The notes under the pieces: model-generated | Databases searched by the model: none | The model's input: only the letters and a program-made list of their open reading frames with translations | Told to the model about the DNA's origin: nothing | Assembly: GCF_001677475.2 (NCBI RefSeq) | Contig: NZ_CP015229.1 | Reading direction: 5' to 3' (one strand) | Source: Escherichia coli | GTDB taxonomy: Bacteria > Pseudomonadota > Gammaproteobacteria > Enterobacterales > Enterobacteriaceae | Length of the DNA: 64,000 nt | Made by a program: the position numbers and the translations under genes | Shown here: piece by piece, positions 1-64,000 of the stretch | How the letters are laid out: each line of letters begins with the position of its first letter | How positions within the stretch are numbered: the first letter of the stretch is position 1

Positions 1-1257
1 TGGCAGCCGTTGACCGATTCGGGCCAGCACCTGCTGTTTAAGCCCCTCATCACGCAGTGCTTCCGTCAGTTCGGCAGCAAAGGCGTAAATGATCATCTGC
101 TGGGCATCCTGCTGATTGATCCCGCGCGAGCGCAGATAGAACATCTGTTCATCATCAATACGCCCCACCGTCGCGCCGTGGCTGCATTTCACATCATCTG
201 CATAGATTTCCAGCTGCGGTTTCGTATCCACTTCCGCCAGTTTGCCCATCAGCAGATTATTGTTGGTCATCTGACCATCCGTTTTGATGGCGTGCTGCGC
301 GACGTTGATCAAACCGTTAAATACCGCGCGGCCTTTGTCGCTGACGATAGTTTTGTGCAACTGTCGGCTGTTACAAAAACCTTTATTGTGTTCCAGCCAG
401 GTACGGGTATCACACACCTCGTTTTTCACCGGCATCGCCAGGCTATTGATCCGCAACATGCTGTTTTCGCCATTGAGTTGCGTACTGGTGTTGTGTCGTA
501 ACACTGCGCCACCCAGCAGGAAACTGTGGCTAAATGCGGTGGCATCGTCAGCCAGCAACAAATCGTTATGGGCAAAGTGGTGACTGAGCGGGTTTTCAAA
601 CGCCAGCTTGATATGCTGCAAGTGGGCGTTCGCTGCGACGTTGATAGTGAACCGTGCCCCGGTAAAATGACGAGCATCATTAAGGCTGATAAAATGTTCA
701 ATCACCGTTGCTTCGGCACCTTCCGCCAGATCCAGATGATGTCGGTAATGGGCAGTGTTCACCTCTTCACCTGCCACGCCCTGGGTGATATGCATTAACA
801 GCAATGGCTTTGCCGGTCGTTGACCGCGCTTCACGGCGATATGCGTCACGCTTTGTGCCAGGCTTTCCGTCAAATGCAGAAACACTTCCGCCTGAATAGC
901 GTCGGGTAACCCCTGACGGTCATCATTAATGCTCACTTCATATCCGCTGCCTTCAGTTGCATCGCTCAGCGCAGGCATGTAACGTCCATCGACAAACACC
1001 AGCCGTACGGCGTCTAACGTTAACGCTAAGGCATCACGCTGCTGTGGGGATATCTCCCCCGCAATGCTGACAAACTGGCTATTGGCCAGCCCTTCCAGCG
1101 GCGTATATTTCCAGTTTTCATGTTTACGTGTCGGCAGTCCGGTACGCAGCAATTGTTGTAAATGCTGTTGTGCTTGCGGTGAGCGTTTTGTCCCTTCAGC
1201 TTCAAACAAGTGATGCCACTGTTGCAGCGCGTTACTGCTGTTCGGTAAGCCAGCCAT
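1..1257 (-). CDS. sufD: Fe-S cluster assembly protein SufD (gene 3' end lies left of the window)
   Basis: Minus-strand frame open from window start to ATG at 1255-1257; no in-window stop so absent from ORF track; N-terminus reads MAGLPNSSNALQQWHHLFE; overlaps sufC end as in the suf operon. Confidence 0.85.
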   Translation of the reverse strand, partial: MAGLPNSSNALQQWHHLFEAEGTKRSPQAQQHLQQLLRTGLPTRKHENWKYTPLEGLANSQFVSIAGEISPQQRDALALTLDAVRLVFVDGRYMPALSDATEGSGYEVSINDDRQGLPDAIQAEVFLHLTESLAQSVTHIAVKRGQRPAKPLLLMHITQGVAGEEVNTAHYRHHLDLAEGAEATVIEHFISLNDARHFTGARFTINVAANAHLQHIKLAFENPLSHHFAHNDLLLADDATAFSHSFLLGGAVLRHNTSTQLNGENSMLRINSLAMPVKNEVCDTRTWLEHNKGFCNSRQLHKTIVSDKGRAVFNGLINVAQHAIKTDGQMTNNNLLMGKLAEVDTKPQLEIYADDVKCSHGATVGRIDDEQMFYLRSRGINQQDAQQMIIYAFAAELTEALRDEGLKQQVLARIGQRLP

Positions 1258-1978
1258 AACCCTGCTCCTCCAGTTGTTTGACCAACGTGAAATCGCCGGA
1301 TTTCACAATTCGTCCCTGATACAGCACGTGGACGTAATCAGGCTTGATGTAGTCGAGAATGCGTTGGTAGTGCGTAACAATGATGAATGAACGCTTGCCG
1401 TCACGCAGCGAGTTCACGCCATCGGCAACCACTTTTAATGCGTCAATATCCAGCCCGGAGTCCGACTCATCAAGAATGCATAACTCCGGTTCCAGCACCG
1501 CCATTTGCAAAATATCGTTGCGCTTTTTCTCGCCGCCAGAAAAACCAACGTTTACCGAACGGGTTAATAAATCCTCCGGCATCTTCAGGAGAGCGATTTT
1601 CTCTTCCATCAAATCCTGAAAATCAAAGCGGTCGAGCGTTTCCTGCCCGCGATAGCTGCGCACCGCATTAAGTGCCGTTTGCAGGAAAAACTGGTTACTG
1701 ACGCCGGGAATTTCCACCGGATACTGGAAGGCCATAAAGATACCTTCACCTGCACGATCTTCCGGCGACAGCGCAAGCAAATCTTTGCCTTTGAACTCAA
1801 CCGTGCCGCCCGTCACTTCATAATCTTCTCGCCCGGCAAGCGTTGCCGATAAGGTACTTTTGCCCGAACCGTTTGGCCCCATAATGGCGTGAACTTCGCC
1901 GGGACGAACGTCGAGGCTTAATCCACGCAGGATAGCTTTATCTTCCACGCTGACGTGTAAATCTTTAATACTTAACAT
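1232..1978 (-). CDS. sufC: Fe-S cluster assembly ATPase SufC
   Basis: 248-aa ORF; Walker A GPNGSGKST and ABC signature FSGGEKKR; position between sufB and sufD. Confidence 0.95.
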   Translation of the reverse strand: MLSIKDLHVSVEDKAILRGLSLDVRPGEVHAIMGPNGSGKSTLSATLAGREDYEVTGGTVEFKGKDLLALSPEDRAGEGIFMAFQYPVEIPGVSNQFFLQTALNAVRSYRGQETLDRFDFQDLMEEKIALLKMPEDLLTRSVNVGFSGGEKKRNDILQMAVLEPELCILDESDSGLDIDALKVVADGVNSLRDGKRSFIIVTHYQRILDYIKPDYVHVLYQGRIVKSGDFTLVKQLEEQGYGWLTEQQ

Positions 1979-1987
1979 GTTTATTCC

Positions 1988-3475
1988 TTATCCGACGCTG
2001 TGTTCAAGACTGATGGCGAGGAGTTTTTGTGCTTCAACGGCAAATTCCAGCGGCAGTTCTGAGAACACGTCTTTGCAGAAACCGTTAACAATCATCGAGA
2101 TGGCATCTTCTTCGCTGATCCCGCGTTGCAGGCAGTAAAACAGTTGATCTTCACCAATACGTGATGTTGTTGCCTCGTGCTCCAGTTGTGCGCTGTTATT
2201 GCGACATTCGACATACGGGAAGGTATGCGCCCCACAATTAGCGCCAATCAGCATTGAGTCGCACTGAGTGAAATTGCGCGCATTGGTTGCCGTCGGCATG
2301 ATTTTCACTAAGCCGCGATAACTGTTCTGACTATGTCCGGCAGAGATCCCTTTCGAGATAATGGTCGATTTGGTGTTTTTACCAATGTGGATCATCTTGG
2401 TGCCGGTATCCGCCTGCTGATGACCGCTGGTCAGTGCCACCGAGTAGAACTCACCGATAGAGTTATCGCCGCGCAGAATGCAGCTTGGGTATTTCCAGGT
2501 AATCGCTGAACCGGTTTCTGATTGCGTCCATGACATCTTGCTGTTTTCGCCTTCGCACAACGCACGCTTGGTGACGAAGTTGAGAATACCACCGGTGTTG
2601 TTATCGCCAGGGAACCAGTTTTGTACCGTGGAATATTTCACCTCGGCGTTTTTATGGATGATGACTTCCACCACCGCCGCGTGTAACTGATAGCTGTCAC
2701 GCACCGGAGCGGAACAGCCTTCGATGTAGCTGACGTAGCTGTCTTCGTCGGCCACCAGAATGGTGCGCTCAAACTGCCCGGTTTTTTCTGCGTTAATGCG
2801 AAAATAGGTGGAAAGTTCCATCGGGCAGCGCACGCCTTTAGGCACATAAATAAACGTACCGTCAGAGGCTACCGCCGCATTAAGCGCGGCAAAGAAGTTG
2901 TCATTCCCCGGCACCACGGTGCCGAGATATTTACGCACCAGTTCCGGGTGATCGTGGATCGCCTCACCAAAGGAACAGAAAATAATTCCCTGCTCCGCCA
3001 GTTTTTCGCGATAAGTAGTGGCAACCGAAACAGAGTCGAAAATGGCATCCACCGCCACCTCTTTGCCTTCCCGCACGGGAACGCCCAACTGCTCAAACGC
3101 CGCCTCCACCTCTTTACTTAAAAAGGCGTTCGCGCCAGTTTGCTGCACCGCGCCAGGTTCAGACGCGCAAGTGTCGTCACAATTACCGCACGATGGTGCC
3201 GAATAGTAGCTGTAATCCTGATAATTCAGCTTGTCGTAGTGCGCTTTCAGCCAGTGCGGCTCTTCCATCTCCAGCCATGCGCGATAGGCATTGAGACGAA
3301 ACTCCAGCATCCACTCCGGCTCATTACGCTTCGCCGAAATTGCGCGCACCACCTCTTCGTTTATCCCCTTTGCCAGCTCATCGGTGGCTAACTGGGTGAA
3401 GAATCCTTCTTTATAATTCAGCGGGCCGCCGGTCCAGGTTTTGACATCGTCAGTTGCTTCAGTATTACGAGACAT
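1988..3475 (-). CDS. sufB: Fe-S cluster scaffold protein SufB
   Basis: ORF 1988..3514; start set at internal Met ([14 protein letters not shown]) which matches the SufB N-terminus as I recall it; synteny. Confidence 0.9.
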
Positions 3476-3483
3476 AGTACCGC

Positions 3484-3852
3484 CTATACCCCAAAGCTTT
3501 CGCCACAGCCACATTCATTCTGGGCTTTAGGGTTGTGAAATTTGAATATCTGATTAAGTCCTTCACGAACGAAATCGACTTCCGTGCCATCAATAAACGG
3601 CATCGCTTGCAGCGGGACAAACAGCTTCGCGCCGTCGTGTTCAAACAGCAGATCGTCTTTGTCCGGCTCGCTAACACTGTCGAGCACATAGCCAAAGCCC
3701 GCGCAGCCTGTTTGCTTCACGCCTAAGCGCACGCCGACCATACCTGGCTGCTTTGCCACCAGCTCGCGGATGTGTATCGCCGCTGCGGGTGTCAGCGTTA
3801 AGCCTTGCCAGGCGAAATCCTGTGGATTAAAGGTTCCTGAATGCATGTCCAT
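3484..3852 (-). CDS. sufA: Fe-S cluster A-type carrier SufA
   Basis: 122-aa ORF with C-terminal CGCGESF motif typical of A-type carriers; first gene of suf operon. Confidence 0.9.
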
Positions 3853-4060
3853 CGATTTACCTCACTTCATCGCTTTCAGCGTATAACAGCATGTTAGTGA
3901 TAATGATTATCAGTTCAACCCAGCAAACGCAGGGGCTTTACCGTAAAACATGCTTTTTTCCTGCTTTTAATAAGCATAGACCCTGATGTGTGGGTTAACA
4001 GGCACGCTAAGAATTAGGTATCTCATTGTTAGATAATGATTATTATCTAAGGAGCATTAA
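3853..4060. promoter_or_regulatory. suf operon promoter/regulatory region with Fur-box-like motifs
   Basis: GATAATGATTATC at 3899..3911 and GATAATGATTATTATC at 4032..4047 resemble the Fur box consensus; the suf promoter is known to be Fur/IscR/OxyR regulated. Confidence 0.6.
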
Positions 4061-4400
4061 GGCTGTGATGAAAAAGAAAAAGTTGTATTGAAAATGACTA
4101 TTTAAGAGATAGGTAAAAAAGTGCAGCGTTCAGAAATAAGAAAACCCTTAAGTCTGTGCGACACAGGCTTAAGGGTTTCTACCCCATCCGGCGCTTATCT
4201 CCGGCACTCTCAGTGGCTTAGCTCTTGAAGGGGCGATAAGAATAATCTCATAAAGCTAACCCGCCGTTTTAACACAAACTGCGATTAGTATTATTTTTGA
4301 ACAATATCAGGCGGGTAGATAAGCAGTATTAAGAAGGCCATCGAACCTGGACGGAGATTAATCCAGGTCGATATGGCGAACTTGCGGCATTAAGTCAGGA

Positions 4401-4589
4401 TCAATGCACGCCCAGACGCCAGGCAAAGTAGATTTCTTCTTTTAATTCAGCAGAAGAGAGAGTAAGCAGGTCAGCAAATTCAAGTTCTAGTTGTTTCAGA
4501 CGTTTGAGATATTGGGCAGGTGAAAGATTGCTCTGGTCACGGCGTAAAAATTCAATGGCCAGCTGGGTGGGATCAAGTTGAGTAGACAT
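4401..4589 (-). CDS. ydiH: small conserved protein YdiH
   Basis: ORF 4401..4670; start set at internal Met (MSTQLDPTQLAIEF) giving 62 aa; synteny between suf and menI. Confidence 0.75.
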   Translation of the reverse strand: MSTQLDPTQLAIEFLRRDQSNLSPAQYLKRLKQLELEFADLLTLSSAELKEEIYFAWRLGVH

Positions 4590-4688
4590 AGCATCCTCGC
4601 TTTTAGACAAGACCTGCACAGTATACCACCGTTTACTGTGCAGATAATGACCAAAAGCAATATGCGTCACACTTTTCTGGTGACAACG

Positions 4689-5099
4689 TCACAAAATGGC
4701 GGTCGTTAATCGTGACGAACAGCACAAACGCCCTTTCTCATCGAAGATTTCAATCTGCCAGACCTGGTGACGCGAACCGAGATGCAACGGTTTGCATACG
4801 CCGCGCACCCGCCCTTCTCGTGCCGAGCGGACGTGGTTAGCATTGATTTCCAGACCAACTACCTTTTGCTCACCTTCGGTACATAAATAACCGGCAACGG
4901 AACCGATACTTTCGGCCAGTACCACGGATGCCCCTCCATGCAGCAACCCGAAAGGCTGCTTTGTCCGCGAGTCTACTGGCATTGTCGCTTCAAGGGTGTC
5001 ATCACCAATATGTTCAAAGCGAATATCCAGTAACCCCACCATGTTTCCTTCACCCATGGCATTCAGTGCTTCCAGGGTGATTTTTCGTTTCCATATCAT
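4689..5099 (-). CDS. menI: 1,4-dihydroxy-2-naphthoyl-CoA hydrolase (hotdog-fold thioesterase)
   Basis: 136-aa ORF; hotdog thioesterase-like; synteny (ydiI position). Confidence 0.85.
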   Translation of the reverse strand: MIWKRKITLEALNAMGEGNMVGLLDIRFEHIGDDTLEATMPVDSRTKQPFGLLHGGASVVLAESIGSVAGYLCTEGEQKVVGLEINANHVRSAREGRVRGVCKPLHLGSRHQVWQIEIFDEKGRLCCSSRLTTAIL

Positions 5100-8000
5100 T
5101 TAATAATCTCAAGTAAAGCCTGCACAGGATGGCGTACCCCCGTGCCTTCAACCCGTTTGACCTGACTACGGCAGGAATATCCGGTCGCCAGACAGCGGTT
5201 ACGCGGCAGTCGCTGCATCGCCTGATGCCAGGATAACTCATAGATCCCGAGCGAATTTTTATGGTTTTTCGCTTCATGTCCGTAAGTCCCTGCCATGCCG
5301 CAGCAACCCACGCTGACATTTTCCAGTTTCGCGCCAAAACGGGCAAATATCGCGGCCCATTGTGCTGGCGCGCCCGGCAAAGCGGTAACTTCGGTACAGT
5401 GACCAAAGAAATACCATGATTCACCGCTGACTGTAGCCACTGGCTGTGAGTCAAGTGCGCTTGCCAGCCATTCATTCGCCAGTAAGACGTTAAACTCGCC
5501 ACGTTCCTCGCCCAGCGCCAGTTTATATTCATCGCGATAACAAAGTACCAGCGCCGGATCGACGCCCACCATTGGCATCCCCAGCTTCGCCACACGGTTG
5601 AGGAAATCCGCCGTCTTTTTCGCCGTCTTCGCAAAACGATTAAGAAAGCCTTTAATATGCTGGGCTTTGCCATTTGGCGAAAATGGCAGTAACACAGGCT
5701 GGAAACCTAATTTTTCGACCAGACGGACAAAATCCGCCACCACTTGCGCATCGTAATAGCTGGTAAAGGGGTCCTGCACCACCAACACCGTGCGCGCTTT
5801 CTGCTCTGCATTGAGAGCTTCAAGCTGTTCCAGCGTCATGTTTGCCGAGCGATGCCCCACCATTTGTTGTTGTAGCGAGGGGACCGACAGCAGCGGCAAA
5901 TCAACCATGCCGATATGTTTTTCCGAGAGTTTGCGCACCAGCGGCTGGTTAATGAAGAAGTTAAAGGTTTTCGGCGCGCGTGCCATCAGCGGTGCGTAGC
6001 TCTCGACCGTAGCGACGAGGTGGTCGCGCAGCGGGCGTAAATAACGGGTGTGATAGAGCTGCAGGAAACGAGAGCGAAACTCCGGCACATCAATTTTGAT
6101 GGGGCACTGGGTCGAACAAGCTTTACAGGCCAGACAGCCCGACATCGCCTCTTTGACTTCGTGTGAGAAATCATATTCGCCTTTATTCGCATGCCAGCTA
6201 TTGCGCGTGCGGGCAATTAACGTCCGCAAGCTGACGCCGGATTCAGGCAGTTCTTGTTCCAGTTTGAGTGGGTCAACGCCGCGATCCGCCAACAAACGCA
6301 GCCATTCACGCACCAGCGTTGCGCGCCCTTTAGGTGAATGAATCCGGTTCTGGGTGATCTTCATCGACGGACACATCGGACTACGGGCATCAAAGTTGAA
6401 GCATAAACCGTTGCCGTTACACTCCATCGCACCACGCCACTGCTGGCGTACCGCAATGGGGATCTGCCGGTCGAATGTACCGCGCTTCACCGCGTCCACT
6501 TTCATCATCGTTGCATCGAGACCTTCTGGCGGGCAAATCTTCCCTGGGTTGAGTCGGTTATGCGGGTCAAATGCCGCTTTCACTTTACGCAGTTCTGCAA
6601 AAAGTTCCTCACCGAAAAACGCCGGGCTGTATTCGGCGCGAAAACCTTTGCCGTGTTCGCCCCACAACAAACCACCGTATTTCGCAGTCAGCGCCACCAC
6701 GTCATCAGAGATTTGCTTCATCAAAATCTCTTGTTGCGGATCGCACATATCCAGCGCTGGACGTACGTGCAAGACACCTGCATCGACGTGACCGAACATA
6801 CCGTAGCTTAAGCCGTGGCTGTCGAGCAGCGCGCGAAATTCAGCAATATAATCCGCCAGGTGTTCCGGCGGTACGCAGGTATCCTCAGCAAACGGAATTG
6901 GCTTAGCGGCACCTTTGGCATTGCCAAGCAGACCAACGGCTTTTTTGCGCATCGCATAGATACGTTCAACACCCGCCAGCTCGCGGCACACCTGCCAGCC
7001 GATCACTCCTGCCTGTTGGCTGGCAATCAGCTCATCCAACCGCACACAGAGTGCATTAACTCGCTCGTCAATCAGTGCCTCATCATCACCAGCAAATTCC
7101 ACAATGTTCAGCCCGAGCATCTCTTTGTCAGGCACATCGGTAATCAACTCGCTGACGGAATGCCAGACAATATCTTCCCGCGCCAGATTCAGCACTTTTG
7201 AGTCCACCGTCTCTACCGAAAGCGCCCGCGCCTCAACCATAAACGGCGCGTTACGCAGCGCGGAGTCAAATGAGTCATATTTAACGTTCACCAGACGGCG
7301 CACTTTAGGCAAGCGCGTAATATCCAGCCGCGCTTCGGTAATAAAGGCCAGCGTTCCTTCTGAACCCGTCAGAATGCGCGTCAGGTCGAACTCGGTCATC
7401 TCATCGTTAAAGACATGACGCAGATCGTAACCGGTAAGAAAGCGGTTAAGTTTGGGAAATTTGTCGATGATTAACTGCCGTTGCTGACGGCAGCGTTGAT
7501 AAACCGTTTTATAGATACGCCCGATAGCTGTATTGGTTTTGCCCAGCGTTTCCGCCAGCTCGACGGGTAAAGGTTGCGTATCGAGAATATCCCCCCCCAA
7601 CAACACCGCCCGCACGCCGAGCACGTGATCTGACGTTTTACCATAGACCAGCGATCCCTGACCGGAAGCATCGGTATTGATCATCCCGCCGAGCGTTGCC
7701 CGGTTGCTGGTCGAAAGTTCTGGTGCAAAAAAGTAGCCGAACGGTTTCAGGTACTGGTTAAGCTGATCTTTAATAACCCCCGCTTCAACGCGCACCCAGC
7801 CCTCTTCAGGGTTAATTTCGATGATGCGGTTCATATGACGGGACATATCAACAATAATCCCCTGGTTGAGCGCCTGACCGTTAGTGCCGGTGCCGCCACC
7901 GCGCGGGGTGAAGATCAACGATGAATAGCGTTCCTGCGCAGCCAGACGGGCGATTAATGCCACATCTGCGGTCGAACGCGGAAATACCACTGCGTCGGGG

Positions 8001-8152
8001 AGAAGTTGGTAAATACTGTTGTCGGTCGACATTGTCAGACGATCGGCATAACTTGTCGCCGTATCGCCGGTAAAACCCTGTTGCTCCAGCTCTTGCAAAT
8101 AATTAAGCACCAGTTGAACGACGCCGGGTGCCTGGGAAATCTGTGGAATCAT
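5096..8152 (-). CDS. ydiJ: FAD-linked oxidoreductase with C-terminal Fe-S/CCG domains (YdiJ)
   Basis: 1018-aa ORF; N-terminal FAD-binding region, Cys clusters (CLACKACSTQCP); synteny. Confidence 0.9.
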   Translation of the reverse strand: MIPQISQAPGVVQLVLNYLQELEQQGFTGDTATSYADRLTMSTDNSIYQLLPDAVVFPRSTADVALIARLAAQERYSSLIFTPRGGGTGTNGQALNQGIIVDMSRHMNRIIEINPEEGWVRVEAGVIKDQLNQYLKPFGYFFAPELSTSNRATLGGMINTDASGQGSLVYGKTSDHVLGVRAVLLGGDILDTQPLPVELAETLGKTNTAIGRIYKTVYQRCRQQRQLIIDKFPKLNRFLTGYDLRHVFNDEMTEFDLTRILTGSEGTLAFITEARLDITRLPKVRRLVNVKYDSFDSALRNAPFMVEARALSVETVDSKVLNLAREDIVWHSVSELITDVPDKEMLGLNIVEFAGDDEALIDERVNALCVRLDELIASQQAGVIGWQVCRELAGVERIYAMRKKAVGLLGNAKGAAKPIPFAEDTCVPPEHLADYIAEFRALLDSHGLSYGMFGHVDAGVLHVRPALDMCDPQQEILMKQISDDVVALTAKYGGLLWGEHGKGFRAEYSPAFFGEELFAELRKVKAAFDPHNRLNPGKICPPEGLDATMMKVDAVKRGTFDRQIPIAVRQQWRGAMECNGNGLCFNFDARSPMCPSMKITQNRIHSPKGRATLVREWLRLLADRGVDPLKLEQELPESGVSLRTLIARTRNSWHANKGEYDFSHEVKEAMSGCLACKACSTQCPIKIDVPEFRSRFLQLYHTRYLRPLRDHLVATVESYAPLMARAPKTFNFFINQPLVRKLSEKHIGMVDLPLLSVPSLQQQMVGHRSANMTLEQLEALNAEQKARTVLVVQDPFTSYYDAQVVADFVRLVEKLGFQPVLLPFSPNGKAQHIKGFLNRFAKTAKKTADFLNRVAKLGMPMVGVDPALVLCYRDEYKLALGEERGEFNVLLANEWLASALDSQPVATVSGESWYFFGHCTEVTALPGAPAQWAAIFARFGAKLENVSVGCCGMAGTYGHEAKNHKNSLGIYELSWHQAMQRLPRNRCLATGYSCRSQVKRVEGTGVRHPVQALLEIIK

Positions 8153-8540
8153 TATATTGACCCTTTCCTGCGGTCTGTGATGTAGGTCGATACACTATTC
8201 TTTCAGGCTGCTGCAATAGCGCACTGAAAGGTGATGTTTGTTTACTCTATGGATTTCGTGTTGCAGGAAGGCGGCAAGCGAGTGAACTCCAGGAGCTTAC
8301 AATAGTAAGTGACTGGGGTGAACGAACGTAGCCGCAGCACATGCAACTTGAAATACGACGAGTAAATCGTTTGCGTGTTGCCTGAGTTGTTGTACCACAT
8401 TTTTTTCTAACACGCCCATCAGAATTAAGGGCAGAATCGGCCTGTTAAAAACCGCTGAAATTGCTCATCATTATGCAGGTGAGTTTCGCGTGTTCACGTC
8501 GCGTCGACGATTTGACGTACAAAAAAGGTGAAAAGTAGTT

Positions 8541-9653
8541 ATGGTAAATGTTCGTCAGCCCAGGGATGTCGCACAAATTCTGCTTTCGGTGCTGTTTTTA
8601 GCCATCATGATTGTGGCATGTCTGTGGATTGTTCAACCCTTTATTCTCGGCTTTGCATGGGCCGGTACGGTGGTTATCGCCACCTGGCCGGTATTGTTAC
8701 GTTTGCAAAAGATCATGTTTGGCCGCCGCTCTCTCGCCGTTCTGGTGATGACGCTGTTATTAGTGATGGTGTTTATCATCCCTATTGCTTTGCTGGTTAA
8801 CAGTATCGTCGACGGCAGCGGCCCGCTAATTAAAGCCATTTCCAGCGGCGACATGACGTTACCCGATCTGTCGTGGCTTAATACCATTCCGGTGATTGGC
8901 GCGAAGCTGTATGCAGGCTGGCACAACTTGCTGGATATGGGGGGTACGGCGATCATGGCGAAAGTCCGCCCTTATATTGGCACCACCACCACCTGGTTCG
9001 TTGGGCAGGCGGCGCATATCGGGCGCTTTATGGTGCATTGTGCGCTGATGCTTCTCTTCAGTGCCCTGCTGTACTGGCGCGGTGAACAGGTGGCACAAGG
9101 CATTCGCCATTTTGCAACCCGTCTGGCAGGCGTTCGCGGAGATGCCGCCGTGCTGCTGGCGGCACAGGCTATCCGCGCGGTGGCGCTGGGTGTGGTGGTG
9201 ACGGCGTTAGTACAGGCAGTGCTTGGCGGTATCGGCCTCGCCGTATCCGGCGTACCTTATGCAACTTTGCTAACGGTGTTAATGATCCTCTCCTGCCTTG
9301 TCCAGCTTGGCCCGTTGCCGGTACTGATTCCGGCGATTATCTGGCTCTACTGGACCGGCGATACCACCTGGGGAACGGTATTGTTAGTGTGGAGCGGTGT
9401 GGTTGGCACGCTGGATAACGTCATCCGCCCAATGTTAATTCGCATGGGTGCCGATTTACCGCTGATCCTGATCCTCTCTGGCGTTATTGGTGGTTTGATT
9501 GCTTTCGGGATGATCGGTCTGTTTATTGGTCCGGTTCTGTTAGCCGTTTCCTGGCGTCTGTTTGCCGCGTGGGTGGAAGAAGTCCCGCCGCCGACGGACC
9601 AACCGGAAGAAATTCTCGAAGAACTTGGCGAAATCGAGAAACCGAATAAGTAA
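8541..9653 (+). CDS. ydiK: AI-2E family inner-membrane transporter YdiK
   Basis: 370-aa highly hydrophobic multi-TM ORF; synteny. Confidence 0.9.
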   Translation: MVNVRQPRDVAQILLSVLFLAIMIVACLWIVQPFILGFAWAGTVVIATWPVLLRLQKIMFGRRSLAVLVMTLLLVMVFIIPIALLVNSIVDGSGPLIKAISSGDMTLPDLSWLNTIPVIGAKLYAGWHNLLDMGGTAIMAKVRPYIGTTTTWFVGQAAHIGRFMVHCALMLLFSALLYWRGEQVAQGIRHFATRLAGVRGDAAVLLAAQAIRAVALGVVVTALVQAVLGGIGLAVSGVPYATLLTVLMILSCLVQLGPLPVLIPAIIWLYWTGDTTWGTVLLVWSGVVGTLDNVIRPMLIRMGADLPLILILSGVIGGLIAFGMIGLFIGPVLLAVSWRLFAAWVEEVPPPTDQPEEILEELGEIEKPNK

Positions 9654-9660
9654 TTTCTCA

Positions 9661-9681
9661 TCAGGCGGCTCTGCCGCCTGA
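9661..9681 (+). terminator. putative intrinsic terminator downstream of ydiK
   Basis: 9-bp stem TCAGGCGGC/GCCGCCTGA with 3-nt loop immediately after the ydiK stop; weak T tract. Confidence 0.45.
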
Positions 9682-9838
9682 TTGTTAACCACCGCTAATT
9701 GATATTTGCTTGCTCTTCCCCATATTTTCCTGCTTACCGCCATTCAGCTGGTAGTACCTGTCGCAAATTCTTTACAGTTTTTAAACTAATGAGACGAATC
9801 TGATCGACGCAAAAAGTCCGTATGCCTACTATTAGCTC

Positions 9839-9944
9839 ACGGTTATAAATCAACATATTGATTTATAAGCATGGAAATCCCCTGAGTGAAACAACGAATT
9901 GCTGTGTGTAGTCTTTGCCCATCTCCCACGATGGGCTTTTTTTT
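9839..9944 (+). ncRNA. rprA: RprA small regulatory RNA (RpoS translational activator)
   Basis: Sequence ACGGTTATAAATCAACATATTGATTTATAAGCATGGAAATCCCCTGAGTGAAACAACGAATTGCTGTGTGTAGTCTTTGCCCATCTCCCACGATGGGCTTTTTTTT matches RprA as I recall it, including terminal hairpin plus U tract; located between ydiK and ydiL as in K-12. Confidence 0.85.
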
Positions 9945-10081
9945 AACATTTTTCCGCTTCGCTACCTCGCCCCTCACTCTTTCCAATAATGTTGCACAAG
10001 ATACTGTGACTCTCTTCAAGCCGTCAGCAGGCTGATAATGTTATTTATATTTTATTGTTTATTTCATGCAGCCATTACACG

Positions 10082-10438
10082 ATGAACGCTTATGAACTCC
10101 AGGCACTTCGCCATATTTTTGCCATGACTATTGATGAATGCGCGACCTGGATTGCCCAGACCGGTGACAGTGAAAGCTGGCGTCAATGGGAAAATGGCAA
10201 GTGCGCCATTCCTGATCGTGTAGCCGAGCAACTGTTGGCTATGCGTCAGCAAAGAAAAAAACATCTTCATGCCATCATAGAGAAAATAAATAACCGCATC
10301 GGCAACAACACCATGCGTTTTTTCCCCAACTTAACCGCGTTTCAACGTGTCTACCCGGATGGCAATTTTATTGACTGGAAAATCTATCAATCGGTAGCCG
10401 CTGAATTATATGCACACGATATGGAGCGGCTTTGTTAA
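10082..10438 (+). CDS. ydiL: uncharacterised protein YdiL
   Basis: ORF 10055..10438; start set at internal Met (MNAYELQALRH); synteny. Confidence 0.75.
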   Translation: MNAYELQALRHIFAMTIDECATWIAQTGDSESWRQWENGKCAIPDRVAEQLLAMRQQRKKHLHAIIEKINNRIGNNTMRFFPNLTAFQRVYPDGNFIDWKIYQSVAAELYAHDMERLC

Positions 10439-10537
10439 TTTTTCCACAGAAAGGAATTGTCGTTGTTACAACAATAATGAATGGATACTGACACAACATC
10501 GCTACACTTTTTAAAGCACCTTTGCTAAGTAGAACCT

Positions 10538-11752
10538 ATGGAAAATCCCTATTACCCTACCGCACTTGGGTTGTATTTTAATTACCTGGTGCATGGTATG
10601 GGCGTCATTTTGATGAGCCTGAATATGGCCTCGCTGGAGACACTTTGGCAGACTAATGCCGCGGGTGTCTCGATAGTTATCTCATCGCTGGGCATTGGTC
10701 GATTAAGTGTCTTGCTTTTTGCAGGATTATTATCCGATCGCTTTGGTCGCCGCCCTTTTATCATGCTCGGGATGTGCTGCTATATGGCCTTCTTTTTTGG
10801 CATCCTGCAGACCAACAACATCATTATCGCTTATGTTTTTGGCTTTCTGGCGGGAATGGCAAACAGTTTTCTCGATGCAGGCACTTATCCCAGTTTGATG
10901 GAAGCTTTTCCACGCTCACCTGGGACAGCCAATATTTTAATTAAAGCATTTGTTTCCAGCGGACAATTTTTATTACCGCTAATCATTAGCCTGTTAGTGT
11001 GGGCTGAACTGTGGTTCGGTTGGTCCTTTATGATTGCTGCAGGCATTATGTTTATTAACGCTCTGTTTTTATACCGTTGTACGTTCCCACCCCATCCGGG
11101 TCGTCGCTTACCTGTCATAAAGAAAACCATCAGCTCTACGGAACATCGCTGTTCAATTATCGATTTAGCCAGTTATACCTTATATGGCTATATCTCAATG
11201 GCAACGTTTTATCTGGTTAGCCAGTGGCTGGCACAGTACGGACAATTTGTTGCAGGCATGTCATACACTATGTCGATCAAACTACTCAGTATCTACACCG
11301 TGGGTTCGCTGCTTTGTGTATTTATTACCGCTCCACTCATTCGTAATACCGTTCGCCCAACAACATTACTGATGCTGTACACCTTTATCTCATTTATTGC
11401 TCTGTTTACCGTCTGCCTGCATCCCACATTTTATGTGGTGATAATATTTGCTTTTGTCATTGGTTTTACCTCTGCTGGAGGTGTTGTGCAAATTGGCCTG
11501 ACGTTAATGGCTGAACGTTTCCCTTACGCTAAAGGTAAAGCTACAGGGATCTATTACAGTGCGGGCAGTATTGCGACCTTTACTATTCCGTTGATTACGG
11601 CTCATCTGTCCCAAAGAAGTATTGCCGATATTATGTGGTTCGATACCGCCATCGCTGCCATCGGCTTTTTACTGGCACTGTTTATCGGCTTACGCAGCCG
11701 CAAAGAAACGCAGCGTAACTCGCTAAAGGAAAATGTCGCTCCGGGTGGGTAA
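10538..11752 (+). CDS. ydiM: MFS transporter YdiM
   Basis: 404-aa 12-TM-like ORF; paralogous to next gene; synteny. Confidence 0.85.
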   Translation: MENPYYPTALGLYFNYLVHGMGVILMSLNMASLETLWQTNAAGVSIVISSLGIGRLSVLLFAGLLSDRFGRRPFIMLGMCCYMAFFFGILQTNNIIIAYVFGFLAGMANSFLDAGTYPSLMEAFPRSPGTANILIKAFVSSGQFLLPLIISLLVWAELWFGWSFMIAAGIMFINALFLYRCTFPPHPGRRLPVIKKTISSTEHRCSIIDLASYTLYGYISMATFYLVSQWLAQYGQFVAGMSYTMSIKLLSIYTVGSLLCVFITAPLIRNTVRPTTLLMLYTFISFIALFTVCLHPTFYVVIIFAFVIGFTSAGGVVQIGLTLMAERFPYAKGKATGIYYSAGSIATFTIPLITAHLSQRSIADIMWFDTAIAAIGFLLALFIGLRSRKETQRNSLKENVAPGG

Positions 11753-11978
11753 TGCAATATTCTTTTCAGGTCATGCAAAATCTTACGGATAAATAACTCT
11801 TTCTGCGCTAACTAAGGAAAATCGCGATCAAAAACAAACTATGACATGCAATATTCCTGGAAACATAAACTTTATGCCATGTACCCAGGGAAAATCATCT
11901 TCAGTATAGTAATTATGTAAACCGTCGGAGAACAATACGTACGGTAACGAAATTATCTTTCAGCAAGGAGCTGTGAAA

Positions 11979-13244
11979 ATGTCTCAACATAAGGCTTTCA
12001 GCACGCCATTTATCCTGGCTGTTCTTTGTATTTACTTCAGCTACTTCCTGCACGGCATTAGTGTTATTACGCTTGCCCAAAATATGTCATCTCTGGCGGA
12101 AAAGTTTTCCACTGACAACGCGGGCATTGCCTACTTAATTTCCGGTATCGGTTTGGGGCGATTGATCAGTATTTTATTCTTCGGTGTGATCTCCGATAAG
12201 TTTGGTCGTCGGGCGGTGATATTAATGGCAGTAATAATGTATCTGCTATTCTTCTTTGGTATTCCCGCTTGCCCGAATTTAACTCTCGCCTACGGTCTGG
12301 CAGTGTGCGTAGGTATCGCTAACTCAGCGCTGGATACGGGTGGCTACCCCGCGCTCATGGAATGCTTTCCGAAAGCCTCTGGTTCGGCGGTCATACTGGT
12401 TAAAGCGATGGTGTCATTCGGGCAAATGTTCTACCCAATGCTGGTGAGCTATATGTTGCTCAATAACATCTGGTACGGCTATGGGCTGATTATTCCGGGT
12501 ATTCTGTTTGTACTGATCACGCTGATGCTGTTGAAAAGCAAATTCCCCAGCCAGTTGGTGGACGCCAGCGTAGCTAATGAATTACCGCAAATGAACAGCA
12601 AACCATTAGTCTGGCTGGAAGGTGTTTCATCGGTACTGTTCGGTGTAGCCGCATTCTCGACCTTTTATGTGATTGTGGTGTGGATGCCCAAATATGCGAT
12701 GGCTTTTGCTGGTATGTCAGAAGCTGAAGCATTAAAAACCATCTCTTATTACAGTATGGGCTCGTTGGTCTGTGTCTTTATTTTTGCCGCACTACTGAAA
12801 AAAATGGTCCGGCCCATCTGGGCTAATGTATTTAACTCTGCACTGGCAACAATAACAGCAGCCATTATCTACCTGTACCCTTCTCCACTGGTGTGTAATG
12901 CCGGAGCCTTTGTTATCGGTTTCTCAGCAGCTGGCGGCATTTTACAGCTCGGCGTTTCGGTCATGTCAGAGTTTTTCCCCAAAAGCAAAGCCAAAGTCAC
13001 CAGTATTTATATGATGATGGGTGGACTGGCTAACTTTGTTATTCCGCTGATTACCGGTTATCTGTCGAACATCGGTCTGCAATATATCATTGCTCTCGAT
13101 TTTACTTTCGCGCTGCTGGCCCTGATTACCGCAATTATTGTCTTTATCCGCTATTACCGCGTTTTCATTATTCCTGAAAATGATGTGCGGTTTGGCGAGC
13201 GTAAATTTAGCACCCGGTTAAACACAATTAAGCATAGAGGTTAA
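11979..13244 (+). CDS. ydiN: MFS transporter YdiN
   Basis: ORF 11973..13244; hydrophobic multi-TM; upstream of ydiB-aroD; start at MSQHKAF. Confidence 0.85.
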
Positions 13245-13255
13245 AGGAGTTAATT

Positions 13256-14122
13256 ATGGATGTTACCGCAAAATACGAATTGATTGGGCTGATGGCCTAT
13301 CCTATCCGCCACAGTTTATCGCCTGAAATGCAGAATAAAGCCTTAGAAAAAGCGGGATTGCCATTTACCTATATGGCCTTCGAAGTGGATAACGATAGCT
13401 TTCCCGGAGCAATTGAAGGATTAAAAGCCTTAAAAATGCGCGGAACTGGTGTATCAATGCCAAACAAACAACTGGCGTGTGAATATGTTGATGAATTAAC
13501 GCCAGCTGCCAAACTGGTGGGTGCCATCAACACCATCGTTAATGATGATGGCTACCTGCGTGGTTATAACACCGACGGCACAGGCCATATTCGCGCCATT
13601 AAAGAGAGCGGTTTTGATATCAGAGGCAAAACGATGGTGCTGCTAGGTGCCGGTGGCGCCTCAACGGCGATTGGCGCGCAGGGGGCAATTGAAGGTTTAA
13701 AAGAAATTAAACTCTTTAACCGTCGGGATGAGTTCTTCGATAAAGCCCTCGCCTTCGCGCAGCGGGTTAACGAAAACACCGATTGCGTCGTCACGGTTAC
13801 CGATCTCGCCGATCAGCAAGCCTTTGCTGAAGCCCTGGCTTCCGCCGACATTTTAACCAATGGCACAAAAGTGGGTATGAAACCCCTTGAGAATGAATCA
13901 TTGGTTTATGATATCAGTCTGTTACATCCGGGACTGCTGGTCACTGAATGCGTGTATAACCCGCATATGACGAAGTTATTGCAGCAGGCGCAACAAGCTG
14001 GTTGCAAAACGATTGATGGATACGGCATGTTGTTGTGGCAAGGGGCTGAACAGTTCACGTTATGGACTGGCAAAGATTTCCCTCTGGAATATGTTAAACA
14101 GGTCATGGGGTTCGGTGCCTGA
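13256..14122 (+). CDS. ydiB: quinate/shikimate dehydrogenase
   Basis: 288-aa ORF; Rossmann glycine-rich motif LLGAGGAS; adjacent to aroD. Confidence 0.9.
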
Positions 14123-14152
14123 CAGGCTGACCGCGTGCAGAAAGGGTAAAAA

Positions 14153-14911
14153 ATGAAAACCGTAACTGTAAAAGATCTCGTCATTGGTGCGGGCGCACCT
14201 AAAATCATCGTCTCGCTGATGGCGAAAGATATCGCCCGCGTGAAATCCGAAGCTCTCGCCTATCGTGAAGTGGACTTTGATATTCTGGAATGGCGTGTGG
14301 ACCACTTTGCCGACCTCTCCAATGTGGAGTCTGTCATGGCGGCGGCAAAAATTCTACGTGAAACCATGCCAGAAAAACCGCTGCTGTTTACCTTCCGCAG
14401 TGCCAAAGAAGGCGGCGAGCAGGCGATTTCCACCGAGGCTTATATTGCTCTCAATCGTGCAGCCATCGACAGCGGCCTGGTTGATATGATCGATCTGGAG
14501 TTATTTACCGGCGATGATCAGGTTAAAGAAACCGTCGCCTACGCCCACGCGCATGATGTGAAAGTTGTCATGTCCAACCATGACTTCCATAAAACGCCGG
14601 AAGCCGAAGAAATCATTGCCCGTCTGCGCAAAATGCAGTCCTTCGACGCCGATATTCCTAAGATTGCGCTGATGCCGCAAAGTACCAGCGATGTGCTGAC
14701 GTTGCTTGCCGCGACCCTGGAGATGCAGGAGCAGTATGCCGATCGTCCAATCATCACGATGTCAATGGCAAAAACTGGCGTAATTTCTCGTCTGGCTGGT
14801 GAAGTATTTGGCTCGGCGGCAACTTTTGGTGCGGTAAAAAAAGCCTCTGCGCCAGGGCAAATCTCGGTAAATGATTTGCGCACAGTATTAACTATTTTAC
14901 ATCAGGCATAA
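14153..14911 (+). CDS. aroD: 3-dehydroquinate dehydratase type I
   Basis: 252-aa ORF; synteny with ydiB; size and sequence consistent with AroD. Confidence 0.9.
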
Positions 14912-15056
14912 GCAATAATATTTCGGCGGGAATATCCTCCCCCGCCGAACTAAAAAAAATATATTCAACCGTATTTAATAAAAATATTTCGTGAGTCTCT
15001 GTGCGCTAATTATCCATCTGGCGTAGGGAAAATCACACCTGAATCAGGAATTAACA

Positions 15057-16652
15057 ATGAAACCTGTAAAACCACCTCGTATTAATGGACGAGTGCCGGT
15101 CCTGTCGGCACAGGAAGCGGTGAATTATATTCCCGACGAAGCAACACTTTGTGTGTTAGGCGCTGGCGGCGGTATTCTGGAAGCCACCACGTTAATTACT
15201 GCTCTTGCTGATAAATATAAACAGACTCAAACGCCACGTAATTTATCGATTATTAGTCCAACAGGGCTTGGCGATCGCGCCGACCGTGGTATTAGTCCTC
15301 TGGCGCAAGAAGGTCTGGTGAAATGGGCATTATGTGGTCACTGGGGACAATCGCCGCGTATTTCTGAACTCGCAGAACAAAATAAAATTATTGCTTATAA
15401 CTACCCACAAGGTGTACTTACACAAACCTTACGCGCCGCCGCAGCCCACCAGCCTGGTATTATTAGTGATATTGGCATCGGGACATTTGTCGATCCACGC
15501 CAGCAAGGCGGCAAACTGAATGAAGTCACTAAAGAAGAGCTGATTAAACTGGTCGAGTTTGATAACAAAGAATATCTCTATTACAAAGCGATTGCGCCAG
15601 ATATCGCCTTCATTCGCGCTACCACCTGCGACAGTGAAGGCTACGCCACTTTTGAAGATGAGGTGATGTATCTCGACGCATTGGTTATTGCCCAGGCGGT
15701 GCACAATAACGGCGGTATTGTGATGATGCAGGTGCAGAAAATGGTTAAGAAAGCCACGCTGCATCCTAAATCTGTCCGTATTCCGGGTTATCTGGTGGAT
15801 ATTGTGGTGGTCGATCCGGATCAAAGCCAACTGTATGGCGGTGCGCCGGTTAACCGCTTTATTTCTGGTGACTTCACCCTTGATGACAGCACCAAACTTA
15901 GCCTGCCCCTAAACCAACGTAAATTAGTTGCGCGGCGTGCATTATTCGAAATGCGTAAAGGCGCGGTGGGGAATGTCGGCGTCGGTATTGCTGACGGCAT
16001 TGGCCTGGTCGCCCGGGAAGAAGGTTGTGCTGATGACTTTATTCTGACGGTAGAAACAGGTCCGATTGGCGGAATTACTTCACAGGGTATCGCCTTTGGC
16101 GCGAACGTGAATACCCGCGCCATTCTGGATATGACGTCCCAGTTTGATTTTTATCACGGTGGTGGTCTGGATGTTTGTTATTTGAGTTTTGCTGAAGTCG
16201 ACCAACACGGTAACGTCGGCGTGCATAAATTCAATGGAAAAATCATGGGTACCGGTGGATTTATTGATATCAGTGCCACCTCGAAGAAAATTATTTTCTG
16301 CGGCACGTTAACTGCGGGCAGTTTAAAAACAGAAATTGCCGATGGCAAATTGCATATCGTCCAGGAAGGACGGGTAAATAAATTTATTCGGGAACTACCG
16401 GAAATTACTTTTAGCGGAAAAATCGCTCTCGAGCGAGGGCTAGATGTTCGTTATATCACTGAGCGCGCAGTATTCACGCTGAAAGAAGACGGACTGCATT
16501 TAATCGAAATCGCTCCAGGCGTCGATTTACAAAAAGATATTCTCGACAAAATGGATTTCACCCCAGTGATTTCGCCAGAACTCAAACTGATGGACGAAAG
16601 ATTATTTATCGATGCGGCGATGGGTTTTGTCCTGCCTGAAGCGGCTCATTAA
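15057..16652 (+). CDS. ydiF: acyl-CoA:acetate CoA-transferase (fused alpha/beta)
   Basis: 531-aa ORF; CoA-transferase family features; synteny. Confidence 0.85.
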   Translation: MKPVKPPRINGRVPVLSAQEAVNYIPDEATLCVLGAGGGILEATTLITALADKYKQTQTPRNLSIISPTGLGDRADRGISPLAQEGLVKWALCGHWGQSPRISELAEQNKIIAYNYPQGVLTQTLRAAAAHQPGIISDIGIGTFVDPRQQGGKLNEVTKEELIKLVEFDNKEYLYYKAIAPDIAFIRATTCDSEGYATFEDEVMYLDALVIAQAVHNNGGIVMMQVQKMVKKATLHPKSVRIPGYLVDIVVVDPDQSQLYGGAPVNRFISGDFTLDDSTKLSLPLNQRKLVARRALFEMRKGAVGNVGVGIADGIGLVAREEGCADDFILTVETGPIGGITSQGIAFGANVNTRAILDMTSQFDFYHGGGLDVCYLSFAEVDQHGNVGVHKFNGKIMGTGGFIDISATSKKIIFCGTLTAGSLKTEIADGKLHIVQEGRVNKFIRELPEITFSGKIALERGLDVRYITERAVFTLKEDGLHLIEIAPGVDLQKDILDKMDFTPVISPELKLMDERLFIDAAMGFVLPEAAH

Positions 16653-16665
16653 CAGGAGTATAATG

Positions 16666-17817
16666 ATGGATTTTTCTTTAACTGAAGAACAAGAACTGCT
16701 GCTGGCCAGTATTCGCGAACTGATTACGACTAACTTTCCGGAAGAGTATTTCCGCACCTGCGATCAAAACGGGACATATCCGCGTGAGTTTATGCGGGCA
16801 CTGGCGGATAACGGTATTTCCATGCTTGGCGTGCCGGAAGAGTTCGGCGGCATCCCTGCGGATTACGTCACCCAGATGCTGGCGCTGATGGAAGTGTCAA
16901 AATGCGGTGCTCCGGCATTTTTGATTACCAATGGTCAATGTATTCACAGTATGCGCCGTTTCGGTTCTGCAGAGCAGCTACGTAAAACGGCAGAAAGCAC
17001 CCTGGAAACCGGCGACCCCGCCTATGCCCTGGCGTTGACGGAACCAGGTGCTGGCTCAGATAACAACAGCGCCACCACCACTTACACGCGTAAAAACGGC
17101 AAGGTTTACATCAACGGACAGAAAACCTTTATTACCGGTGCGAAAGAGTACCCGTATATGCTGGTGCTGGCGCGCGATCCTGAACCGAAAGATCCGAAAA
17201 AGGCCTTCACCCTGTGGTGGGTCGACTCCAGTAAGCCCGGCATTAAGATTAACCCGCTGCATAAAATCGGCTGGCATATGCTCAGCACCTGCGAAGTCTA
17301 TCTCGACAACGTAGAGGTTGAAGAGAGCGACATGGTGGGCGAAGAAGGAATGGGTTTCCTCAATGTGATGTACAACTTTGAGATGGAGCGCCTGATCAAC
17401 GCCGCGCGCAGCACCGGCTTTGCCGAATGCGCATTCGAAGATGCCGCCCGCTATGCCAACCAGCGTATCGCTTTTGGTAAACCTATTGGGCATAACCAGA
17501 TGATCCAGGAAAAACTGGCGCTGATGGCGATTAAGATCGACAACATGCGCAACATGGTGCTGAAAGTGGCATGGCAAGCCGATCAGCATCAGTCACTGCG
17601 CACCAGCGCGGCGCTGGCAAAACTGTACTGCGCACGTACCGCAATGGAAGTTATTGATGATGCGATTCAAATCATGGGCGGTCTGGGCTATACCGATGAG
17701 GCGCGCGTCTCTCGCTTCTGGCGTGATGTCCGTTGTGAACGTATCGGCGGCGGTACAGACGAAATCATGATTTACGTAGCGGGTCGGCAGATCCTGAAAG
17801 ATTATCAGAACAAATAA
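16666..17817 (+). CDS. ydiO: acyl-CoA dehydrogenase family protein
   Basis: ORF 16612..17817; start set at MDFSLTEEQ; acyl-CoA dehydrogenase-like C-terminus; synteny. Confidence 0.85.
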   Translation: MDFSLTEEQELLLASIRELITTNFPEEYFRTCDQNGTYPREFMRALADNGISMLGVPEEFGGIPADYVTQMLALMEVSKCGAPAFLITNGQCIHSMRRFGSAEQLRKTAESTLETGDPAYALALTEPGAGSDNNSATTTYTRKNGKVYINGQKTFITGAKEYPYMLVLARDPEPKDPKKAFTLWWVDSSKPGIKINPLHKIGWHMLSTCEVYLDNVEVEESDMVGEEGMGFLNVMYNFEMERLINAARSTGFAECAFEDAARYANQRIAFGKPIGHNQMIQEKLALMAIKIDNMRNMVLKVAWQADQHQSLRTSAALAKLYCARTAMEVIDDAIQIMGGLGYTDEARVSRFWRDVRCERIGGGTDEIMIYVAGRQILKDYQNK

Positions 17818-17859
17818 TCTGCAGGCGGCGCAGCTTCTTAACAAACTGCGCCGCCAGAT

Positions 17860-18771
17860 TTATCCGGCAAGACTTACCGGTTGAGGAAATTCAGATAAGA
17901 TTTCTTGTTCCGCAAAACAGTTTTTAAATTGCCTGCGGTAATCGCTGGGCGAACAGCCGACATGGCGCAAAAACAGTTTGGCAAAGTGATCAACATTTTC
18001 ATAACCCACACGCCAGGAGATCTCTGCCTGTGATAATTCAGTATTAGTGAGTGACCATTTCGCTTCCGTCATACGCCGTTGAATAACATAGTTAATAGGG
18101 GAAATACGATACTCTTTGGTAAATTCATGGCAAATATAACTGACGCTGGCACGAAACTTTTTCGATAACTGCTCTAAAGTGATTTTTTCGCGATAGTTAT
18201 TATTCAGATAGAAAAGAATATCTTTTATCAGAACATCTTTTTTAATATATCCCTGCTCCGAACGATAAGCATTTTTAAAGTTTTCGTAGTAAAGAATTGC
18301 TAACGTATAGGCAAAGGCGTCCCATAACGAAGATGTTTGGCTATTTTTACTTTGCGGCAAAATCACACTTAGCTCATTAAATAAGGTTTTAATGACTTCT
18401 TTTCCCTGCCCTGCGGCAATTACCGGGCAAGAATGCGGTTGCAGTAGCTGATTTTCCTCAGCCCCCTGAAACTGAAAGCCGTACAGCGCACAGGTACACG
18501 TCGTTGCTGGATCGTTAACGTCAGAGGCCACCGCATGCAGCCTGCCACGTTCTATCACCACAATGTCATCGGCGTGCGCGACATATAACGAAGAATCGAT
18601 GGTAAACCTTGCTACCCCTTTCTTGACGTAAATCAACTCGGTTTCATTGTCATGAACGTGATGTCCGGACTCCCATTTTGGATCATCGCTAAATGCAAAA
18701 CGTGAAAGCCGTGGCGTTTTACCGGCGACAAACAGCGTTTCGCTGGCGTTATCAAAACAGCGTTGATACAT
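17860..18771 (-). CDS. ydiP: AraC-family transcriptional regulator
   Basis: 303-aa ORF; C-terminal AraC-type HTH; divergent from ydiQRST. Confidence 0.85.
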   Translation of the reverse strand: MYQRCFDNASETLFVAGKTPRLSRFAFSDDPKWESGHHVHDNETELIYVKKGVARFTIDSSLYVAHADDIVVIERGRLHAVASDVNDPATTCTCALYGFQFQGAEENQLLQPHSCPVIAAGQGKEVIKTLFNELSVILPQSKNSQTSSLWDAFAYTLAILYYENFKNAYRSEQGYIKKDVLIKDILFYLNNNYREKITLEQLSKKFRASVSYICHEFTKEYRISPINYVIQRRMTEAKWSLTNTELSQAEISWRVGYENVDHFAKLFLRHVGCSPSDYRRQFKNCFAEQEILSEFPQPVSLAG

Positions 18772-19086
18772 GACAACCTCCCTATTCCATGAGCAAGCAA
18801 AAACAATATATGCCGGATAAAATACGGCGTGTATTGCGGTTATACAACCGCGTTTAGCGAGAGCTAAACAAGATTATTTACACTGAATGCAAGATTGTAC
18901 GGTCATGGAATAACAACATTGCCGCAAATTGCACTTTTGTTTTAGCGATCGCATTTTTTTTGCAAGATTGTTGGCAAGGAAAACAGCTTGCTCCGTCGAA
19001 AACCCCGCACCGCTATCGCACACTATTTTCAGGCCATATTTACCTTCCATCGGAGATGGTTCCGTATGCGACTCACAGGAGAAATC

Positions 19087-19851
19087 ATGAAAATAATAAC
19101 CTGCTTTAAGCTGGTGCCTGAAGAACAGGACATTGTTGTCACTCCAGAATATACCCTGAATTTCGACAATGCCGACGCCAAAATCAGCCAGTTCGATCTC
19201 AATGCCATTGAAGCTGCAAGCCAGCTTGCATCAGATGACGATGAGATAGCCGCGCTGACCATTGGTGGCTCATTGTTGCAGAACTCGAAAGTGCGAAAAG
19301 ACGTGCTATCCCGCGGGCCGCACAGCCTGTATTTGGTGCAGGATGCGCAACTTGAACATGCACTGCCTCTCGATACCGCAAAGGCGCTGGCGGCAGCAGT
19401 TGAAAAGATCGGCTTCGATTTACTGATCTTTGGTGAAGGTTCCGGCGACCTTTATGCCCAGCAGGTTGGCTTGCTGGTCGGAGAAATTCTGCAACTTCCG
19501 GTGATTAATGCAGTGAGTGCTATTCAGCGTCAGGGCAATACACTGGTGATTGAACGCACGCTTGAAGATGATGTTGAAGTTATTGAACTCTCTGTTCCAG
19601 CCGTGCTCTGCGTCACCTCCGATATTAACGTGCCACGCATTCCTTCGATGAAAGCCATTCTTGGCGCGGGTAAAAAACCGGTAAATCAGTGGCAGGCAAG
19701 TGATATTGGCTGGAGCCAGAGCGCACCACTTGCTGAACTGACCGGCATTCGCGTACCGCCGCAAACAGAACGTAAGCACATCATTCTCGATAACAATTCG
19801 CCGGAGGCCATTGCCGAGCTGGCGGAACATCTGAAGAAAGCCCTGAACTGA
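19087..19851 (+). CDS. ydiQ: electron-transfer flavoprotein beta-subunit-like protein
   Basis: ORF 18988..19851; start set at MKIITCFKLVPEEQD with RBS AGGAG upstream; ETF-beta-like; synteny. Confidence 0.85.
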   Translation: MKIITCFKLVPEEQDIVVTPEYTLNFDNADAKISQFDLNAIEAASQLASDDDEIAALTIGGSLLQNSKVRKDVLSRGPHSLYLVQDAQLEHALPLDTAKALAAAVEKIGFDLLIFGEGSGDLYAQQVGLLVGEILQLPVINAVSAIQRQGNTLVIERTLEDDVEVIELSVPAVLCVTSDINVPRIPSMKAILGAGKKPVNQWQASDIGWSQSAPLAELTGIRVPPQTERKHIILDNNSPEAIAELAEHLKKALN

Positions 19852-19870
19852 AGCCTACGGAGAAGAAACG

Positions 19871-20809
19871 ATGAGTCAATTAAACAGCGTCTGGGTCTTT
19901 AGCGATAATCCTGAACGTTATGCTGAACTATTTGGCGGCGCGCAGCAATGGGGCCAACAGGTGTATGCCATTGTACAAAATACCGACCAGGCGCAGGCAG
20001 TTATGCCTTATGGGCCAAAATGTATTTATGTTCTTGCGCAAAACGACGCACTGCAACGTACTGAAAATTACGCCGAAAGCATTGCTGCCCTGCTGAAAGA
20101 TAAACCCCCCGCTATGTTGCTGCTGGCCGCGACGAAACGTGGTAAAGCGCTGGCAGCACGGTTAAGTGTGCAACTGAATGCGGCGCTGGTGAACGATGCC
20201 ACGGCAGTGGATATTGTCGATGGTCACATTTGCGCCGAACACCGGATGTATGGCGGGTTAGCGTTCGCTCAGGAAAAGATCAACAGCCCGCTGGCGATCA
20301 TTACCCTTGCACCCGGTGTTCAGGAACCGTGCACCAGTGATACCTCTCATCAGTGCCCGACAGAAACGGTACCTTATGTTGCTCCGCGTCATGAAATTCT
20401 CTGTCGCGAACGCCGTGCGAAAGCCGCAAGCAGCGTGGACCTGAGCAAAGCAAAACGTGTGGTTGGCGTCGGTCGTGGTCTGGCGGCGCAGGATGACCTG
20501 AAAATGGTCCACGAACTGGCGGCGGTGCTGAATGCTGAAGTCGGCTGTTCACGTCCAATTGCCGAAGGCGAGAACTGGATGGAGCGTGAACGTTATATCG
20601 GTGTCTCCGGCGTGTTGCTGAAATCCGATCTCTACCTGACGCTGGGGATCTCCGGGCAGATCCAGCATATGGTTGGCGGCAACGGCGCAAAAGTGATTGT
20701 CGCCATCAATAAAGATAAAAATGCGCCAATCTTCAATTATGCCGACTACGGTCTGGTGGGCGATATCTACAAAGTCGTCCCTGCCCTGATTAGCCAGTTG
20801 AGCCGCTAA
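19871..20809 (+). CDS. ydiR: electron-transfer flavoprotein alpha-subunit-like protein
   Basis: 312-aa ORF; ETF-alpha-like; synteny. Confidence 0.85.
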   Translation: MSQLNSVWVFSDNPERYAELFGGAQQWGQQVYAIVQNTDQAQAVMPYGPKCIYVLAQNDALQRTENYAESIAALLKDKPPAMLLLAATKRGKALAARLSVQLNAALVNDATAVDIVDGHICAEHRMYGGLAFAQEKINSPLAIITLAPGVQEPCTSDTSHQCPTETVPYVAPRHEILCRERRAKAASSVDLSKAKRVVGVGRGLAAQDDLKMVHELAAVLNAEVGCSRPIAEGENWMERERYIGVSGVLLKSDLYLTLGISGQIQHMVGGNGAKVIVAINKDKNAPIFNYADYGLVGDIYKVVPALISQLSR

Positions 20810-20864
20810 TTCCCCTTTCAACCACATCTCCCGCTGTAAACGCAGCGGGAAGGGAGCATAACGG

Positions 20865-22154
20865 ATGTCGGATGACAAATTTGATGCCATTGTGGTCGGT
20901 GCGGGCGTTGCTGGTAGCGTTGCCGCACTGGTCATGGCGCGAGCCGGGCTGGATGTCCTGGTGATAGAACGCGGCGACAGTGCCGGATGTAAAAACATGA
21001 CCGGCGGGCGTCTTTATGCCCACACACTTGAAGCAATCATTCCAGGCTTTGCAGTATCAGCGCCGGTAGAACGCAAGGTCACACGCGAGAAAATCTCCTT
21101 CTTAACCGAAGAAAGCGCCGTTACCCTCGATTTTCACCGCGAGCAACCAGATGTTCCGCAACACGCGTCTTATACCGTATTGCGTAATCGTCTGGACCCG
21201 TGGTTGATGGAACAAGCCGAGCAGGCGGGCGCGCAGTTTATCCCGGGCGTACGCGTCGATGCGCTGGTTCGTGAAGGAAACAAGGTCACTGGCGTCCAGG
21301 CTGGGGATGATATTCTCGAAGCGAATGTGGTGATTCTGGCTGATGGCGTTAACTCGATGCTTGGCCGCTCGCTGGGAATGGTTCCCGCTTCCGATCCGCA
21401 TCATTACGCTGTTGGTGTTAAAGAGGTTATTGGCCTGACACCAGAACAGATCAACGATCGCTTTAATATTACGGGCGAGGAAGGTGCCGCCTGGCTGTTT
21501 GCCGGTTCCCCTTCTGACGGCCTGATGGGTGGCGGATTCCTCTATACCAACAACGATTCCGTATCGTTGGGGCTGGTTTGTGGATTGGGTGATATCGCCC
21601 ATGCGCAAAAAAGCGTGCCGCAAATGCTGGAAGATTTTAAACAACACCCCGCCATTCGCCCGCTGATTAGCGGCGGCAAGTTGCTTGAATATTCCGCGCA
21701 TATGGTGCCAGAAGGCGGTCTGGCAATGGTGCCGCAGCTGGTTAACGATGGCGTGATGATCGTCGGTGACGCCGCAGGCTTCTGCCTGAATTTGGGTTTT
21801 ACGGTCCGCGGCATGGATTTAGCCATTGCATCGGCTCAGGCTGCCGCCACAACGGTGATCGCCGCCAAAGAACGCGCGGATTTCTCCGCCAGCAGTCTTG
21901 CGCAATACAAACGTGAGCTGAAACAAAGCTGCGTCATGCGTGATATGCAGCATTTTCGCAAGATCCCGGCGCTGATGGAAAACCCGCGCCTGTTTAGCCA
22001 ATACCCACGAATGGTAGCCGACATCATGAACGAGATGTTCACCATTGACGGCAAACCAAACCAGCCGGTACGCAAAATGATCATGGGACATGCGAAGAAA
22101 ATTGGGCTGATCAACTTGCTGAAAGATGGCATTAAGGGAGCAACCGCGCTATGA
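20865..22154 (+). CDS. ydiS: FAD-dependent oxidoreductase (ETF-QO-like)
   Basis: 429-aa ORF; N-terminal dinucleotide-binding motif VVGAGVAGSVAA; synteny. Confidence 0.85.
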   Translation: MSDDKFDAIVVGAGVAGSVAALVMARAGLDVLVIERGDSAGCKNMTGGRLYAHTLEAIIPGFAVSAPVERKVTREKISFLTEESAVTLDFHREQPDVPQHASYTVLRNRLDPWLMEQAEQAGAQFIPGVRVDALVREGNKVTGVQAGDDILEANVVILADGVNSMLGRSLGMVPASDPHHYAVGVKEVIGLTPEQINDRFNITGEEGAAWLFAGSPSDGLMGGGFLYTNNDSVSLGLVCGLGDIAHAQKSVPQMLEDFKQHPAIRPLISGGKLLEYSAHMVPEGGLAMVPQLVNDGVMIVGDAAGFCLNLGFTVRGMDLAIASAQAAATTVIAAKERADFSASSLAQYKRELKQSCVMRDMQHFRKIPALMENPRLFSQYPRMVADIMNEMFTIDGKPNQPVRKMIMGHAKKIGLINLLKDGIKGATAL

Positions 22155-22444
22155 GCCAGAACGCTACGGTTAACGTCGACATCAAATTAGGCGTCAATAA
22201 ATTCCATGTTGATGAGGGCCACCCGCATATCATTTTGGCGGCAAATCCCGATATCAATGAATTCCGTAAATTAATGAAAGCCTGCCCGGCCGGACTTTAT
22301 AAGCAGGATGATGCCGGCAACATTCATTTTGATTCTGCCGGTTGTCTGGAGTGCGGCACCTGTCGGGTGCTGTGCGGTAACACTATTCTCGAACAGTGGC
22401 AATATCCCGCAGGCACCTTCGGTATTGATTTTCGCTACGGCTAA
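22151..22444 (+). CDS. ydiT: ferredoxin-like protein
   Basis: 97-aa ORF with Cys cluster (CLECGTCRVLC); overlaps ydiS stop. Confidence 0.8.
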   Translation: MSQNATVNVDIKLGVNKFHVDEGHPHIILAANPDINEFRKLMKACPAGLYKQDDAGNIHFDSAGCLECGTCRVLCGNTILEQWQYPAGTFGIDFRYG

Positions 22445-22500
22445 TCATGCATCCCACAGGCCCGCATCTCGGGCCTGATGTTCTGTTTCAAGAGTCCAAA

Positions 22501-24123
22501 ATGAAAGTGACATTAACGTTTAACGAACAACGTCGTGCGGCGTATCGTCAGCAAGGGCTATGGGGCGATGCTTCGCTGGCCGATTACTGGCAGCAGACCG
22601 CTCGTGCGATGCCTGACAAAATTGCCGTGGTCGATAATCATGGAGCATCGTACACCTATAGCGCGCTCGATCACGCCGCGAGCTGTCTGGCAAACTGGAT
22701 GTTAGCGAAGGGGATTGAATCAGGCGATCGCATCGCATTTCAACTGCCAGGCTGGTGTGAATTTACCGTTATCTATCTTGCCTGCCTGAAAACCGGTGCG
22801 GTTTCCGTACCGCTGTTGCCTTCCTGGCGGGAAGCAGAACTGGTATGGGTACTCAATAAGTGTCAGGCAAAAATGTTCTTTGCACCGACGTTGTTTAAAC
22901 AAACGCGTCCGGTAGATTTAATCCTGCCGCTGCAAAATCAGCTTCCACAACTACAACAAATTGTCGGCGTGGACAAACTGGCTCCCGCCACCTCTGCTCT
23001 CTCATTAAGTCAGATTATCGCCGACAATACTCCTCTGACCACGGCGATAACGGTCCACGGCGATGAATTAGCCGCGGTGCTGTTTACCTCCGGAACCGAG
23101 GGTCTGCCAAAGGGCGTGATGCTAACGCATAACAATATTCTCGCCAGTGAGCGGGCTTATTGCGCGCGGCTGAATCTGACCTGGCAGGATGTCTTTATGA
23201 TGCCTGCGCCACTTGGTCACGCAACGGGCTTTCTGCATGGCGTAACAGCACCATTTTTAATTGGTGCTCGCAGCGTGTTGTTAGATATTTTCACTCCTGA
23301 TGCGTGTCTCGCGCTGCTTGAGCAGCAGCGTTGCACCTGTATGCTCGGCGCAACGCCGTTTGTCTATGATCTTTTGAATTTACTGGAGAAACAACCCGCA
23401 GACCTTTCAGCGCTGCGCTTCTTTCTTTGCGGCGGGACCACAATCCCCAAAAAAGTGGCGCGTGAATGCCAGCAGCGCGGCATTAAATTATTAAGTGTTT
23501 ATGGTTCCACAGAAAGTTCGCCGCATGCGGTGGTGAATCTCGATGATCCTTTGTCGCGCTTTATGCACACCGATGGTTACGCTGCCGCAGGTGTAGAGAT
23601 TAAAGTGGTCGATGACGCACGCAAGACCTTACCGCCAGGTTGCGAAGGTGAAGAAGCCTCGCGTGGCCCCAATGTGTTTATGGGGTATTTTGATGAACCT
23701 GAATTAACTGCCCGTGCGCTGGATGAAGAAGGCTGGTATTACAGCGGCGATCTCTGCCGTATGGATGAGGCTGGCTATATAAAAATTACCGGACGCAAAA
23801 AAGATATTATTGTCCGCGGCGGCGAAAATATTAGCAGCCGTGAAGTGGAAGATATTTTATTGCAGCATCCTAAAATTCACGATGCCTGTGTGGTTGCAAT
23901 GCCCGATGAACGTTTAGGTGAACGATCATGCGCTTATGTCGTGCTGAAAGCACCGCATCATTCATTATCGCTGGAAGAGGTGGTGGCTTTTTTTAGCCGT
24001 AAACGGGTCGCAAAATATAAATATCCTGAACTTATCGTGGTAATCGAAAAACTACCGCGCACTGCCTCAGGTAAAATACAAAAGTTTTTGTTAAGAAAAG
24101 ATATTATGCGGCGGTTAACTTAG
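22501..24123 (+). CDS. fadK: short-chain acyl-CoA synthetase (anaerobic)
   Basis: ORF 22447..24123; AMP-binding motif FTSGTEGLPKGV; start uncertain (22447 or 22501, MKVTLTFNEQ). Confidence 0.85.
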   Translation: MKVTLTFNEQRRAAYRQQGLWGDASLADYWQQTARAMPDKIAVVDNHGASYTYSALDHAASCLANWMLAKGIESGDRIAFQLPGWCEFTVIYLACLKTGAVSVPLLPSWREAELVWVLNKCQAKMFFAPTLFKQTRPVDLILPLQNQLPQLQQIVGVDKLAPATSALSLSQIIADNTPLTTAITVHGDELAAVLFTSGTEGLPKGVMLTHNNILASERAYCARLNLTWQDVFMMPAPLGHATGFLHGVTAPFLIGARSVLLDIFTPDACLALLEQQRCTCMLGATPFVYDLLNLLEKQPADLSALRFFLCGGTTIPKKVARECQQRGIKLLSVYGSTESSPHAVVNLDDPLSRFMHTDGYAAAGVEIKVVDDARKTLPPGCEGEEASRGPNVFMGYFDEPELTARALDEEGWYYSGDLCRMDEAGYIKITGRKKDIIVRGGENISSREVEDILLQHPKIHDACVVAMPDERLGERSCAYVVLKAPHHSLSLEEVVAFFSRKRVAKYKYPELIVVIEKLPRTASGKIQKFLLRKDIMRRLT

Positions 24124-24172
24124 GATGTCTGTGAAGAGATTGAATAAGTTTCATCTTCGGGGATCACATAAA

Positions 24173-24200
24173 CCCGGCGACAAAACGCCGCCGGGTATTT
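24173..24200. terminator. bidirectional intrinsic terminator between convergent fadK and ppsA
   Basis: GC hairpin CCCGGCG...CGCCGGG flanked by T-rich tract on both strands. Confidence 0.5.
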
Positions 24201-24203
24201 ATT

Positions 24204-26582
24204 TTATTTCTTCAGTTCAGCCAGGCTTAACCAGGTTTGCACCACGGTGTCCGGATTCAGAGACAGGCTATCGATCCCCTCTTCCATCAACCATGCGGCA
24301 AAGTCTTCGTGGTCGGACGGGCCCTGACCGCAAATCCCGACATATTTGCCCTGTTTCTTCGCGGCACGGATAGCCATCGACAGCAATGCTTTCACCGCAT
24401 CGTTGCGCTCATCGAACAGTTCAGACACCACGCCGGAGTCACGGTCCAGGCCGAGCGCCAGCTGCGTCATATCGTTTGAGCCAATTGAGAAGCCGTCGAA
24501 ATATTCGAGGAACTGCTCTGCCAGCAAGGCGTTGGACGGGATTTCACACATCATGATGATTTTCAGCCCGTTCTCACCACGTTTCAGCCCCTGACGCGCC
24601 AGTTCCTCAACCACCGCTTTCGCCTGATCTACGGTACGCACGAACGGGATCATGATCTCAACGTTGGTCAGCCCCATGTCGTTGCGCACACGTTTCACTG
24701 CTTCACACTCCAGCGCGAAACAGTCGCGGAAGCTGTCGGAAACATAGCGGCCCGCGCCACGGAAGCCGAGCATCGGGTTCTCTTCATCTGGCTCGTAACG
24801 CTCACCACCGACCAGGTTGGCATATTCGTTCGATTTAAAATCAGAGAGACGGACAATGACGCGCTTCGGATAAAACGCGGCACCCAGCGTCGCGATCCCT
24901 TCAGTCAGACGACCAACGTAAAATTCACGCGGAGAATCAAAACCTTTCATCATCTCGCGGATTTCGTTTTGCAACTGCGGTTCCTGATCGTCAAACTCAA
25001 GCAGTGCGCGTGGGTGGACGCCAATCATACGGTTGATGATAAATTCCAGACGCGCAAGGCCCACGCCTTCGTTCGGCAGGCAGGCGAAGTCGAAAGCACG
25101 GTCCGGGTTACCGACGTTCATCATCACTTTCAACGGCAGATCCGGCATCGTTTCTACGCTGGAGCTTTTCACGCTAAATTCCAGCAACTCCGCATAGACG
25201 TAACCAGTATCACCTTCGGCACAAGAAACAGTGACGTTCTCACCGTCTTTCATCCGTTCTGTTGCATCACCACAGCCCACTACCGCCGGAATGCCCAGTT
25301 CACGAGCGATGATCGCCGCGTGACAGGTACGACCGCCACGGTTGGTGACGATGGCAGATGCTTTCTTCATGATCGGTTCCCAGTCCGGGTCGGTCATGTC
25401 AGTGACCAGCACGTCACCAGGTTCGATGCGGTTCATTTCGCTGATGTCATGGATGACTTTCACCGGACCCGCACCGATGCGATGACCGATAGCACGGCCT
25501 TCGGCGATAATCTTACCCTGTGAATGCAGCGTATAACGCTCCATGACCTGACCGCGTGAGCGCACGGTTTCCGGACGCGCCTGCACAATGAACAGTTTAC
25601 CGGTGTGGCCATCTTTCGCCCACTCAATATCCATCGGGCGACCGTAGTGTTTCTCAATTTGTACGGCCTGTTTTGCCAGTTCCTGCACTTCTTCGTTGGT
25701 CAGCGAGAAGATGTCACGCTGTTCCTGCGGTACGTCTTCGATTTTAACCTGCTTGCCGTGCTCCTGGGTCGGCGCGTAGACCATGCGTATTTTTTTCGAC
25801 CCCATGGTGCGGCGCACGATAGCCGGGCGATTCGCCGCCAGTGTCGGTTTATGCACGTAAAACTCATCCGGGTTAACCGCACCCTGCACGACCATTTCCC
25901 CAAGGCCCCATGCGGAAGTGATAAATACCACCTGGTCAAAGCCGGATTCGGTATCAATGGAGAACATCACGCCAGAAGATGCGAGGTCGGAGCGCACCAT
26001 CCGCTGAACACCGGCAGAGAGAGCCACGCCACGGTGATCGTAACCCTGGTGCACACGATAAGAGATGGCGCGATCGTTAAACAGAGAAGCAAATACATGC
26101 TTCACTGCCACGAGAACGGCGTCAAAACCCTGAACGTTGAGGAAGGTTTCCTGCTGACCGGCAAAGGAAGCGTCCGGCATGTCTTCTGCGGTGGCGGAGG
26201 AGCGTACCGCAAAAGAGGCGTTTTCGTCATCGGCGGAAAGCTGTGCATAGGCTTCGCGGATGGCGTTTTCCAGCTCAGGCTGGAAGGGAGTGTCGATAAT
26301 CCACTGGCGGATTTGCGCGCCCGCTTTCGCAAGCTGAGTAACATCGTCAATATCCGTTTTATCCAGCAGTTCATAAATGCGCTGGTTTACGCCGCTTTGG
26401 TCCAGAAACTGGTTAAACGCGTCGGCGGTTGTGGCGAAACCATTCGGAACGGAAACACCCATCCCAGAAAGGTTAGTAATCATTTCACCCAGGGAGGCAT
26501 TTTTGCCCCCAACCCTGTCTACATCATTCATGCCGAGTTGGTTATACCAAAGCACCAGCGGTGACGAGCCATTGTTGGACAT
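24204..26582 (-). CDS. ppsA: phosphoenolpyruvate synthase
   Basis: 792-aa ORF; PEP-utilising enzyme motifs ([17 protein letters not shown]); synteny with ppsR. Confidence 0.95.
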
Positions 26583-26913
26583 CGAACAATCCTTTTGTGA
26601 TAAATGAACGGTTTGAGAAACACATTTCTGCGCATTTATCTTTGCATATTTAACCGGATGAAAAAAACGGTGAATCGTTCAAGCAAATATATTTTTTACT
26701 TTTTAAGACTGATCCCAGCGTTGCGCAAATCTGCTCTCTTCGACAATTTCCACATAAACCATCGGTATAAACGAAACCATAAAAATGAAATGCTGTTTTC
26801 ATAAAAAATAAAATTGAAGGTTCATTTTATAATCCAGACATAACGTCCTACGCTTCTGTGCGTTTTTAATTTATGCTTTCATAGAATTATGTCTGCATCA
26901 CGGGAAGAACAAA

Positions 26914-27747
26914 ATGGATAATGCTGTTGATCGCCACGTTTTTTATATTTCTGATGGTACGGCAATAACTGCGGAGGTATTAGGACACGCAGTAATGTCA
27001 CAATTTCCCGTCACTATCAGCAGCATTACGCTGCCGTTTGTCGAAAATGAGAGCCGTGCACGGGCAGTGAAGGAGCAGATTGACGCAATTTATCACCAGA
27101 CAGGTGTGCGCCCGCTGGTCTTCTACTCCATCGTGTTGCCTGAGATTCGCGCCATCATCTTGCAAAGTGAAGGCTTTTGCCAGGATATTGTTCAGGCGCT
27201 GGTTGCCCCGCTACAACAAGAGATGAAACTGGATCCAACGCCGATTGCTCATCGTACCCATGGCCTTAACCCTAATAATCTCAATAAATATGATGCGCGC
27301 ATTGCGGCGATTGATTACACCCTCGCCCACGATGACGGCATTTCGTTGCGCAATCTGGACCAGGCTCAGGTGATCCTGCTCGGTGTTTCTCGCTGTGGTA
27401 AAACCCCCACCAGTCTGTATCTGGCAATGCAGTTTGGTATCCGCGCGGCAAACTACCCCTTTATTGCCGACGATATGGACAACCTGGTGCTACCCACGTC
27501 GCTCAAACCGCTTCAGCATAAATTGTTCGGCCTGACTATCGACCCAGAGCGGCTGGCGGCAATTCGTGAAGAGCGTCGGGAGAACAGTCGCTACGCCTCG
27601 CTTCGTCAGTGCAGGATGGAAGTCGCGGAAGTGGAAGCGTTGTACCGTAAAAATCAGATCCCGTGGATTAACAGTACCAATTATTCGGTAGAAGAGATTG
27701 CCACCAAGATCCTCGATATCATGGGTCTTAGCCGCCGAATGTACTAG
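26914..27747 (+). CDS. ppsR: PEP synthase regulatory protein (kinase/pyrophosphorylase)
   Basis: 277-aa ORF; P-loop [11 protein letters not shown]; divergent from ppsA. Confidence 0.9.
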
Positions 27748-27760
27748 AGAACTAGTGCAT
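27741..27760. promoter_or_regulatory. TrpR operator-like palindrome upstream of aroH
   Basis: GTACTAGAGAACTAGTGCAT resembles trp operator half-sites (GTACTAG..CTAGT.C); aroH is known to be TrpR-repressed. Confidence 0.6.
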
Positions 27761-27903
27761 TAGCTTGTTTTTTTGTTATCATGCTAACCACCCGGCGAGG
27801 TGTGACACACCTCGCACTTGAAATCAGCAGCGATTGGTTTATCGTGATGCGCATCACTTCCCGGCAGTCCTGCCGTAGAAGCAACAAATTTCTGAGACTT
27901 GTA

Positions 27904-28950
27904 ATGAACAGAACTGACGAACTCCGTACTGCGCGTATTGAGAGCCTGGTAACGCCCGCCGAACTCGCGCTACGGTATCCCGTAACGCCTGGCGTCGCCA
28001 CCCATGTCACCGACTCCCGCCGCAGAATTGAAAAAATACTGAATGGTGAAGATAAGCGACTGTTGGTCATTATTGGCCCCTGCTCGATCCACGATCTCAC
28101 CGCTGCAATGGAGTACGCCACCCGTCTGCAGTCGCTGCGCAACCAGTACCAGTCACGGCTGGAAATCGTAATGCGCACCTATTTTGAAAAACCACGAACT
28201 GTTGTCGGCTGGAAAGGACTAATCTCCGATCCGGATTTAAACGGTAGCTATCGGGTAAATCACGGTCTGGAGCTGGCGCGCAAATTACTTTTACAGGTAA
28301 ATGAGCTGGGCGTCCCTACCGCGACTGAGTTCCTCGATATGGTGACCGGTCAGTTTATTGCTGATTTAATCAGTTGGGGCGCGATTGGCGCACGTACTAC
28401 CGAAAGTCAGATCCACCGTGAAATGGCTTCGGCACTCTCCTGTCCGGTAGGTTTTAAAAATGGTACCGATGGCAACACGCGGATTGCCGTAGATGCTATC
28501 CGCGCAGCCCGCGCCAGCCATATGTTCCTCTCGCCAGACAAAAACGGTCAGATGACCATCTATCAGACCAGTGGCAACCCGTATGGCCATATTATTATGC
28601 GTGGCGGCAAAAAACCGAATTACCATGCCGATGATATCGCCGCAGCCTGCAATACGCTGCACGAGTTTGATTTACCTGAACATCTGGTGGTGGATTTCAG
28701 CCACGGTAACTGCCAGAAGCAGCACCGTCGCCAGTTAGAAGTTTGTGAGGATATTTGTCAGCAAATCCGCAATGGCTCTACGGCGATTGCTGGAATTATG
28801 GCGGAAAGTTTCCTGCGCGAAGGAACGCAAAAAATCGTCGGCGGTCAGCCGCTCACTTACGGTCAATCGATTACCGACCCGTGTCTGGGCTGGGAAGATA
28901 CCGAACGCCTGGTCGAAAAACTCGCCTCTGCGGTAGATACCCGCTTCTGA
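27904..28950 (+). CDS. aroH: DAHP synthase, Trp-sensitive
   Basis: ORF 27781..28950; start set at MNRTDELRTARI giving 348 aa; class I DAHP synthase; synteny. Confidence 0.9.
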   Translation: MNRTDELRTARIESLVTPAELALRYPVTPGVATHVTDSRRRIEKILNGEDKRLLVIIGPCSIHDLTAAMEYATRLQSLRNQYQSRLEIVMRTYFEKPRTVVGWKGLISDPDLNGSYRVNHGLELARKLLLQVNELGVPTATEFLDMVTGQFIADLISWGAIGARTTESQIHREMASALSCPVGFKNGTDGNTRIAVDAIRAARASHMFLSPDKNGQMTIYQTSGNPYGHIIMRGGKKPNYHADDIAAACNTLHEFDLPEHLVVDFSHGNCQKQHRRQLEVCEDICQQIRNGSTAIAGIMAESFLREGTQKIVGGQPLTYGQSITDPCLGWEDTERLVEKLASAVDTRF

Positions 28951-28954
28951 ATGC

Positions 28955-28982
28955 GTGCCCATTCCTGACGGAATGGGCACTT
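28955..28982 (+). terminator. putative terminator after aroH
   Basis: 10-bp stem GTGCCCATTC/GAATGGGCAC with 6-nt loop right after the aroH stop. Confidence 0.45.
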
Positions 28983-29081
28983 CTGCGCAACTTGTTGTCT
29001 TCTCAACACATTACTGCTTGCTCTGGCCCGCTATAATATTGATAATAAGAATCATTGTTATATCAATTATTATTAATTTTT

Positions 29082-29273
29082 ATGCGTTATACGGATAGCA
29101 GAAAACTCACGCCTGAAACGGATGCCAATCACAAGACCGCTTCCCCGCAGCCCATCCGGCGAATAACCAGCCAGACACTGTTAGGGCCGGATGGCAAACT
29201 GATTATCGATCATGACGGGCAAGAATATCTGCTCCGTAAAACTCAGGCTGGCAAGCTGCTGTTGACCAAGTAG
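29082..29273 (+). CDS. ydiE: HemP-like small protein
   Basis: ORF 29055..29273; start at [12 protein letters not shown] giving 63 aa; synteny. Confidence 0.7.
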
Positions 29274-29276
29274 CCT

Positions 29277-30752
<1,476 letters not shown>

Positions 30753-30775
30753 TTAAACACCAGCAAACAGGAGGG

Positions 30776-31489
30776 TTATCGCTGAACCAACGTCGTTATC
30801 TGATTTACAGGAACGGCAGGCCACAGGCATCCCTGGAGAGCATGGAAATCGAAGGGGGTAATCTGTGCCATTATTTCTGGCGTATCAATGCCCCCCGCGA
30901 TGATGCAATTGCAACATGGGGAAATTTGCGCCTGGATCGCACGAATAAACGGTTCGAAGGAGCGATGCGTGATTTGTTGCTGAATAAAACTTTTATCCAG
31001 CATGACGCGGGTGAAAAGACCATCAAAAACCGCTTTCATTGTGCTATTGCCTGCGCCCAAATTACCTAACACAAGGGGATACATTTGCGATAAGGACAAA
31101 AGATCGCGATTATCTTTTCCTTCATCGAGATGCGGGTAATTCTCATTAATCAACAGTTCAATAAACGGATATTTTAATAGTTCGCCCGCGTAATTATCCC
31201 TGTCTAATAATAATGTAGCCACTTGTGGCGTTAAATTAAGCCAGGCAAAGAGTTTATGTTGAATAAAAAAGTGTTGGCATGATTTTAGTAATTCCAACTG
31301 CTCTGAAAATAATTGCCAATGTTGCTCCTCGGTAAGTTGCGCTATAACCCGACTCGTCGGGATACGAACCGTACCATCTTCACTGGAGAAATGGGTAATT
31401 AACTCAACGCCGACAAGGTCTTGCTGGTTATCTCTTATCGGCAGGAAATAGCAATCAGAATGATAAAGATTCTCCAAAAAAATCTTCAT
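30776..31489 (-). CDS. ydiV: EAL-like anti-FlhD4C2 factor
   Basis: 237-aa ORF; degenerate EAL domain; synteny. Confidence 0.85.
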   Translation of the reverse strand: MKIFLENLYHSDCYFLPIRDNQQDLVGVELITHFSSEDGTVRIPTSRVIAQLTEEQHWQLFSEQLELLKSCQHFFIQHKLFAWLNLTPQVATLLLDRDNYAGELLKYPFIELLINENYPHLDEGKDNRDLLSLSQMYPLVLGNLGAGNSTMKAVFDGLFTRVMLDKSFIQQQITHRSFEPFIRAIQAQISPCCNCIIAGGIDTPEIMAQITPFDFHALQGCLWPAVPVNQITTLVQR

Positions 31490-31735
31490 GGTAACCGTCC
31501 CTCTCGAAGGATGTTTTTCAGTATCCGGCTAAAAGGGATGAGGCCATAAGACATAACAATTACAGAAGGAGTAACTTTCATTTGTTCCATGTTAACCACT
31601 TTTTCAGGGGTCCTTTTTTTAGATTATCCTGATTATAAACGAATAATCCATTTACGGAATTTTTGTCTGCAAAATACTACTGTATTCTGGAGTAAATTGA
31701 CGGCGATGTATCATCGCCGTCAATTTTTCGACATA

Positions 31736-32200
31736 CTAGATTCGTCTCGCCTGCCAGAAATTTTTCTGCCAATAGACATTATCAAGTGAGGAACGCATCA
31801 CTCCCTTGCTGGTAGAGGCGTGGATAAATTGGTTGTTGGTATCATAAATACCTACATGCAAACCATTTTGTCCGGAGCCCGTTTTGAAAAAGACCAGGTC
31901 ACCTGGCAGCAACTCGTCTTTATCAATTTGCGTGCCGATAGAGGCTTGTTGTTTGGTTTCACGGGGCAGCTGCAAATCGAAACGATCGCGCATCGTCACA
32001 ACCACAAATCCCGAACAGTCCACACCGCGCCGCGTCATGCCACCATAACGATACGGCGTGCCATGCCAGCTCTGTAGCTGGTCGTTCAAACCGGCAATAA
32101 CGGTAATCGAATCAGAAAGTCTGGCATTTGGCGGCGGTGCTTTATGGTGGCTACACCCGGCCAGAAACAGTGCTGTGATCAAAATAAGGCAGAAACGCAT
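31736..32200 (-). CDS. nlpC: NlpC/P60 family lipoprotein
   Basis: 154-aa ORF; lipobox LAGC; NlpC/P60 Cys (DCSGF) and His; synteny. Confidence 0.9.
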   Translation of the reverse strand: MRFCLILITALFLAGCSHHKAPPPNARLSDSITVIAGLNDQLQSWHGTPYRYGGMTRRGVDCSGFVVVTMRDRFDLQLPRETKQQASIGTQIDKDELLPGDLVFFKTGSGQNGLHVGIYDTNNQFIHASTSKGVMRSSLDNVYWQKNFWQARRI

Positions 32201-32277
32201 TCCGTACGGTTCCTCTGTTTTTTATTCTTGCATTAATTTAGCGTCGTAATTACCCGATTTTCAAGATACTAATGAAA

Positions 32278-33027
32278 TCAGATGGTCGAAATCAGCATTC
32301 TGTGACCTTCGATATCCAGACGGCGAAAATTCATCCCATAGGCCTGCGCCAGATTTGGCGGCGTGAGCACCTCTTCTCTGCGTCCACTGGCCAGCATTTT
32401 TCCACCTTTTAGCAACCACGCCCGATGCGCATGACGCAATGTGTGGTTGAGATCGTGACTGCTCATCACAATCGCCAGTCCTTGCTGACACAGCGCGCTC
32501 AGAATTTTGTCTAACGCACTTTGTTGCGCAACATCAAGACTGTTCATCGGCTCATCAAGAAGCAGCAATTGGCCTGCGGGATTGGCTTGTGGTGTGATTT
32601 GCAGCACCACCGCAGCAAGACGTACGCGTTGCCATTCACCGCCGGAAAGTTGATTGGTGCTACGTCCGAGTTTGTCATCAAGAGCCAGCGCCCCTGCGAC
32701 ATCATTCAGTAGTTCGGTACGCGTTTTATCGTGCTGATGCAATGTCAGGTAGTGCCAGACCGGCATTGCAAACGGCGGCGTCTGCTGTTGTGAAAGATAG
32801 GCGCGATGCAGCGCGAGTTTTGTTGCGGACCATGCTTCCAGTGGTTGCCCCGCGAACTGAATGCTTCCCTTACCGCTGGTCATTCCGGCCATTCGCGCCA
32901 GTAAGGTACTCTTACCCGCGCCATTCGGCCCCACCAGGTGCAGGATCTCCCCAGCCCGAACCTCGCCAGAAAGCGGCCCCAGGCGGGTAGATTCCGCAAC
33001 ATCCTGTAACTGCATCACAATAGACAT
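32278..33027 (-). CDS. btuD: vitamin B12 ABC transporter ATPase
   Basis: 249-aa ORF; Walker [10 protein letters not shown], signature LSGGEWQR. Confidence 0.95.
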
Positions 33028-33578
33028 TATTTTGCCAACGCCAGTTTAATGCTTTCCATCACAATGGGATCTTCCGGCGTCATATCCGGGGAAAAACGCT
33101 GGATGACCAATCCGTCCCTGCCAACTAAAAATTTCTCAAAATTCCATAAAATATCATCAGGGTACAGCGGTGCACGACCTTTGCTGACCATACGGGCATA
33201 GAATCCGCTCTCTTCCGGCGCGACTGCGGTCGGCGCTGCGGCAATCAATTTTTGATACAGCGGATGGCGTCCTTCGCCATTAACTTCAATCTTACTGAAC
33301 ATCGGAAACGTCACCCCCCATGTGGTGGTACAGTAAGTTTTAATCTCTTCATCGCTGCCCGGTTCTTGTTCCAGAAACTGGTTGCACGGGAATCCCAGCA
33401 CCACAAAACCACGATCGGCCCAGGCTTTCTGAATATTCTCCAACTGCTCATATTGCGGCGTTAAGCCACACTTTGAGGCGACATTGACAATCAACAGCAC
33501 ATTACCAGCGTACTTCTCCAGCGTGGTCACTTCACCGTCGATATCTTTCACTACGGTCGTCAGAATGGAATCTTGCAT
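33027..33578 (-). CDS. btuE: glutathione-peroxidase-like protein
   Basis: 183-aa ORF; GPx-like active site region; between btuC and btuD. Confidence 0.9.
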
Positions 33579-33640
33579 CGTTTCTCCTGGGTGTGGTCAG
33601 TAAAAATCTTAGCTTTTAATCATAGACCGTCTTTTTGCGG

Positions 33641-34621
33641 CTAACGTCCTGCTTTTAACAATAACCAGATAAACACCGGCGCACCTAACGTTGCGGTGAC
33701 CACGCCAATAGGCAGCTCTGCGGCAGCTAATGCCAGGCGCGCTACAACATCGGCCAGCAGCAATGCGCTCGCCCCTGCCAGCGCGCAGCCTGGAAGTAAT
33801 ACGCGATGATCGGTTAAACCACACAGCCGGAGAATATGTGGGATCACCAGACCAATAAAGCCGATAGCACCCGCCAGCGCCACACTGACGCCAACCATCC
33901 AGCCGGTCACTGCGACCAACACATTGCGCCAGAACCACAGGGGTAAACCCAGTTGCCGCGCCGAGATCTCGCCAAGTGCTAACATATTCATCGGCCTGGA
34001 CTGACAACAGATCCACAACAACACGGGGATCAATGCCAGCATCAGCCAGCTTTGCCGCCAGTCTACGCCGCCAAAACCGCCCATCATCCAGTACATCAGC
34101 TGACGCAAATCAACAGAGGTGGAAAAGTAGATAGCCCACGTCATTAGTGCGCTACAGATAATCCCTAATGCAACGCCAGCCAGCAATAACCGACTGGTCG
34201 AAAGATGACGACGGGCGAAACGTAAGAGTATTAAAGTGATGATAAGCGCGCCAGCAATCGCACACAGCCCCAGCGCCCAGTTGGGGAGTTGCCCTTGCCC
34301 AAGCAATACCGCGGCGATAAGCCCCACGCCTGCGCCATTAGAGACGCCAAGTAGTCCAGGTTCTGCCAGAGGATTTTCAAACAACGCCTGCATTACTGCG
34401 CCGGATATAGCCAGCGCCGCACCAACCAGCAATACAGCCAGCGTACGTGGCAGGCGAATTTGCCAGACGAACAGTTCGCCACGAGGAGTAAACCAGTCAC
34501 CTGGCGAGATCCATTGTTCACCGGCGCAAAGGCTTAAGAGAAGCGCCAGCAGCATCAAAACTGACAGGCATAATAACCAGCGAATATTTTGTCGCTGTTG
34601 TTGGCGGGCAAGTGTCAGCAT
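33641..34621 (-). CDS. btuC: vitamin B12 ABC transporter permease
   Basis: 326-aa multi-TM ORF; FecCD-type permease; synteny. Confidence 0.95.
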
Positions 34622-34682
34622 GGTATCCGTTCTGCTGAAGTGTCATGGCGTTGATTTTACGGTGACTCTTCGACAGTGAAAA

Positions 34683-34704
34683 GAAAAAAGGCCGCAGAGC
34701 GGCC
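34683..34704 (-). terminator. intrinsic terminator (minus strand) near left prophage boundary
   Basis: Hairpin GGCCGCTCTGCGGCC followed by T6 on the minus strand, about 110 bp downstream of the stop of ORF 34814..35344. Confidence 0.55.
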
Positions 34705-34813
34705 ATAAACACAAACAAAAATCAATAAGTTAGATAATTATCAAAGACTTACAGACACACAAAAACACAGCAAACCACAACAAATAACATAGATGTGGTC
34801 AATTTGTGGATCA

Positions 34814-35344
34814 TCATCCAACAAATTTAGCAACAAATACAGCAACCGCCGCCGTGAAAATGGTTGTGCATACTGGCACAATAATGCCACTCCAACGCCA
34901 CTTCGTATTATCATCAACCTTGTCAAACCGCCGATTCATCTCATCCATAATCTTGTCAAAGCGTTTATCCATCGCTTCGGTAAGCTCACCCTTCAGGCTG
35001 TTAATGTCTGATTTGAGCTGCTCTTTCAGGTTAGCTGTATCAGATTTAAGCTCACCTTTCAGATTCGCAATATCGCATTTAAGATCACCTTTCAGATTCG
35101 CAATGTCTGCTTTGAGCTCACCTTTAACCTCACCAACATCGGCTTTGGTTGAGAGGTTTGTAGTGCGTTCAGCAAGCGTCGCAAGGTCGTTTCTTGTTAG
35201 CGATAAATCACCTTCGAGCCGCTCAATTCGCCTTTCAAGTTTATCTGACATTCCGCCTCCACTATCACCGCCTCCCCCACCGAAAGAGTTGCCAATGTCC
35301 TCACGAATAAGGGTTATGCCATGCTCACTTTTAGCATATGCCAC
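34814..35344 (-). CDS. tail-anchored coiled-coil membrane protein with tandem 11-residue repeats (unknown function)
   Basis: 176-aa ORF; Gly-rich N-terminus, repeats DIANLKGDLKC/DIANLKGELKS/DTANLKEQLKS/DINSLKGELTE, single C-terminal TM helix; abuts upstream ORF. Confidence 0.6.
   Translation of the reverse strand: MAYAKSEHGITLIREDIGNSFGGGGGDSGGGMSDKLERRIERLEGDLSLTRNDLATLAERTTNLSTKADVGEVKGELKADIANLKGDLKCDIANLKGELKSDTANLKEQLKSDINSLKGELTEAMDKRFDKIMDEMNRRFDKVDDNTKWRWSGIIVPVCTTIFTAAVAVFVAKFVG
34993..35128. repeat. tandem ~33-bp direct repeats inside ORF 34814..35344
   Basis: Repeated units of the form CACCTTTCAGATTCGCAATnTCnnnTTTnAGnT visible in sequence (4 copies, degenerate). Confidence 0.7.
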
Positions 35345-35758
35345 TCAGATTCCCTCCCAAACTATATATCCTTTGTCTCTTGCCCAACAAACAACTGTGT
35401 GGGCTGTATATGTGGATGTGAAGCCGCAATAAGAACATGACACTTCATACCGAGTATTGTAGATGTTAATGGGCTCGTTCTCCTTGTGTATGGGAGTGAC
35501 ATATTCCCAATCATTTGAATCATCATAATCATCAAGTTCAGGGTCTGTGCCGTGAACAACCGTATGTGGAATAAACAAATCTAGGCGCCCACACGAGAGA
35601 CAAGAGGTTCTGGCTCCTCTATCTTTAAGGAATTGAATAAATAATTTGGGCGAAATCTGTTGCAGAACCTGCAAATGCCCACGTTCATTATCATTAAGAG
35701 ACCTGTCTGCATATGGAAAATCATCAAATTTAAGAGGCTTCATATAAGGCATCTCCAA
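35345..35758 (-). CDS. zinc-ribbon-containing protein of unknown function
   Basis: 137-aa ORF with CLSCG...CSYCG Cys pairs; overlaps int 3' end and abuts the next ORF (operon-like); alternative start 35743. Confidence 0.5.
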   Translation of the reverse strand: MEMPYMKPLKFDDFPYADRSLNDNERGHLQVLQQISPKLFIQFLKDRGARTSCLSCGRLDLFIPHTVVHGTDPELDDYDDSNDWEYVTPIHKENEPINIYNTRYEVSCSYCGFTSTYTAHTVVCWARDKGYIVWEGI

Positions 35759-36722
35759 GGGGATTAAATCTCACCGCATCCTGCAGGTAATCCGGCGCAA
35801 GATGGGCATAAATCATCGTTGTCTGAATCTTTGCGTGCCCCAGAATTTTCTGGAGCGTCAGAATATTGCCGCCGTTCATCATGAAATGACTGGCGAAGGT
35901 GTGGCGCAGCGCATGAACAGCCTGGCCGTCAGGAACATCAGGTGCGACCGTTTTGATGACATCGCGAACCAATGGATAATCCAGCGTCGGAAACACCAGT
36001 TTCCCGCCCCGTTTTTTGATCTTTTCAAACAGGCTTTCAGAAATAGGAACGGTACGGTTTTTGCTGTTCTTCGTTTTTGAAAAAGTGATTCGACAATGAA
36101 GAACACGGCGCTGCTCCAGTGCCGCTACCTCGCCCCATCGCGCCCCGGTCGACAGAAGGATTTCGACAGCCAGCCGTTCATCGGGATTTTCAGCCAGTGC
36201 ATCCAGCAACTGAACACATTCAGACTTACTCAGATATCCCATTTCGCGCTCGTTAACCTTCATTCCTTTAAGGCCTTGAACGGGGTTATCGTTAAGAAAA
36301 TGGCCGGATGAGATGAGTGCGGTAAACATCGCGCTTAACGCCCCAATCTCTCGATTTATGGTGCTGGGCTGTATCCCCTGCTCTATCCTGGACACACGTA
36401 GCTCGGTGAGCATCGTTGTATTAAGTTTATGCACGCACGGGTCATCCATTGCCTCACTCAAGCGCAGCAATTTAAGGCGCGTGTTATGCCCTGACTTCAT
36501 TAGCTGGCCGTGGTATTTCCACCACAAGTCAATAAGCACCGACAGCGGACGGCGATCAATGGAGTTTCCTTTCCACTCATTGTTATGCTGTTGCGCCAGC
36601 ACCCACCGCTCATATAAAACTGCATCCGATTTCGTTTTAAATTTTTTGCGAATGCGTTTGCCTTTACGCCCCTCCGGGCGCATGTCAAGAAGATACCCTC
36701 CCGGAATTGATTTTATGCTCAT
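35730..36722 (-). CDS. tyrosine integrase, P2 Int-like
   Basis: ORF 35730..36872; start set at internal Met (MSIKSIPGGYLLDMRPEGRKGKRIRKKF) by resemblance to P2 Int N-terminus; C-terminal catalytic region TGARWGE...HALRHTFASHFMMNGG...LGH...IYAH. Confidence 0.9.
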   Translation of the reverse strand: MSIKSIPGGYLLDMRPEGRKGKRIRKKFKTKSDAVLYERWVLAQQHNNEWKGNSIDRRPLSVLIDLWWKYHGQLMKSGHNTRLKLLRLSEAMDDPCVHKLNTTMLTELRVSRIEQGIQPSTINREIGALSAMFTALISSGHFLNDNPVQGLKGMKVNEREMGYLSKSECVQLLDALAENPDERLAVEILLSTGARWGEVAALEQRRVLHCRITFSKTKNSKNRTVPISESLFEKIKKRGGKLVFPTLDYPLVRDVIKTVAPDVPDGQAVHALRHTFASHFMMNGGNILTLQKILGHAKIQTTMIYAHLAPDYLQDAVRFNPLGDALYEAS

Positions 36723-36771
36723 TCGTGAAACCCCAGCGTTACAAGACCACCATGCCCCCAGCGCTCCATGA

Positions 36772-37083
36772 TTAGCCGGGCTGTGTGCCAGTCTTGCGGG
36801 GTTTTTGAGAAGGCGATGTGCTTTTTGGCCCATCAGGGGAGAGAGACGGACTGATCTGCCCAGCAGCCTCATTTGTTTCGTTACTCATCAACCACGTGGT
36901 GTATTTTTTAAAGTTCGGATGCATTGTGATTTTCAGTAAAACCTCCGTCCCCACACCTCTAATACCAGTCTCATATTGCTTAACTGTACCAACCGCAATA
37001 CCTATTGAATCCGCGAACTTTGCCTGGCTAAGTCCCTCAGATTCTCGAATTGCTTTTAGCTTCTTTGATATCTCTATTGACAT
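36772..37083 (-). CDS. P2 C-type immunity repressor (HTH, no peptidase domain)
   Basis: ORF 36772..37155; start set at MSIEISKK (ATG 37081-37083, AGG RBS); HTH plus motif KYTTWLMSNE...GQISPSL resembling P2 C. Confidence 0.75.
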   Translation of the reverse strand: MSIEISKKLKAIRESEGLSQAKFADSIGIAVGTVKQYETGIRGVGTEVLLKITMHPNFKKYTTWLMSNETNEAAGQISPSLSPDGPKSTSPSQKPRKTGTQPG

Positions 37084-37178
37084 GGTGTGCACCTGAATAC
37101 TATATTGGTTATCAGTTGAGTACCACTTGACGCCACAAAAAGCCACAAATAGCACCAGATTGAATAGGTTATCACATC
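37084..37178. promoter_or_regulatory. divergent early promoter/operator region (repressor vs cox-like operon)
   Basis: Intergenic between divergent C-like and cox-like genes; GGTTATCA repeated at 37107..37114 and 37167..37174; TTGACG -35-like element. Confidence 0.5.
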
Positions 37179-37457
37179 ATGGCAAAAGTCCTGAACACAT
37201 ACGAACAAGCGGATTTTGAGCGTTTGGCGGCGTTCTACCCATACCGTGATGAGCATGGGTTACCTGTGCTTGAAGAAAGCCTGGAAGATTACGCGAAACG
37301 CACGAATCAAAGCATTCTTGCGGTAAGAAGGCAGGCCGACAGATCAGTAATCCCCGTCACCCAAGAAGGAAGAAACACAAAACGCAAAGTAAACCTTTTC
37401 GCAATATTCCTGAAAACCATCAGGAGCGCAGAGAAATACGTGCAGATGACAAAATAA
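37179..37457 (+). CDS. Cox/Apl-position early protein (putative excisionase/transcriptional switch)
   Basis: 92-aa ORF, first gene of rightward early operon opposite the repressor; function assigned by position only. Confidence 0.4.
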   Translation: MAKVLNTYEQADFERLAAFYPYRDEHGLPVLEESLEDYAKRTNQSILAVRRQADRSVIPVTQEGRNTKRKVNLFAIFLKTIRSAEKYVQMTK

Positions 37458-37471
37458 CGAGGTGTAATTTT

Positions 37472-37810
37472 ATGCTGAAGCAACGCCATAATTTTCGTAC
37501 CGGAACGGAACGCCACGCTAACCGTTTCGCTACCAGTGCATCACGTAGTAACTCCCGCTACAGCCTGAGCGAAACACACGCTACACCTGATGGCCATCCC
37601 GTAAAACAAATTGGTGAACACACCTGGCTGATTGAGAAAGCTGGAATCGTGGTTCACAGATGCCAACGCAACCCATTTACCGGAAACCGCATTTTTGCTC
37701 TGAGCAACGGCGACACTCAGTTTGGACAGGATTTCACATTGTACGAAGCACTTCGCACGGTTGATCGTCTGCTTCGCGGGCAAAGTTTTATTAAACAGAC
37801 TGATTTATAA
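37472..37810 (+). CDS. phage early protein, unknown function
   Basis: 112-aa ORF in early operon, same strand, short intergenic spacing. Confidence 0.5.
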   Translation: MLKQRHNFRTGTERHANRFATSASRSNSRYSLSETHATPDGHPVKQIGEHTWLIEKAGIVVHRCQRNPFTGNRIFALSNGDTQFGQDFTLYEALRTVDRLLRGQSFIKQTDL

Positions 37811-37819
37811 CAGGTGCGT

Positions 37820-38099
37820 TATGACCAAAGAGCATGCACAAGGTGTATTTATCCGTTTTATTGATTTTCGCGGTGAACTGTTATTGCGCGCATCAGCTAT
37901 TGATGGAGTTGTCCCATCAGAAAAAAATGCAGCTACTTACGTTTATCTGAACGGCACGCGCCTGACCGTAGAACTTCCGTACCAGACTGTACACGGAATC
38001 ATTAGCGAAGCTGAAAAGGCACGTCAGGTTAATGGCAATGAACCCTATATCGAAATTATTTGCATGGATTCAGAAGCTGAAATCCAGAAAGCAGATTAA
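37820..38099 (+). CDS. phage early protein, unknown function
   Basis: ORF 37722..38099 with start set at MTKEHAQGVF (ATG 37820) to avoid overlap. Confidence 0.45.
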
Positions 38100-38110
38100 A
38101 GGGTGTTGCA

Positions 38111-38353
38111 ATGGACAAAGAATATAAAACACTCATCAACAAAGCACTTGAGCGTTTTTATTTTCGCTTAAGCGCATCAGGCGTTCATGCTGAACGTGCA
38201 GCCCGTGACTCATTGACCAGGGCAATCCGGAGTCTGTATGACGTGGCTTTTTACGCTGATGATCTGGATGCACTTAACGAACTTTCCGAGCTGATCTGTG
38301 CCGCAGAATGCGGAGAACATATTGAACCGTATAAGCTGGGGAATATCGCATGA
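38111..38353 (+). CDS. phage early protein, unknown function
   Basis: 80-aa ORF; operon context. Confidence 0.45.
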   Translation: MDKEYKTLINKALERFYFRLSASGVHAERAARDSLTRAIRSLYDVAFYADDLDALNELSELICAAECGEHIEPYKLGNIA

Positions 38354-38463
38354 GTATATTTATCTCATGGCTTGTTCTGATTATTTCGGTGGCCTGCGCC
38401 ATTGGGATTATGCGAATTATTAATTCAGTGAAAAAGATCGAGCGTTTTTTCTCTGATGAATAA
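38350..38463 (+). CDS. small hydrophobic peptide (37 aa), unknown function
   Basis: ATG overlaps previous stop (ATGA); MSIFISWLVLIISVACAIGIMRIINSVKKIERFFSDE; single TM-like segment; below ORF-track length cut-off. Confidence 0.35.
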   Translation: MSIFISWLVLIISVACAIGIMRIINSVKKIERFFSDE

Positions 38464-38556
38464 CGATACAAATAAAACATCAAATTAAATAAGAAAACGT
38501 GAAAACCATCCGTATTAACGGAGGTATTCGCACACGCAAATAACGGAGATACAAAA

Positions 38557-38967
38557 ATGCACGCAAAAGAAGAAGGTATCATCAGAGCACTGAAAGAAAT
38601 TTCAAAGATGGAAAGCGAAGTAGCGAAAAAAGCCGTGGCCAATGCTCACATGGACGTCGCAACCCACACAATGATAGTCGCAAAAGTCACGGCAGAAGCT
38701 GCCAAAATCATCGAAGAACAGGGTGTGGAACTTGCGCTTCTCAAAACTAAACCAGTCACCGGACTGGATTTATCTGACACCGGACGCCTTATTTACACTA
38801 TTGGCTCGGAGTCACAGCGATACACCATTATCGCCGGATTACAGAACAAATACCTGATCACTCCTCATCCCATAAGGGAATCAGCGCTTCTGACAAATCT
38901 CCGCCTGATAGAGCGCTCTCAAGTTGCATTCATTGATGACGCCCGACACACCGTATTTAACGCATAG
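38557..38967 (+). CDS. phage early protein, unknown function
   Basis: 136-aa ORF; operon context. Confidence 0.5.
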   Translation: MHAKEEGIIRALKEISKMESEVAKKAVANAHMDVATHTMIVAKVTAEAAKIIEEQGVELALLKTKPVTGLDLSDTGRLIYTIGSESQRYTIIAGLQNKYLITPHPIRESALLTNLRLIERSQVAFIDDARHTVFNA

Positions 38968-38990
38968 GGTTACTGGACAAAGGGGGTGCA

Positions 38991-39194
38991 ATGGCAATTA
39001 AGCATTTTCCCGTCGTTCGCTTTACCTCCAGAGGGCGCGAATACGAGGTCGACGAACGCCTGATTACCACTATCGACAAACATCGTTCGGAAAAGGATGC
39101 ACACCACATCTACCTCACTGACGGTACTTACTTCTGCGCCACCAACGTGGCGCGGGTGAATCTTATCCGACAGGTACAGGAGCCACGCAGATGA
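38991..39194 (+). CDS. phage early protein, unknown function
   Basis: 67-aa ORF; stop overlaps next start. Confidence 0.45.
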   Translation: MAIKHFPVVRFTSRGREYEVDERLITTIDKHRSEKDAHHIYLTDGTYFCATNVARVNLIRQVQEPRR

Positions 39195-39457
39195 CCATTC
39201 TGGACTACATCGCTACTCATCCGGGTTGTAGCGGCGGAGAGATCGCCGCAGCACTGAATACTCCAACCACAGCCATTAATGCTGAGTTACGCCAACTTTG
39301 GCGCGGCGGCTTAGTCATCAGAACAAACCGCAGCACAGGTGGTCGCGCTCGCAAAACTGGAGGCCAGGCTTCTTACCACGTAAACCCGATGCCGTTCGGG
39401 TGCGGCAATCCACTTACCAACATGTTTAACCAGCTACTGAAGGAAGCCAGAACATGA
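39191..39457 (+). CDS. small putative DNA-binding (winged-helix-like) phage protein
   Basis: 88-aa ORF; overlapping start/stop with neighbours. Confidence 0.45.
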   Translation: MTILDYIATHPGCSGGEIAAALNTPTTAINAELRQLWRGGLVIRTNRSTGGRARKTGGQASYHVNPMPFGCGNPLTNMFNQLLKEART

Positions 39458-39753
39458 GCACCATCAACCACCAGAAGCTACGCGAACTGGCATTTTCCCT
39501 GCAACGAATGGCAACGCCTCAAAAATTACTGGCGTTTCGCGCAATGCTCTCGCCGTCTGCTGTGCTGGCACTGCTGGATGAGCAGGAGCACGCCAGAACC
39601 ACGGCTCCTGCCATTCGCCTGACACTCCATCATGAAATTGCTGATTTCTGCGCGACGCTGGAGGCACCAGGCGAACCGGAAACGCCGGAAGCAATACAGC
39701 AAGAGCTGCTGCAACGCATTGACAAGGTTTTTGATTTTTTTCTGAACCACTAA
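39454..39753 (+). CDS. phage early protein, unknown function
   Basis: 99-aa ORF; coupled to previous gene. Confidence 0.45.
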   Translation: MSTINHQKLRELAFSLQRMATPQKLLAFRAMLSPSAVLALLDEQEHARTTAPAIRLTLHHEIADFCATLEAPGEPETPEAIQQELLQRIDKVFDFFLNH

Positions 39754-40075
39754 GAAACCAGAACATGCACACACAAAAAAACCGCTTGCCATGCCGCAAT
39801 CAGTCAGGTTACATTTCCGCTGCACCTCATAAAACGGGTGCCGGGTTTCGCAGCCTGCTAACTACACAAGCGCACAACCGCGCCAGCGGTTTTTTTGTGC
39901 GTACTGTATTGCCACGTTTTTTTCGCGCCAGAATTATGGCGGGGCGTACGGGGCCGACTTCGGTCGGGCCGGGTTCTTGTGTAGCCGGTACTGCGAACCT
40001 CGTACGTCTCGCCACCCACAGTTTCGCAGCTCTGGATGGTAAGTTTTCACAACTTACTACACAAGAGGCCACACC

Positions 40076-40306
40076 ATGGCAAACCGCAAACAACAGCGCG
40101 CATACGCTGCGCGTCGTCACATCCAGACTGAAATCAACCGCAGACTTTCCCGCGCATTCCGCGTCACTAAAATCATGCACATCAATATGCTGCATGAGCG
40201 TAGCTGCGAACTTTCAAACCTCTATTCATCCGCTGTTTTCAGCTATCTGGCGGATGATCTGCGCGAGCTTCAGCAGCTCATCCAGCAGCAAAACAAACTC
40301 CATTAA
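40076..40306 (+). CDS. phage early protein, unknown function
   Basis: 76-aa ORF with AGAGG RBS; basic. Confidence 0.4.
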   Translation: MANRKQQRAYAARRHIQTEINRRLSRAFRVTKIMHINMLHERSCELSNLYSSAVFSYLADDLRELQQLIQQQNKLH

Positions 40307-40378
40307 TTCCTGTTCCGGGCCTTTCCTGCACCTTGCGGCGGGAGGCCTTCGCACATCTGTAGTAAAGAGAATTGCAGC

Positions 40379-40768
40379 ATGATTGACGCTCATGACTTCA
40401 CAAGATGGGTGCGCACACAGGACACCCGTCTGGCTCCCGTTCTTCAGGGATTATTTGATCTTTACATCCGTGGTCGTGACAACAGAGCACGCACTACAAA
40501 ACCGGAGAATGCGGACACCCTTTATTTCACAGTAGACGACTGCTACCGCGTGGACTTCACACCACACGGGCTGGCGTTGCACTGCCTGACACCACACGGC
40601 GAATCACTGCTGGCGTATTACGACTCCCCGGCCTCCGTATTTGCGGCAATGCTGGCGCATCGCACTGCTGGCGGGTGTGCCTCGCTGAGTGAATACACCG
40701 CTGAATTTAACCGCCTTTCCGCCATCTTCTCGCAGGAGTGGCAGCGCGTGACGGGATACCAGCCATGA
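40379..40768 (+). CDS. phage early protein, unknown function
   Basis: 129-aa ORF; stop overlaps gpA start (ATGA). Confidence 0.5.
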   Translation: MIDAHDFTRWVRTQDTRLAPVLQGLFDLYIRGRDNRARTTKPENADTLYFTVDDCYRVDFTPHGLALHCLTPHGESLLAYYDSPASVFAAMLAHRTAGGCASLSEYTAEFNRLSAIFSQEWQRVTGYQP

Positions 40769-43605
40769 GTGAGTTTGCATGGAGCTGGAATGAACCACGG
40801 CCAGCCATTGATCCGGCCAGATTTACGGAGCGCAGGCAGGAAACTGAAACCGACCTGCAACGCGCCATCCGTTACTACCTTGAGGCAGACAAAAGGGCAC
40901 AGGAAGAACAGGAAGCGAAGGAAGAAGCCTTTTTCGCACAATCCACCGTGGGTAAAAAACTCATGGCATCCCTTGAGGAAGCCGGACAGCGTGAAAAGCT
41001 GGCACAGAGCATCATCAGTAAGCGCCGGGCAACAGAACAAGACACGGTAGCCCGTGCCTTTGCCACACTAAAGGCACTACCTGTTTATCTGCGTGAACCA
41101 CTGAGCCGCCACCTCTCTTTCCTGCGCAAAAAACAGGAAGCCGATCGCCGGAAAGGCAAAAAGAGCTGGCAGGCGGAACGCTATGCACGCGGAACCCTGC
41201 GCAAAATATTCGAACGTCTGGACCGCACCGACAGCCGCTGGCTGACACCGGGTTATCGCGCCCTTGCCGGACGCGAACGCCTGGACGATTTGCTTTACCT
41301 GCCGCAGCTCAACAAACACCAGATACAGACGCTGGCCACCATGACAGCGGCGATGTTCAGCAGCACCTTCGAAAAACTCTGCGATGGCTTTGGCGCGACT
41401 GATGGCGAGCTGACCATGGATGTAACGCTGAAGGCGTATCAGATGCTGGCCCGCATGGCGTTACACCTGCACGCCATGCCTCCGCATTATGACGTACTGA
41501 CAACAGACAAAGACCGGAGGAACGAACCAGACACAGAACTGCTGCCGGGCGCAATCCTTCGCCTGACCTGTGCGGAATGGTGGAAACGCAAACTGTGGCT
41601 GTTACGTTGCGAGTGGCGGGAAGAACAACTCCGAGCCGCCTGTCTGGTTTCCAGAAAAACATCGCCCTATCTGAGCCAGGACGCGTTAAGCGAGTTTCGC
41701 GCACAGCGCGAGAAAACACGCGATTTCCTGAAAAGTTTCATGCTGGAAAATGAAGACGGGTTCACGATTGATCTCGAGACGGTGTATTACGCGGGAGTAA
41801 GTAACCCGGTTCACCGTAAGGCAGAAATGATGGCCACCATGAAGGGACTGGAACTTCTGGCCGAAGCCCGTGGCGACAGAGCGGTGTTTCTGACCGTCAC
41901 CTGCCCGTCAAAATACCACGCAACAACGGAGAACGGTCATCCGAACCCCAAATGGAACGGGGCCACCATGCGCGACTCCAGCGATTACCTGGTTAACACG
42001 TTTTTTGCGGCGGTCCGCAAAAAACTGAACCGCGACGGCCTGCGCTGGTATGGCATCCGCACGGTGGAGCCTCACCATGACGGCACTGTGCACTGGCATA
42101 TGATGGTCTTTGCACATCCGGACGAGATTGAAACCATCGTGTCCCACGTCTGCGATATTGCCATTCAGGAGGACCGCCACGAGCTGGGCGATGACATAAC
42201 TCCGCGTTTTAAGGCGGAGTATGTCGACGGCTCAAAAGGCACACCAACCAGCTACATCGCCACCTACATCGGAAAGAACTTGGACAGCCGCGCCGTGGAT
42301 GGCATCGACCCGAAAACGGGCAAGCCACGCGTTGACCACGAAACCGGAAAATCAATGGCCGAGAGCGTGGAGCGCGCCATCGGCTGGGCGCGCCTTCACC
42401 GGGTCCGTCAGTTCCAGTTCTTTGGCATCCCCTCCCGTCAGGTGTGGCGTGAACTGCGCCGCCTTGCCAGCCAGATGGCACGCAATCCGGAAGGCCCGCA
42501 ACGGCTGAAAGATGATGCAATGGATGCGGTACTCGCTGCCGCCGATGCCGGGTGTTTTGCCACCTACATTGAAAAACAGGGTGGCGTGCTTGTTCCACGC
42601 AAGGACTACCTGATTCGCACCGCCTACGACCTCGCAGATGAGCTGAACGATTACGGCGAACAGAGCGTACAGATTTACGGGATCTGGTCACCACTCATCG
42701 GGGAATCCTCCCGTGTGTGCACGCATCCGGATAACTGGAAGTTGGTAAGACGTAAACCAGAACCGGAAGACAACGCCCACGAAAATGGTTTTGACCTTCA
42801 GGGCGGCCCTGCCGCCCCTTGGACTCGTGGCAATAACTGTCCCCGTGTACAGGAAACGGACAATAACGGGACAGAACTGCCGGAAGAACGGCCAGCACCG
42901 TGGCCGCAGCTCCCTGACGGCGTTGAAGTGAACGAATGGATGCGCTCACTGAAACAGCACGAACGCCGGGCGCTGATGCGTTCGCTTCGTGACAAACAGG
43001 CAAAAAACAGCAGTGATGAAATGCAGAGCTGGACACAGAGCCGCAAACAGCAGCGGCCTTTGCCTGATAACCACGAATTACTCGCTAAAGAATGGCGGGA
43101 GTCTGCTGAATCTCTCGGCCTGCATATCGGTGAACAACAGATGCAGCACCTGTTACGGGGCGGCAGCCTGTACGTTGACGGCAGCATCATTGCACCGCAG
43201 GGATTTGAAATTGTACGCAAACCGGATACCCGCCCGGACAGCCGAATCACGCAGCTCTGGCAGCGCCTGAGCCGTAATCATGGCGTAAGCAGCACGGAGA
43301 TCCGCCATAACCCGGTCGCCAGCTATCTGGCACAGCTGGGGGCATCAGACCCTGAAGTCGCCGCACGCCTGGCATCCACACTTCAGCAGGACCAGAACAC
43401 CATGAAAACACCCGTTACCGTGCTTTCTGACATGCTGCGCGCCATCCGCGACGCAGAGCACGCACAGAGAATCAGTGAAACCACTGAACGCGCCCGCCGC
43501 AAAGCAGACCTGCTGCGGGGTGGCCTGACCAGTGGAAACAAAAAACAGACAGAAACGGGACTCATGAATCCCGTAAATGAGCAAAAAACGCGCAGCGATA
43601 TATGA
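40765..43605 (+). CDS. rolling-circle replication initiator, P2 gpA-like, with long C-terminal extension
   Basis: ORF 40738..43605; start set at ATG 40765 (MSEFAWSW); HWHMMVF and ATYIGKN motifs typical of gpA-family nicking proteins; 946 aa. Confidence 0.8.
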   Translation: MSEFAWSWNEPRPAIDPARFTERRQETETDLQRAIRYYLEADKRAQEEQEAKEEAFFAQSTVGKKLMASLEEAGQREKLAQSIISKRRATEQDTVARAFATLKALPVYLREPLSRHLSFLRKKQEADRRKGKKSWQAERYARGTLRKIFERLDRTDSRWLTPGYRALAGRERLDDLLYLPQLNKHQIQTLATMTAAMFSSTFEKLCDGFGATDGELTMDVTLKAYQMLARMALHLHAMPPHYDVLTTDKDRRNEPDTELLPGAILRLTCAEWWKRKLWLLRCEWREEQLRAACLVSRKTSPYLSQDALSEFRAQREKTRDFLKSFMLENEDGFTIDLETVYYAGVSNPVHRKAEMMATMKGLELLAEARGDRAVFLTVTCPSKYHATTENGHPNPKWNGATMRDSSDYLVNTFFAAVRKKLNRDGLRWYGIRTVEPHHDGTVHWHMMVFAHPDEIETIVSHVCDIAIQEDRHELGDDITPRFKAEYVDGSKGTPTSYIATYIGKNLDSRAVDGIDPKTGKPRVDHETGKSMAESVERAIGWARLHRVRQFQFFGIPSRQVWRELRRLASQMARNPEGPQRLKDDAMDAVLAAADAGCFATYIEKQGGVLVPRKDYLIRTAYDLADELNDYGEQSVQIYGIWSPLIGESSRVCTHPDNWKLVRRKPEPEDNAHENGFDLQGGPAAPWTRGNNCPRVQETDNNGTELPEERPAPWPQLPDGVEVNEWMRSLKQHERRALMRSLRDKQAKNSSDEMQSWTQSRKQQRPLPDNHELLAKEWRESAESLGLHIGEQQMQHLLRGGSLYVDGSIIAPQGFEIVRKPDTRPDSRITQLWQRLSRNHGVSSTEIRHNPVASYLAQLGASDPEVAARLASTLQQDQNTMKTPVTVLSDMLRAIRDAEHAQRISETTERARRKADLLRGGLTSGNKKQTETGLMNPVNEQKTRSDI

Positions 43606-43650
43606 AGCGCGCACAAAACAGGCAAAAACGGGATTTTAGAATCCCGTAAA
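43554..43650. promoter_or_regulatory. twin palindromic operator-like sites flanking the putative parM promoter
   Basis: AACGGGACTCATGAATCCCGTAAA at 43554..43577 and AACGGGATTTTAGAATCCCGTAAA at 43627..43650, each an inverted repeat ACGGGA-N8-TCCCGT; TATAT between them. Confidence 0.5.
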
Positions 43651-43681
43651 CGATTAATTAATCAACATAAGGAAAAGCGAC

Positions 43682-44641
43682 ATGAAAATTTGTATCGACG
43701 ACGGCTCCACCAACATCAAGCTGGCATGGACTGAGAACGGCGAACGCCGCAACGCCATCAGCCCGAACAGCTTCAAGTCGGAATGGTCTGCGCCGTTCGG
43801 TGGCACGCAGCCCGCGAACTACATGCTTGATGGCGTGCGCTATGGTTTTGATCCGGTCAGCGATCGCTTTGTCCAGACGACCGACACGCAATACCAGTAC
43901 AGCGATGTGAATGTCATTGCCATTCATCACGCGCTGGTCAAATCAGGCATCACGCCACAGGAGGTGGATGTGGTTGTCACCCTGCCACTGAGCGAGTATT
44001 TCGACACAAACGCACAGCCGGACATGGCCAACATCAACCGCAAAAAAGCGAACGTTATGCGCCCGGTGGAGTACCAGAACGGCGAAGCATTCACTATCCG
44101 TAACGTGCGGGTTATGCCTGAATCCATTCCGGCTGGCTTTAAGGCACTGGCTGACATGAGTCCGTTTGAATCCCTGCTGATTGTAGATTTGGGCGGAACC
44201 ACGCTGGATGTGGCAAAGGTTCAGGGGCAACTGGCAGGTATCAGCCAGGTGTTTTGCGATCCACACGTAGGCGTTTCTCTGATGGCCGATGCCGTACTGT
44301 CGGTGATGGCCACTAACGGTATGCGCACCAGTCACCACATCGCCAATACCATTATCGAACATCGCCATAATGAAGCCTGGCTGCGCCAGCACATCCACAA
44401 TGACGCGCATTACGCCAGCCTGATGGAGGTTATTCGTGAAAAGGAAGAAACACTGAAACAACGCGTGATCCGCGCGCTGGCGGGTTTTTCGGGTTACGGG
44501 CGGGTGATGGTTGTCGGTGGAGGGGCGGAGATTGTGGCACCCGCTATCCGCGAAGCCTGCGGAGTTCATGCGACTTTCATCGCGGACGGGGTGCCACAGT
44601 TTGCTCTGGTTAATGGGCTGTACGCAATGGACAAGGAGTAA
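43682..44641 (+). CDS. actin-like ATPase, ParM/StbA family
   Basis: 319-aa ORF; motifs DDGSTNIKL, SPNSFK, YSDVNVIAIHHAL, MPESIPAG, DLGGTTLD, VVGGGAEI align with plasmid R1 ParM as I recall it. Confidence 0.85.
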   Translation: MKICIDDGSTNIKLAWTENGERRNAISPNSFKSEWSAPFGGTQPANYMLDGVRYGFDPVSDRFVQTTDTQYQYSDVNVIAIHHALVKSGITPQEVDVVVTLPLSEYFDTNAQPDMANINRKKANVMRPVEYQNGEAFTIRNVRVMPESIPAGFKALADMSPFESLLIVDLGGTTLDVAKVQGQLAGISQVFCDPHVGVSLMADAVLSVMATNGMRTSHHIANTIIEHRHNEAWLRQHIHNDAHYASLMEVIREKEETLKQRVIRALAGFSGYGRVMVVGGGAEIVAPAIREACGVHATFIADGVPQFALVNGLYAMDKE

Positions 44642-44645
44642 ACCA

Positions 44646-44957
44646 ATGACGACACCAACCAGACGGATAAGTTTCTATCTGAAGCCTGCGGCCGTCAAGA
44701 ACGAAAGCGAAGCATGCGCCTGGCTGGACAGCCTTACACCAGAAGCCCGCAAAAGCGGCCAACGCGTGGCTTTTCTGGCCGGGCTGGCACTTCTGAAAAT
44801 GAATCCGGCAGAGGCTTACCGACTGGCTGCATGGGCTGACGATGAGGCGTTATCAGTGACACAAACCAGGACAGAATGCCCCGCGTCACAGCCAGTATCA
44901 ACCGCACAGATAACCAGTCAGATGGCCGGAAATATCCGGGCGTTATTTCCCGAATAA
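44646..44957 (+). CDS. ParR-like centromere-binding/repressor protein
   Basis: ATG 44646 with GGAG RBS, 103 aa; RRISFYLKP...AWLDSLTPEARKSGQRVAFLAGLAL resembles R1 ParR N-terminal RHH region; immediately downstream of parM-like gene. Confidence 0.7.
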   Translation: MTTPTRRISFYLKPAAVKNESEACAWLDSLTPEARKSGQRVAFLAGLALLKMNPAEAYRLAAWADDEALSVTQTRTECPASQPVSTAQITSQMAGNIRALFPE

Positions 44958-44962
44958 CACAA

Positions 44963-44990
44963 CATCAGGGCGCATCCGCCCTGATGACTT
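44963..44990 (+). terminator. putative terminator after parR-like gene
   Basis: 10-bp stem CATCAGGGCG/CGCCCTGATG with 4-nt loop, followed by short T-rich stretch. Confidence 0.4.
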
Positions 44991-45020
44991 TAATCCGGGA
45001 ACATAAACAAGGGGGACACA

Positions 45021-45356
45021 ATGCAACACATTGACAGAGAAAAAGCGCAGCGACTGATTGAGCGAATGGAAGCGCTGGCGAAAGAAGAAAATGTCAACAT
45101 CCAAAAAATAGCTGAATGTGGCCAGATAGTTCTTCGTCGTGAAAAAGACATCAAGCAACTGATGTCTGGCGAAATCAGCAAAACATGGACTTCAGGCAAG
45201 AAGACGATTTATTGCAGCTTCTGCAATAAATCCCAGCACGAAGTCATAAAGGTGATTGCCGGACCGTCTGTTTACATCTGCAATGAGTGCGTGGATTTGT
45301 GCAATGAAATTATCAGAAGAGAAGTGACAGACCATGAAGAAAAAACGCATGAATGA
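45021..45356 (+). CDS. ClpX-type C4 zinc-binding-domain protein (novel N-terminal helical region fused to ClpX-like ZBD)
   Basis: 111-aa ORF, GGGGGA RBS; residues [38 protein letters not shown] closely match E. coli ClpX N-domain (about 32 of 39 residues by my recollection); no AAA+ module. Confidence 0.8.
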
Positions 45357-45943
45357 CGAATTTGACGGCTTTTAATTTTATCGGGGCACACTGTCTCCCC
45401 CCGCACGAGGAAAACACGATGAAAAAATACGAATACATGCTAATGAAAGAAGCACTGCGGGCTGGTCTGGCTCCCTGTCCTGTATCCGTAGAAGCTGTTG
45501 TTGGGAACACGATTTTCCGAACGCTGCGAAATCGCGTATCCGTGAAGATGATTCACCAACCACCCAAATCTACCAGCATGATCTATCTGCCGCTGCCCGA
45601 GGCTATCAAACTTATGCGTTCGCTGAAATTTGCGATTTGGATGCAGACACAACTCAACAAAGCGGTGCAAAACACCTTCGTTAAGAAACTGATGCCGGAG
45701 CTTGCTGCCAGATGTGCAAAATGTACCAGACCCGCACTTCAATTTGATCTGTCATTGATTCAACAAGCTACGGAGGCAGAACTGTACCGCCTGTCACCTC
45801 TCCATGATGTTCACACGGAAGCCTCAGAAATGTTCCGGCTCATGTTTCAATTTAATTTTGCCGTTCGACGCACACGCGTTCAGGTCAATCGCATGATGCA
45901 GGCGCAGGAAGAGCTGACGCAACACAAAGGAGGCAACCAGTGA
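45353..45943 (+). CDS. hypothetical protein, translationally coupled to ZBD gene
   Basis: ATG 45353 overlaps upstream stop (ATGA); alternative start ATG 45416 with GAGGAA RBS; no recognisable motif. Confidence 0.55.
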
Positions 45944-46464
45944 GCAAGATTGACTATCAGGCATTACGCGAACGCTATTCACCTGCGCCAGTACCGAAAT
46001 GCCCTATTTGCGGCGAGGAAATGTCAATTCAGCGAATATCTGGAGCACAGGTTGTTTATGCCTGCTCCGGTTATGGTGATGATGGAGATTTCAAAATTGG
46101 TCGAACTCTTGCCGACGAACATTATGAAAAATCGCGCGTAACAGTGTTGGATGTCGGGGATCCTGAAGTATTGGCGCTACTTGATTGGCTGGAAACTAAA
46201 GACAACCGAATCGCTGAACTGGAAAAAATCGCCACTGACTATGCACTTAAATTCCAGAAAGCACAGGACGCATTAAAGCATGCCGCTTTGCTGCATAGCC
46301 GGACGGCGCAACAAACAAATAATTTTGCAGTATCGCTTCCGGACATAAGCGAATATTTCATTAATGACGTATTTCAGCCCTTGCGATACGAGCGGGATGT
46401 TGAAAGAGCCATCATAAAGGCTGGCGGAAAAGCATTGTGGCAGGAGAAACACGACGACAGATAA
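45940..46464 (+). CDS. hypothetical protein with N-terminal Cys-rich (zinc-ribbon-like) segment
   Basis: GTG start overlapping upstream stop (GTGA) with AGGAGG RBS; CPICGEE...YACSG; 174 aa. Confidence 0.55.
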   Translation: MSKIDYQALRERYSPAPVPKCPICGEEMSIQRISGAQVVYACSGYGDDGDFKIGRTLADEHYEKSRVTVLDVGDPEVLALLDWLETKDNRIAELEKIATDYALKFQKAQDALKHAALLHSRTAQQTNNFAVSLPDISEYFINDVFQPLRYERDVERAIIKAGGKALWQEKHDDR

Positions 46465-46516
46465 AAATAACACCTGATCTCCCTCAAACCAGGGCGATAA
46501 TCGCGCATCGCCCTGC

Positions 46517-46543
46517 TGCACAATAGTGCACAAATTTGCACAA
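46517..46543. repeat. three TGCACAA direct repeats at exact 10-bp phasing
   Basis: TGCACAA at 46517, 46527 and 46537; helical-turn periodicity suggests protein binding on one DNA face. Confidence 0.6.
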
Positions 46544-46614
46544 TTTTTTTGAACGACTTTTTGCCCTTCCGGCCCGCGTGGCGGCTGGATCCGTCAAGGA
46601 TCCGTGCGTGCACA

Positions 46615-46630
46615 AAAAAACGCGTTTTTT
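46615..46630. other. perfect palindrome AAAAAACGCGTTTTTT inside phage non-coding block
   Basis: Seen directly; preceded by GGATCCGT direct repeats at 46587 and 46598 and followed by G-rich segment. Confidence 0.6.
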
Positions 46631-46914
46631 CTGCGCGCAGGTGACGGGGGAACAGCCCGCGTTTCAGGGGGTAAATAGCGTTCCCTTAACGATGTCGCAG
46701 CGACACGACAGAATGGCCGTATCGCTCACGCTGAGCGTGAAAAATACGTGAGGGATTCTGATTTGATGGGGTGAAAGGTAAGGCCGTCAAAATCGCACTG
46801 AGGCGGCGAGAACATGCAGTCAGCGCGGTGGGATTGTGTAGAGTCTGGCCGTCGATGATAGCGATAAGTCGGAAGATGTCGTGAAATTATCTGATTGATA
46901 CGGGAGCTGGAGAG

Positions 46915-46941
46915 CCGGGGCATAAATTTTTTATGCCCCGG
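46915..46941. other. perfect 12-bp-stem hairpin CCGGGGCATAAA-ttt-TTTATGCCCCGG
   Basis: Seen directly; no flanking U tract on either strand so not a classical intrinsic terminator. Confidence 0.6.
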
Positions 46942-47041
46942 CGAAGCAGCAGACAAGCGAAGCGCGTCAGTGATGCGGCACCTTGCCGACCACACTTCAT
47001 AAGTGCAAAATACGAGCAAAGAAATCAATGGAGGCTGTTTT

Positions 47042-47566
47042 ATGGTCATTAATTACAAGCAGTTACGAGAAAAACGAGAGCAGGTAAAGGAAAGTTTTCG
47101 CCGCAATGAAGATCTGACCCCGCTTGTACACCTTGCCCAGGGAATTGTTGATGCTTATGAAATCTCTCTGGAGCTGCCATCACAGACATGGACGGATAGC
47201 GACGGTAATCGCCAGCATTACGTTTCATGCGGACTGGAAACAACTGAAGGGTTTCGCAGAATGCCTTTATCTCAGATTCCTGCCGCTACCCCCAAAGCAA
47301 GGGGCGGCAATGATGAGCGAAAACTGATTTTCAGCATTGAGACAGTGGTTGACGACACACCTGGCGAAGTCGCGTTCGTGCATACTCCTCTTTCGATCGC
47401 AATGTATAACGATGAAATACAGGTTCGCGTTAATAATAATATCGTGCCACTTAAAGAAGGTAATTCACCATACACCACCGTTTGTGAAGCCATTCAATAT
47501 TACGTTCTCTCTGAAATTGATAATCTCAAGCCTGACGGCACCCAGAAAATGGTTCAACTCTGGTAA
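47042..47566 (+). CDS. hypothetical protein (orphan gene between non-coding block and portal gene)
   Basis: ATG 47042 with GGAGG RBS (ORF track 47003..47566); followed by strong terminator. Confidence 0.55.
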   Translation: MVINYKQLREKREQVKESFRRNEDLTPLVHLAQGIVDAYEISLELPSQTWTDSDGNRQHYVSCGLETTEGFRRMPLSQIPAATPKARGGNDERKLIFSIETVVDDTPGEVAFVHTPLSIAMYNDEIQVRVNNNIVPLKEGNSPYTTVCEAIQYYVLSEIDNLKPDGTQKMVQLW

Positions 47567-47572
47567 AAAGGA

Positions 47573-47597
47573 CAGCCCCATCACGGGGCTGTTTTTT
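47573..47597. terminator. bidirectional intrinsic terminator between convergent orfZ and portal gene
   Basis: Stem CAGCCCC/GGGGCTG followed by T6 on plus strand and T-rich tract on minus strand; portal stop codon lies in the loop. Confidence 0.7.
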
Positions 47598-48627
47598 CAT
47601 CAAGAAGAGCATAAGAATTAAAACGGATCACCTCTTCGCCAAGCCAGTCATTGATATGCTTCATAGCCTCCATGACGGGCATCAGCTCGTTAATTGCGTA
47701 AACCCGCGCGGCCTTCTCCACATCACCAAACGCACTTTTTTCACCCGGCATCGCCCCCATCAGTTGCGGCGGAACGCGGTGCGCAGCCAGCACATCATCA
47801 CGGGATGCCGCCTTAACATTCATGAACTCATCCTTTGCGGTGATCTGCTGGAACGGCAAAATTTGCACCCCCTCTTTGCCCCCGTTGGGCGCATGAATGA
47901 GCACGTTTTTAAACGCACCACCACCACGCGCACCCTGTAGCGTTTCTTTCAGGGAGTCCATGCTTTCGCGGTTTACCTGCGCTGCACCGATGTAGATGAT
48001 GCACCCGGCGTGGGATCCGTTGTCGTAATACAGTTTTCTGAACATGTCCGCCGAATGAGACAGGCTGGCCGAGAGTAATGCGCCGAGATATTCCGGCATG
48101 CCGTAGATTTCCTGGTTAATGTCAGGATTCATCAGGTGGCACACTTTGCTTGGGCGAAACTGAAACGCGTCCTTGCCATCCTGCACATACCACCATGATT
48201 CAAGATCGCTTCCGCGTCGCATGTATTTCGCCAGGGCGTGCCGTAATTTAAGCGGTTCGCCGAGCATATTGCTTCGAAGCTCAAGGAATGCGTTACCGAA
48301 CACAAACCAGTCCAGCGCCAGCGCCGAGAAATCCTGCCGGGAAAGCAGCGGGTGCGGGATGTAGCAACCGAGTAATACATTGCGCTTAAAGTAAAGCGCA
48401 GACTGATGCCAGGACGTTTGCCGGGCAGCTCTTGCCAGACCGTACCAGTCCACCGGGGTTTCATACCACCGCCCGTTATCAGCACAGTACATATTGTCCA
48501 GCAGGTCATGCCCGGTCAGGCGATAAGGACCATCAAATGTGAATGCACTGAGCGATGATTCTTTCCTGAGCGCATCAGCGAGATCAATGCGTGAACTCAT
48601 GCGCACTTTTTTATTTTTTCTGCTCAT
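47581..48627 (-). CDS. portal protein, P2 gpQ-like
   Basis: 348-aa ORF, leftward, immediately downstream of terminase ATPase gene with ATGA overlap; size and position as P2 Q. Confidence 0.75.
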   Translation of the reverse strand: MSRKNKKVRMSSRIDLADALRKESSLSAFTFDGPYRLTGHDLLDNMYCADNGRWYETPVDWYGLARAARQTSWHQSALYFKRNVLLGCYIPHPLLSRQDFSALALDWFVFGNAFLELRSNMLGEPLKLRHALAKYMRRGSDLESWWYVQDGKDAFQFRPSKVCHLMNPDINQEIYGMPEYLGALLSASLSHSADMFRKLYYDNGSHAGCIIYIGAAQVNRESMDSLKETLQGARGGGAFKNVLIHAPNGGKEGVQILPFQQITAKDEFMNVKAASRDDVLAAHRVPPQLMGAMPGEKSAFGDVEKAARVYAINELMPVMEAMKHINDWLGEEVIRFNSYALLDEKTAP

Positions 48628-50378
48628 CAGAACTCCATAACCGTGAAACGCTCGTTTTCTCCTTCGCCGCCAATCGGTTCGTTAATGACAGCAAGCATGG
48701 TTGCCCACGCAAGGTCGCCGTGGCTGATCCCCCTCGCGCGGTCCGTTTCGTAAGTGATAAAGCCGCCCGGTGTTTTCACCTTACGCACGGCGTTAAAGGC
48801 CGCGACCAGCTCGCGTTCGGCGCGATCGTATTCCCAGCGCCCGGCACGCATTATTTGCAGCATTTTCAGTACCAGCGACCGTTTTGATGACAGCGTGAAG
48901 GTGTACGGAATAGCAGCAGGGAAAAACCGTTTCACTATCTGATAAACAGCCTCCCCGTTCCCGCCCGTCACATCAATGCCGATGTGTTCCACGTTGTAGC
49001 GATACGTGAACTCTTCAATGACTCTGGCCTGTTCTTCAAACTCCAGCCCCTGAACGCGTCGCGTCTCCACCGTTCGAAAACGGCCACCAGGAACAGCCGG
49101 AGGAACCACCACGGACACAGCGCCGCTGTCGCCGTTGCCACTGCTGCCGTTTGCGTCATACCCAATCCATACCAGACGATTCCCCATCGGGCGGGGAGCA
49201 AAAGGTTTCCAGTCTTTCCAGTCGTCGTATCCGTCAACACCGCAGCCAATCAGGATATTCAGGTTAAATGCCGATTCCCCTTCGCGAACAAACTCACACA
49301 TATAGAGATTGAGGAACTCGTCTTCGGTGTTTTCATCACGGATTTCGTCAATATCGGTGTGTTTCCAGCCGTGATTAACCACATCTTCCAGCGTGACAAT
49401 TTGCCGCCACGTCCGGTCAGGGCAGATAAGCCCGTTATGCAGCGTTTTCCAGTCCACAGAAAAACGCTGGCGTTTATGCGAGGCCTTTTTCTCGTTCCAG
49501 CGGTCGCCGTTCCAGTAGGCGTATGCCTCGTGCGTTTCGGTGGATGGCGTGGAGAAGTAGGTGCGCCGCAGTCCGCTGAGGGTTGCCATAGCGCCAGCCA
49601 CCTTGCGCAGTTCAGCAAAGCGACTGACCCAGAAAAATTCATCAAAATAAAAATTGCCCGTATAGGACTGTGCCGACGCAGCAGAAGTGCCGAGAAAATG
49701 CAGCTCTGCGCCGTTGGAGAGGATGATTTTATCGCCCCCTTTCAGCTCCACATCAACTTCAGCCGCGGCCTTCTGAATAATGCTTTTAAACTGGAACGCC
49801 TGACGACGCGACGCAGACAAAAAAATCTGGTTACGCTGGTAAGGTTGCGCCACATCGTCACGCAGCGCCATCAGCAGCGCTTCCTGTGCAAAATACCAGG
49901 TTGCCCCAATCTGTCGGGATTTCAGGATCATCCTGTTACGTATCCCGGCTTCCCTGCAAAGGGTCAGGGAGTCAAACCAGCCCCGCTGATGCCACTCCAG
50001 CCTGCTGATGATTTTTTCCCGCAGTGCGGCAATCTGTTCCGGCGTGAAATGATTTTTGAGTTTTTTCGCCCGGCCTTTCTTTCCTGCGGCCATCACATCC
50101 GGCTGGCCATCATGCAGCTTTTTAAGCTGCCGGGTCAGCAGGTCTATTTCCTTAAAGTCACCGCCTGTTTTATTCTGTTTTTCAGTAAGCTGGATGAGGC
50201 GCGCATCGATGGACTGCGTGACACGCTGCACGGGTGGCGCTTCATCCCACTGGTCGCGTTTTTTCCACGCATAAATCGTGTTCGGGTTTATTCCCATCAG
50301 ACGTGATATTTCTGCGGGCGGATAACCCTGCCAGTAAAGTTGCCGCGCACGCTGGCGCACAAAAGCGTCCTGAATCAT
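48627..50378 (-). CDS. terminase large (ATPase) subunit, P2 gpP-like
   Basis: 583-aa ORF; leftward, divergent from capsid genes as in P2; KSRQIGATWYFA ATPase region. Confidence 0.85.
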   Translation of the reverse strand: MIQDAFVRQRARQLYWQGYPPAEISRLMGINPNTIYAWKKRDQWDEAPPVQRVTQSIDARLIQLTEKQNKTGGDFKEIDLLTRQLKKLHDGQPDVMAAGKKGRAKKLKNHFTPEQIAALREKIISRLEWHQRGWFDSLTLCREAGIRNRMILKSRQIGATWYFAQEALLMALRDDVAQPYQRNQIFLSASRRQAFQFKSIIQKAAAEVDVELKGGDKIILSNGAELHFLGTSAASAQSYTGNFYFDEFFWVSRFAELRKVAGAMATLSGLRRTYFSTPSTETHEAYAYWNGDRWNEKKASHKRQRFSVDWKTLHNGLICPDRTWRQIVTLEDVVNHGWKHTDIDEIRDENTEDEFLNLYMCEFVREGESAFNLNILIGCGVDGYDDWKDWKPFAPRPMGNRLVWIGYDANGSSGNGDSGAVSVVVPPAVPGGRFRTVETRRVQGLEFEEQARVIEEFTYRYNVEHIGIDVTGGNGEAVYQIVKRFFPAAIPYTFTLSSKRSLVLKMLQIMRAGRWEYDRAERELVAAFNAVRKVKTPGGFITYETDRARGISHGDLAWATMLAVINEPIGGEGENERFTVMEF

Positions 50379-50532
50379 TGCTCCCCCTGAGTAATTACAG
50401 GAAGATTACCCGCGCGCGAAACCGTTCTCCTTAACCCCCTGTTCTGGCCGTTTTCTTACAACAAAAGCCCTTTGTATCAGCCTGTTACGCTTTGCCATCA
50501 TGACTGAAGAACCAGTCAGAGGGGCAAAAACT

Positions 50533-51369
50533 ATGGCTAATGAAAAAAAGACATCCCGCAAAAAGTTTCGCGTGGCTGTCTCCGGATCAACTGTTGATGG
50601 CCGTGAAATCAGCCCGGTACATCTGCGTGAAGCCGCCGAGAACTTCAACCCGGATGTTTACGCTGCCCGCGTGAACGTTGAGCACTATCTCTCGCCATGC
50701 CCGTCAAGCGAATTTTCCGCAATGGGCGATGTCACCGCGCTGAGTACGGAAGATATTACGGAAGGCCCGCTGGCCGGACGTACTGCGCTGTATGCAGAAA
50801 TCGAACCGACCGAGCGCATGAAGCAGCTTGTCGCTGACGGCAAGAAAATCTATTCCAGTATCGAACTGCACCCGCAGTTCTCCGTTAACGGGCGCGCCTA
50901 TCTGGTCGGGCTGGCGATGACCGACACCCCGGCAAGCCTGGGCACTGAGCGCCTGAAATTCACGGCACAGCAGCGTCAGGCGGTGATGACGTTCAACAGT
51001 ATCCAGGGTGAAGCACCGCTTATCTCCGAAGCCATCGAGTCTGAAATCATCGAAATGGCAGAACAACGCCAGGAAGAAGGCAGCCAGTGGTTTAACCGCG
51101 TAATGGGGATTATTGGTCGTGGGCGCAAAGCGGATGACGCCAGTTTCTCCCGTATTCAGGAAGCGGTGGAAGGCGTCGCAACGTCACAGGCCGACATTAT
51201 CGACCGTTTTAATGTGCTGGAAACCCGCCATCAGCAGGACCGCCAGAAAATCACGTCACTGACCACAGAGCTGGCAGCACTGAAGGAAAAACTGCGCACG
51301 CAGGACGGCGATCCGCAGAACCGGTTCACCGCAACGGGCGCAGCCTCCGACCAGCTGGCTGACTTCTGA
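50533..51369 (+). CDS. capsid scaffolding protein, P2 gpO-like
   Basis: ORF 50500..51369; start set at MANEKKTSRKKFRVAVSG (GAGGGG RBS); position upstream of major capsid gene. Confidence 0.65.
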   Translation: MANEKKTSRKKFRVAVSGSTVDGREISPVHLREAAENFNPDVYAARVNVEHYLSPCPSSEFSAMGDVTALSTEDITEGPLAGRTALYAEIEPTERMKQLVADGKKIYSSIELHPQFSVNGRAYLVGLAMTDTPASLGTERLKFTAQQRQAVMTFNSIQGEAPLISEAIESEIIEMAEQRQEEGSQWFNRVMGIIGRGRKADDASFSRIQEAVEGVATSQADIIDRFNVLETRHQQDRQKITSLTTELAALKEKLRTQDGDPQNRFTATGAASDQLADF

Positions 51370-51391
51370 TAAGACAAAGGAGCAAATTTTT

Positions 51392-52444
51392 ATGAATCTG
51401 GTGATGTCAGATATTACCCGCAACAAGCTGGGTTGCTATATGGCGCAGCAGGCGTCGCTTAACAATATCCCGGTATCTGCACTGGTATCGCGATTTACCG
51501 TAGAACCCTCGGTGCAGCAGCGTTTTGAAAACGCAGTAAAGGAGAGCACTGAATTTACAAAAAAAATTAACGTGTTCGGTGTGACCGACCAGAAAGGCGA
51601 AAAAATCCTCCTGGACACCACCGGGCCGATTGCGCGCACGAATACCAGTTATGACGGCACAAAACGCCGTAACCCGAATAACGTGGTTGATCTGAAAAAC
51701 CGCAAATATCAGTGCGAACAGGTGAACTACGACACGTTTATTTCGTATCCGAAGCTTGATGCCTGGGCGGCACACCCTGATTTTCAGTCACGCGTCAGCA
51801 CACGGATTGCCCGGCAGGTGGCGCTTGACCGCATCATGATCGGTTTCAACGGCACGTCTCACGCAGATGAGTCCAACTTCAGCACCAACAATCTGCTTCA
51901 GGACGTTAACGTGGGATGGCTGGAGCACATCAGAACCGACGCCAGCGAGCGCGTAATGAATGACGTGACGCTGACCTCCCGCAACATGGACAACACTGTG
52001 GCGCACGCGGGTAAGTATGCGAACGCTGATGCACTGGTACAGGACGCGCGCTCATCCCTGCTGGATGAATGGCACAAGGAAGCTGACGACCTCGTGGTGA
52101 TTATGGGGCGCAACCTGTTTAACTCGCTGCGTCTGCCCGTACTGAACAGCATCAGCGGCCAGAATCCCAATGCGGAATTACTTGCCGGACAGCTCATCCT
52201 GTCATCGCGCGCCATTGGCGGGCTGGATGTATTCCTTGCGCCGTTCTTCCCGGATGCAACGATGCTGATCACCTCGTTCAACAACCTGTCGATTTACTGG
52301 CAGAAAGGAACAATGCGTCGCCTGATGAAAGACGAGCCGGAATACAACCGCATCGCCACCTACCAGTCCATCAATGACGCTTATGTCGTTGAAGACTATG
52401 GCAAGTGCGCGATGGTCACTGGCCTGAAGTTCGCCGACAGCTAA
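51392..52444 (+). CDS. major capsid protein, P2 gpN-like
   Basis: 350-aa ORF with GGAG RBS; motifs FTVEPSV, YQCEQVNYD, IMIGFNG, DATMLIT, VVEDYG resemble P2 N. Confidence 0.85.
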   Translation: MNLVMSDITRNKLGCYMAQQASLNNIPVSALVSRFTVEPSVQQRFENAVKESTEFTKKINVFGVTDQKGEKILLDTTGPIARTNTSYDGTKRRNPNNVVDLKNRKYQCEQVNYDTFISYPKLDAWAAHPDFQSRVSTRIARQVALDRIMIGFNGTSHADESNFSTNNLLQDVNVGWLEHIRTDASERVMNDVTLTSRNMDNTVAHAGKYANADALVQDARSSLLDEWHKEADDLVVIMGRNLFNSLRLPVLNSISGQNPNAELLAGQLILSSRAIGGLDVFLAPFFPDATMLITSFNNLSIYWQKGTMRRLMKDEPEYNRIATYQSINDAYVVEDYGKCAMVTGLKFADS

Positions 52445-52489
52445 TCAACTCACGGCGGGCATCATACCCGCCTGTAACGGAGAGAAAAA

Positions 52490-53290
52490 ATGATTACTCC
52501 TGCACAGCAACACTGGCAGAACGTGATGGCACAGCGCGCAGGCCGGGCGAATGAAGGCGTGGACCACGCCGCGCGTACCGCGCATGAAGAGGTGCTGTAT
52601 CGTCTGCGTCTGGCACAGGCCCGGCTTAAGGGCGTACAGGCCAGAAGCGCGAAAGCCGCCATCAAAAAAGAGTTGTTGCCGGATTTTTCCGGCTGGATTG
52701 AGGGAACGCTGGAGGCTGACGGCGGGCAGCAGGATGAAGTGATTGCCACGCTGATGGTGTGGGCGATTGACTGCGGCGATCTTCCGCTGGCGTTGCGTAT
52801 TGGTGCGTATGTGGTCCGTCATAACCTCATTATGCCGGATAACTTTGGCCGTACTGCTGCCACGGTACTGACCGAAGAAATCTGCAACCCGGTACTGACG
52901 CAGGCCGGGACGGATGCCGACGCGGATTTATCCGCCTTTATCGAACCACTGGATACCCTCCGGGAGATTGTCACCGACCAGGACATGCCGGACGAAGTGC
53001 GCGCCAAATTATGCAAGGCGTGCGCCTTTGCCCGTCGTGGTCTGAGTGATGCGGACAGCATGGCCCTGTCACTGAAGCTGCTGCGCGAAGCAATGCACCT
53101 GAACCCGAACGCAGGTGTGAAACGCGAGATTGCAACCCTTTCCCGCGCCCTGAAAAAAGCCGATTCCGCAGCCGCACCAGAAGACGCCAGCGCACAGCAA
53201 ACGCAGGACGAAAGCAGCAAAAGTAAAAAGACAACGCGGAAGCCTGCAACACGAAAAACCACCGCGACGCAGAAGGCGAAGCGCGGTTAA
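52490..53290 (+). CDS. terminase small subunit, P2 gpM-like
   Basis: 266-aa ORF after capsid gene; acidic/basic C-terminus; position. Confidence 0.6.
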   Translation: MITPAQQHWQNVMAQRAGRANEGVDHAARTAHEEVLYRLRLAQARLKGVQARSAKAAIKKELLPDFSGWIEGTLEADGGQQDEVIATLMVWAIDCGDLPLALRIGAYVVRHNLIMPDNFGRTAATVLTEEICNPVLTQAGTDADADLSAFIEPLDTLREIVTDQDMPDEVRAKLCKACAFARRGLSDADSMALSLKLLREAMHLNPNAGVKREIATLSRALKKADSAAAPEDASAQQTQDESSKSKKTTRKPATRKTTATQKAKRG

Positions 53291-53383
53291 CGACTGACCC
53301 CGTCAGCGGGCGGCGTGCGCGGTGTTCCGGTTTGACTCCGTGACCGTTTACACCGCGCACCCACCGCCCGATTTTTTTCAGGA

Positions 53384-53887
53384 GTGAACCCCATGAGTAT
53401 GGTTGCCAGAAATGAACCCAGACCCGCAGAGGACGACATCACCGATACCGATGATGGCGATACCCGCATTTCAGCGGGTGCATTCTGGCCGGATATTGTG
53501 CTGCGCGAGCTGCGTCTGGCGGTACGACTGCCGGGCCGCGTGACTACCTCCCGCCTGCTGCATACTGCCACCGGGGCTGTGGCACACGTTACCCGCGAGC
53601 TGGAAGCATGGCAGCAGGAACAGCAGGCAGCTGGCCATCAGACGCTGGCCGATGTTCCGGCACCCGTAATTAACGGAGAAAGCGTCAATCTCTGGCACTG
53701 GCGCAATGCTGTTTATACCGCCACGCGCGCCCTGATTCTGGAGCGTTATCGTGATGCAGACACAACGGACAAGGGCGACCGCCGGGCGGACGCACTGGAT
53801 ATACAGACATCGGATTTGTGGCGTGATGTGAGCTGGGCCATCTCTGACATTCTGTGCCGCCCACGAATCTTTGCGGAGTTGTGCTGA
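53384..53887 (+). CDS. head completion/stabilisation protein, P2 gpL-like
   Basis: 167-aa ORF; position after M. Confidence 0.55.
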   Translation: MNPMSMVARNEPRPAEDDITDTDDGDTRISAGAFWPDIVLRELRLAVRLPGRVTTSRLLHTATGAVAHVTRELEAWQQEQQAAGHQTLADVPAPVINGESVNLWHWRNAVYTATRALILERYRDADTTDKGDRRADALDIQTSDLWRDVSWAISDILCRPRIFAELC

Positions 53888-54087
53888 TGAAAGTAAAGGC
53901 ACTGGAAGGCGACACCGTGGATTCGCTCTGTTTCCGGTACTACGGCACGACGCAGGGCGTCACCGAAAAGGTGCTGGATGCCAACCCCGGACTCTGTCAG
54001 CAGGTATTTCTGGACGCCGGGCAGGAAGTGGAGATGCCGGAGCCGGAGAAGAAGAAACGAGAAATGATTCAGTTGTGGGGGGAGTAG
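53884..54087 (+). CDS. tail protein X-like (LysM-like small protein)
   Basis: 67-aa ORF; position between L and holin as P2 X. Confidence 0.55.
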   Translation: MMKVKALEGDTVDSLCFRYYGTTQGVTEKVLDANPGLCQQVFLDAGQEVEMPEPEKKKREMIQLWGE

Positions 54088-54089
54088 CA

Positions 54090-54413
54090 GTGAGCACCAT
54101 TCAAACAGGGATCACAGAGCAGGTTATTGCGTGGCTCTTTGACCACCTGCCAACGGTGTATGCAGTAGGCGCGGCGGTCAGCATTTCCGCGCTGATGAGT
54201 CTTTATGACGGACGAACACTGGTTCAGACCGTAACGGGATCGCTGGCGTGCGGCGTTCTTGCCATGGCCGTGGCCGGGTCGTTGCGCTTCTTCGGGTTTC
54301 CTGAAGATGCCGTGACGTTTATCGGCGCATCAATCGGTTTTATGGGGGCAGAGAAAGCACGCGACAAGGTTATTGCGGCCTTTAATCGCAGGGTGAAGGA
54401 GAAGGACGAATGA
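54090..54413 (+). CDS. holin
   Basis: GTG start at 54090; about 107 aa with two hydrophobic helices and charged C-terminus; precedes endolysin. Confidence 0.55.
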   Translation: MSTIQTGITEQVIAWLFDHLPTVYAVGAAVSISALMSLYDGRTLVQTVTGSLACGVLAMAVAGSLRFFGFPEDAVTFIGASIGFMGAEKARDKVIAAFNRRVKEKDE

Positions 54414-54802
54414 GCAACACATTTAAATTCAGCAGCCGGAGCGAAATGAATTTGCAGGGCGTAAATCCTGATCTGGTGAAAGTGACCCGACGGGCACTGG
54501 AAATCTCGGAAGTGGATTTTGGTATCACCGAAGGGTTGCGCAGCCGTTACCGCCAGAAGCAACTTGTGGCCACAGGTAAGAGCCAGACCATGAACAGCCG
54601 CCACCTTACGGGGCATGCCGTGGATGTTGTGGCTTATATCGGCAGCCAGGTGTCATGGGAATGGCCGCTGTACGAAAAAATCGCAGCAGCATTCAGACAG
54701 GCCAGCCGGGAACTGAATATTCCGGTGGAATGGGGCGGCGACTGGAAGACCCTGAAAGACGGACCGCATTTTCAGTTACCACACGGAGCCTATCCGGCAT
54801 GA
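54410..54802 (+). CDS. endolysin, peptidase M15 (L-alanyl-D-glutamate endopeptidase type)
   Basis: 130-aa ORF; SRHLTGHAVDV-like zinc-binding region typical of VanY/M15 peptidases; lysis-cassette position. Confidence 0.65.
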   Translation: MSNTFKFSSRSEMNLQGVNPDLVKVTRRALEISEVDFGITEGLRSRYRQKQLVATGKSQTMNSRHLTGHAVDVVAYIGSQVSWEWPLYEKIAAAFRQASRELNIPVEWGGDWKTLKDGPHFQLPHGAYPA

Positions 54803-55206
54803 AGCTCTGGCCCACGCTGGGTGTCGCTTTCCTTCTGATTGCCGCATGGGGAACATCCATGCGTCTGTCGTGGTCGCTGGGCCGGGAGAACGCCAGAAAC
54901 GAAGCGCAGGCCAGCACCCTGAAAAGTACCGCCGACACCCTGAATATCATCAGCGCCGGGGTACAGGATATGCAGCAGGTGCTGGCGCAACTCCGCGTGG
55001 AAAATCAGCAACGCAATCAGGACGGAGAGGTAAGACGTGAACAGCTACGCAACGATATTGCAAAAGATGAATGCGCCCACGCTTTGCCTGACGCTCGTTT
55101 TACTGACAGGCTGCGCAGGCACGCAGAACGCGCCACTGCCAGCGCCGTCAGTCCGGCTTATACCGCAGACGCTGACCATACCGGTAACGCCTCCCCCCTT
55201 CCCTGA
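54799..55206 (+). CDS. spanin inner-membrane subunit (LysB/Rz-like)
   Basis: ORF 54655..55206 with start at MKLWPTLGVAFLLIAAWG (N-terminal TM) overlapping endolysin stop; coiled-coil body. Confidence 0.5.
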   Translation: MKLWPTLGVAFLLIAAWGTSMRLSWSLGRENARNEAQASTLKSTADTLNIISAGVQDMQQVLAQLRVENQQRNQDGEVRREQLRNDIAKDECAHALPDARFTDRLRRHAERATASAVSPAYTADADHTGNASPLP

Positions 55207-55357
55207 TACTCCCACATGGGGAAATCTCGGTATATGGGGCGACCGCCTTCTGGATGCACTGGAAACCTGTAACGCGGATAAACGGGCCATTGAATTACTG
55301 GAACAGCGCAGGCTGCAACGACTGAACAACGAGGACAACAACCATGCTGAAAACTGA
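55067..55357 (+). CDS. spanin outer-membrane lipoprotein subunit (LysC/Rz1-like)
   Basis: ORF 55037..55357; MNAPTLCLTLVLLTGC signal with lipobox Cys; Pro-rich; overlaps LysB 3' end in another frame. Confidence 0.55.
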   Translation: MNAPTLCLTLVLLTGCAGTQNAPLPAPSVRLIPQTLTIPVTPPPFPDTPTWGNLGIWGDRLLDALETCNADKRAIELLEQRRLQRLNNEDNNHAEN

Positions 55358-55811
55358 TTCCCTGCGTGAAGCCATGACCCGTTCATGCCGATGGTGTCAG
55401 GCCAACCCGGAAAAATTCACCATTTTCGTGGAGAGCGGCAACATTGAAACGACAGGAGAAACCCCATCGTTTGTTTACCGCTATCAGATGGTGATGTTTG
55501 TCATGGATTACGCCGGGGAGCTGGACGACCTCACGCTGCCGCTGCTGGCGTGGTTATCCGAAAATCAGCCACAGTTGTTGCTCAACCCGGAGCGTAATCA
55601 GGACATCAAATTCTCCGCCGTTATCAATGACGATGACAGCGCCGATCTCCTGTTTACGCTCCCCCTGCGGGAACGCGTTCGCATCACGCGCAGCAGTCAG
55701 GGCACACCGCAGGCAGAACACCTGCCGGAGCCAAAACCACGCCTGCCATCTTCCGAAGGCGACTGGTCGCATGTATTCCGGGATGTGACGTGGGGTGAAA
55801 GCGATGGATAA
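55344..55811 (+). CDS. tail completion protein, P2 gpR-like
   Basis: 155-aa ORF; position and size as P2 R. Confidence 0.55.
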   Translation: MLKTDSLREAMTRSCRWCQANPEKFTIFVESGNIETTGETPSFVYRYQMVMFVMDYAGELDDLTLPLLAWLSENQPQLLLNPERNQDIKFSAVINDDDSADLLFTLPLRERVRITRSSQGTPQAEHLPEPKPRLPSSEGDWSHVFRDVTWGESDG

Positions 55812-56439
55812 GGCATTCACCCGCGTGGATGAAACCTTTGAGGCCATCCGCGACAGCCTGAATCAGCAGGCCATCAATAACATCGCCAGAAAGCTGGCAC
55901 AGGATTTACGCCGCGCCCAGCAGGCGCGTATCCGGTCACAGAAAGCGCCGGACGGGACCGCGTGGACACCACGCAGACGCCGCGTAACCCGGATACAGGA
56001 ACGCATTCGCTTTATCTGGAATAACGAAGCACGCACGCTGAAAAACTGGCATCACGACACGGGGAAATACGGGCGAACCATTACCGGGTGGGATGAGGAT
56101 AAAAACAATATCCGCACGTTTTACCGGGATGACATCGACCGTTTTCTGGAAATACGCACCCGGCGCATCAACCAGGACAGCACAAAGCGCGTCCCCATGT
56201 TCGTAAAACTGCGCACCGCCCGCTACCTGAAAGCCCGTGCAGATGCTTCCGGTGTGACGGTGGGTTACAGCGGCGTGGCTGCACGTATTGCACGCGTTCA
56301 TCAGTTTGGTGAGCGCGATCAGGTTGCGCCGGGCATTTTCACCGATTACCCGGTACGTGAGCTGTTGGGCATCAGTCAGGCAGATGAACGCCTGATTTAT
56401 AACACGGTGCTGGGCCGGATTGCGGAGGCTGTACGGTGA
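55795..56439 (+). CDS. virion morphogenesis/tail completion protein, gpS-like
   Basis: 214-aa ORF; position after R. Confidence 0.5.
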   Translation: MKAMDKAFTRVDETFEAIRDSLNQQAINNIARKLAQDLRRAQQARIRSQKAPDGTAWTPRRRRVTRIQERIRFIWNNEARTLKNWHHDTGKYGRTITGWDEDKNNIRTFYRDDIDRFLEIRTRRINQDSTKRVPMFVKLRTARYLKARADASGVTVGYSGVAARIARVHQFGERDQVAPGIFTDYPVRELLGISQADERLIYNTVLGRIAEAVR

Positions 56440-57017
56440 GCGCAGAACTCATGCGGCTGCTGAGCAACATCATCCGCACCGGGATCATCTCTGAAGTTGA
56501 TGAGGAATCCTGGTGCGTGCGCGTTCGCAGCGGCGAACTGGAAACAGGCTGGCTGCGCTGGAACACCACTCGCGCGGGAGCCTTCAATGTGTGGCTGCCG
56601 CCATCACCAGGCGAACAGGTGGTAATTGCCTGCATCGGCGGCAACCCGGAAACCGCCATGATAATTGGCAGCCTGTGGAGTGATGCCAGTCCGGCCCCCG
56701 GCAAAAGCCTGAAAGAAATCGTGATCAGCGCGCCGGACGGCGCGGTGTTCCGCTACGACGCGGACGCTGGCGCACTGAGCGCCAGCGGCATGAAAACGGC
56801 CACTTTACAGGCATCCGTCAGCGTGACACTGGATACGCCCGTCGTGGAATGCACAAACCTTCTGAGAACGGCGACGCTTGACGTCACAAAAGGAGGAAAG
56901 ATGAGCGGCAATATCACGCACAGCGGCGGCAACTTCACCTCAAACGGCATTACCGTGCATACGCATAAACACGGTGGCGTGAAAGGCGGCAGCGATTCGA
57001 CAGGAGGCCCGCAGTGA
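56436..57017 (+). CDS. baseplate spike/assembly protein, P2 gpV-like
   Basis: 193-aa ORF; Gly-rich C-terminus; position. Confidence 0.7.
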   Translation: MSAELMRLLSNIIRTGIISEVDEESWCVRVRSGELETGWLRWNTTRAGAFNVWLPPSPGEQVVIACIGGNPETAMIIGSLWSDASPAPGKSLKEIVISAPDGAVFRYDADAGALSASGMKTATLQASVSVTLDTPVVECTNLLRTATLDVTKGGKMSGNITHSGGNFTSNGITVHTHKHGGVKGGSDSTGGPQ

Positions 57018-57364
57018 CAACCCGCTACACAGGAATGAACCCGGACGGAACGGGAAACCTGAACGATATGGAGCACCTGAAACAGTCAGTCAGGGACATC
57101 CTGACCACCCCGCTGGCAAGCCGGGTTATGCGACGGGAATATGGCAGCCTTGTGCCTGATTTGATTGACGAACCCATGAATAACACCACGCGTCTGCAAT
57201 GCATGAGTGCTGCCGTGATTGCACTGACACGATGGGAACCCCGCATTGCCCTGGACGCCATCGACGTTGTCTGGAAGGCAGGAGGCCGCGCCGGGGTGAC
57301 GCTGTCGGGCACTGTCATGCAGACCATGCAGAATGTTGAATTAACCATCACGCTGAGGGAGTAA
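57014..57364 (+). CDS. baseplate wedge protein, P2 gpW-like (GPW/gp25 family)
   Basis: 116-aa ORF; position and size. Confidence 0.65.
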   Translation: MTTRYTGMNPDGTGNLNDMEHLKQSVRDILTTPLASRVMRREYGSLVPDLIDEPMNNTTRLQCMSAAVIALTRWEPRIALDAIDVVWKAGGRAGVTLSGTVMQTMQNVELTITLRE

Positions 57365-57367
57365 ATC

Positions 57368-58264
57368 ATGCCTGCCGTTGACCTTTCACAGTTACCGGAA
57401 CCCGCCATCATCGCGGAGCCTGACTTTGAGGCAATTCTGGCTGACACAAAGGCCATGATGATTGCGTCCTATCCCGCCGAACAGCGTGAAGCCGTCTCCG
57501 CCGCGCTGGAGCTGGAATCGGAACCCCTGAACGTTATCGCCCAGACAACAGCGTTTCGTGAAATGCTGTTACGCCAGCGGGTCAATGAGGGGGCACGCGC
57601 CTGCATGTTAAGCCACAGCGCCGGGACAGACCTGGACAACCTCGCGGGCAATATGAACACAAAGCGCCTGACCATCACTCCGGCAACGGATACCACCGAC
57701 GCGGTGATGGAGAGCGACACCTCGCTGAGACTGCGGGCGCAGCGGGCGTATGACGGCCTGAGTGTTGCAGGCCCGTCAGGCGCATACGAGTATTTTGCAC
57801 GCAGCGCCAGCGGTCTGGTGCGTGATGCGCGGGCCATCAGCCCGTCTCCGGCCTGTGTGACGGTTTCCATTCTGTCCACTGAAGGCGACGGCACAGCAAC
57901 GGAGGCGTTGCTTAATACCGTTCGCGCCGTTCTGAATGCAGAGGATACCCGCCCGGTGGCCGACCGCCTTACTGTACAGAGCGCCAGAATCGTGACATGG
58001 CGGCTGAATGCAAAACTGTACTTTTACCCCGGCCCGGAATCCGAACCTATTCTGGCCGCGGCGGAATCGTCATTCAGGAAGTGGCTGGCTGAACAGGGGC
58101 TTATCGGTCAGGACGTGGCGTTGTCCGCCATTGCTGCCGCACTGCATGTGCACGGTGTGCAACGCGTGGAGATAATCGAACCCACACAGAATATGGCCAT
58201 CAGCGACATACAGGCGGCGCGCTGTGAGTCATTCACCATCAGCGAAGGTGGACGCAATGAGTAA
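57368..58264 (+). CDS. baseplate protein, P2 gpJ-like
   Basis: 298-aa ORF; position and size. Confidence 0.7.
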   Translation: MPAVDLSQLPEPAIIAEPDFEAILADTKAMMIASYPAEQREAVSAALELESEPLNVIAQTTAFREMLLRQRVNEGARACMLSHSAGTDLDNLAGNMNTKRLTITPATDTTDAVMESDTSLRLRAQRAYDGLSVAGPSGAYEYFARSASGLVRDARAISPSPACVTVSILSTEGDGTATEALLNTVRAVLNAEDTRPVADRLTVQSARIVTWRLNAKLYFYPGPESEPILAAAESSFRKWLAEQGLIGQDVALSAIAAALHVHGVQRVEIIEPTQNMAISDIQAARCESFTISEGGRNE

Positions 58265-58865
58265 TTCGTTGTTACCACCATCAGCCAGCAATTTCATGCG
58301 TTGTGCCGAAGCCGTCGGAACACGCATTACAGACATTCCGGTAGACCTCAACACGCTGTGGTCGCCGGACACCTGCCCGGTGCATCTGCTGCCTTATCTC
58401 GCCTGGGCGTTTTCCGTTGACCGCTGGGATCGCAACTGGCCGGAAGAGACAAAGCGACAGGTGATTCGTGATGCATGGCTGATACACCGACACAAAGGGA
58501 CCATCAGCGCACTGCGAAGAGCCGTGGAGCCTCTCGGCTACCTGATTGAAGTAAAGGAGTGGTGGCAACTCAACGAGGAGCCGGGAACATTTCGCATTGT
58601 TGTCGGAGTACTTGATCAGGGCATCACCGATGAAATGTATCAGGAACTTGAGCGCCTTATTGCGGATGCAAAACCAGTAAGTCGCCATCTGACGGGGCTG
58701 GCGATCAGCCTGAGTGTGAACGGAAAGATTTTCGTTGGTACGGGATGCTATCACGGCGATGCCCTGACGGTTTATCCCTACACCCCGGAGTCCATTATTG
58801 TCGAAGGGGATTATTTCCCTGCCCCGGCCATTCATTTAATTGATAATCTGAGAGTAAACGCATGA
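58257..58865 (+). CDS. baseplate protein, P2 gpI-like
   Basis: ORF 58224..58865 with start at [11 protein letters not shown]; position. Confidence 0.6.
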
Positions 58866-60346
58866 CAGTGAAATACTACGCCATTCTGACTAATCAGGGC
58901 GCGGCACGACTGGCTAACGCGACGATGCTCGGCAGTAAGCTGAATCTGACGCAAATGGCCGTTGGTGATGCAAATGGTGTGTTACCAACACCAGACCCTG
59001 CACAAACAAAACTGATTAACCAGAAACGCATTGCACCGCTGAATCTTCTGAGTATTGACCCGAACAACCAGAACCAGATTATCGCGGAGCAAATCATCCC
59101 TGAGAACGAGGGCGGATTCTGGATCCGTGAGATTGGTCTTTATGATGATGAAGGCGTACTCATTGCGGTGGCAAACTGCCCGGAAACGTACAAACCGCAG
59201 TTGCAGGAAGGCAGTGGACGCACCCAGACTATCCGCATGATTCTGGTTGTCACGAACACCGAAGCCATCACGCTGAAAATCGACCCGTCTGTGGTTCTGG
59301 CAACCCGCAAATATGTGGATGACAAAATCTCAGAGCACGAGCAGTCACGACGTCACCCGGACGCCTCGCTGACTGTAAAAGGTTTTACTCAGTTAAGCAG
59401 CGCAATTAACAGTGAATCAGAAACACTGGCCGCAACACCGAAAGCGGTTAAGGCTGCATATGACCTGGCTAACGGGAAATATACCGCCCAGAACGCCACC
59501 ACAACACAAAAAGGGATTGTTCAGCTCAGTAGCGCCACAAACAGCACGTCTGAAACGCTGGCAGCGACACCAAAAGCTGTTAAGGCGGTAATGGATGAAA
59601 CGAGCAAGAAAGCACCATTAAACAGCCCGGCACTGACCGGAACGCCAACAACACCAACAGCGCCACAGGGGACTAATAGTACCCAGATCGCAAGCACGGC
59701 TTTCGTTATGGCCGCGATTGCCGCACTTGTAGATTCGTCACCTGATGCACTGAACACGCTGAACGAACTGGCTGCGGCGCTGGGCAATGACCCGAATTTT
59801 GCGACCACCATGACTAACGCGCTTGCGGGTAAGCAACCGAAGGATGCCACCCTGACGGCGCTGGCGGAGCTTGCTACATCAGCAGATAAACTCCCATATT
59901 TTACAGGGGCAGATCGTGCCGCGTTAACCGCGTTGACAAGTGTTGGACGTGCCATTCTTGGTAAAACCAGCACTCAGGGAGTTCTTGATTACCTTGGTTT
60001 GGGAGAAGCGGCTAAAAGGAATGTAGGGACAGGGGCGAATCAGATACCTGATATGGGTAGCTTCACGCTTTCTGTTTCAGGTACTGGATATCAAAAATTA
60101 CCATCAGGTTTTATTCTTCAGTGGGGATCAATCGGCGCACCAGGCATTGCACAGGATGTAGTAACCCATTTCCCGATTGCATTTCCAAACAGATGTCTGC
60201 GTGTTTTGGTCTCACAAGACTACACACCAGATAGCGGGGCTGTTGGTTATATTGCCTGTGCAGGTTTTAGTCCCGACCCGGTTAAATTTATATCCAGAGC
60301 CAGTACTCCTGGCCTCGGCGCTTCATTTTTAGCGTTAGGCTGTTAA
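58862..60346 (+). CDS. tail fibre protein, P2 gpH-like (constant N-part plus invertible C-terminal part)
   Basis: 494-aa ORF; internal [13 protein letters not shown] repeats typical of tail fibres; C-terminal ~115 aa lie inside invertible segment. Confidence 0.8.
59981..60006. promoter_or_regulatory. invertase crossover site (left), inside tail-fibre gene
   Basis: Reverse complement TTCTCCCAAACCAAGGTAATCAAGAA matches right site in first 14 positions; gix/hix-like architecture. Confidence 0.65.
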
Positions 60347-60367
60347 TTTAGCTATATGGAGTGAAAA

Positions 60368-60808
60368 ATGAATTACATATATTCCGCGACTACAAACTCT
60401 TTCTATCCGCTGGAGATGAAAGAGGATTACACTCAAGCTGACTCATGGCCAGATGATGCTGTTGAAGTTGATGAGCAAGTGTATATTGAGTTTTCCGGAT
60501 TACCGCCGAAAGGAAAAATCCGTATCGCTGGAGAAAATGGTTTTCCTGCATGGTCTGAAATTCCACCACCAACACATGAGGAACAAATTGCTGCAGCCGA
60601 ATTGGAGAAGCAGCAATTGATTAATCAGGCCAACGATTATATGAACAGTAAACAATGGCCTGGTAAAGCGGCTATTGGTCGTCTGAAAGGTGAGGAACTG
60701 GCGCAATATAATTTGTGGCTGGATTATCTGGACGCACTGGAACTGGTTGATACCTCCAGTGCTCCAGATATTGAATGGCCTACGCCTCCGGCAGTTCAGG
60801 CCAGATGA
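60368..60808 (+). CDS. tail fibre assembly protein (Tfa, gpG-like), currently expressed orientation
   Basis: 146-aa ORF; C-terminal motif LWLDYLDALELVDTSSAPDIEWP shared with inverted paralog. Confidence 0.7.
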   Translation: MNYIYSATTNSFYPLEMKEDYTQADSWPDDAVEVDEQVYIEFSGLPPKGKIRIAGENGFPAWSEIPPPTHEEQIAAAELEKQQLINQANDYMNSKQWPGKAAIGRLKGEELAQYNLWLDYLDALELVDTSSAPDIEWPTPPAVQAR

Positions 60809-61376
60809 CATCCGGCGCGGTGCTGGTATCTGTTGCCGTCACCGCGTCAATGTAATCCAGCACAGCGTTAAGTCTGGTTGTTTCTGCCTGCGTCAGTTTA
60901 CGTCCGGCCTGTAATTTCAGCTGAATCAGACTAATGGAAGCCATTGCTGCATCAATCAGTGACTGGCGCTGTGCTTCTGCCGTTTCTACTGCGGCACCGT
61001 GTTGTGCCTCAGTATCTGTCACCCATTTCTCACCATCCCATTTATCATATGGCGTTAACGGTGAAAGCGTGACATAACCGTTTTTGATGGCACCGATATA
61101 ATCCACTGTAACAGCAGCACCATTTTCGATTGAGTAAACAGTCTCATTGCGATGGTCTTCTTCATGGCTCCATCCCTTACCTGTAAATACTGCCACTCTT
61201 CCCGGAATGTTTTTGCCAGGGTCAATTCCAGTGGAACAGGCGGGCATACTTACGCCAGTATTAATATATTCATCAGACCAGCCCGTATACTCAGATGTTT
61301 CAGCATCATAATAAAAACAACGCATATCGCCCGGCACTGTAGCCAGTCCATTTTCATCAAAAATTGGGGTCATCAT
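60780..61376 (-). CDS. alternative tail fibre assembly protein (Tfa'), inverted orientation
   Basis: 198-aa ORF convergent with tfa; C-terminal motif LNAVLDYIDAVTATDTSTAPDVIWP. Confidence 0.65.
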   Translation of the reverse strand: MMTPIFDENGLATVPGDMRCFYYDAETSEYTGWSDEYINTGVSMPACSTGIDPGKNIPGRVAVFTGKGWSHEEDHRNETVYSIENGAAVTVDYIGAIKNGYVTLSPLTPYDKWDGEKWVTDTEAQHGAAVETAEAQRQSLIDAAMASISLIQLKLQAGRKLTQAETTRLNAVLDYIDAVTATDTSTAPDVIWPELPEA

Positions 61377-61816
61377 TTAGCCCTCACCAGAAAGTTAAAT
61401 GCAATATTTCGCGGTCTGACGGCAACAAAATTCACACCATCACCCACAGAGTTACTGGTGAAATTAAATCGTGAAAATCCTGGCTGATTTCCGGCGATAC
61501 CATCATGAAAATTAATTGCGTGGCCCGCACCATCGCCTATATTCCCGGCAAACTGAGAAAAGTTTGTAGCTGCCTGCCAGCTTAATAATTCGCGACCACC
61601 GTCTACACCTCGCCCGTCATCCCAGATACGAATGAAATCACCGCGGGCTTCAGGTAATACCAGCGAAGGAAACACTTTCGCCAGCACAGGGTAATCAGTG
61701 GCAGAAAATTTCGCCCCGTTGAACTTCAAAAACACCATACCGGACCAGCTGTCGATTACAGTATTTGGCATTGCCGCGGAGGGCCAGAAGAACGGAACGC
61801 CAATAGCTGGAGTACC
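61373..61816 (-). CDS. alternative tail-fibre C-terminal segment (promoterless; fused to H constant part after inversion)
   Basis: Open frame 61373..61870 on minus strand runs through right crossover site; encodes LGEG at the junction, matching LGLGE at the left site in H. Confidence 0.6.
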   Translation of the reverse strand, partial: GTPAIGVPFFWPSAAMPNTVIDSWSGMVFLKFNGAKFSATDYPVLAKVFPSLVLPEARGDFIRIWDDGRGVDGGRELLSWQAATNFSQFAGNIGDGAGHAINFHDGIAGNQPGFSRFNFTSNSVGDGVNFVAVRPRNIAFNFLVRAK

Positions 61817-61842
61817 TTCTCCCAAACCAACGTTTAAGAAAA
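61817..61842. promoter_or_regulatory. invertase crossover site (right)
   Basis: TTCTCCCAAACCAACGTTTAAGAAAA, imperfect palindrome resembling gix/hix; inverted repeat of site at 59981..60006. Confidence 0.65.
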
Positions 61843-61897
61843 TGCAGAGATTACGGCTAACTGGCATCATCCCCGGTTTTTATTCAGGGGATCCATC

Positions 61898-62497
61898 ATG
61901 CTTATTGGCTATGTCCGCGTATCAACAAATGACCAGAATACAGAATTGCAGCGTAACGCGCTGGAGTGCGCAGGATGTGAACTGATTTTTGAAGATAAAA
62001 TCAGCGGAACGAAATCAGCCAGACCGGGATTGAAAAAACTACTCAGAACGCTATCAGAAGGAGATACGCTGGTTGTCTGGAAGCTGGACAGACTGGGCAG
62101 AAGTATGAAACACCTGATCACGCTTATTGAGGAATTGCGGGAAAAAGGGGTTAATTTCCGTAGTCTGACGGACAGCATCGACACATCAACACCCATGGGG
62201 CGTTTCTTTTTTCACGTCATGGGGGCTTTAGCCGAAATGGAACGTGAATTAATTGTAGAGCGTACACTGGCCGGACTGGCAGCAGCACGCGCACAAGGAC
62301 GCATTGGCGGACGTCGCCCGAAGTTGACAAAAGAACAACACGAGCAAATAGCGAGGCTGATTAAAAACGGTCATGACAGGAAACAACTGGCGATCATTTA
62401 CGACATCGGCATATCGACGATTTATCGCTATCACCCTGCAGGCGATATACAGGCTGAAGAAACAACCAGGCAGACTCAGGAAAATGAAAACCGCTAA
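61898..62497 (+). CDS. serine DNA invertase, Pin/Gin/Hin/Cin family
   Basis: 199-aa ORF; N-terminal catalytic motif MLIGYVRVSTNDQ, resolvase domain, C-terminal HTH; adjacent to invertible segment. Confidence 0.9.
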   Translation: MLIGYVRVSTNDQNTELQRNALECAGCELIFEDKISGTKSARPGLKKLLRTLSEGDTLVVWKLDRLGRSMKHLITLIEELREKGVNFRSLTDSIDTSTPMGRFFFHVMGALAEMERELIVERTLAGLAAARAQGRIGGRRPKLTKEQHEQIARLIKNGHDRKQLAIIYDIGISTIYRYHPAGDIQAEETTRQTQENENR

Positions 62498-62523
62498 TCT
62501 GACCATTAGCGGTTTTGCGTTAA

Positions 62524-63018
62524 TCAAAACAGCCCTTTAACGGAGCTGGCCGCGCTGTTAAGGGATGATGTGACCTTATCTTTGAAGCCGGACAGCATAT
62601 CACTGAATGATGAGGATTGCAGGCGCTCCCGCAAATCCTCATCACAGCGTTCAAGAGTCAGTGAAAATTCTATCTTTTTCGCCTTACCGTAGCGATCAAA
62701 CTCGGAACGGGTCGTATTCGTTTCAGTCAGTACATACATGCCGTAAATTTGCCCGACACCATCAATCAGAGGCCAGGGGCGTCCTGTATATGCCTGCGTG
62801 GTCAGCAACGAAAGCGACACTTCGCCACCTGTAATTTCAGGATAAAGCACGCCGGAAAGCACAATGCGATCATCACCTGCACCGATATACTGCCAGCTTG
62901 CTGAACGGTTAACGCGTTCATTTTTCACATGCCGCCAGCTTTTGTTTTGCTGTAACTGCTGATGCGGCAGTGTGCGCAGCTCAAAAACAAACATGCCGTA
63001 GATCATCATCATGACCAT
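62524..63018 (-). CDS. tail protein, P2 gpU-like
   Basis: 164-aa ORF; motifs GMFVFELRTLPHQQ, GVLYPEITGG, WPLIDGVGQIYGMYV resemble gpU as I recall it. Confidence 0.55.
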   Translation of the reverse strand: MVMMMIYGMFVFELRTLPHQQLQQNKSWRHVKNERVNRSASWQYIGAGDDRIVLSGVLYPEITGGEVSLSLLTTQAYTGRPWPLIDGVGQIYGMYVLTETNTTRSEFDRYGKAKKIEFSLTLERCDEDLRERLQSSSFSDMLSGFKDKVTSSLNSAASSVKGLF

Positions 63019-63024
63019 GACTCC

Positions 63025-64000
63025 TCAATCTTTATCGTAAAAACTGCCACGTCCGGCACGGGCGCGCCGTTCCATCTCTGCCCTGACCATTTCACCGACC
63101 AGTTTCGCCAGTTCGCGGGGATTCTGCGTAACAACGTTATGCAGATGAACATGAATTTCACCGCCAAATCCGGAGACAGCAGGCTCCCGATTACGGGAAG
63201 CTGCAGGAACTGATGCCACTGGCGATCGTATGGCCTCCGCCACCGGGCGGGAGCTGGCCGCAACAACAGGGACCAGCGCCGGAGGCAGCGGAGCCGGGAC
63301 TACGGGTGTGATATTAATTGCGGGGGCAGGCTTACTGACCTGCGCAATCTTCCGCTCCTGCCACTCCCCACGAACAGCCAGTGCGCGGGGCAGGTTCTTA
63401 AAGACAATATCGCCGGGGCCAATGCGTTTTTTCGTCTCATCAACCAGCTTACCTGTGTTATCAGCAATTTTGCTGAGTCTGCGTAGCGTCCCGGTATTGC
63501 TGTCTGTGAGCGGTTTGTTGTCTTTGGGTTTATCACCTCCGGTGCCATTGCCATTTTCCACAGGCTTCGGCGGATTGATTTTCGCAAGGTCCCCCTGAAG
63601 CAAGGCAACCTTGTCCTGAAGAATGGCCGCACGCTGTGCGTCTTCGATTTTCTTGCGCGCCTTTTCCGCTTCATCCGGAAGGACGCCAAGTTTTTCAAGT
63701 ATCCACGCCAGCGTATCCAGTAGCATTTTTGCAGGTGTCAGAACAAGCTGTAACGCACCGCCAAGAACGTTACCGAATATCTCGCCAGCACTGGTACATT
63801 TATCCAGCGTTTCCTTGCTGGACTCCATCGGTGACAGCAGCGATTTAAACCAGTTAAACACCTGGCTGATCCCGCTTCCGATTGCGTCAAAAACAGGACC
63901 AAACCGTTCAAAGGTTTCGCGCAACGGGGTCAGCCTTTCCATAATCCCGCTGAACACCCCGGCATAAAACGCCTTGATGGGTTCCCAGTATTTCCAGATG
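63025..64000 (-). CDS. tail tape-measure protein, C-terminal part (gene start beyond window)
   Basis: Minus-strand frame open to window end; low-complexity Ala/Pro-rich and coiled-coil regions; immediately upstream of gpU-like gene. Confidence 0.55.
   Translation of the reverse strand, partial: IWKYWEPIKAFYAGVFSGIMERLTPLRETFERFGPVFDAIGSGISQVFNWFKSLLSPMESSKETLDKCTSAGEIFGNVLGGALQLVLTPAKMLLDTLAWILEKLGVLPDEAEKARKKIEDAQRAAILQDKVALLQGDLAKINPPKPVENGNGTGGDKPKDNKPLTDSNTGTLRRLSKIADNTGKLVDETKKRIGPGDIVFKNLPRALAVRGEWQERKIAQVSKPAPAINITPVVPAPLPPALVPVVAASSRPVAEAIRSPVASVPAASRNREPAVSGFGGEIHVHLHNVVTQNPRELAKLVGEMVRAEMERRARAGRGSFYDKD

Follow-up and report, generated by a model that had tools for sequence, protein, structure and literature searches.

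Positions 54090-55357 (+) of the window, the 64,000 nucleotide stretch of Escherichia coli DNA that was analysed, hold an ordinary four-gene lysis cassette of a P88-like prophage of the P2 family, made up of a holin, a zinc peptidase endolysin and two spanins. What was established directly is the gene anatomy, the family membership, the retention of the catalytic residues and a sequence nearly identical to that of an inducible phage. Very likely the cassette serves for lysis in a P88-like prophage (Xuanwuvirus, Peduoviridae) of an E. coli-type chromosome, is part of the late operon and acts by a lambda-like mechanism. The cassette itself is already known and routinely annotated, its proteins carrying in E. 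coli the RefSeq labels phage holin family protein, M15 family metallopeptidase, DUF2570 domain-containing protein and LysC.

Organisation of the cassette

The four lysis genes are tightly packed, with the tail gene X on one side and the tail-completion gene R on the other. The features of this part of the window, read from 53.4 to 57.0 kb, are:

53384-53887, + strand: L, P2 family by Pfam
53887-54087, + strand: X homologue, tail protein of 66 aa, left flank (PF05489, 8.3e-21; 48% identical to P2 X)
54090-54413, + strand: holin of the lambda S family, 107 aa, GTG start (PF05106, 1.1e-19; phrog_126, 1.7e-35)
54410-54802, + strand: endolysin, single-domain M15 (LAS) zinc peptidase, 130 aa (PF13539, 8.2e-12; phrog_465, 2.8e-76)
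54799-55206, + strand: i-spanin (Rz-like), 135 aa (phrog_214, 3.1e-41; hydropathy)
55037-55357, + strand: o-spanin, Rz1/LysC-like lipoprotein (PF23793, 7.8e-13; phrog_3001, 3e-25; lipobox scan)
55344-55811, + strand: R homologue, tail completion protein of 155 aa, right flank (PF06891, 4.6e-40; 40% identical to P2 R)
55795-56439, + strand: S, P2 family by Pfam
56436-57017, + strand: V, 47% identical to P2 V

Upstream the cassette is flanked by L and X, and downstream by R, S and V, therefore the gene for the 130 aa protein occupies the position of K in phage P2. ATGA overlaps are present at both the holin/endolysin and the endolysin/i-spanin junctions. The PHROGs labels are holin/antiholin, endolysin and, for both of the remaining ORFs, Rz-like spanin. 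By the scores listed, the family assignments of the cassette proteins are far above chance.

The coordinates and gene anatomy given in the original prediction are correct, with all of the ORFs at the positions that it named. Its central claim, that a 130 aa M15-like peptidase gene lies at the position of P2 K, is confirmed by PF13539, phrog_465, the PDB matches and the X and R flanks, and the outcome that it named as refuting, a non-lytic assignment, was not obtained, since homology searches place the protein in the lytic M15/LAS L-Ala-D-Glu endopeptidase family. The overlapping spanin genes that it described, with a lipoprotein gene starting inside the i-spanin gene and extending past it, were likewise found (55037-55357 against 54799-55206).

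ORFs on the minus strand at 54224-54616, 54693-54950 and 55045-55386 have no PHROG family match and were rejected as genes. A search of the + strand found no sigma-70-like promoter within the cassette. Terminator-like sites are no commoner there than in shuffled sequences and none makes a convincing terminator. An internal promoter, terminator or P2-like attenuator was therefore rejected. The P2 late-promoter element TGT-N12-ACA does not occur in exact form upstream of O, in the intergenic region between P and O.

Relationship to phage P88 and distribution

When phage genomes were searched by megablast, the L to S region was 98.7% identical over all 3056 nt to Escherichia phage P88 (Xuanwuvirus, Peduoviridae), and a dozen similar coliphage records also matched. 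Against the whole P88 genome, the 11.1 kb late region at 47606-58700 is 97.5% identical and the relationship is mosaic elsewhere: the replication region is 97.6% identical over 4.3 kb, and other segments of the prophage, which runs past the end of the window, are diverged or replaced. The P88 lysis genes, SF19_gp30-gp32, have the same order and sizes and differ from those of the window by point differences only; they are annotated as holin/anti-holin, endolysin 'Peptidase M15' and DUF2570 protein. The cassette is the standard one of phage P88 and the genus Xuanwuvirus. P88 is a P2-like, mitomycin C-inducible phage that forms infective, plaque-forming particles, and its lysin has been noted previously as phylogenetically distinct from the lysins of other P2-like phages (PMC5285337).

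It is very unlikely that the prophage is defective and the cassette, though intact in appearance, a silent remnant of it. In favour of this, the window ends inside the prophage, and the early region, integrase and tail-fibre region are mosaic relative to P88, so that this particular prophage may or may not be inducible; against it, the four lysis ORFs and all of the late genes seen, from 47.6 to 58.7 kb, are uninterrupted and 97.5% identical to those of a functional phage. The lysis cassette of a P88-like prophage with an intact late region is the preferred reading.

Outside the cassette, P88 and the prophage of the window differ in the integrase, in the tail fibre and in part of the early region. 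Host DNA in the window resembles that of E. coli, and the prophage adjoins btuC. The prophage integrase, of 380 aa (Int_N and Phage_integrase), lies next to host btuC, the spans concerned being 35730-36872 (-) and 33641-34621 (-). The integrase has no blastn-level similarity (E<=1e-10) anywhere in the P88 genome, and its junction with btuC recurs in about 213 E. coli genomes (coverage of at least 80%). Also different from P88 is the cargo that lies between the portal gene and the ParM/partition genes (45353-46517 and 47003-47566). It contains a 196 aa ORF without a match in Pfam, PHROG or PADLOC, an Ead/Ea22-like ORF of 174 aa and a 187 aa ORF matching phrog_5091; no defence genes were found there by PADLOC. 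The tail-fibre and fibre-assembly region, at 58700-61887, has 73-85% identity to P88 or no match, and similarity to P88 returns at the DNA invertase gene. This tail-fibre divergence is typical host-range mosaicism.

A 271 bp stretch of the S gene (56054-56324) shares 98.5% identity with a gap, free of annotation, in the 254-kb record of Aeromonas phage AP1 (MT713136). This match is probably due to an assembly chimera or contamination in MT713136.

Of 5426 complete E. coli genomes, about 1007, approximately one in five, contain the 1268 nt cassette at a coverage of at least 80%. This very common endolysin of E. coli prophages belongs to a family that is under development as antibacterial enzymes (LysECD7).

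The holin

The sequence GGGGGGAG sits five bases upstream of the holin GTG at 54090. The holin scores 71.1 bits against PF05106 (Phage_holin_3_1, the lambda S family; cutoff 23.8) and 54.5 bits against the NCBIfam lambda-holin equivalog TIGR01594, 0.5 bit short of its cutoff of 55.05. Identity to lambda S is 23% over 60 aa. A crude hydropathy scan gave hydrophobic segments at approximately residues 20-39 and 44-70, with a weak third at approximately 73-86 that was below threshold, lambda S itself being under-called by the same scan. The protein ends in a charged C-terminal tail, EKARDKVIAAFNRRVKEKDE.

A lambda-style dual start for the holin and an antiholin was not found, the single GTG with a Shine-Dalgarno sequence being the one plausible start. 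There is an in-frame GTG 15 nt upstream, which adds no charged residue and lacks a Shine-Dalgarno sequence; a dual-start antiholin arrangement was rejected. The dual start is a feature of lambda S itself, not of the family as a whole, and it is absent from this holin. Since the holin has a single start and lysA is absent, this suggests that there is no dedicated antiholin.

The endolysin

The 130 aa protein scores 46.0 bits against PF13539 (Peptidase_M15_4; cutoff 25). A phmmer search of all PDB sequences matched it to 23ri_A, a 'Peptidase M15C domain-containing protein' (3.6e-48), to Serratia ChiX, 5OPZ (6e-48), to LysECD7, 8Q2G (4.6e-46), and to the L-alanyl-D-glutamate peptidase of phage T5, 2MXZ/8P3A (5.6e-22), with Ply500 and LysB4 as more distant relatives. 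The alignments are free of gaps, at 63% identity to 23ri_A and 62% to ChiX. Gap-free identity of 62% to solved structures settles the fold and family of the endolysin.

All parts of the M15 motif are present: H-x6-D, a distal His, a catalytic acid three residues before the distal His, and a Trp. ChiX has been shown biochemically to be a zinc L-Ala-D-Glu endopeptidase with ligands His68, Asp75 and His123, in which Asp120 is essential and Arg47 is implicated in substrate binding (PMC5778951). Residue mapping places the zinc ligands of the endolysin at H65, D72 and H120, its catalytic aspartate at D117 and the equivalent of Arg47 at R44. The residues H62, D69, H117 and W109 of LysECD7/EndoRB49 correspond in turn to H65, D72, H120 and the conserved W112, Trp109 being catalytically important in those enzymes (PMC11267749, PMC10487532). 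EndoRB49 is an assayed L-Ala-D-Glu endopeptidase without ion regulation (PMC10487532). For LysECD7 the structure has been solved, and L-Ala-D-Glu endopeptidase activity predicted from it (PMC11267749). The 130 aa protein is therefore a predicted L-alanyl-D-glutamate endopeptidase, its bond specificity being carried over from ChiX and EndoRB49, which were assayed, and from LysECD7, which was solved. Its match to the RB49/LysECD7 and ChiX type is far stronger than that to EndoT5, which suggests that Ca2+ regulation of the EndoT5 kind is absent.

The N-terminus of the endolysin is MSNTFKFSSRSEMNLQG, and a hydropathy scan of its 130 aa found no signal peptide, SAR sequence or any other hydrophobic segment. 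Having no hydrophobic N-terminus, the endolysin should depend on the holin, as a canonical cytoplasmic enzyme rather than one of the SAR or secreted types. Homologues of this M15 endolysin are found in 1343 of 50,697 phage records, including those of T5-like, RB49-like and PY100 phages.

The spanins

As judged by hydropathy, the i-spanin has a transmembrane segment at its N-terminus (approximately residues 1-21) and an extended polar part in the periplasm. It contains a single Cys. Its match to DUF2570 is weak, at 21.2 bits, below the cutoff of 26.6. The o-spanin scores 48.6 bits against PF23793 (LysC, an Rz1-like family; cutoff 27) and is 106 aa long from the GTG at 55037 or 96 aa from the ATG at 55067. 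The GTG is preferred as the probable start because GGAGAGG precedes it and because it gains a lysine in the n-region of the signal peptide. Counted from this start, the lipobox LTGC has its Cys at position 26 (encoded at 55112-55114), and the mature lipoprotein of 81 aa contains 10 Pro and one further Cys.

The o-spanin gene uses the +1 frame relative to the i-spanin gene and begins inside it, 170 nt ahead of its stop codon (overlap 55037-55206). It runs on for 151 nt past that stop, overlapping R (55344) by 14 nt. The pair thus has the transmembrane segment, lipobox, Pro-rich mature part and +1 frame overlap of a two-component spanin of the overlapped architecture.

The o-spanin sequence is conserved in P88, phiSM and E. 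coli 10153. Public gene models for it in the P88-type lineage are poor, being either missing or starting downstream of the lipobox. In the P88 RefSeq record the gene is unannotated. The RefSeq lysC CDS of E. coli 10153 (WP_097738121.1, 65 aa) has as its start an ATA codon that corresponds to 55160 of the window and lies 16 codons downstream of the lipobox Cys, and it therefore has no signal peptide.

Comparison with phage P2

All of the proteins of the P2 L to V region were compared by blastp. The L, X, R, S and V proteins of P2 are homologous to proteins of the window at 36, 48, 40, 26 and 47% identity, respectively, and the lysis genes are in the same place, between X and R within the late operon, with the same overlapped spanin architecture. 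The components of the P2-type cassette (Y, K, lysA, lysB and lysC) are, with one exception, not matched by homologues here. The P2 holin Y belongs to PF04550, whereas the holin here belongs to PF05106 and has no blastp match to Y. P2 K has 55% identity to the transglycosylase R of lambda and is unrelated to the M15 peptidase, the two having no blastp match. There is no counterpart of lysA in the cassette, and lysB has no blastp match from the i-spanin. The exception is lysC, matched by the o-spanin alone at 28% identity (E 0.002), both being in PF23793. On these comparisons the difference from P2 covers the whole cassette except the family of the o-spanin, rather than K alone.

The possibility of a recent swap against P2 was rejected. 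Since the backbone proteins are themselves only 26-48% identical to those of P2, the difference reflects two old lineages rather than a recent event. The cassette marks the prophage as very probably of the P88/Xuanwuvirus type and not of the P2/Peduovirus type; this matters little beyond classification.

Two further differences lie downstream of the cassette. The S homologue is 214 aa long, compared with 150 aa in P2, with approximately 60 extra residues in the middle of the protein. Its stop codon overlaps the start of V, and there is no orf30 gene, terminator or separate promoter region for V as in P2, therefore the late genes may form one longer operon than those of P2.

Exchange of the endolysin gene

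Within the genus, the sequence of Citrobacter phage Shae_phiSM is 96.5% identical to the window up to 54390 and 97.7% identical from 54795 on, by blastn breakpoints. Between these points, 54391-54794 is replaced by a 615 nt segment (2508-3122 of the phiSM sequence compared) that encodes an endolysin with GH108 and PG_binding_3 domains. The exchanged unit is the endolysin ORF together with approximately the last eight codons of the holin, and it ends four bases before the start of the i-spanin gene. The presence of a GH108 endolysin in the same slot of this sister phage confirms that it is the endolysin slot. Among complete E. coli genomes, 38 carry the GH108 version and about 1007 the M15 version.

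The M15/GH108 difference is a true and recent single-gene swap, a case of textbook mosaicism, and the pair is a clean natural example of the exchange of one endolysin gene with the holin and spanins held constant. The original prediction had seen a module swap relative to P2. In this K is indeed replaced by an M15 peptidase, but the holin, lysA and lysB also differ, the difference from P2 is an old one, and it is against phiSM that a recent swap is seen. The view that this is routine mosaicism, useful for classification, fits both the P88/Xuanwuvirus-type cassette and the M15/GH108 swap in phiSM.

Proposed lysis mechanism and alternative roles

Late transcription from upstream of O, with the genes in the order O-N-M-L-X-lysis-R-S-V, would yield all four of the lysis proteins. 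By analogy with lambda, in timing as in mechanism, the putative class I holin would accumulate in the inner membrane, trigger and form large lethal holes. The cytoplasmic 130 aa zinc peptidase would escape through these holes and cleave the stem peptide of peptidoglycan at its L-Ala-D-Glu bond. Disruption of the outer membrane would follow, brought about by the i-spanin in the inner membrane together with the lipoprotein o-spanin in the outer one.

There is a still smaller chance than that of a silent remnant that the lysogen uses this holin, M15 peptidase and spanin set as a type 10 secretion system, like chiWXYZ of Serratia marcescens, with host proteins being released without phage production. 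The four-component make-up is the same (PMC4259817), the peptidase is 62% identical to ChiX, and ChiW has a single start like the holin here. However, the genes of the cassette are translationally coupled and embedded between the tail genes X and R of a phage, and the late operon around them has 97.5% identity to that of an inducible phage. A type 10 secretion locus would be expected to have cargo genes adjacent to it and to lie outside a prophage, but the neighbours here are capsid and tail genes and there are no adjacent chitinase or toxin cargo genes. The authors of the ChiW study stress that there are no phage genes around chiWXYZ (PMC4259817), the opposite of the cassette described here.

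Least credible of all is that the 130 aa protein is a VanY-like D-Ala-D-Ala carboxypeptidase, serving in wall remodelling or protection and not as a lytic enzyme: PF13539 is named 'D-alanyl-D-alanine carboxypeptidase', which is a family name only, and some phage records label homologues in this way, but the assayed close relatives ChiX (62% identical) and EndoRB49 are L-Ala-D-Glu endopeptidases, as is the more distant T5 endolysin, and LysECD7 is predicted from its structure to be one, the cassette has no other muralytic gene, and a GH108 muramidase-type endolysin fills the same slot in the sister phage. Phage lysis with the M15 peptidase as the endolysin is therefore the preferred role.

Comparison with other lysis and secretion systems

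LysECD7/EndoRB49 (8Q2G) and EndoT5 (2MXZ/8P3A) share with the endolysin the single-domain M15C fold family, the zinc site and the conserved Trp. EndoT5 is activated by Ca2+ through a loop, and its match to the endolysin is much weaker (E 5.6e-22). The endolysins of T5-like phages have approximately 37% identity by tblastn.

The chiWXYZ genes of S. marcescens encode a holin of the holin-3 family, an M15 L-Ala-D-Glu endopeptidase and two spanins (PMC4259817). All of the active-site residues of ChiX are conserved in the endolysin here, at 62% identity, and its partners are of the same kinds, a holin of the lambda S family and two spanins, ChiW, ChiY and ChiZ being likened by description. The chiWXYZ genes are in a chitin-utilisation locus without phage genes and serve in secretion, whereas this cassette lies inside a prophage late operon. 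The order of the spanin genes also differs, in that the lipoprotein gene chiY precedes the gene for the membrane-anchored spanin, chiZ, while here the i-spanin gene comes first. As doubtful as a silent remnant is the proposal that the P88-type cassette is the direct source of chiWXYZ, or that lysogens use it for the low-level, non-lytic release of proteins; the endolysin slot would then be a defined point of M15/GH108 exchange between a constant holin and constant spanins.

The S-R-Rz-Rz1 cassette of phage lambda has the same order of holin, endolysin, i-spanin and o-spanin, and has a holin from the same Pfam family. Its R protein is a transglycosylase, whereas the endolysin here is a peptidase, and Rz1 is fully embedded in Rz, whereas the o-spanin gene here extends past the i-spanin gene. 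In composition and order, the cassette is closer to lambda S-R-Rz-Rz1 than to the lysis genes of P2.

Follow-up and report, generated by a model that had tools for sequence, protein, structure and literature searches.

The 64,000-nt stretch of Escherichia coli DNA analyzed here (the window) very probably carries a two-site DNA inversion switch of the Hin/Gin/Cin/Pin (Din) family, located in a P88-like prophage of the P2 family. Its layout is that of the tail-fiber inversion cassettes of the Mu G, P1 C, and e14 P type, with a constant fiber N terminus outside the invertible segment and two C termini with their chaperones inside it on opposite strands; the fiber fusion is in frame in both orientations of the segment. 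These features of the sequence support the original prediction, which read the locus as a putative Gin/Pin-type tail-fiber inversion switch. The locus appears to be a further member of the known tail-fiber inversion systems, of an ordinary, textbook type and apparently intact.

The segment is bounded by two gix/pix-like sites of 26 bp in inverted relative orientation. The left site, TTCTTGATTACC TT GGTTTGGGAGAA, lies at 59982-60007 (+), 1 nt away from the interval first proposed (59981-60006), and has its TT core at 59994-59995. The right site, TTCTCCCAAACC AA CGTTTAAGAAAA, lies at 61817-61842 (+), exactly where it had been placed, with its AA core at 61829-61830. The two sites match at 19 of 26 positions, and the core dinucleotide together with the entire inner half-site (14 nt) is identical between them; the outer half of the right site, CGTTTAAGAAAA, fits the palindrome poorly. 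Within the window, the exact inner 12-mer is found only at these two sites. A palindromic pattern derived from the Mu gix sites, TTN5AAACCNNGGTTTN5AA, which is independent of the window sequence, likewise picks out exactly these two places in 64 kb when up to 2 mismatches are allowed. Its chance expectation is 0.26, and at least two matches were obtained in 4 of 100 shuffles. The left site also agrees at 19 of 26 positions with hixL. Both sites resemble the published repeat of the e14 P segment, the left-site 16-mer TTGGTTTGGGAGAAGC at 15 of 16 positions and the right-site CCTTCTCCCAAACCAA (61815-61830) at 16 of 16 (PMC12529663). Pattern and half-site searches returned only two crossover sites in the window; thus, a multiple-inversion system, be it a shufflon or the Min type of p15B, was ruled out by the lack of extra sites in the 64 kb.

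Between the two cores lie 1833 bp (59996-61828), in agreement with the ~1.8 kb foreseen. Pfam and PHROGs matches bear out the proposed content of this segment, namely, the 3' end of the fiber gene H plus tfa on the plus strand and an alternative fiber C terminus plus a second tfa on the minus strand. The H open reading frame (ORF) spans 58862-60346 (+). Codons 1 to 378 (58862-59995, +) form its constant part, located outside the invertible segment, which contains a Phage_tail_fib N-terminal domain (Pfam, 3e-63) and Phage_fiber_2 repeats (7e-41). This part is 99% identical to the corresponding gene of E. coli CFIAFB20190157, regardless of the direction of the segment. The variable C terminus expressed in the present orientation is, as predicted, the one on the plus strand, with its 116 aa encoded at 59996-60346 (+) rather than at 60007-60346; it is gp53-like. 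It matches Pfam Gp53-like_C (4e-14, H residues 412 to 494) as well as PHROG tail-fiber and virion-protein families, the latter at their C-terminal ends. The chaperone gene of this cassette, tfa, follows at 60368-60808 (+; 146 aa; Pfam Caudo_TAP, 2e-38; phrog_188, 2e-67).

The silent cassette runs on the minus strand and comprises a collar-type fiber C terminus of 151 aa (61373-61828), whose stop codon overlaps the start of its chaperone gene (ATGA), and the chaperone gene itself, tfa' (60780-61376; 198 aa; Pfam Caudo_TAP, 8e-27; phrog_105, 1e-83). A Pfam search with the silent C terminus gave no match; it was identified by PHROGs as a tail fiber (phrog_3100, 2e-52) and a tail collar fiber (phrog_523, 7e-42), again at the C-terminal ends of the families. 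The expressed and silent C termini are unrelated to each other (BLASTP E value of 0.59). The convergent tfa and tfa' genes overlap by 29 nt, and only the C-terminal 72 aa of tfa' are common to both products (36% identity), the N-terminal parts being different.

When the segment is flipped in silico, H becomes an in-frame fiber of 529 aa ending in the collar-type domain, as the proposal of an alternative fiber required. The left site encodes (V)LDYLGLGE. The peptide LGLGE had been expected at both junctions; GLGE is indeed encoded at both, preceded by L at the left site and by V at the right (NVGLGE), because the first base of that codon falls outside the segment. The junction of the fiber remains LGLGE, in frame, after inversion in silico.

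The invertase gene (61898-62497, +; 199 aa; Pfam Resolvase, 6e-52, and HTH_7, 4e-13) starts 55 nt beyond the right site and outside the segment, which confirms the expected Pin/Gin-type enzyme next to the switch. Its product matches the Mu Gin structures PDB 4m6f and 3uj3 with an E value of 4e-92 over residues 1 to 187, and its first 180 codons give 76% identity with Mu Gin and 83% with K-12 PinE. The protein is full length and has no inactivating change; the catalytic residues Y5, R7, S9, D12, and R42 are kept. Six further residues, K46, K47, R50, Q150, R153, and L154, correspond to Hin K47/R48/K51 and Q151/R154/L155, given a numbering offset of 1 that comes from our own alignment to the Hin sequence. 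In Hin, these residues of basic helix B and of helix-1 in the DNA-binding domain, respectively, contact Fis/enhancer and are uniquely conserved in Fis-dependent invertases (PMC3798978).

A search for a Fis-binding enhancer toward the 5' end of the invertase gene had been suggested as a check of the original prediction, and a candidate is present at 61920-61982 (+). It consists of two Fis-consensus 15-mers, TATCAACAAATGACC and GCGCAGGATGTGAAC, with centers 48 bp apart, the pattern sought being two KNNYRNNWNNYRNNM sites at this spacing. Both the 15-mer consensus and the hin sequence were cross-checked only through the ATTTA/TAATG motifs and residue numbers in PMC3798978. The consensus is degenerate, and across the whole window the two-site pattern occurs 5 times against 4 expected, which is no enrichment; we therefore dropped it as a stand-alone detector and used it only alongside homology. 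Thus, the putative enhancer rests on position and homology. In terms of position, the center of its first site lies 97.5 bp from the right core, and the hin enhancer lies ~100 bp from the nearest site (PMC3798978). In terms of homology, it aligns with Mu gin, site I being identical and site II matching at 14 of 15 positions. Synonymous conservation is also higher here than in the rest of the gene: the same codons are used at 13 of 19 positions versus 43 of 118 in comparison with Mu gin (P = 0.012) and at 18 of 22 versus 52 of 125 in comparison with pro483 (P = 0.0008). The signal is weak against two pinE genes (P = 0.09 and 0.34).

Both orientations of the segment occur in close relatives. E. 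coli 1303 carries the same prophage in the orientation of the window, with 97.5% identity over 7.3 kb. In E. coli CFIAFB20190157, the segment is flipped: collinear alignments end at 60008 and restart at 61816, and the annotated product of H there is a 529-aa fusion. Of the records from complete E. coli genomes with at least 80% query cover, 15 have the orientation of the window and 21 the flipped one. A further case is provided by the near-isogenic E. coli RIVM_C036204 and RIVM_C029670, whose version of the element shares 88.7% identity with 59983-62338. The two strains agree completely in the flanks (100% identity over 4016 and 4520 bp), but the 1852 bp in between is inverted, and one polymorphic base, located where the inner half-site ends, travels with the segment. 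The inversion breakpoints in relatives fall inside the sites. The original prediction was to be abandoned if a single orientation were ever observed together with an inactivated invertase gene; these relatives and the unimpaired invertase gene speak to the contrary.

By analogy with the characterized enzymes, the switch would work as follows. The late operon V-W-J-I-H would be read from outside the segment, so that the first 378 residues of H would always be made. Invertase dimers would bind both sites and, together with Fis on the enhancer within the 5' end of the invertase gene, would form an invertasome on supercoiled DNA. Ser9 would cut all four strands at the central TT/AA dinucleotide, half of the tetramer would turn 180 degrees, and the DNA would be religated. 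In the flipped segment, H would end in the 151-aa collar-type domain and be followed by tfa', replacing the 116-aa gp53-like domain followed by tfa. A lysogen population would therefore release particles with either receptor-binding tip, and a broader range of hosts might be adsorbed. We infer this wider set of adsorbable hosts as the host-range effect of inversion; catalysis, its dependence on Fis, the rate at which this strain switches, and a different receptor specificity of each tip are likewise inferred.

It follows from this reading that the annotated 494-aa fiber with the gp53-like tip would be only one of two products for this genome and that one prophage is predicted to have two adsorption specificities. 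The "partial" fiber gene on the other strand would be a functional cassette, not a pseudogene, and differences between assemblies of the locus, across isolates or reads, need not reflect misassembly. The locus adds nothing new to the general working of such switches. The sole point of further interest is an StfE2-like antiphage protein that might be made from a short leader ORF in the flipped state.

This ORF (61373-61870, -) joins a leader of 14 codons (MMPVSRNLCIFLNV; 61829-61870, -) to whichever cassette faces the invertase. The leader was taken from the list of ORFs, starts outside the segment, 28 nt from the right site, and is laid out as in e14 stfE. Inversion of the e14 P segment creates StfE2, which is reported to lower adsorption of T2 (PMC12529663) and to block that of other phages too. 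Alongside or instead of its effect on host range, the switch could then serve host defense against phages. The flipped ORF would encode a 130-aa gp53-like protein laid out like StfE2, and the protein obtained by in silico flip does align with K-12 StfE2 obtained in the same way (125 aa; E value of 3e-11); the similarity is low, however, at 29% identity. The e14-like repeats (16/16 on the right and 15/16 on the left) point in the same direction as the leader. Yet the prophage looks complete, with an H that has a full P2-type N terminus and is joined to the baseplate operon, so that a fiber switch is the straightforward function. A consensus scan found no promoter near the short ORF, and no good ribosome-binding site is evident. 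The NCBI annotation pipeline (PGAP) labels the equivalent ORF of E. coli 1303 a partial pseudogene, and the present orientation gives the short ORF the collar-type domain, an arrangement reported to be ineffective in e14. On balance, we consider a defensive role unlikely. The same holds for a double-acting switch in which each inversion would change the tip of H and also reequip the leader ORF, so that a flipped lysogen could make a free 130-aa StfE2-like adsorption blocker; we mention it as an improbable extension. If true, it would amount to a prophage-borne, phase-variable superinfection defense, open to flipping by other Pin enzymes of the cell as well, and a 2025 finding on a cryptic remnant would be extended to a P2-family prophage that is apparently complete.

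Alternatively, the locus may have descended from an active switch and no longer invert, either because the invertase is silent or because the outer half-site or the enhancer is nonfunctional, leaving the fiber permanently gp53-like. The source is one assembled sequence, in which a single orientation is visible; a consensus scan found no sigma-70-like promoter near the invertase gene, and the outer half of the right site deviates from the palindrome. Against this, the invertase ORF is full length and retains all catalytic and Fis-contact residues. The right site, including its degenerate half, is unchanged in E. coli 1303 and in the flipped CFIAFB20190157, and it is found with one base changed in e14, in pro483, and in the RIVM pair, which did invert. 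Moreover, the two orientations are about equally common among relatives, and further Pin enzymes encoded by the same genome can use these sites in trans (PMC12529663). A copy that no longer inverts is thus very unlikely. As for a chance inverted repeat beside an unrelated resolvase-type gene, with spurious minus-strand ORFs, inverted repeats of at least 14 nt are indeed common (21 pairs in 7 kb), but the Mu-derived pattern, the strong PHROG matches of the minus-strand ORFs (1e-83 and 2e-52), and the natural inversions in relatives, which break exactly at the sites, refute this idea and make its probability negligible.

According to Pfam, the window encodes the P2-type structural genes GPA, portal, terminase, P2 capsid, S, V, I, and U. 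As in the P88-like Peduoviridae (Xuanwuvirus), the FI-U tail operon is inverted and placed after the invertase gene, and the gene order is identical to that of P88 and of E. coli 1303, which has a complete copy. Since the window stops within the tape-measure gene T, we judged completeness from E. coli 1303, and the prophage is apparently complete. No phage record in the phage collection covers at least 80% of the region; the full copies most similar to it are found as prophages in E. coli chromosomes. The invertase was also considered as the maker of the inverted FI-U operon. This idea found no support: a regular-expression search for a third gix-like site in the loci of P88, 1303, CFIAFB, and pro483 returned nothing beyond the two sites already known in each.

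Among known systems, the P segment of e14, which was inverted experimentally by PinE, PinQ, and PinR (PMC12529663), shares with this locus the repeat core (CCTTCTCCCAAACCAA, 16/16; TTGGTTTGGGAGAAGG, 15/16; central TT/AA), a similar size (1797 versus 1833 bp), and the order of fiber C terminus plus tfa, tfa' plus the alternative fiber C terminus, and invertase, with a short leader ORF on the invertase side. Its PinE is the 83% identical enzyme described above. In contrast, e14 is what remains of a decayed lambdoid prophage, and its StfP has 209 aa, whereas a full P2-type H is present here. The K-12 cassettes are mostly other sequences, with 90% nucleotide identity only at 60631-61061 (the 3' part of tfa and most of tfa'); the invertase region has 76% nucleotide identity to K-12, and the invertase here has a C-terminal tail 15 residues longer.

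The Mu G segment with Gin, like the P1 C segment with Cin, belongs to the same mechanism class. Mu has the order Sc, Sv-U, U'-Sv', and gin, the same 55-nt spacing between site and gene, the 76% identical invertase and alignable enhancer region noted above, and the junction peptide LGLQE where LGLGE is found here. Yet the G segment is ~3 kb long and has TC/GA as its core, its cassettes show no sequence relationship to those described here, and Mu is a transposing rather than a P2-type phage. Escherichia phage P88 (Xuanwuvirus, Peduoviridae) has the order W-J-I-fiber-tfa, tfa'-fiber', and invertase, followed by U-T-E-FII-FI on the opposite strand, but its gix sites are of the Mu type (TC/GA core), and its fiber is long and Mu-like. 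Phage pro483 has near-identical pix-type sites (TTCTCGCATACCTTGGTTTGGGAGAA and TTCTCCCAAACCAACGTTTATGAAAA), but its tail operon is in the P2 orientation. The identity of both P88 and pro483 over the region is only 82 to 90% and partial. Salmonella Hin/hix shares the recombinase family, the 26-bp site design, and the conserved Fis-contact residues; its Fis enhancer, which lies within the 5' end of hin at ~100 bp from the nearest site (PMC3798978), has a putative counterpart here. Unlike this system, Hin flips a promoter and is encoded within its own segment, whereas the invertase gene described here lies outside and coding sequence is exchanged. Lastly, a terminator-like hairpin of 12 pairs (62487-62516), located between the convergent invertase and gpU genes and recognized by consensus match only, is likely a two-way terminator.

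Fis-assisted, Ser9-mediated switching between two tip/chaperone pairs is the best explanation for this locus, which is a further example of a long-known kind of switch. The original prediction of an inversion switch is supported, save for the position of one site and one detail of the junction peptide. We located the left crossover site at 59982-60007 (TTCTTGATTACC TT GGTTTGGGAGAA; core 59994-59995), one base away from where it had been placed; the right site, at 61817-61842 (TTCTCCCAAACC AA CGTTTAAGAAAA; core 61829-61830), had been given correctly. Compared in inverted orientation, the sites agree at 19 of 26 positions, and the core dinucleotide and the whole inner half-site are identical, as a repeat search also recovered. 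Given these cores, the invertible DNA spans 59996-61828 (1,833 bp). The H frame reads LDYLGLGE at the left site and the minus strand reads NVGLGE at the right; therefore, the peptide common to both is GLGE and not LGLGE, as had been proposed, since the leading L occurs only at the left site and is V at the right. This difference stems from a base outside the invertible segment.

The tail-fiber gene H (58862-60346, + strand) is an unbroken ORF of 494 aa, in which Pfam recognizes a P2-type tail-fiber N-terminal domain, two fiber repeats, and a Gp53-like C-terminal domain. It is the last gene of a P2-type baseplate operon that also comprises S (55795-56439), V (56436-57017), W (57014-57364), J (57368-58264), and I (58257-58865). 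Downstream lies the chaperone gene tfa (60368-60808, +), followed on the minus strand by a second Caudo_TAP gene like it, tfa' (60780-61376), and a silent-cassette fiber ORF (61373-61870) that matches the C-terminal ends of the tail-fiber (2e-52) and tail-collar-fiber (7e-42) PHROG families. The expressed and silent fiber C termini are unrelated (BLASTP E value of 0.59), and similarity between the tfa and tfa' products is confined to the C-terminal 72 residues (36% identity), a divergence that fits tip-specific chaperones. Flipping 59996-61828 in silico yields a 529-aa H ending in a collar-type domain, with its stop codon overlapping the tfa' start (ATGA). Fis-assisted, Ser9-mediated inversion would alternate two tips for receptor binding, each paired with the chaperone that matches it; transcription of the constant part of H comes from outside the segment.

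The P segment of e14, a K-12 cryptic prophage, has repeats reported as TTGGTTTGGGAGAAGG and CCTTCTCCCAAACCAA, and its inversion by PinE, PinQ, and PinR was shown experimentally (PMC12529663). The sites studied here match these repeats at 15/16 and 16/16 positions. The silent-cassette ORF extends across the right site and starts at an ATG 28 nt beyond it, and stfE in e14 likewise runs through its site to an outside start. Inversion would place this leader in front of a gp53-like protein whose layout resembles that of StfE2, a reported anti-phage protein. A less likely alternative to the fiber switch is thus that the short leader ORF serves a StfE2-like host defense: the layout is conserved with e14, and the predicted in silico product is 130 aa long and 29% identical to K-12 StfE2.

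The invertase gene (61898-62497, +) encodes 199 aa with Resolvase and HTH_7 domains. Residues 1 to 187 align with two Gin crystal-structure sequences (E value of 4e-92), and over 180 codons the protein shares 76% identity with Mu Gin and 83% with K-12 PinE. It retains Y5, R7, S9, D12, and R42. Fis-dependent invertases uniquely conserve basic residues at Hin positions 47, 48, and 51, together with Q151, R154, and L155 (PMC3798978); the equivalents here are K46, K47, R50, Q150, R153, and L154.

A frozen relic, in which the switch no longer inverts, is at odds with this intact gene and with the presence of these sites in copies that have inverted. The prophage of E. coli 1303 is the same and has the orientation seen here (97.5% identity over 7.3 kb), whereas in E. 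coli CFIAFB20190157 the segment is flipped: the latter is collinear with 56700-60008 (99.0%) and 61816-64000 (97.6%), inverted relative to 60548-61833 (96.6%), and annotated with a 529-aa H followed by the other tfa. Positions 4578-5104 of its locus (L002), set against 60009-60547, hold a diverged version in place of both the gp53-like tip and the 5' portion of the accompanying tfa; as identity elsewhere in the prophage region is 96 to 99%, single cassettes are swapped within the module. Among complete E. coli genomes with at least 80% query cover, 15 records have the orientation seen here and 21 the flipped one. The Dutch isolates RIVM_C036204 and RIVM_C029670, whose element is 88.7% identical to 59983-62338, are a natural example of recent inversion between otherwise identical isolates: their flanks are 100% identical (4,016 and 4,520 bp), the 1,852 bp between are inverted, and the only two differences are a polymorphic base ending the inner half-site, which moves with the segment. 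Their module (3992-5857 in both loci) is of the pinE type and adjoins another baseplate cluster, one close to yfhH/tadA. A chance arrangement is refuted, since the inner 12-mer has no further copy in the 64-kb window and a pattern derived from Mu gix sites (TTN5AAACCNNGGTTTN5AA, at most two mismatches) matches exactly the left and right sites against 0.26 matches expected.

A search for a Fis enhancer in the 5' part of the invertase gene had been suggested. Positions 61920-61982 hold a candidate pair, TATCAACAAATGACC and GCGCAGGATGTGAAC, with centers 48 bp apart, both fitting KNNYRNNWNNYRNNM, which we take to be the Fis-site consensus. Yet by itself the two-site pattern shows no enrichment across the window, with 5 matches against 4 expected; the putative enhancer is therefore called from position and homology. 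The corresponding portion of Mu gin aligns with this stretch (site I identical, site II 14/15), as does the hin enhancer in the sequence used here, which the ATTTA and TAATG motifs quoted for it support (PMC3798978). The center of the first site lies 97.5 bp from the right core; the corresponding hin distance is about 100 bp (PMC3798978). Invertase codons 8 to 29 (61919-61984) are the same at 13/19 positions in Mu gin, compared with 43/118 in the rest of the gene (P = 0.012), and at 18/22 in phage pro483, compared with 52/125 (P = 0.0008); comparison with two pinE genes gives a weaker signal. Such synonymous conservation would be expected of a coding sequence in which a cis-acting enhancer is embedded.

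The ppsA and ppsR genes of the window are 98.7% identical to those of E. coli, which places the host in Escherichia. The prophage lies after btuC (33641-34621) and includes integrase (35730-36872, -), portal (47581-48627), terminase (48627-50378), and capsid (51392-52444) genes. Judging from E. coli 1303, whose complete copy has the same order and ends at ogr, hok, and ihfA, it is inserted between btuC and ihfA. In many E. coli matches, homology begins at query position 287-292, the left site; thus, sites, cassettes, and invertase move between different prophages as a single module. The FI-to-U tail operon, immediately past the invertase gene, has the opposite orientation to that in P2, with gpU (62524-63018) and the tape-measure gene on the minus strand (62524-64000), the gene order of P88 (6636-12211 in its locus; 159-5744 in a further compared locus, L009). 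The invertase as past maker of this large inversion is without support, as a search of the P88, 1303, CFIAFB20190157, and pro483 loci gave no third gix-like site. The prophage also encodes a 955-aa GPA replication protein (40738-43605, +), whose GPA domain begins at residue 194, leaving an N-terminal extension, and the adjoining gene (43682-44641, +) encodes a ParM/StbA-type plasmid-segregation actin.

Follow-up and report, generated by a model that had tools for sequence, protein, structure and literature searches.

Comparison of gene order across related genomes indicates that the odd tail layout at the end of the window (the whole 64,000-nucleotide stretch of DNA analysed here) is the ordinary inherited gene order of a branch of P2-like phages. 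Taken as a whole, the region is very probably best explained as a P88-type prophage that carries a lineage-fixed, flipped FI-to-U block together with an ordinary invertase module. The flipped layout is the P2 order with the FI-to-U block inverted and D-ogr unmoved; it is already present in public genomes and is a lineage trait, and it should not be taken as prophage decay.

The end of the window contains the following features.

61898-62497, + strand: Pin/Gin-type serine DNA invertase, 199 aa (Pfam Resolvase and HTH_7; PHROG DNA invertase)
62487..62516, no strand assigned: hairpin with a perfect 12-bp stem plus A and T tracts, where the invertase and gpU genes converge
62524-63018, - strand: gpU tail gene, 164 aa (Pfam Phage_P2_GpU), terminal gene of the leftward FI-FII-E-E'-T-U operon
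62530..62548, - strand: second hairpin with a T run, at the 3' end of gpU (terminator scan)
63025-64000, - strand: 3'-terminal third of T, the tape-measure gene (residues 612-935 of 935), running off the window end

All three genes lie at the places and on the strands reported in the earlier note, which described an invertase followed by leftward gpU-like and T-like genes, and its gpU and T assignments are upheld by Pfam, PHROG and comparison with P88 and P2. The invertase matches Resolvase with E 6.1e-52 and HTH_7 with E 3.9e-13 in Pfam, and the PHROG DNA invertase family with E 1.2e-99. The gpU protein matches Phage_P2_GpU (PF06995) with E 5.5e-39, scoring 133 bits against a Pfam gathering score of 27.5 and covering profile positions 1-120 of 120, with 98.8% identity to its P88 counterpart and 46% to that of P2. 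The open frame of T (63025-63999, -) comprises 324 codons and is cut by the window end. Because the T fragment yielded no match in the Pfam search, its identity was settled through PHROG (tape-measure family phrog_28, E 4.4e-18) and through comparison with P88, to whose tape-measure protein it is 97.8% identical at residues 612-935; the identity to P2 gpT is 39% over 112 aa. As judged from these profile and pairwise comparisons, the E-values and identities for the three genes are far beyond chance. The P2 reference order against which the layout had been set (H-G-FI-FII-E-T-U-D, all rightward) is likewise correct. The tail block is indeed inverted relative to P2; its extent had been put too narrowly, at T-U alone, given that the flipped block comprises all of FI-FII-E-E'-T-U. 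The stop codons of the invertase and gpU genes are only 26 bp apart by direct reading of the sequence, and there is therefore no gpD between these genes.

The genes expected next lie beyond the window. Positions 48862-64000 are 100.000% identical to contig ABIYSL010000002.1 (GCA_025810455.1; L096), with 0 mismatches over 15,139 bases, and the sequence past position 64000 was read from this contig, taken as a stand-in for the window's own continuation. Past the window end, the minus strand of the contig encodes T (935 aa), E', E, FII and FI; after FI come gpD, rightward (+), an alpha/beta hydrolase gene, ogr, hok and the host gene ihfA. The gpD gene is intact (369 aa, Pfam Phage_GPD), is divergent from FI and lies about 4.3 kb past the window end. 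The presumed loss of gpD is accordingly not supported, since both an intact gpD and ogr are present in a contig identical to the window, and a gpD that is 'missing' at the edge of a window or contig is an edge effect. The earlier note had called for a search for the rest of the prophage, and FI, FII, E, D and ogr were all located in the identical contig.

The attachment core was sought by comparing positions 34500-36000 of the window, at the left prophage edge, with the hok-ihfA stretch of the identical contig.

34680..34704, no strand assigned: attL core, the 25-bp repeat AAAGAAAAAAGGCCGCAGAGCGGCC, the longest string common to both prophage edges

The second copy of this repeat, attR, adjoins ihfA about 7.5 kb past the window end. 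The two repeats imply a prophage length of 36.8 kb, and the integration site lies between btuC and ihfA in an Escherichia/Shigella-type chromosome. The full P2 late gene set, Q P O N M L X R S V W J I H G and FI FII E E' T U D ogr, was found by Pfam or tblastn in the window together with the identical contig. Every structural and lysis gene of P88 has a full-length counterpart here that is 97-100% identical, except for the variable tail-fibre genes I, H and G and for E, at 75%. The immunity region (int, C, cox) is unlike that of P88 (43% identity for int, 34% for C and no match for cox), so that the regulatory genes are not judgeable by similarity to P88. Pfam and PADLOC scans of the accessory open reading frames near attL, between parMR and Q and after D revealed nothing notable, the matches being only an Ead/Ea22-like protein, coiled-coil noise and the alpha/beta hydrolase. 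Judging from this gene content, the window ends in an apparently intact 36.8-kb P2-like, P88-type prophage (Peduoviridae, probably Xuanwuvirus).

The closest known phages are P88 (Xuanwuvirus P88, NC_026014) and Citrobacter phage phiSM, both plaque-forming temperate phages whose late genes follow the same order, on the same strands, as in the window prophage: Q P / O N M L X, lysis genes, R S V W J I H G and the alternative fibre cassette, then the invertase, then U T E' E FII FI and finally D ogr hok. In structural proteins they match the window prophage at 97-100% identity, whereas the immunity/integration module, the distal part of H, the G chaperones, the invertase (87% identical between P88 and the window) and the accessory genes differ. 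ICTV sets the genus threshold at about 70% nucleotide identity or higher to a member, measured across the length of the genome; identity times coverage, an approximate figure from one-directional BLASTN, is 0.71 to P88 and 0.70 to phiSM, right at this threshold. The traits of Xuanwuvirus, namely the same late-gene order and near-identical structural proteins, are present. The canonical order G-FI-FII-E-T-U-D, which the window prophage does not have, is a P2 trait and not a criterion of the Peduoviridae, and because the ICTV-classified P88 and SEN4 share the flip, membership in this family is unaffected.

The same flipped order was detected in P88, phiSM, SEN4, Kp4860-2, E. coli 1303 and PS1Thumoskin9, in 6 further NCBI contigs that encode an identical invertase (contigs at 97-98% identity), and in all of the IMG/VR loci retrieved with a gpU at least 72% identical (80 of 80). 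Salmonella phage SEN4/5 (Senquatrovirus) and Klebsiella phage Kp4860-2 (Reginaelenavirus) resemble the window prophage in the flipped FI-to-U block and in having D divergent from FI, but they have no invertase, their tail proteins are 57-69% identical, and almost no nucleotide similarity remains. P2 itself (Peduovirus P2) has the same late gene set at 40-70% protein identity, a divergent P/O promoter region and D-ogr beside the attachment site; unlike the window prophage, it has FI-FII-E-E'-T-U-D as one rightward operon from pF, where the window prophage has FI-to-U flipped and D alone, and it carries fun(Z) after G, with no invertase and no invertible fibre segment. That the arrangement results from misassembly of the window has a negligible probability, given that complete E. 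coli chromosomes, sequenced virion genomes and >80 independent contigs all show the same junctions.

The arrangement had been read as the scar of a large inversion or deletion that might have left the prophage non-viable. Functional relatives that share it argue otherwise: P88 (PMC5285337), phiSM (PMC6456863) and SEN4/5 (PMC5261728) are plaque-forming phages. The synteny comparison with intact P2-like phages that had been proposed thus points to a lineage trait, as in P88, phiSM and SEN4, and the doubt about viability loses its ground, because phages with the same order make plaques and the structural and lysis genes of P88 are matched here at full length. A literature search found no explicit account of the FI-to-U inversion, and a word search of the P88, phiSM and SEN4 papers yielded no comment on this architecture.

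A recent inversion or deletion in this particular prophage, caused by activity of the prophage's invertase at a secondary site, removing gpD and leaving the prophage defective, is highly improbable. The invertase gene directly adjoins the flipped block, and one IMG/VR contig (L066) demonstrates that fibre and invertase modules can be rearranged beside gpU. However, in the identical contig the block is complete and gpD is intact, functional phages are arranged in the same way, the order is common to all relatives, including those without an invertase, and neither this prophage nor its complete relatives have invertase target sites at the boundaries of the block. The flipped block is present in L003, SEN4 and Kp4860-2, all of which lack an invertase, and this speaks against the suggested origin by invertase activity. 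In L003, a serine O-acetyltransferase gene occupies the invertase slot, and in SEN4 the slot is empty; no invertase match was found in 53 of the 80 IMG/VR loci with the flipped block, although some of these loci end close to U. Conversely, Salmonella phage Fels-2 (Felsduovirus) is P2-like and has a Gin/Pin-type invertase and an alternative fibre cassette after G, as does the window prophage, but it retains the canonical co-directional order. Because Fels-2 combines an invertase with the canonical order, while SEN4 and Kp4860-2 are flipped and have no invertase, the invertase and the flipped block are independent traits. Fels-2 had been considered as a sharer of the flipped order and was rejected: its invertase is followed by FI...U-D-ogr, all co-directional.

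Among ten genomes placed on a quick neighbour-joining tree of FI+FII+U+D, built with no bootstrap, the five flipped genomes form one clade apart from all the canonical ones; the canonical order is kept in P2, Fels-2, a Gegavirus, ENT90 and the outgroup RSA1. Given that the flipped genomes form one clade and the others are canonical, the tree points to one old inversion. We propose that a single ancient inversion of the FI-to-U block occurred at the base of a clade with at least Xuanwuvirus, Reginaelenavirus and Senquatrovirus. In this lineage the tail operon FI-FII-E-E'-T-U is fixed in the direction opposite to that in P2, leftward and converging on the rightward V-W-J-I-H-G operon, whereas gpD and ogr retain the P2 orientation beyond FI. 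Repeated, independent origin of the flipped order in P2-like lineages is unlikely. Rearrangements of the tail operon are reported in other P2-like phages, for example Smp131 (PMC3931495), and SEN4 tail proteins are only about 57% identical to those of P88, so that the flipped clade is deep and thinly sampled. Against multiple origins, all five flipped genomes cluster on the tail-protein tree, the breakpoints, G/U and FI/D, are identical in all of them, and the FI/D spacer retains the same conserved dyad in the same position. The reverse polarity, with the P88-type order ancestral and the co-directional P2 order derived, seems very unlikely. The comparison includes one outgroup, RSA1; nevertheless, the P2 order is common to this betaproteobacterial phage and to the two canonical sub-clades from enterobacteria, which makes one flip, on the branch of P88 and SEN4, the simplest scenario. 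The flip matters little past correct annotation; a minor use is as a clean shared marker for the Peduoviridae clade of Xuanwuvirus, Reginaelenavirus and Senquatrovirus.

The invertase itself would belong to an ordinary Gin/Pin-type module, the parts of which are as follows.

58862..60346, + strand: tail-fibre gene H, with a constant N-terminal part up to the left crossover site, then the expressed C-terminal cassette
59982..60007, no strand assigned: left 26-bp crossover site TTCTTGATTACCTTGGTTTGGGAGAA (inverted-repeat pair I1, aligned)
60368..60808, + strand: G-like tail-fibre assembly gene of the expressed cassette (Pfam Caudo_TAP, E 1.9e-38)
60780..61376, - strand: alternative tail-fibre assembly gene, silent in the present orientation (Pfam Caudo_TAP, E 7.9e-27)
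61373..61870, - strand: alternative H C-terminal cassette that joins H on a flip (PHROG tail-fibre families, best E 1.6e-53)
61817..61842, no strand assigned: right-hand 26-bp crossover site TTCTCCCAAACCAACGTTTAAGAAAA, a short distance upstream of the invertase gene, forming an inverted-repeat pair with the left site

The H protein matches Pfam Phage_tail_fib, Phage_fiber_2 and Gp53-like_C, and it ceases to resemble P2 and P88 H at 60019. In E. coli 1303, the equivalent of the alternative H cassette is labelled by PGAP as a phage tail protein missing its N-terminus. The two crossover sites are the only invertase-target-like sites in the prophage, where no third pix-like site was found at up to 8 mismatches of 26. 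In the near-identical prophages L089, L091, L093 and L094, the tail-fibre segment, which is 95-97% identical, lies in the opposite orientation; judging from the two orientations seen across different genomes, this segment inverts. The invertase would flip only the roughly 1.8-kb segment between the two 26-bp sites, swapping the fibre tip and its chaperone. The module resembles the invertible tail-fibre switches of the Din family (Mu Gin, P1 Cin, e14 Pin), which have a serine recombinase of about 190-200 aa (199 aa here) with an N-terminal Resolvase and a C-terminal HTH_7 domain, inverted 26-bp sites, one within the fibre gene and the other beside the invertase gene, and two alternative sets of fibre tip and chaperone; in these features, no unusual difference from this family was found.

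The inversion may also bear on transcription. The hairpin at 62487-62516 was matched by the terminator scan, its predicted RNA fold on the + strand has an energy of -16.9 kcal/mol (z = -5.3), and its stem also forms on the - strand. It is probably a bidirectional intrinsic terminator, which the leftward tail operon would share with the invertase gene as its end point. A slot for accessory DNA may exist where the operons converge after G, filled here by the invertase module. At the other breakpoint, the flip predicts a divergent FI/D late promoter, and FI and D may be read from an Ogr-dependent promoter pair sharing one central activator site in the 157-bp spacer, like the pP/pO pair of P2. The broader proposition is that the inversion rewired late transcription, splitting gpD from the F operon, creating a second pP/pO-like pair at FI/D on a single Ogr-type site, and letting the V and F operons run towards a shared bidirectional terminator, with the opening of a protected accessory-gene slot; with motifs as the basis of its promoter architecture, we consider this an even prospect.

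The motif evidence comes from the divergent P/O and FI/D regions.

50441..50464, - strand: candidate Ogr-type late-activator site, TTGTTGT-N12-AGAAC, in the divergent P/O intergenic region

In P88-type genomes, this motif is found in the P/O and FI/D spacers only; within the latter spacer no element is better conserved, while the 12-nt centre of the motif is variable. Because it was derived after the fact from the two regions that it matches, it is circular for those genomes. The P2 late-promoter consensus is TGT-N12-ACA (PMC3931495). This strict form has no match in the P88-type spacers, where the left half-site is degenerate (TTCT) and departs from TGT, yet shows conservation and stands at the right place. 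The SEN4 genome contains exactly three copies of the dyad TTGT-N12-ACAA, compared to 0.54 expected: one in the P/O spacer, one upstream of V and one in the FI/D spacer. These positions lend independent support to the candidate Ogr-type site.

The three genes at the right end of the window were delineated from the list of open reading frames and the sequence as follows.

61898-62497, plus strand, serine invertase (199 aa)
62524-63018, minus strand, gpU (164 aa)
63025 to the window end, minus strand, tape-measure protein T (open frame)

The invertase matches Pfam Resolvase (6.1e-52) and HTH_7 as well as the PHROG 'DNA invertase' family (1.2e-99), and the 164-aa frame covers the full Phage_P2_GpU profile (5.5e-39), with 98.8% identity to P88 gpU and 46% to P2 gpU. 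The T frame, for which Pfam gave no match, aligns with residues 612-935 of the tape-measure protein of P88 at 97.8% identity; its similarity to P2 gpT and to the PHROG tape-measure family is weak. Thus, the earlier note had named and placed all three genes correctly, and the P2 order that it quoted is accurate. It was also right that no gpD lies between gpU and the invertase: the two stop codons are 26 bp apart, leaving no room for such a gene.

Bases 1 to ~34.6 kb of the window are Escherichia-type chromosome (ydiJ, suf, fadK, ppsA, aroH, selO, btu). The left boundary of the P2-like prophage is a 25-bp repeat at 34680, and its right part extends beyond the window end; the integrase is followed by genes for terminase, capsid, lysis, baseplate and fibres.

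35751-36722, minus strand, integrase

To follow the prophage further, we used a contig found by an exact look-up of the H protein, ABIYSL010000002.1 (GCA_025810455.1), which is 100.000% identical to window positions 48862-64000 (15,139 bases) and which, given this identity across 15 kb, we assume to stand for the window's own continuation. Past the window end, this contig carries on the leftward strand the remainder of T (935 aa in total), E', E, FII and FI. A 157-bp spacer separates FI from a rightward, intact 369-aa gpD (Pfam Phage_GPD), beyond which come a gene for an alpha/beta hydrolase, ogr and hok, then the 25-bp repeat again and finally ihfA of the host. Projected onto the numbering of the window, gpD begins at ~68267, 4.3 kb beyond the window end, and the prophage is 36.8 kb long. 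The search for FI, FII, E, D and ogr that had been proposed as a check thus located all five, and the suspected deletion with loss of gpD is contradicted by the intact gene. For each structural or lysis gene of P88, the prophage has an equivalent of full length, at 97-100% identity except for the variable fibre genes and E (75%). On this comparison, the late genes of the prophage can be regarded as free of deletion.

The resulting layout is the P2 order with the FI-FII-E-E'-T-U block reversed and D-ogr unmoved. The same layout was found in P88, Citrobacter phage phiSM, Salmonella phage SEN4 and Klebsiella phage Kp4860-2, in the E. coli 1303 and PS1Thumoskin9 prophages, and in six more NCBI contigs carrying the identical invertase. 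Among the 80 IMG/VR loci retrieved with gpU (identity down to 72%), all had U, T, FII and FI opposite to V/J/I/H and D/ogr where present on the contig. P88 is inducible with mitomycin C and plaque-forming (PMC5285337), phiSM both plaques on and lysogenises E. coli K-12 (PMC6456863), and SEN4/5 yield plaques and myovirus particles (PMC5261728). These functional phages share the flipped order, the very observation that the earlier note had said would make it a lineage trait, and the doubt about viability that had been drawn from gene order thereby loses its support. As judged from genome comparison, the seemingly non-canonical arrangement is the normal order of the P88-like lineage. RefSeq genomes of characterised phages already contain it; word searches of the P88, phiSM and SEN4 papers turned up no remark about it.

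The co-directional order is found in P2, Fels-2, a Klebsiella Gegavirus, Erwinia phage ENT90 and Ralstonia phage RSA1. In a small neighbour-joining tree (FI, FII, U and D concatenated; RSA1 as root; no bootstrap support), all five flipped genomes cluster in a single clade, with the canonical enterobacterial phages as its sister. The simplest reading of this topology is a single inversion at the base of the Xuanwuvirus, Reginaelenavirus and Senquatrovirus clade.

An origin of the flipped block through the invertase, acting at a secondary site, had also been suggested. The crossover sites of the invertase form an inverted pair.

59982-60007, left 26-bp crossover site, inside H
61817-61842, right 26-bp crossover site

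The 1.8-kb segment between them encodes two interchangeable pairs of H tip and chaperone, as in a standard Gin/Pin-type switch. No further site (up to 8 of 26 mismatches) was found in the window prophage, the complete 1303 prophage or an invertase-less relative, and the same scan of P88 recovered its own pair alone. SEN4 and Kp4860-2 are flipped without an invertase, PS1Thumoskin9 has a serine O-acetyltransferase gene in the G/U slot, and just 27 loci of the IMG/VR set of 80 show an invertase adjoining U; conversely, Fels-2 carries an invertase in the same slot as the window prophage, yet retains the canonical order. These comparisons show that the flipped block is independent of the invertase, which serves ordinary tail-fibre switching and has left no sign of activity where the block begins and ends. 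Hence, of the original proposals, deletion, invertase action and lost viability are unsupported, whereas the inversion relative to P2 stands as evolutionary history.

Segment 59982-61842 is reversed in four near-identical prophages (L089, L091, L093, L094; 95-97% identical over the segment), indirect evidence that the fibre switch is active in nature. The G/U slot (window 60347-62523; 30996-31568 in L003, the PS1Thumoskin9 prophage), where both tail operons converge, holds the invertase module in the window and the acetyltransferase in L003, and is empty in SEN4; its position is that of fun(Z) in P2. The sole relative with a differing local layout, L066 (IMGVR_UViG_2648501916_000004, 6700-13405), has gpU, a minus-strand invertase, an N-terminally truncated gpI and H on the strand of U, then alternative fibre cassettes and, where the contig ends, a second invertase on the plus strand; a two-prophage recombinant, a true fibre-module inversion and an assembly chimera are all conceivable.

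The late operons of P2 depend on Ogr acting via TGT-N12-ACA sites (PMC3931495). The P2 pP and pO promoters are a divergent pair. In the SEN4 genome, the dyad TTGT-N12-ACAA occurs exactly 3 times against 0.54 expected: one each in the P/O and FI/D spacers and one directly upstream of V. In P88-type genomes, TTGTTGT-N12-AGAAC occurs solely in the P/O (window 50441-50464) and FI/D spacers, which is weaker evidence because the motif was derived from these same regions. Across 49 distinct spacers, the FI/D element has a fixed position, with the half-sites best conserved and the 12-nt centre variable. Taking these lines of evidence together, we propose that FI...U and D may be transcribed from a divergent late-promoter pair around one common activator site, like P2 pP/pO. 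A candidate terminator occupies the interval where the invertase gene and gpU converge.

62487-62516, perfect 12-bp hairpin flanked by A and T tracts

Its stem (-16.9 kcal/mol, z = -5.3) forms on either strand, and termination in both directions is probable. S and V share 4 bases, leaving no spacer, in the window prophage (55795-57017) and in P88, whereas a promoter-bearing gap precedes V in P2 and SEN4. In the P88-type lineage, transcription of the O operon may therefore continue into the baseplate operon.

By sequence, the prophage is a P88-like member of the Peduoviridae; identity times coverage is ~0.71 with P88 and ~0.70 with phiSM, values that sit at the threshold for a genus, and its immunity and integration module differs from that of P88. 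Between the replication and portal genes (window 43682-44954) lie plasmid partition genes of the ParM/ParR type (99% and 95% identity to their P88 counterparts), an unusual cargo in an integrating P2-like phage. The D-ogr junction (9237-9995 in L096, which is ABIYSL010000002.1; also L002, the 1303 prophage, L003 and L089-L094) appears to be a cargo hotspot, with a different accessory gene in each relative: the hydrolase, for which PADLOC gave no match, in ABIYSL010000002.1, an AAA ATPase in 1303, and elsewhere a DUF3800 protein, a PIN_4 protein, an unannotated gene or nothing.

Annotation errors were also encountered. In 1303 (L002 29473-30582) and PS1Thumoskin9 (L003 37767-38567), PGAP shortens gpD to 266 aa under the name 'VgrG/Pvc8 family' protein and places a small pseudogene upstream of it; the complete 369-aa frame is intact in L002, its start having been under-called. 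In the phiSM GenBank record OR565851.1 (2294-4745), the tail sheath is named 'late control gene D protein' and gpD 'ogr/Delta-like zinc finger', their true identities being shown by tblastn with P2 and P88 proteins. As for the host, for which Shigella or a divergent Escherichia clade would be guesses, a comparison of window positions 1-25000 (ydiJ, suf, fadK, ydiF and others) with 5,426 complete E. coli genomes gave no identity above 98.2%, and its lineage may be absent from that set.
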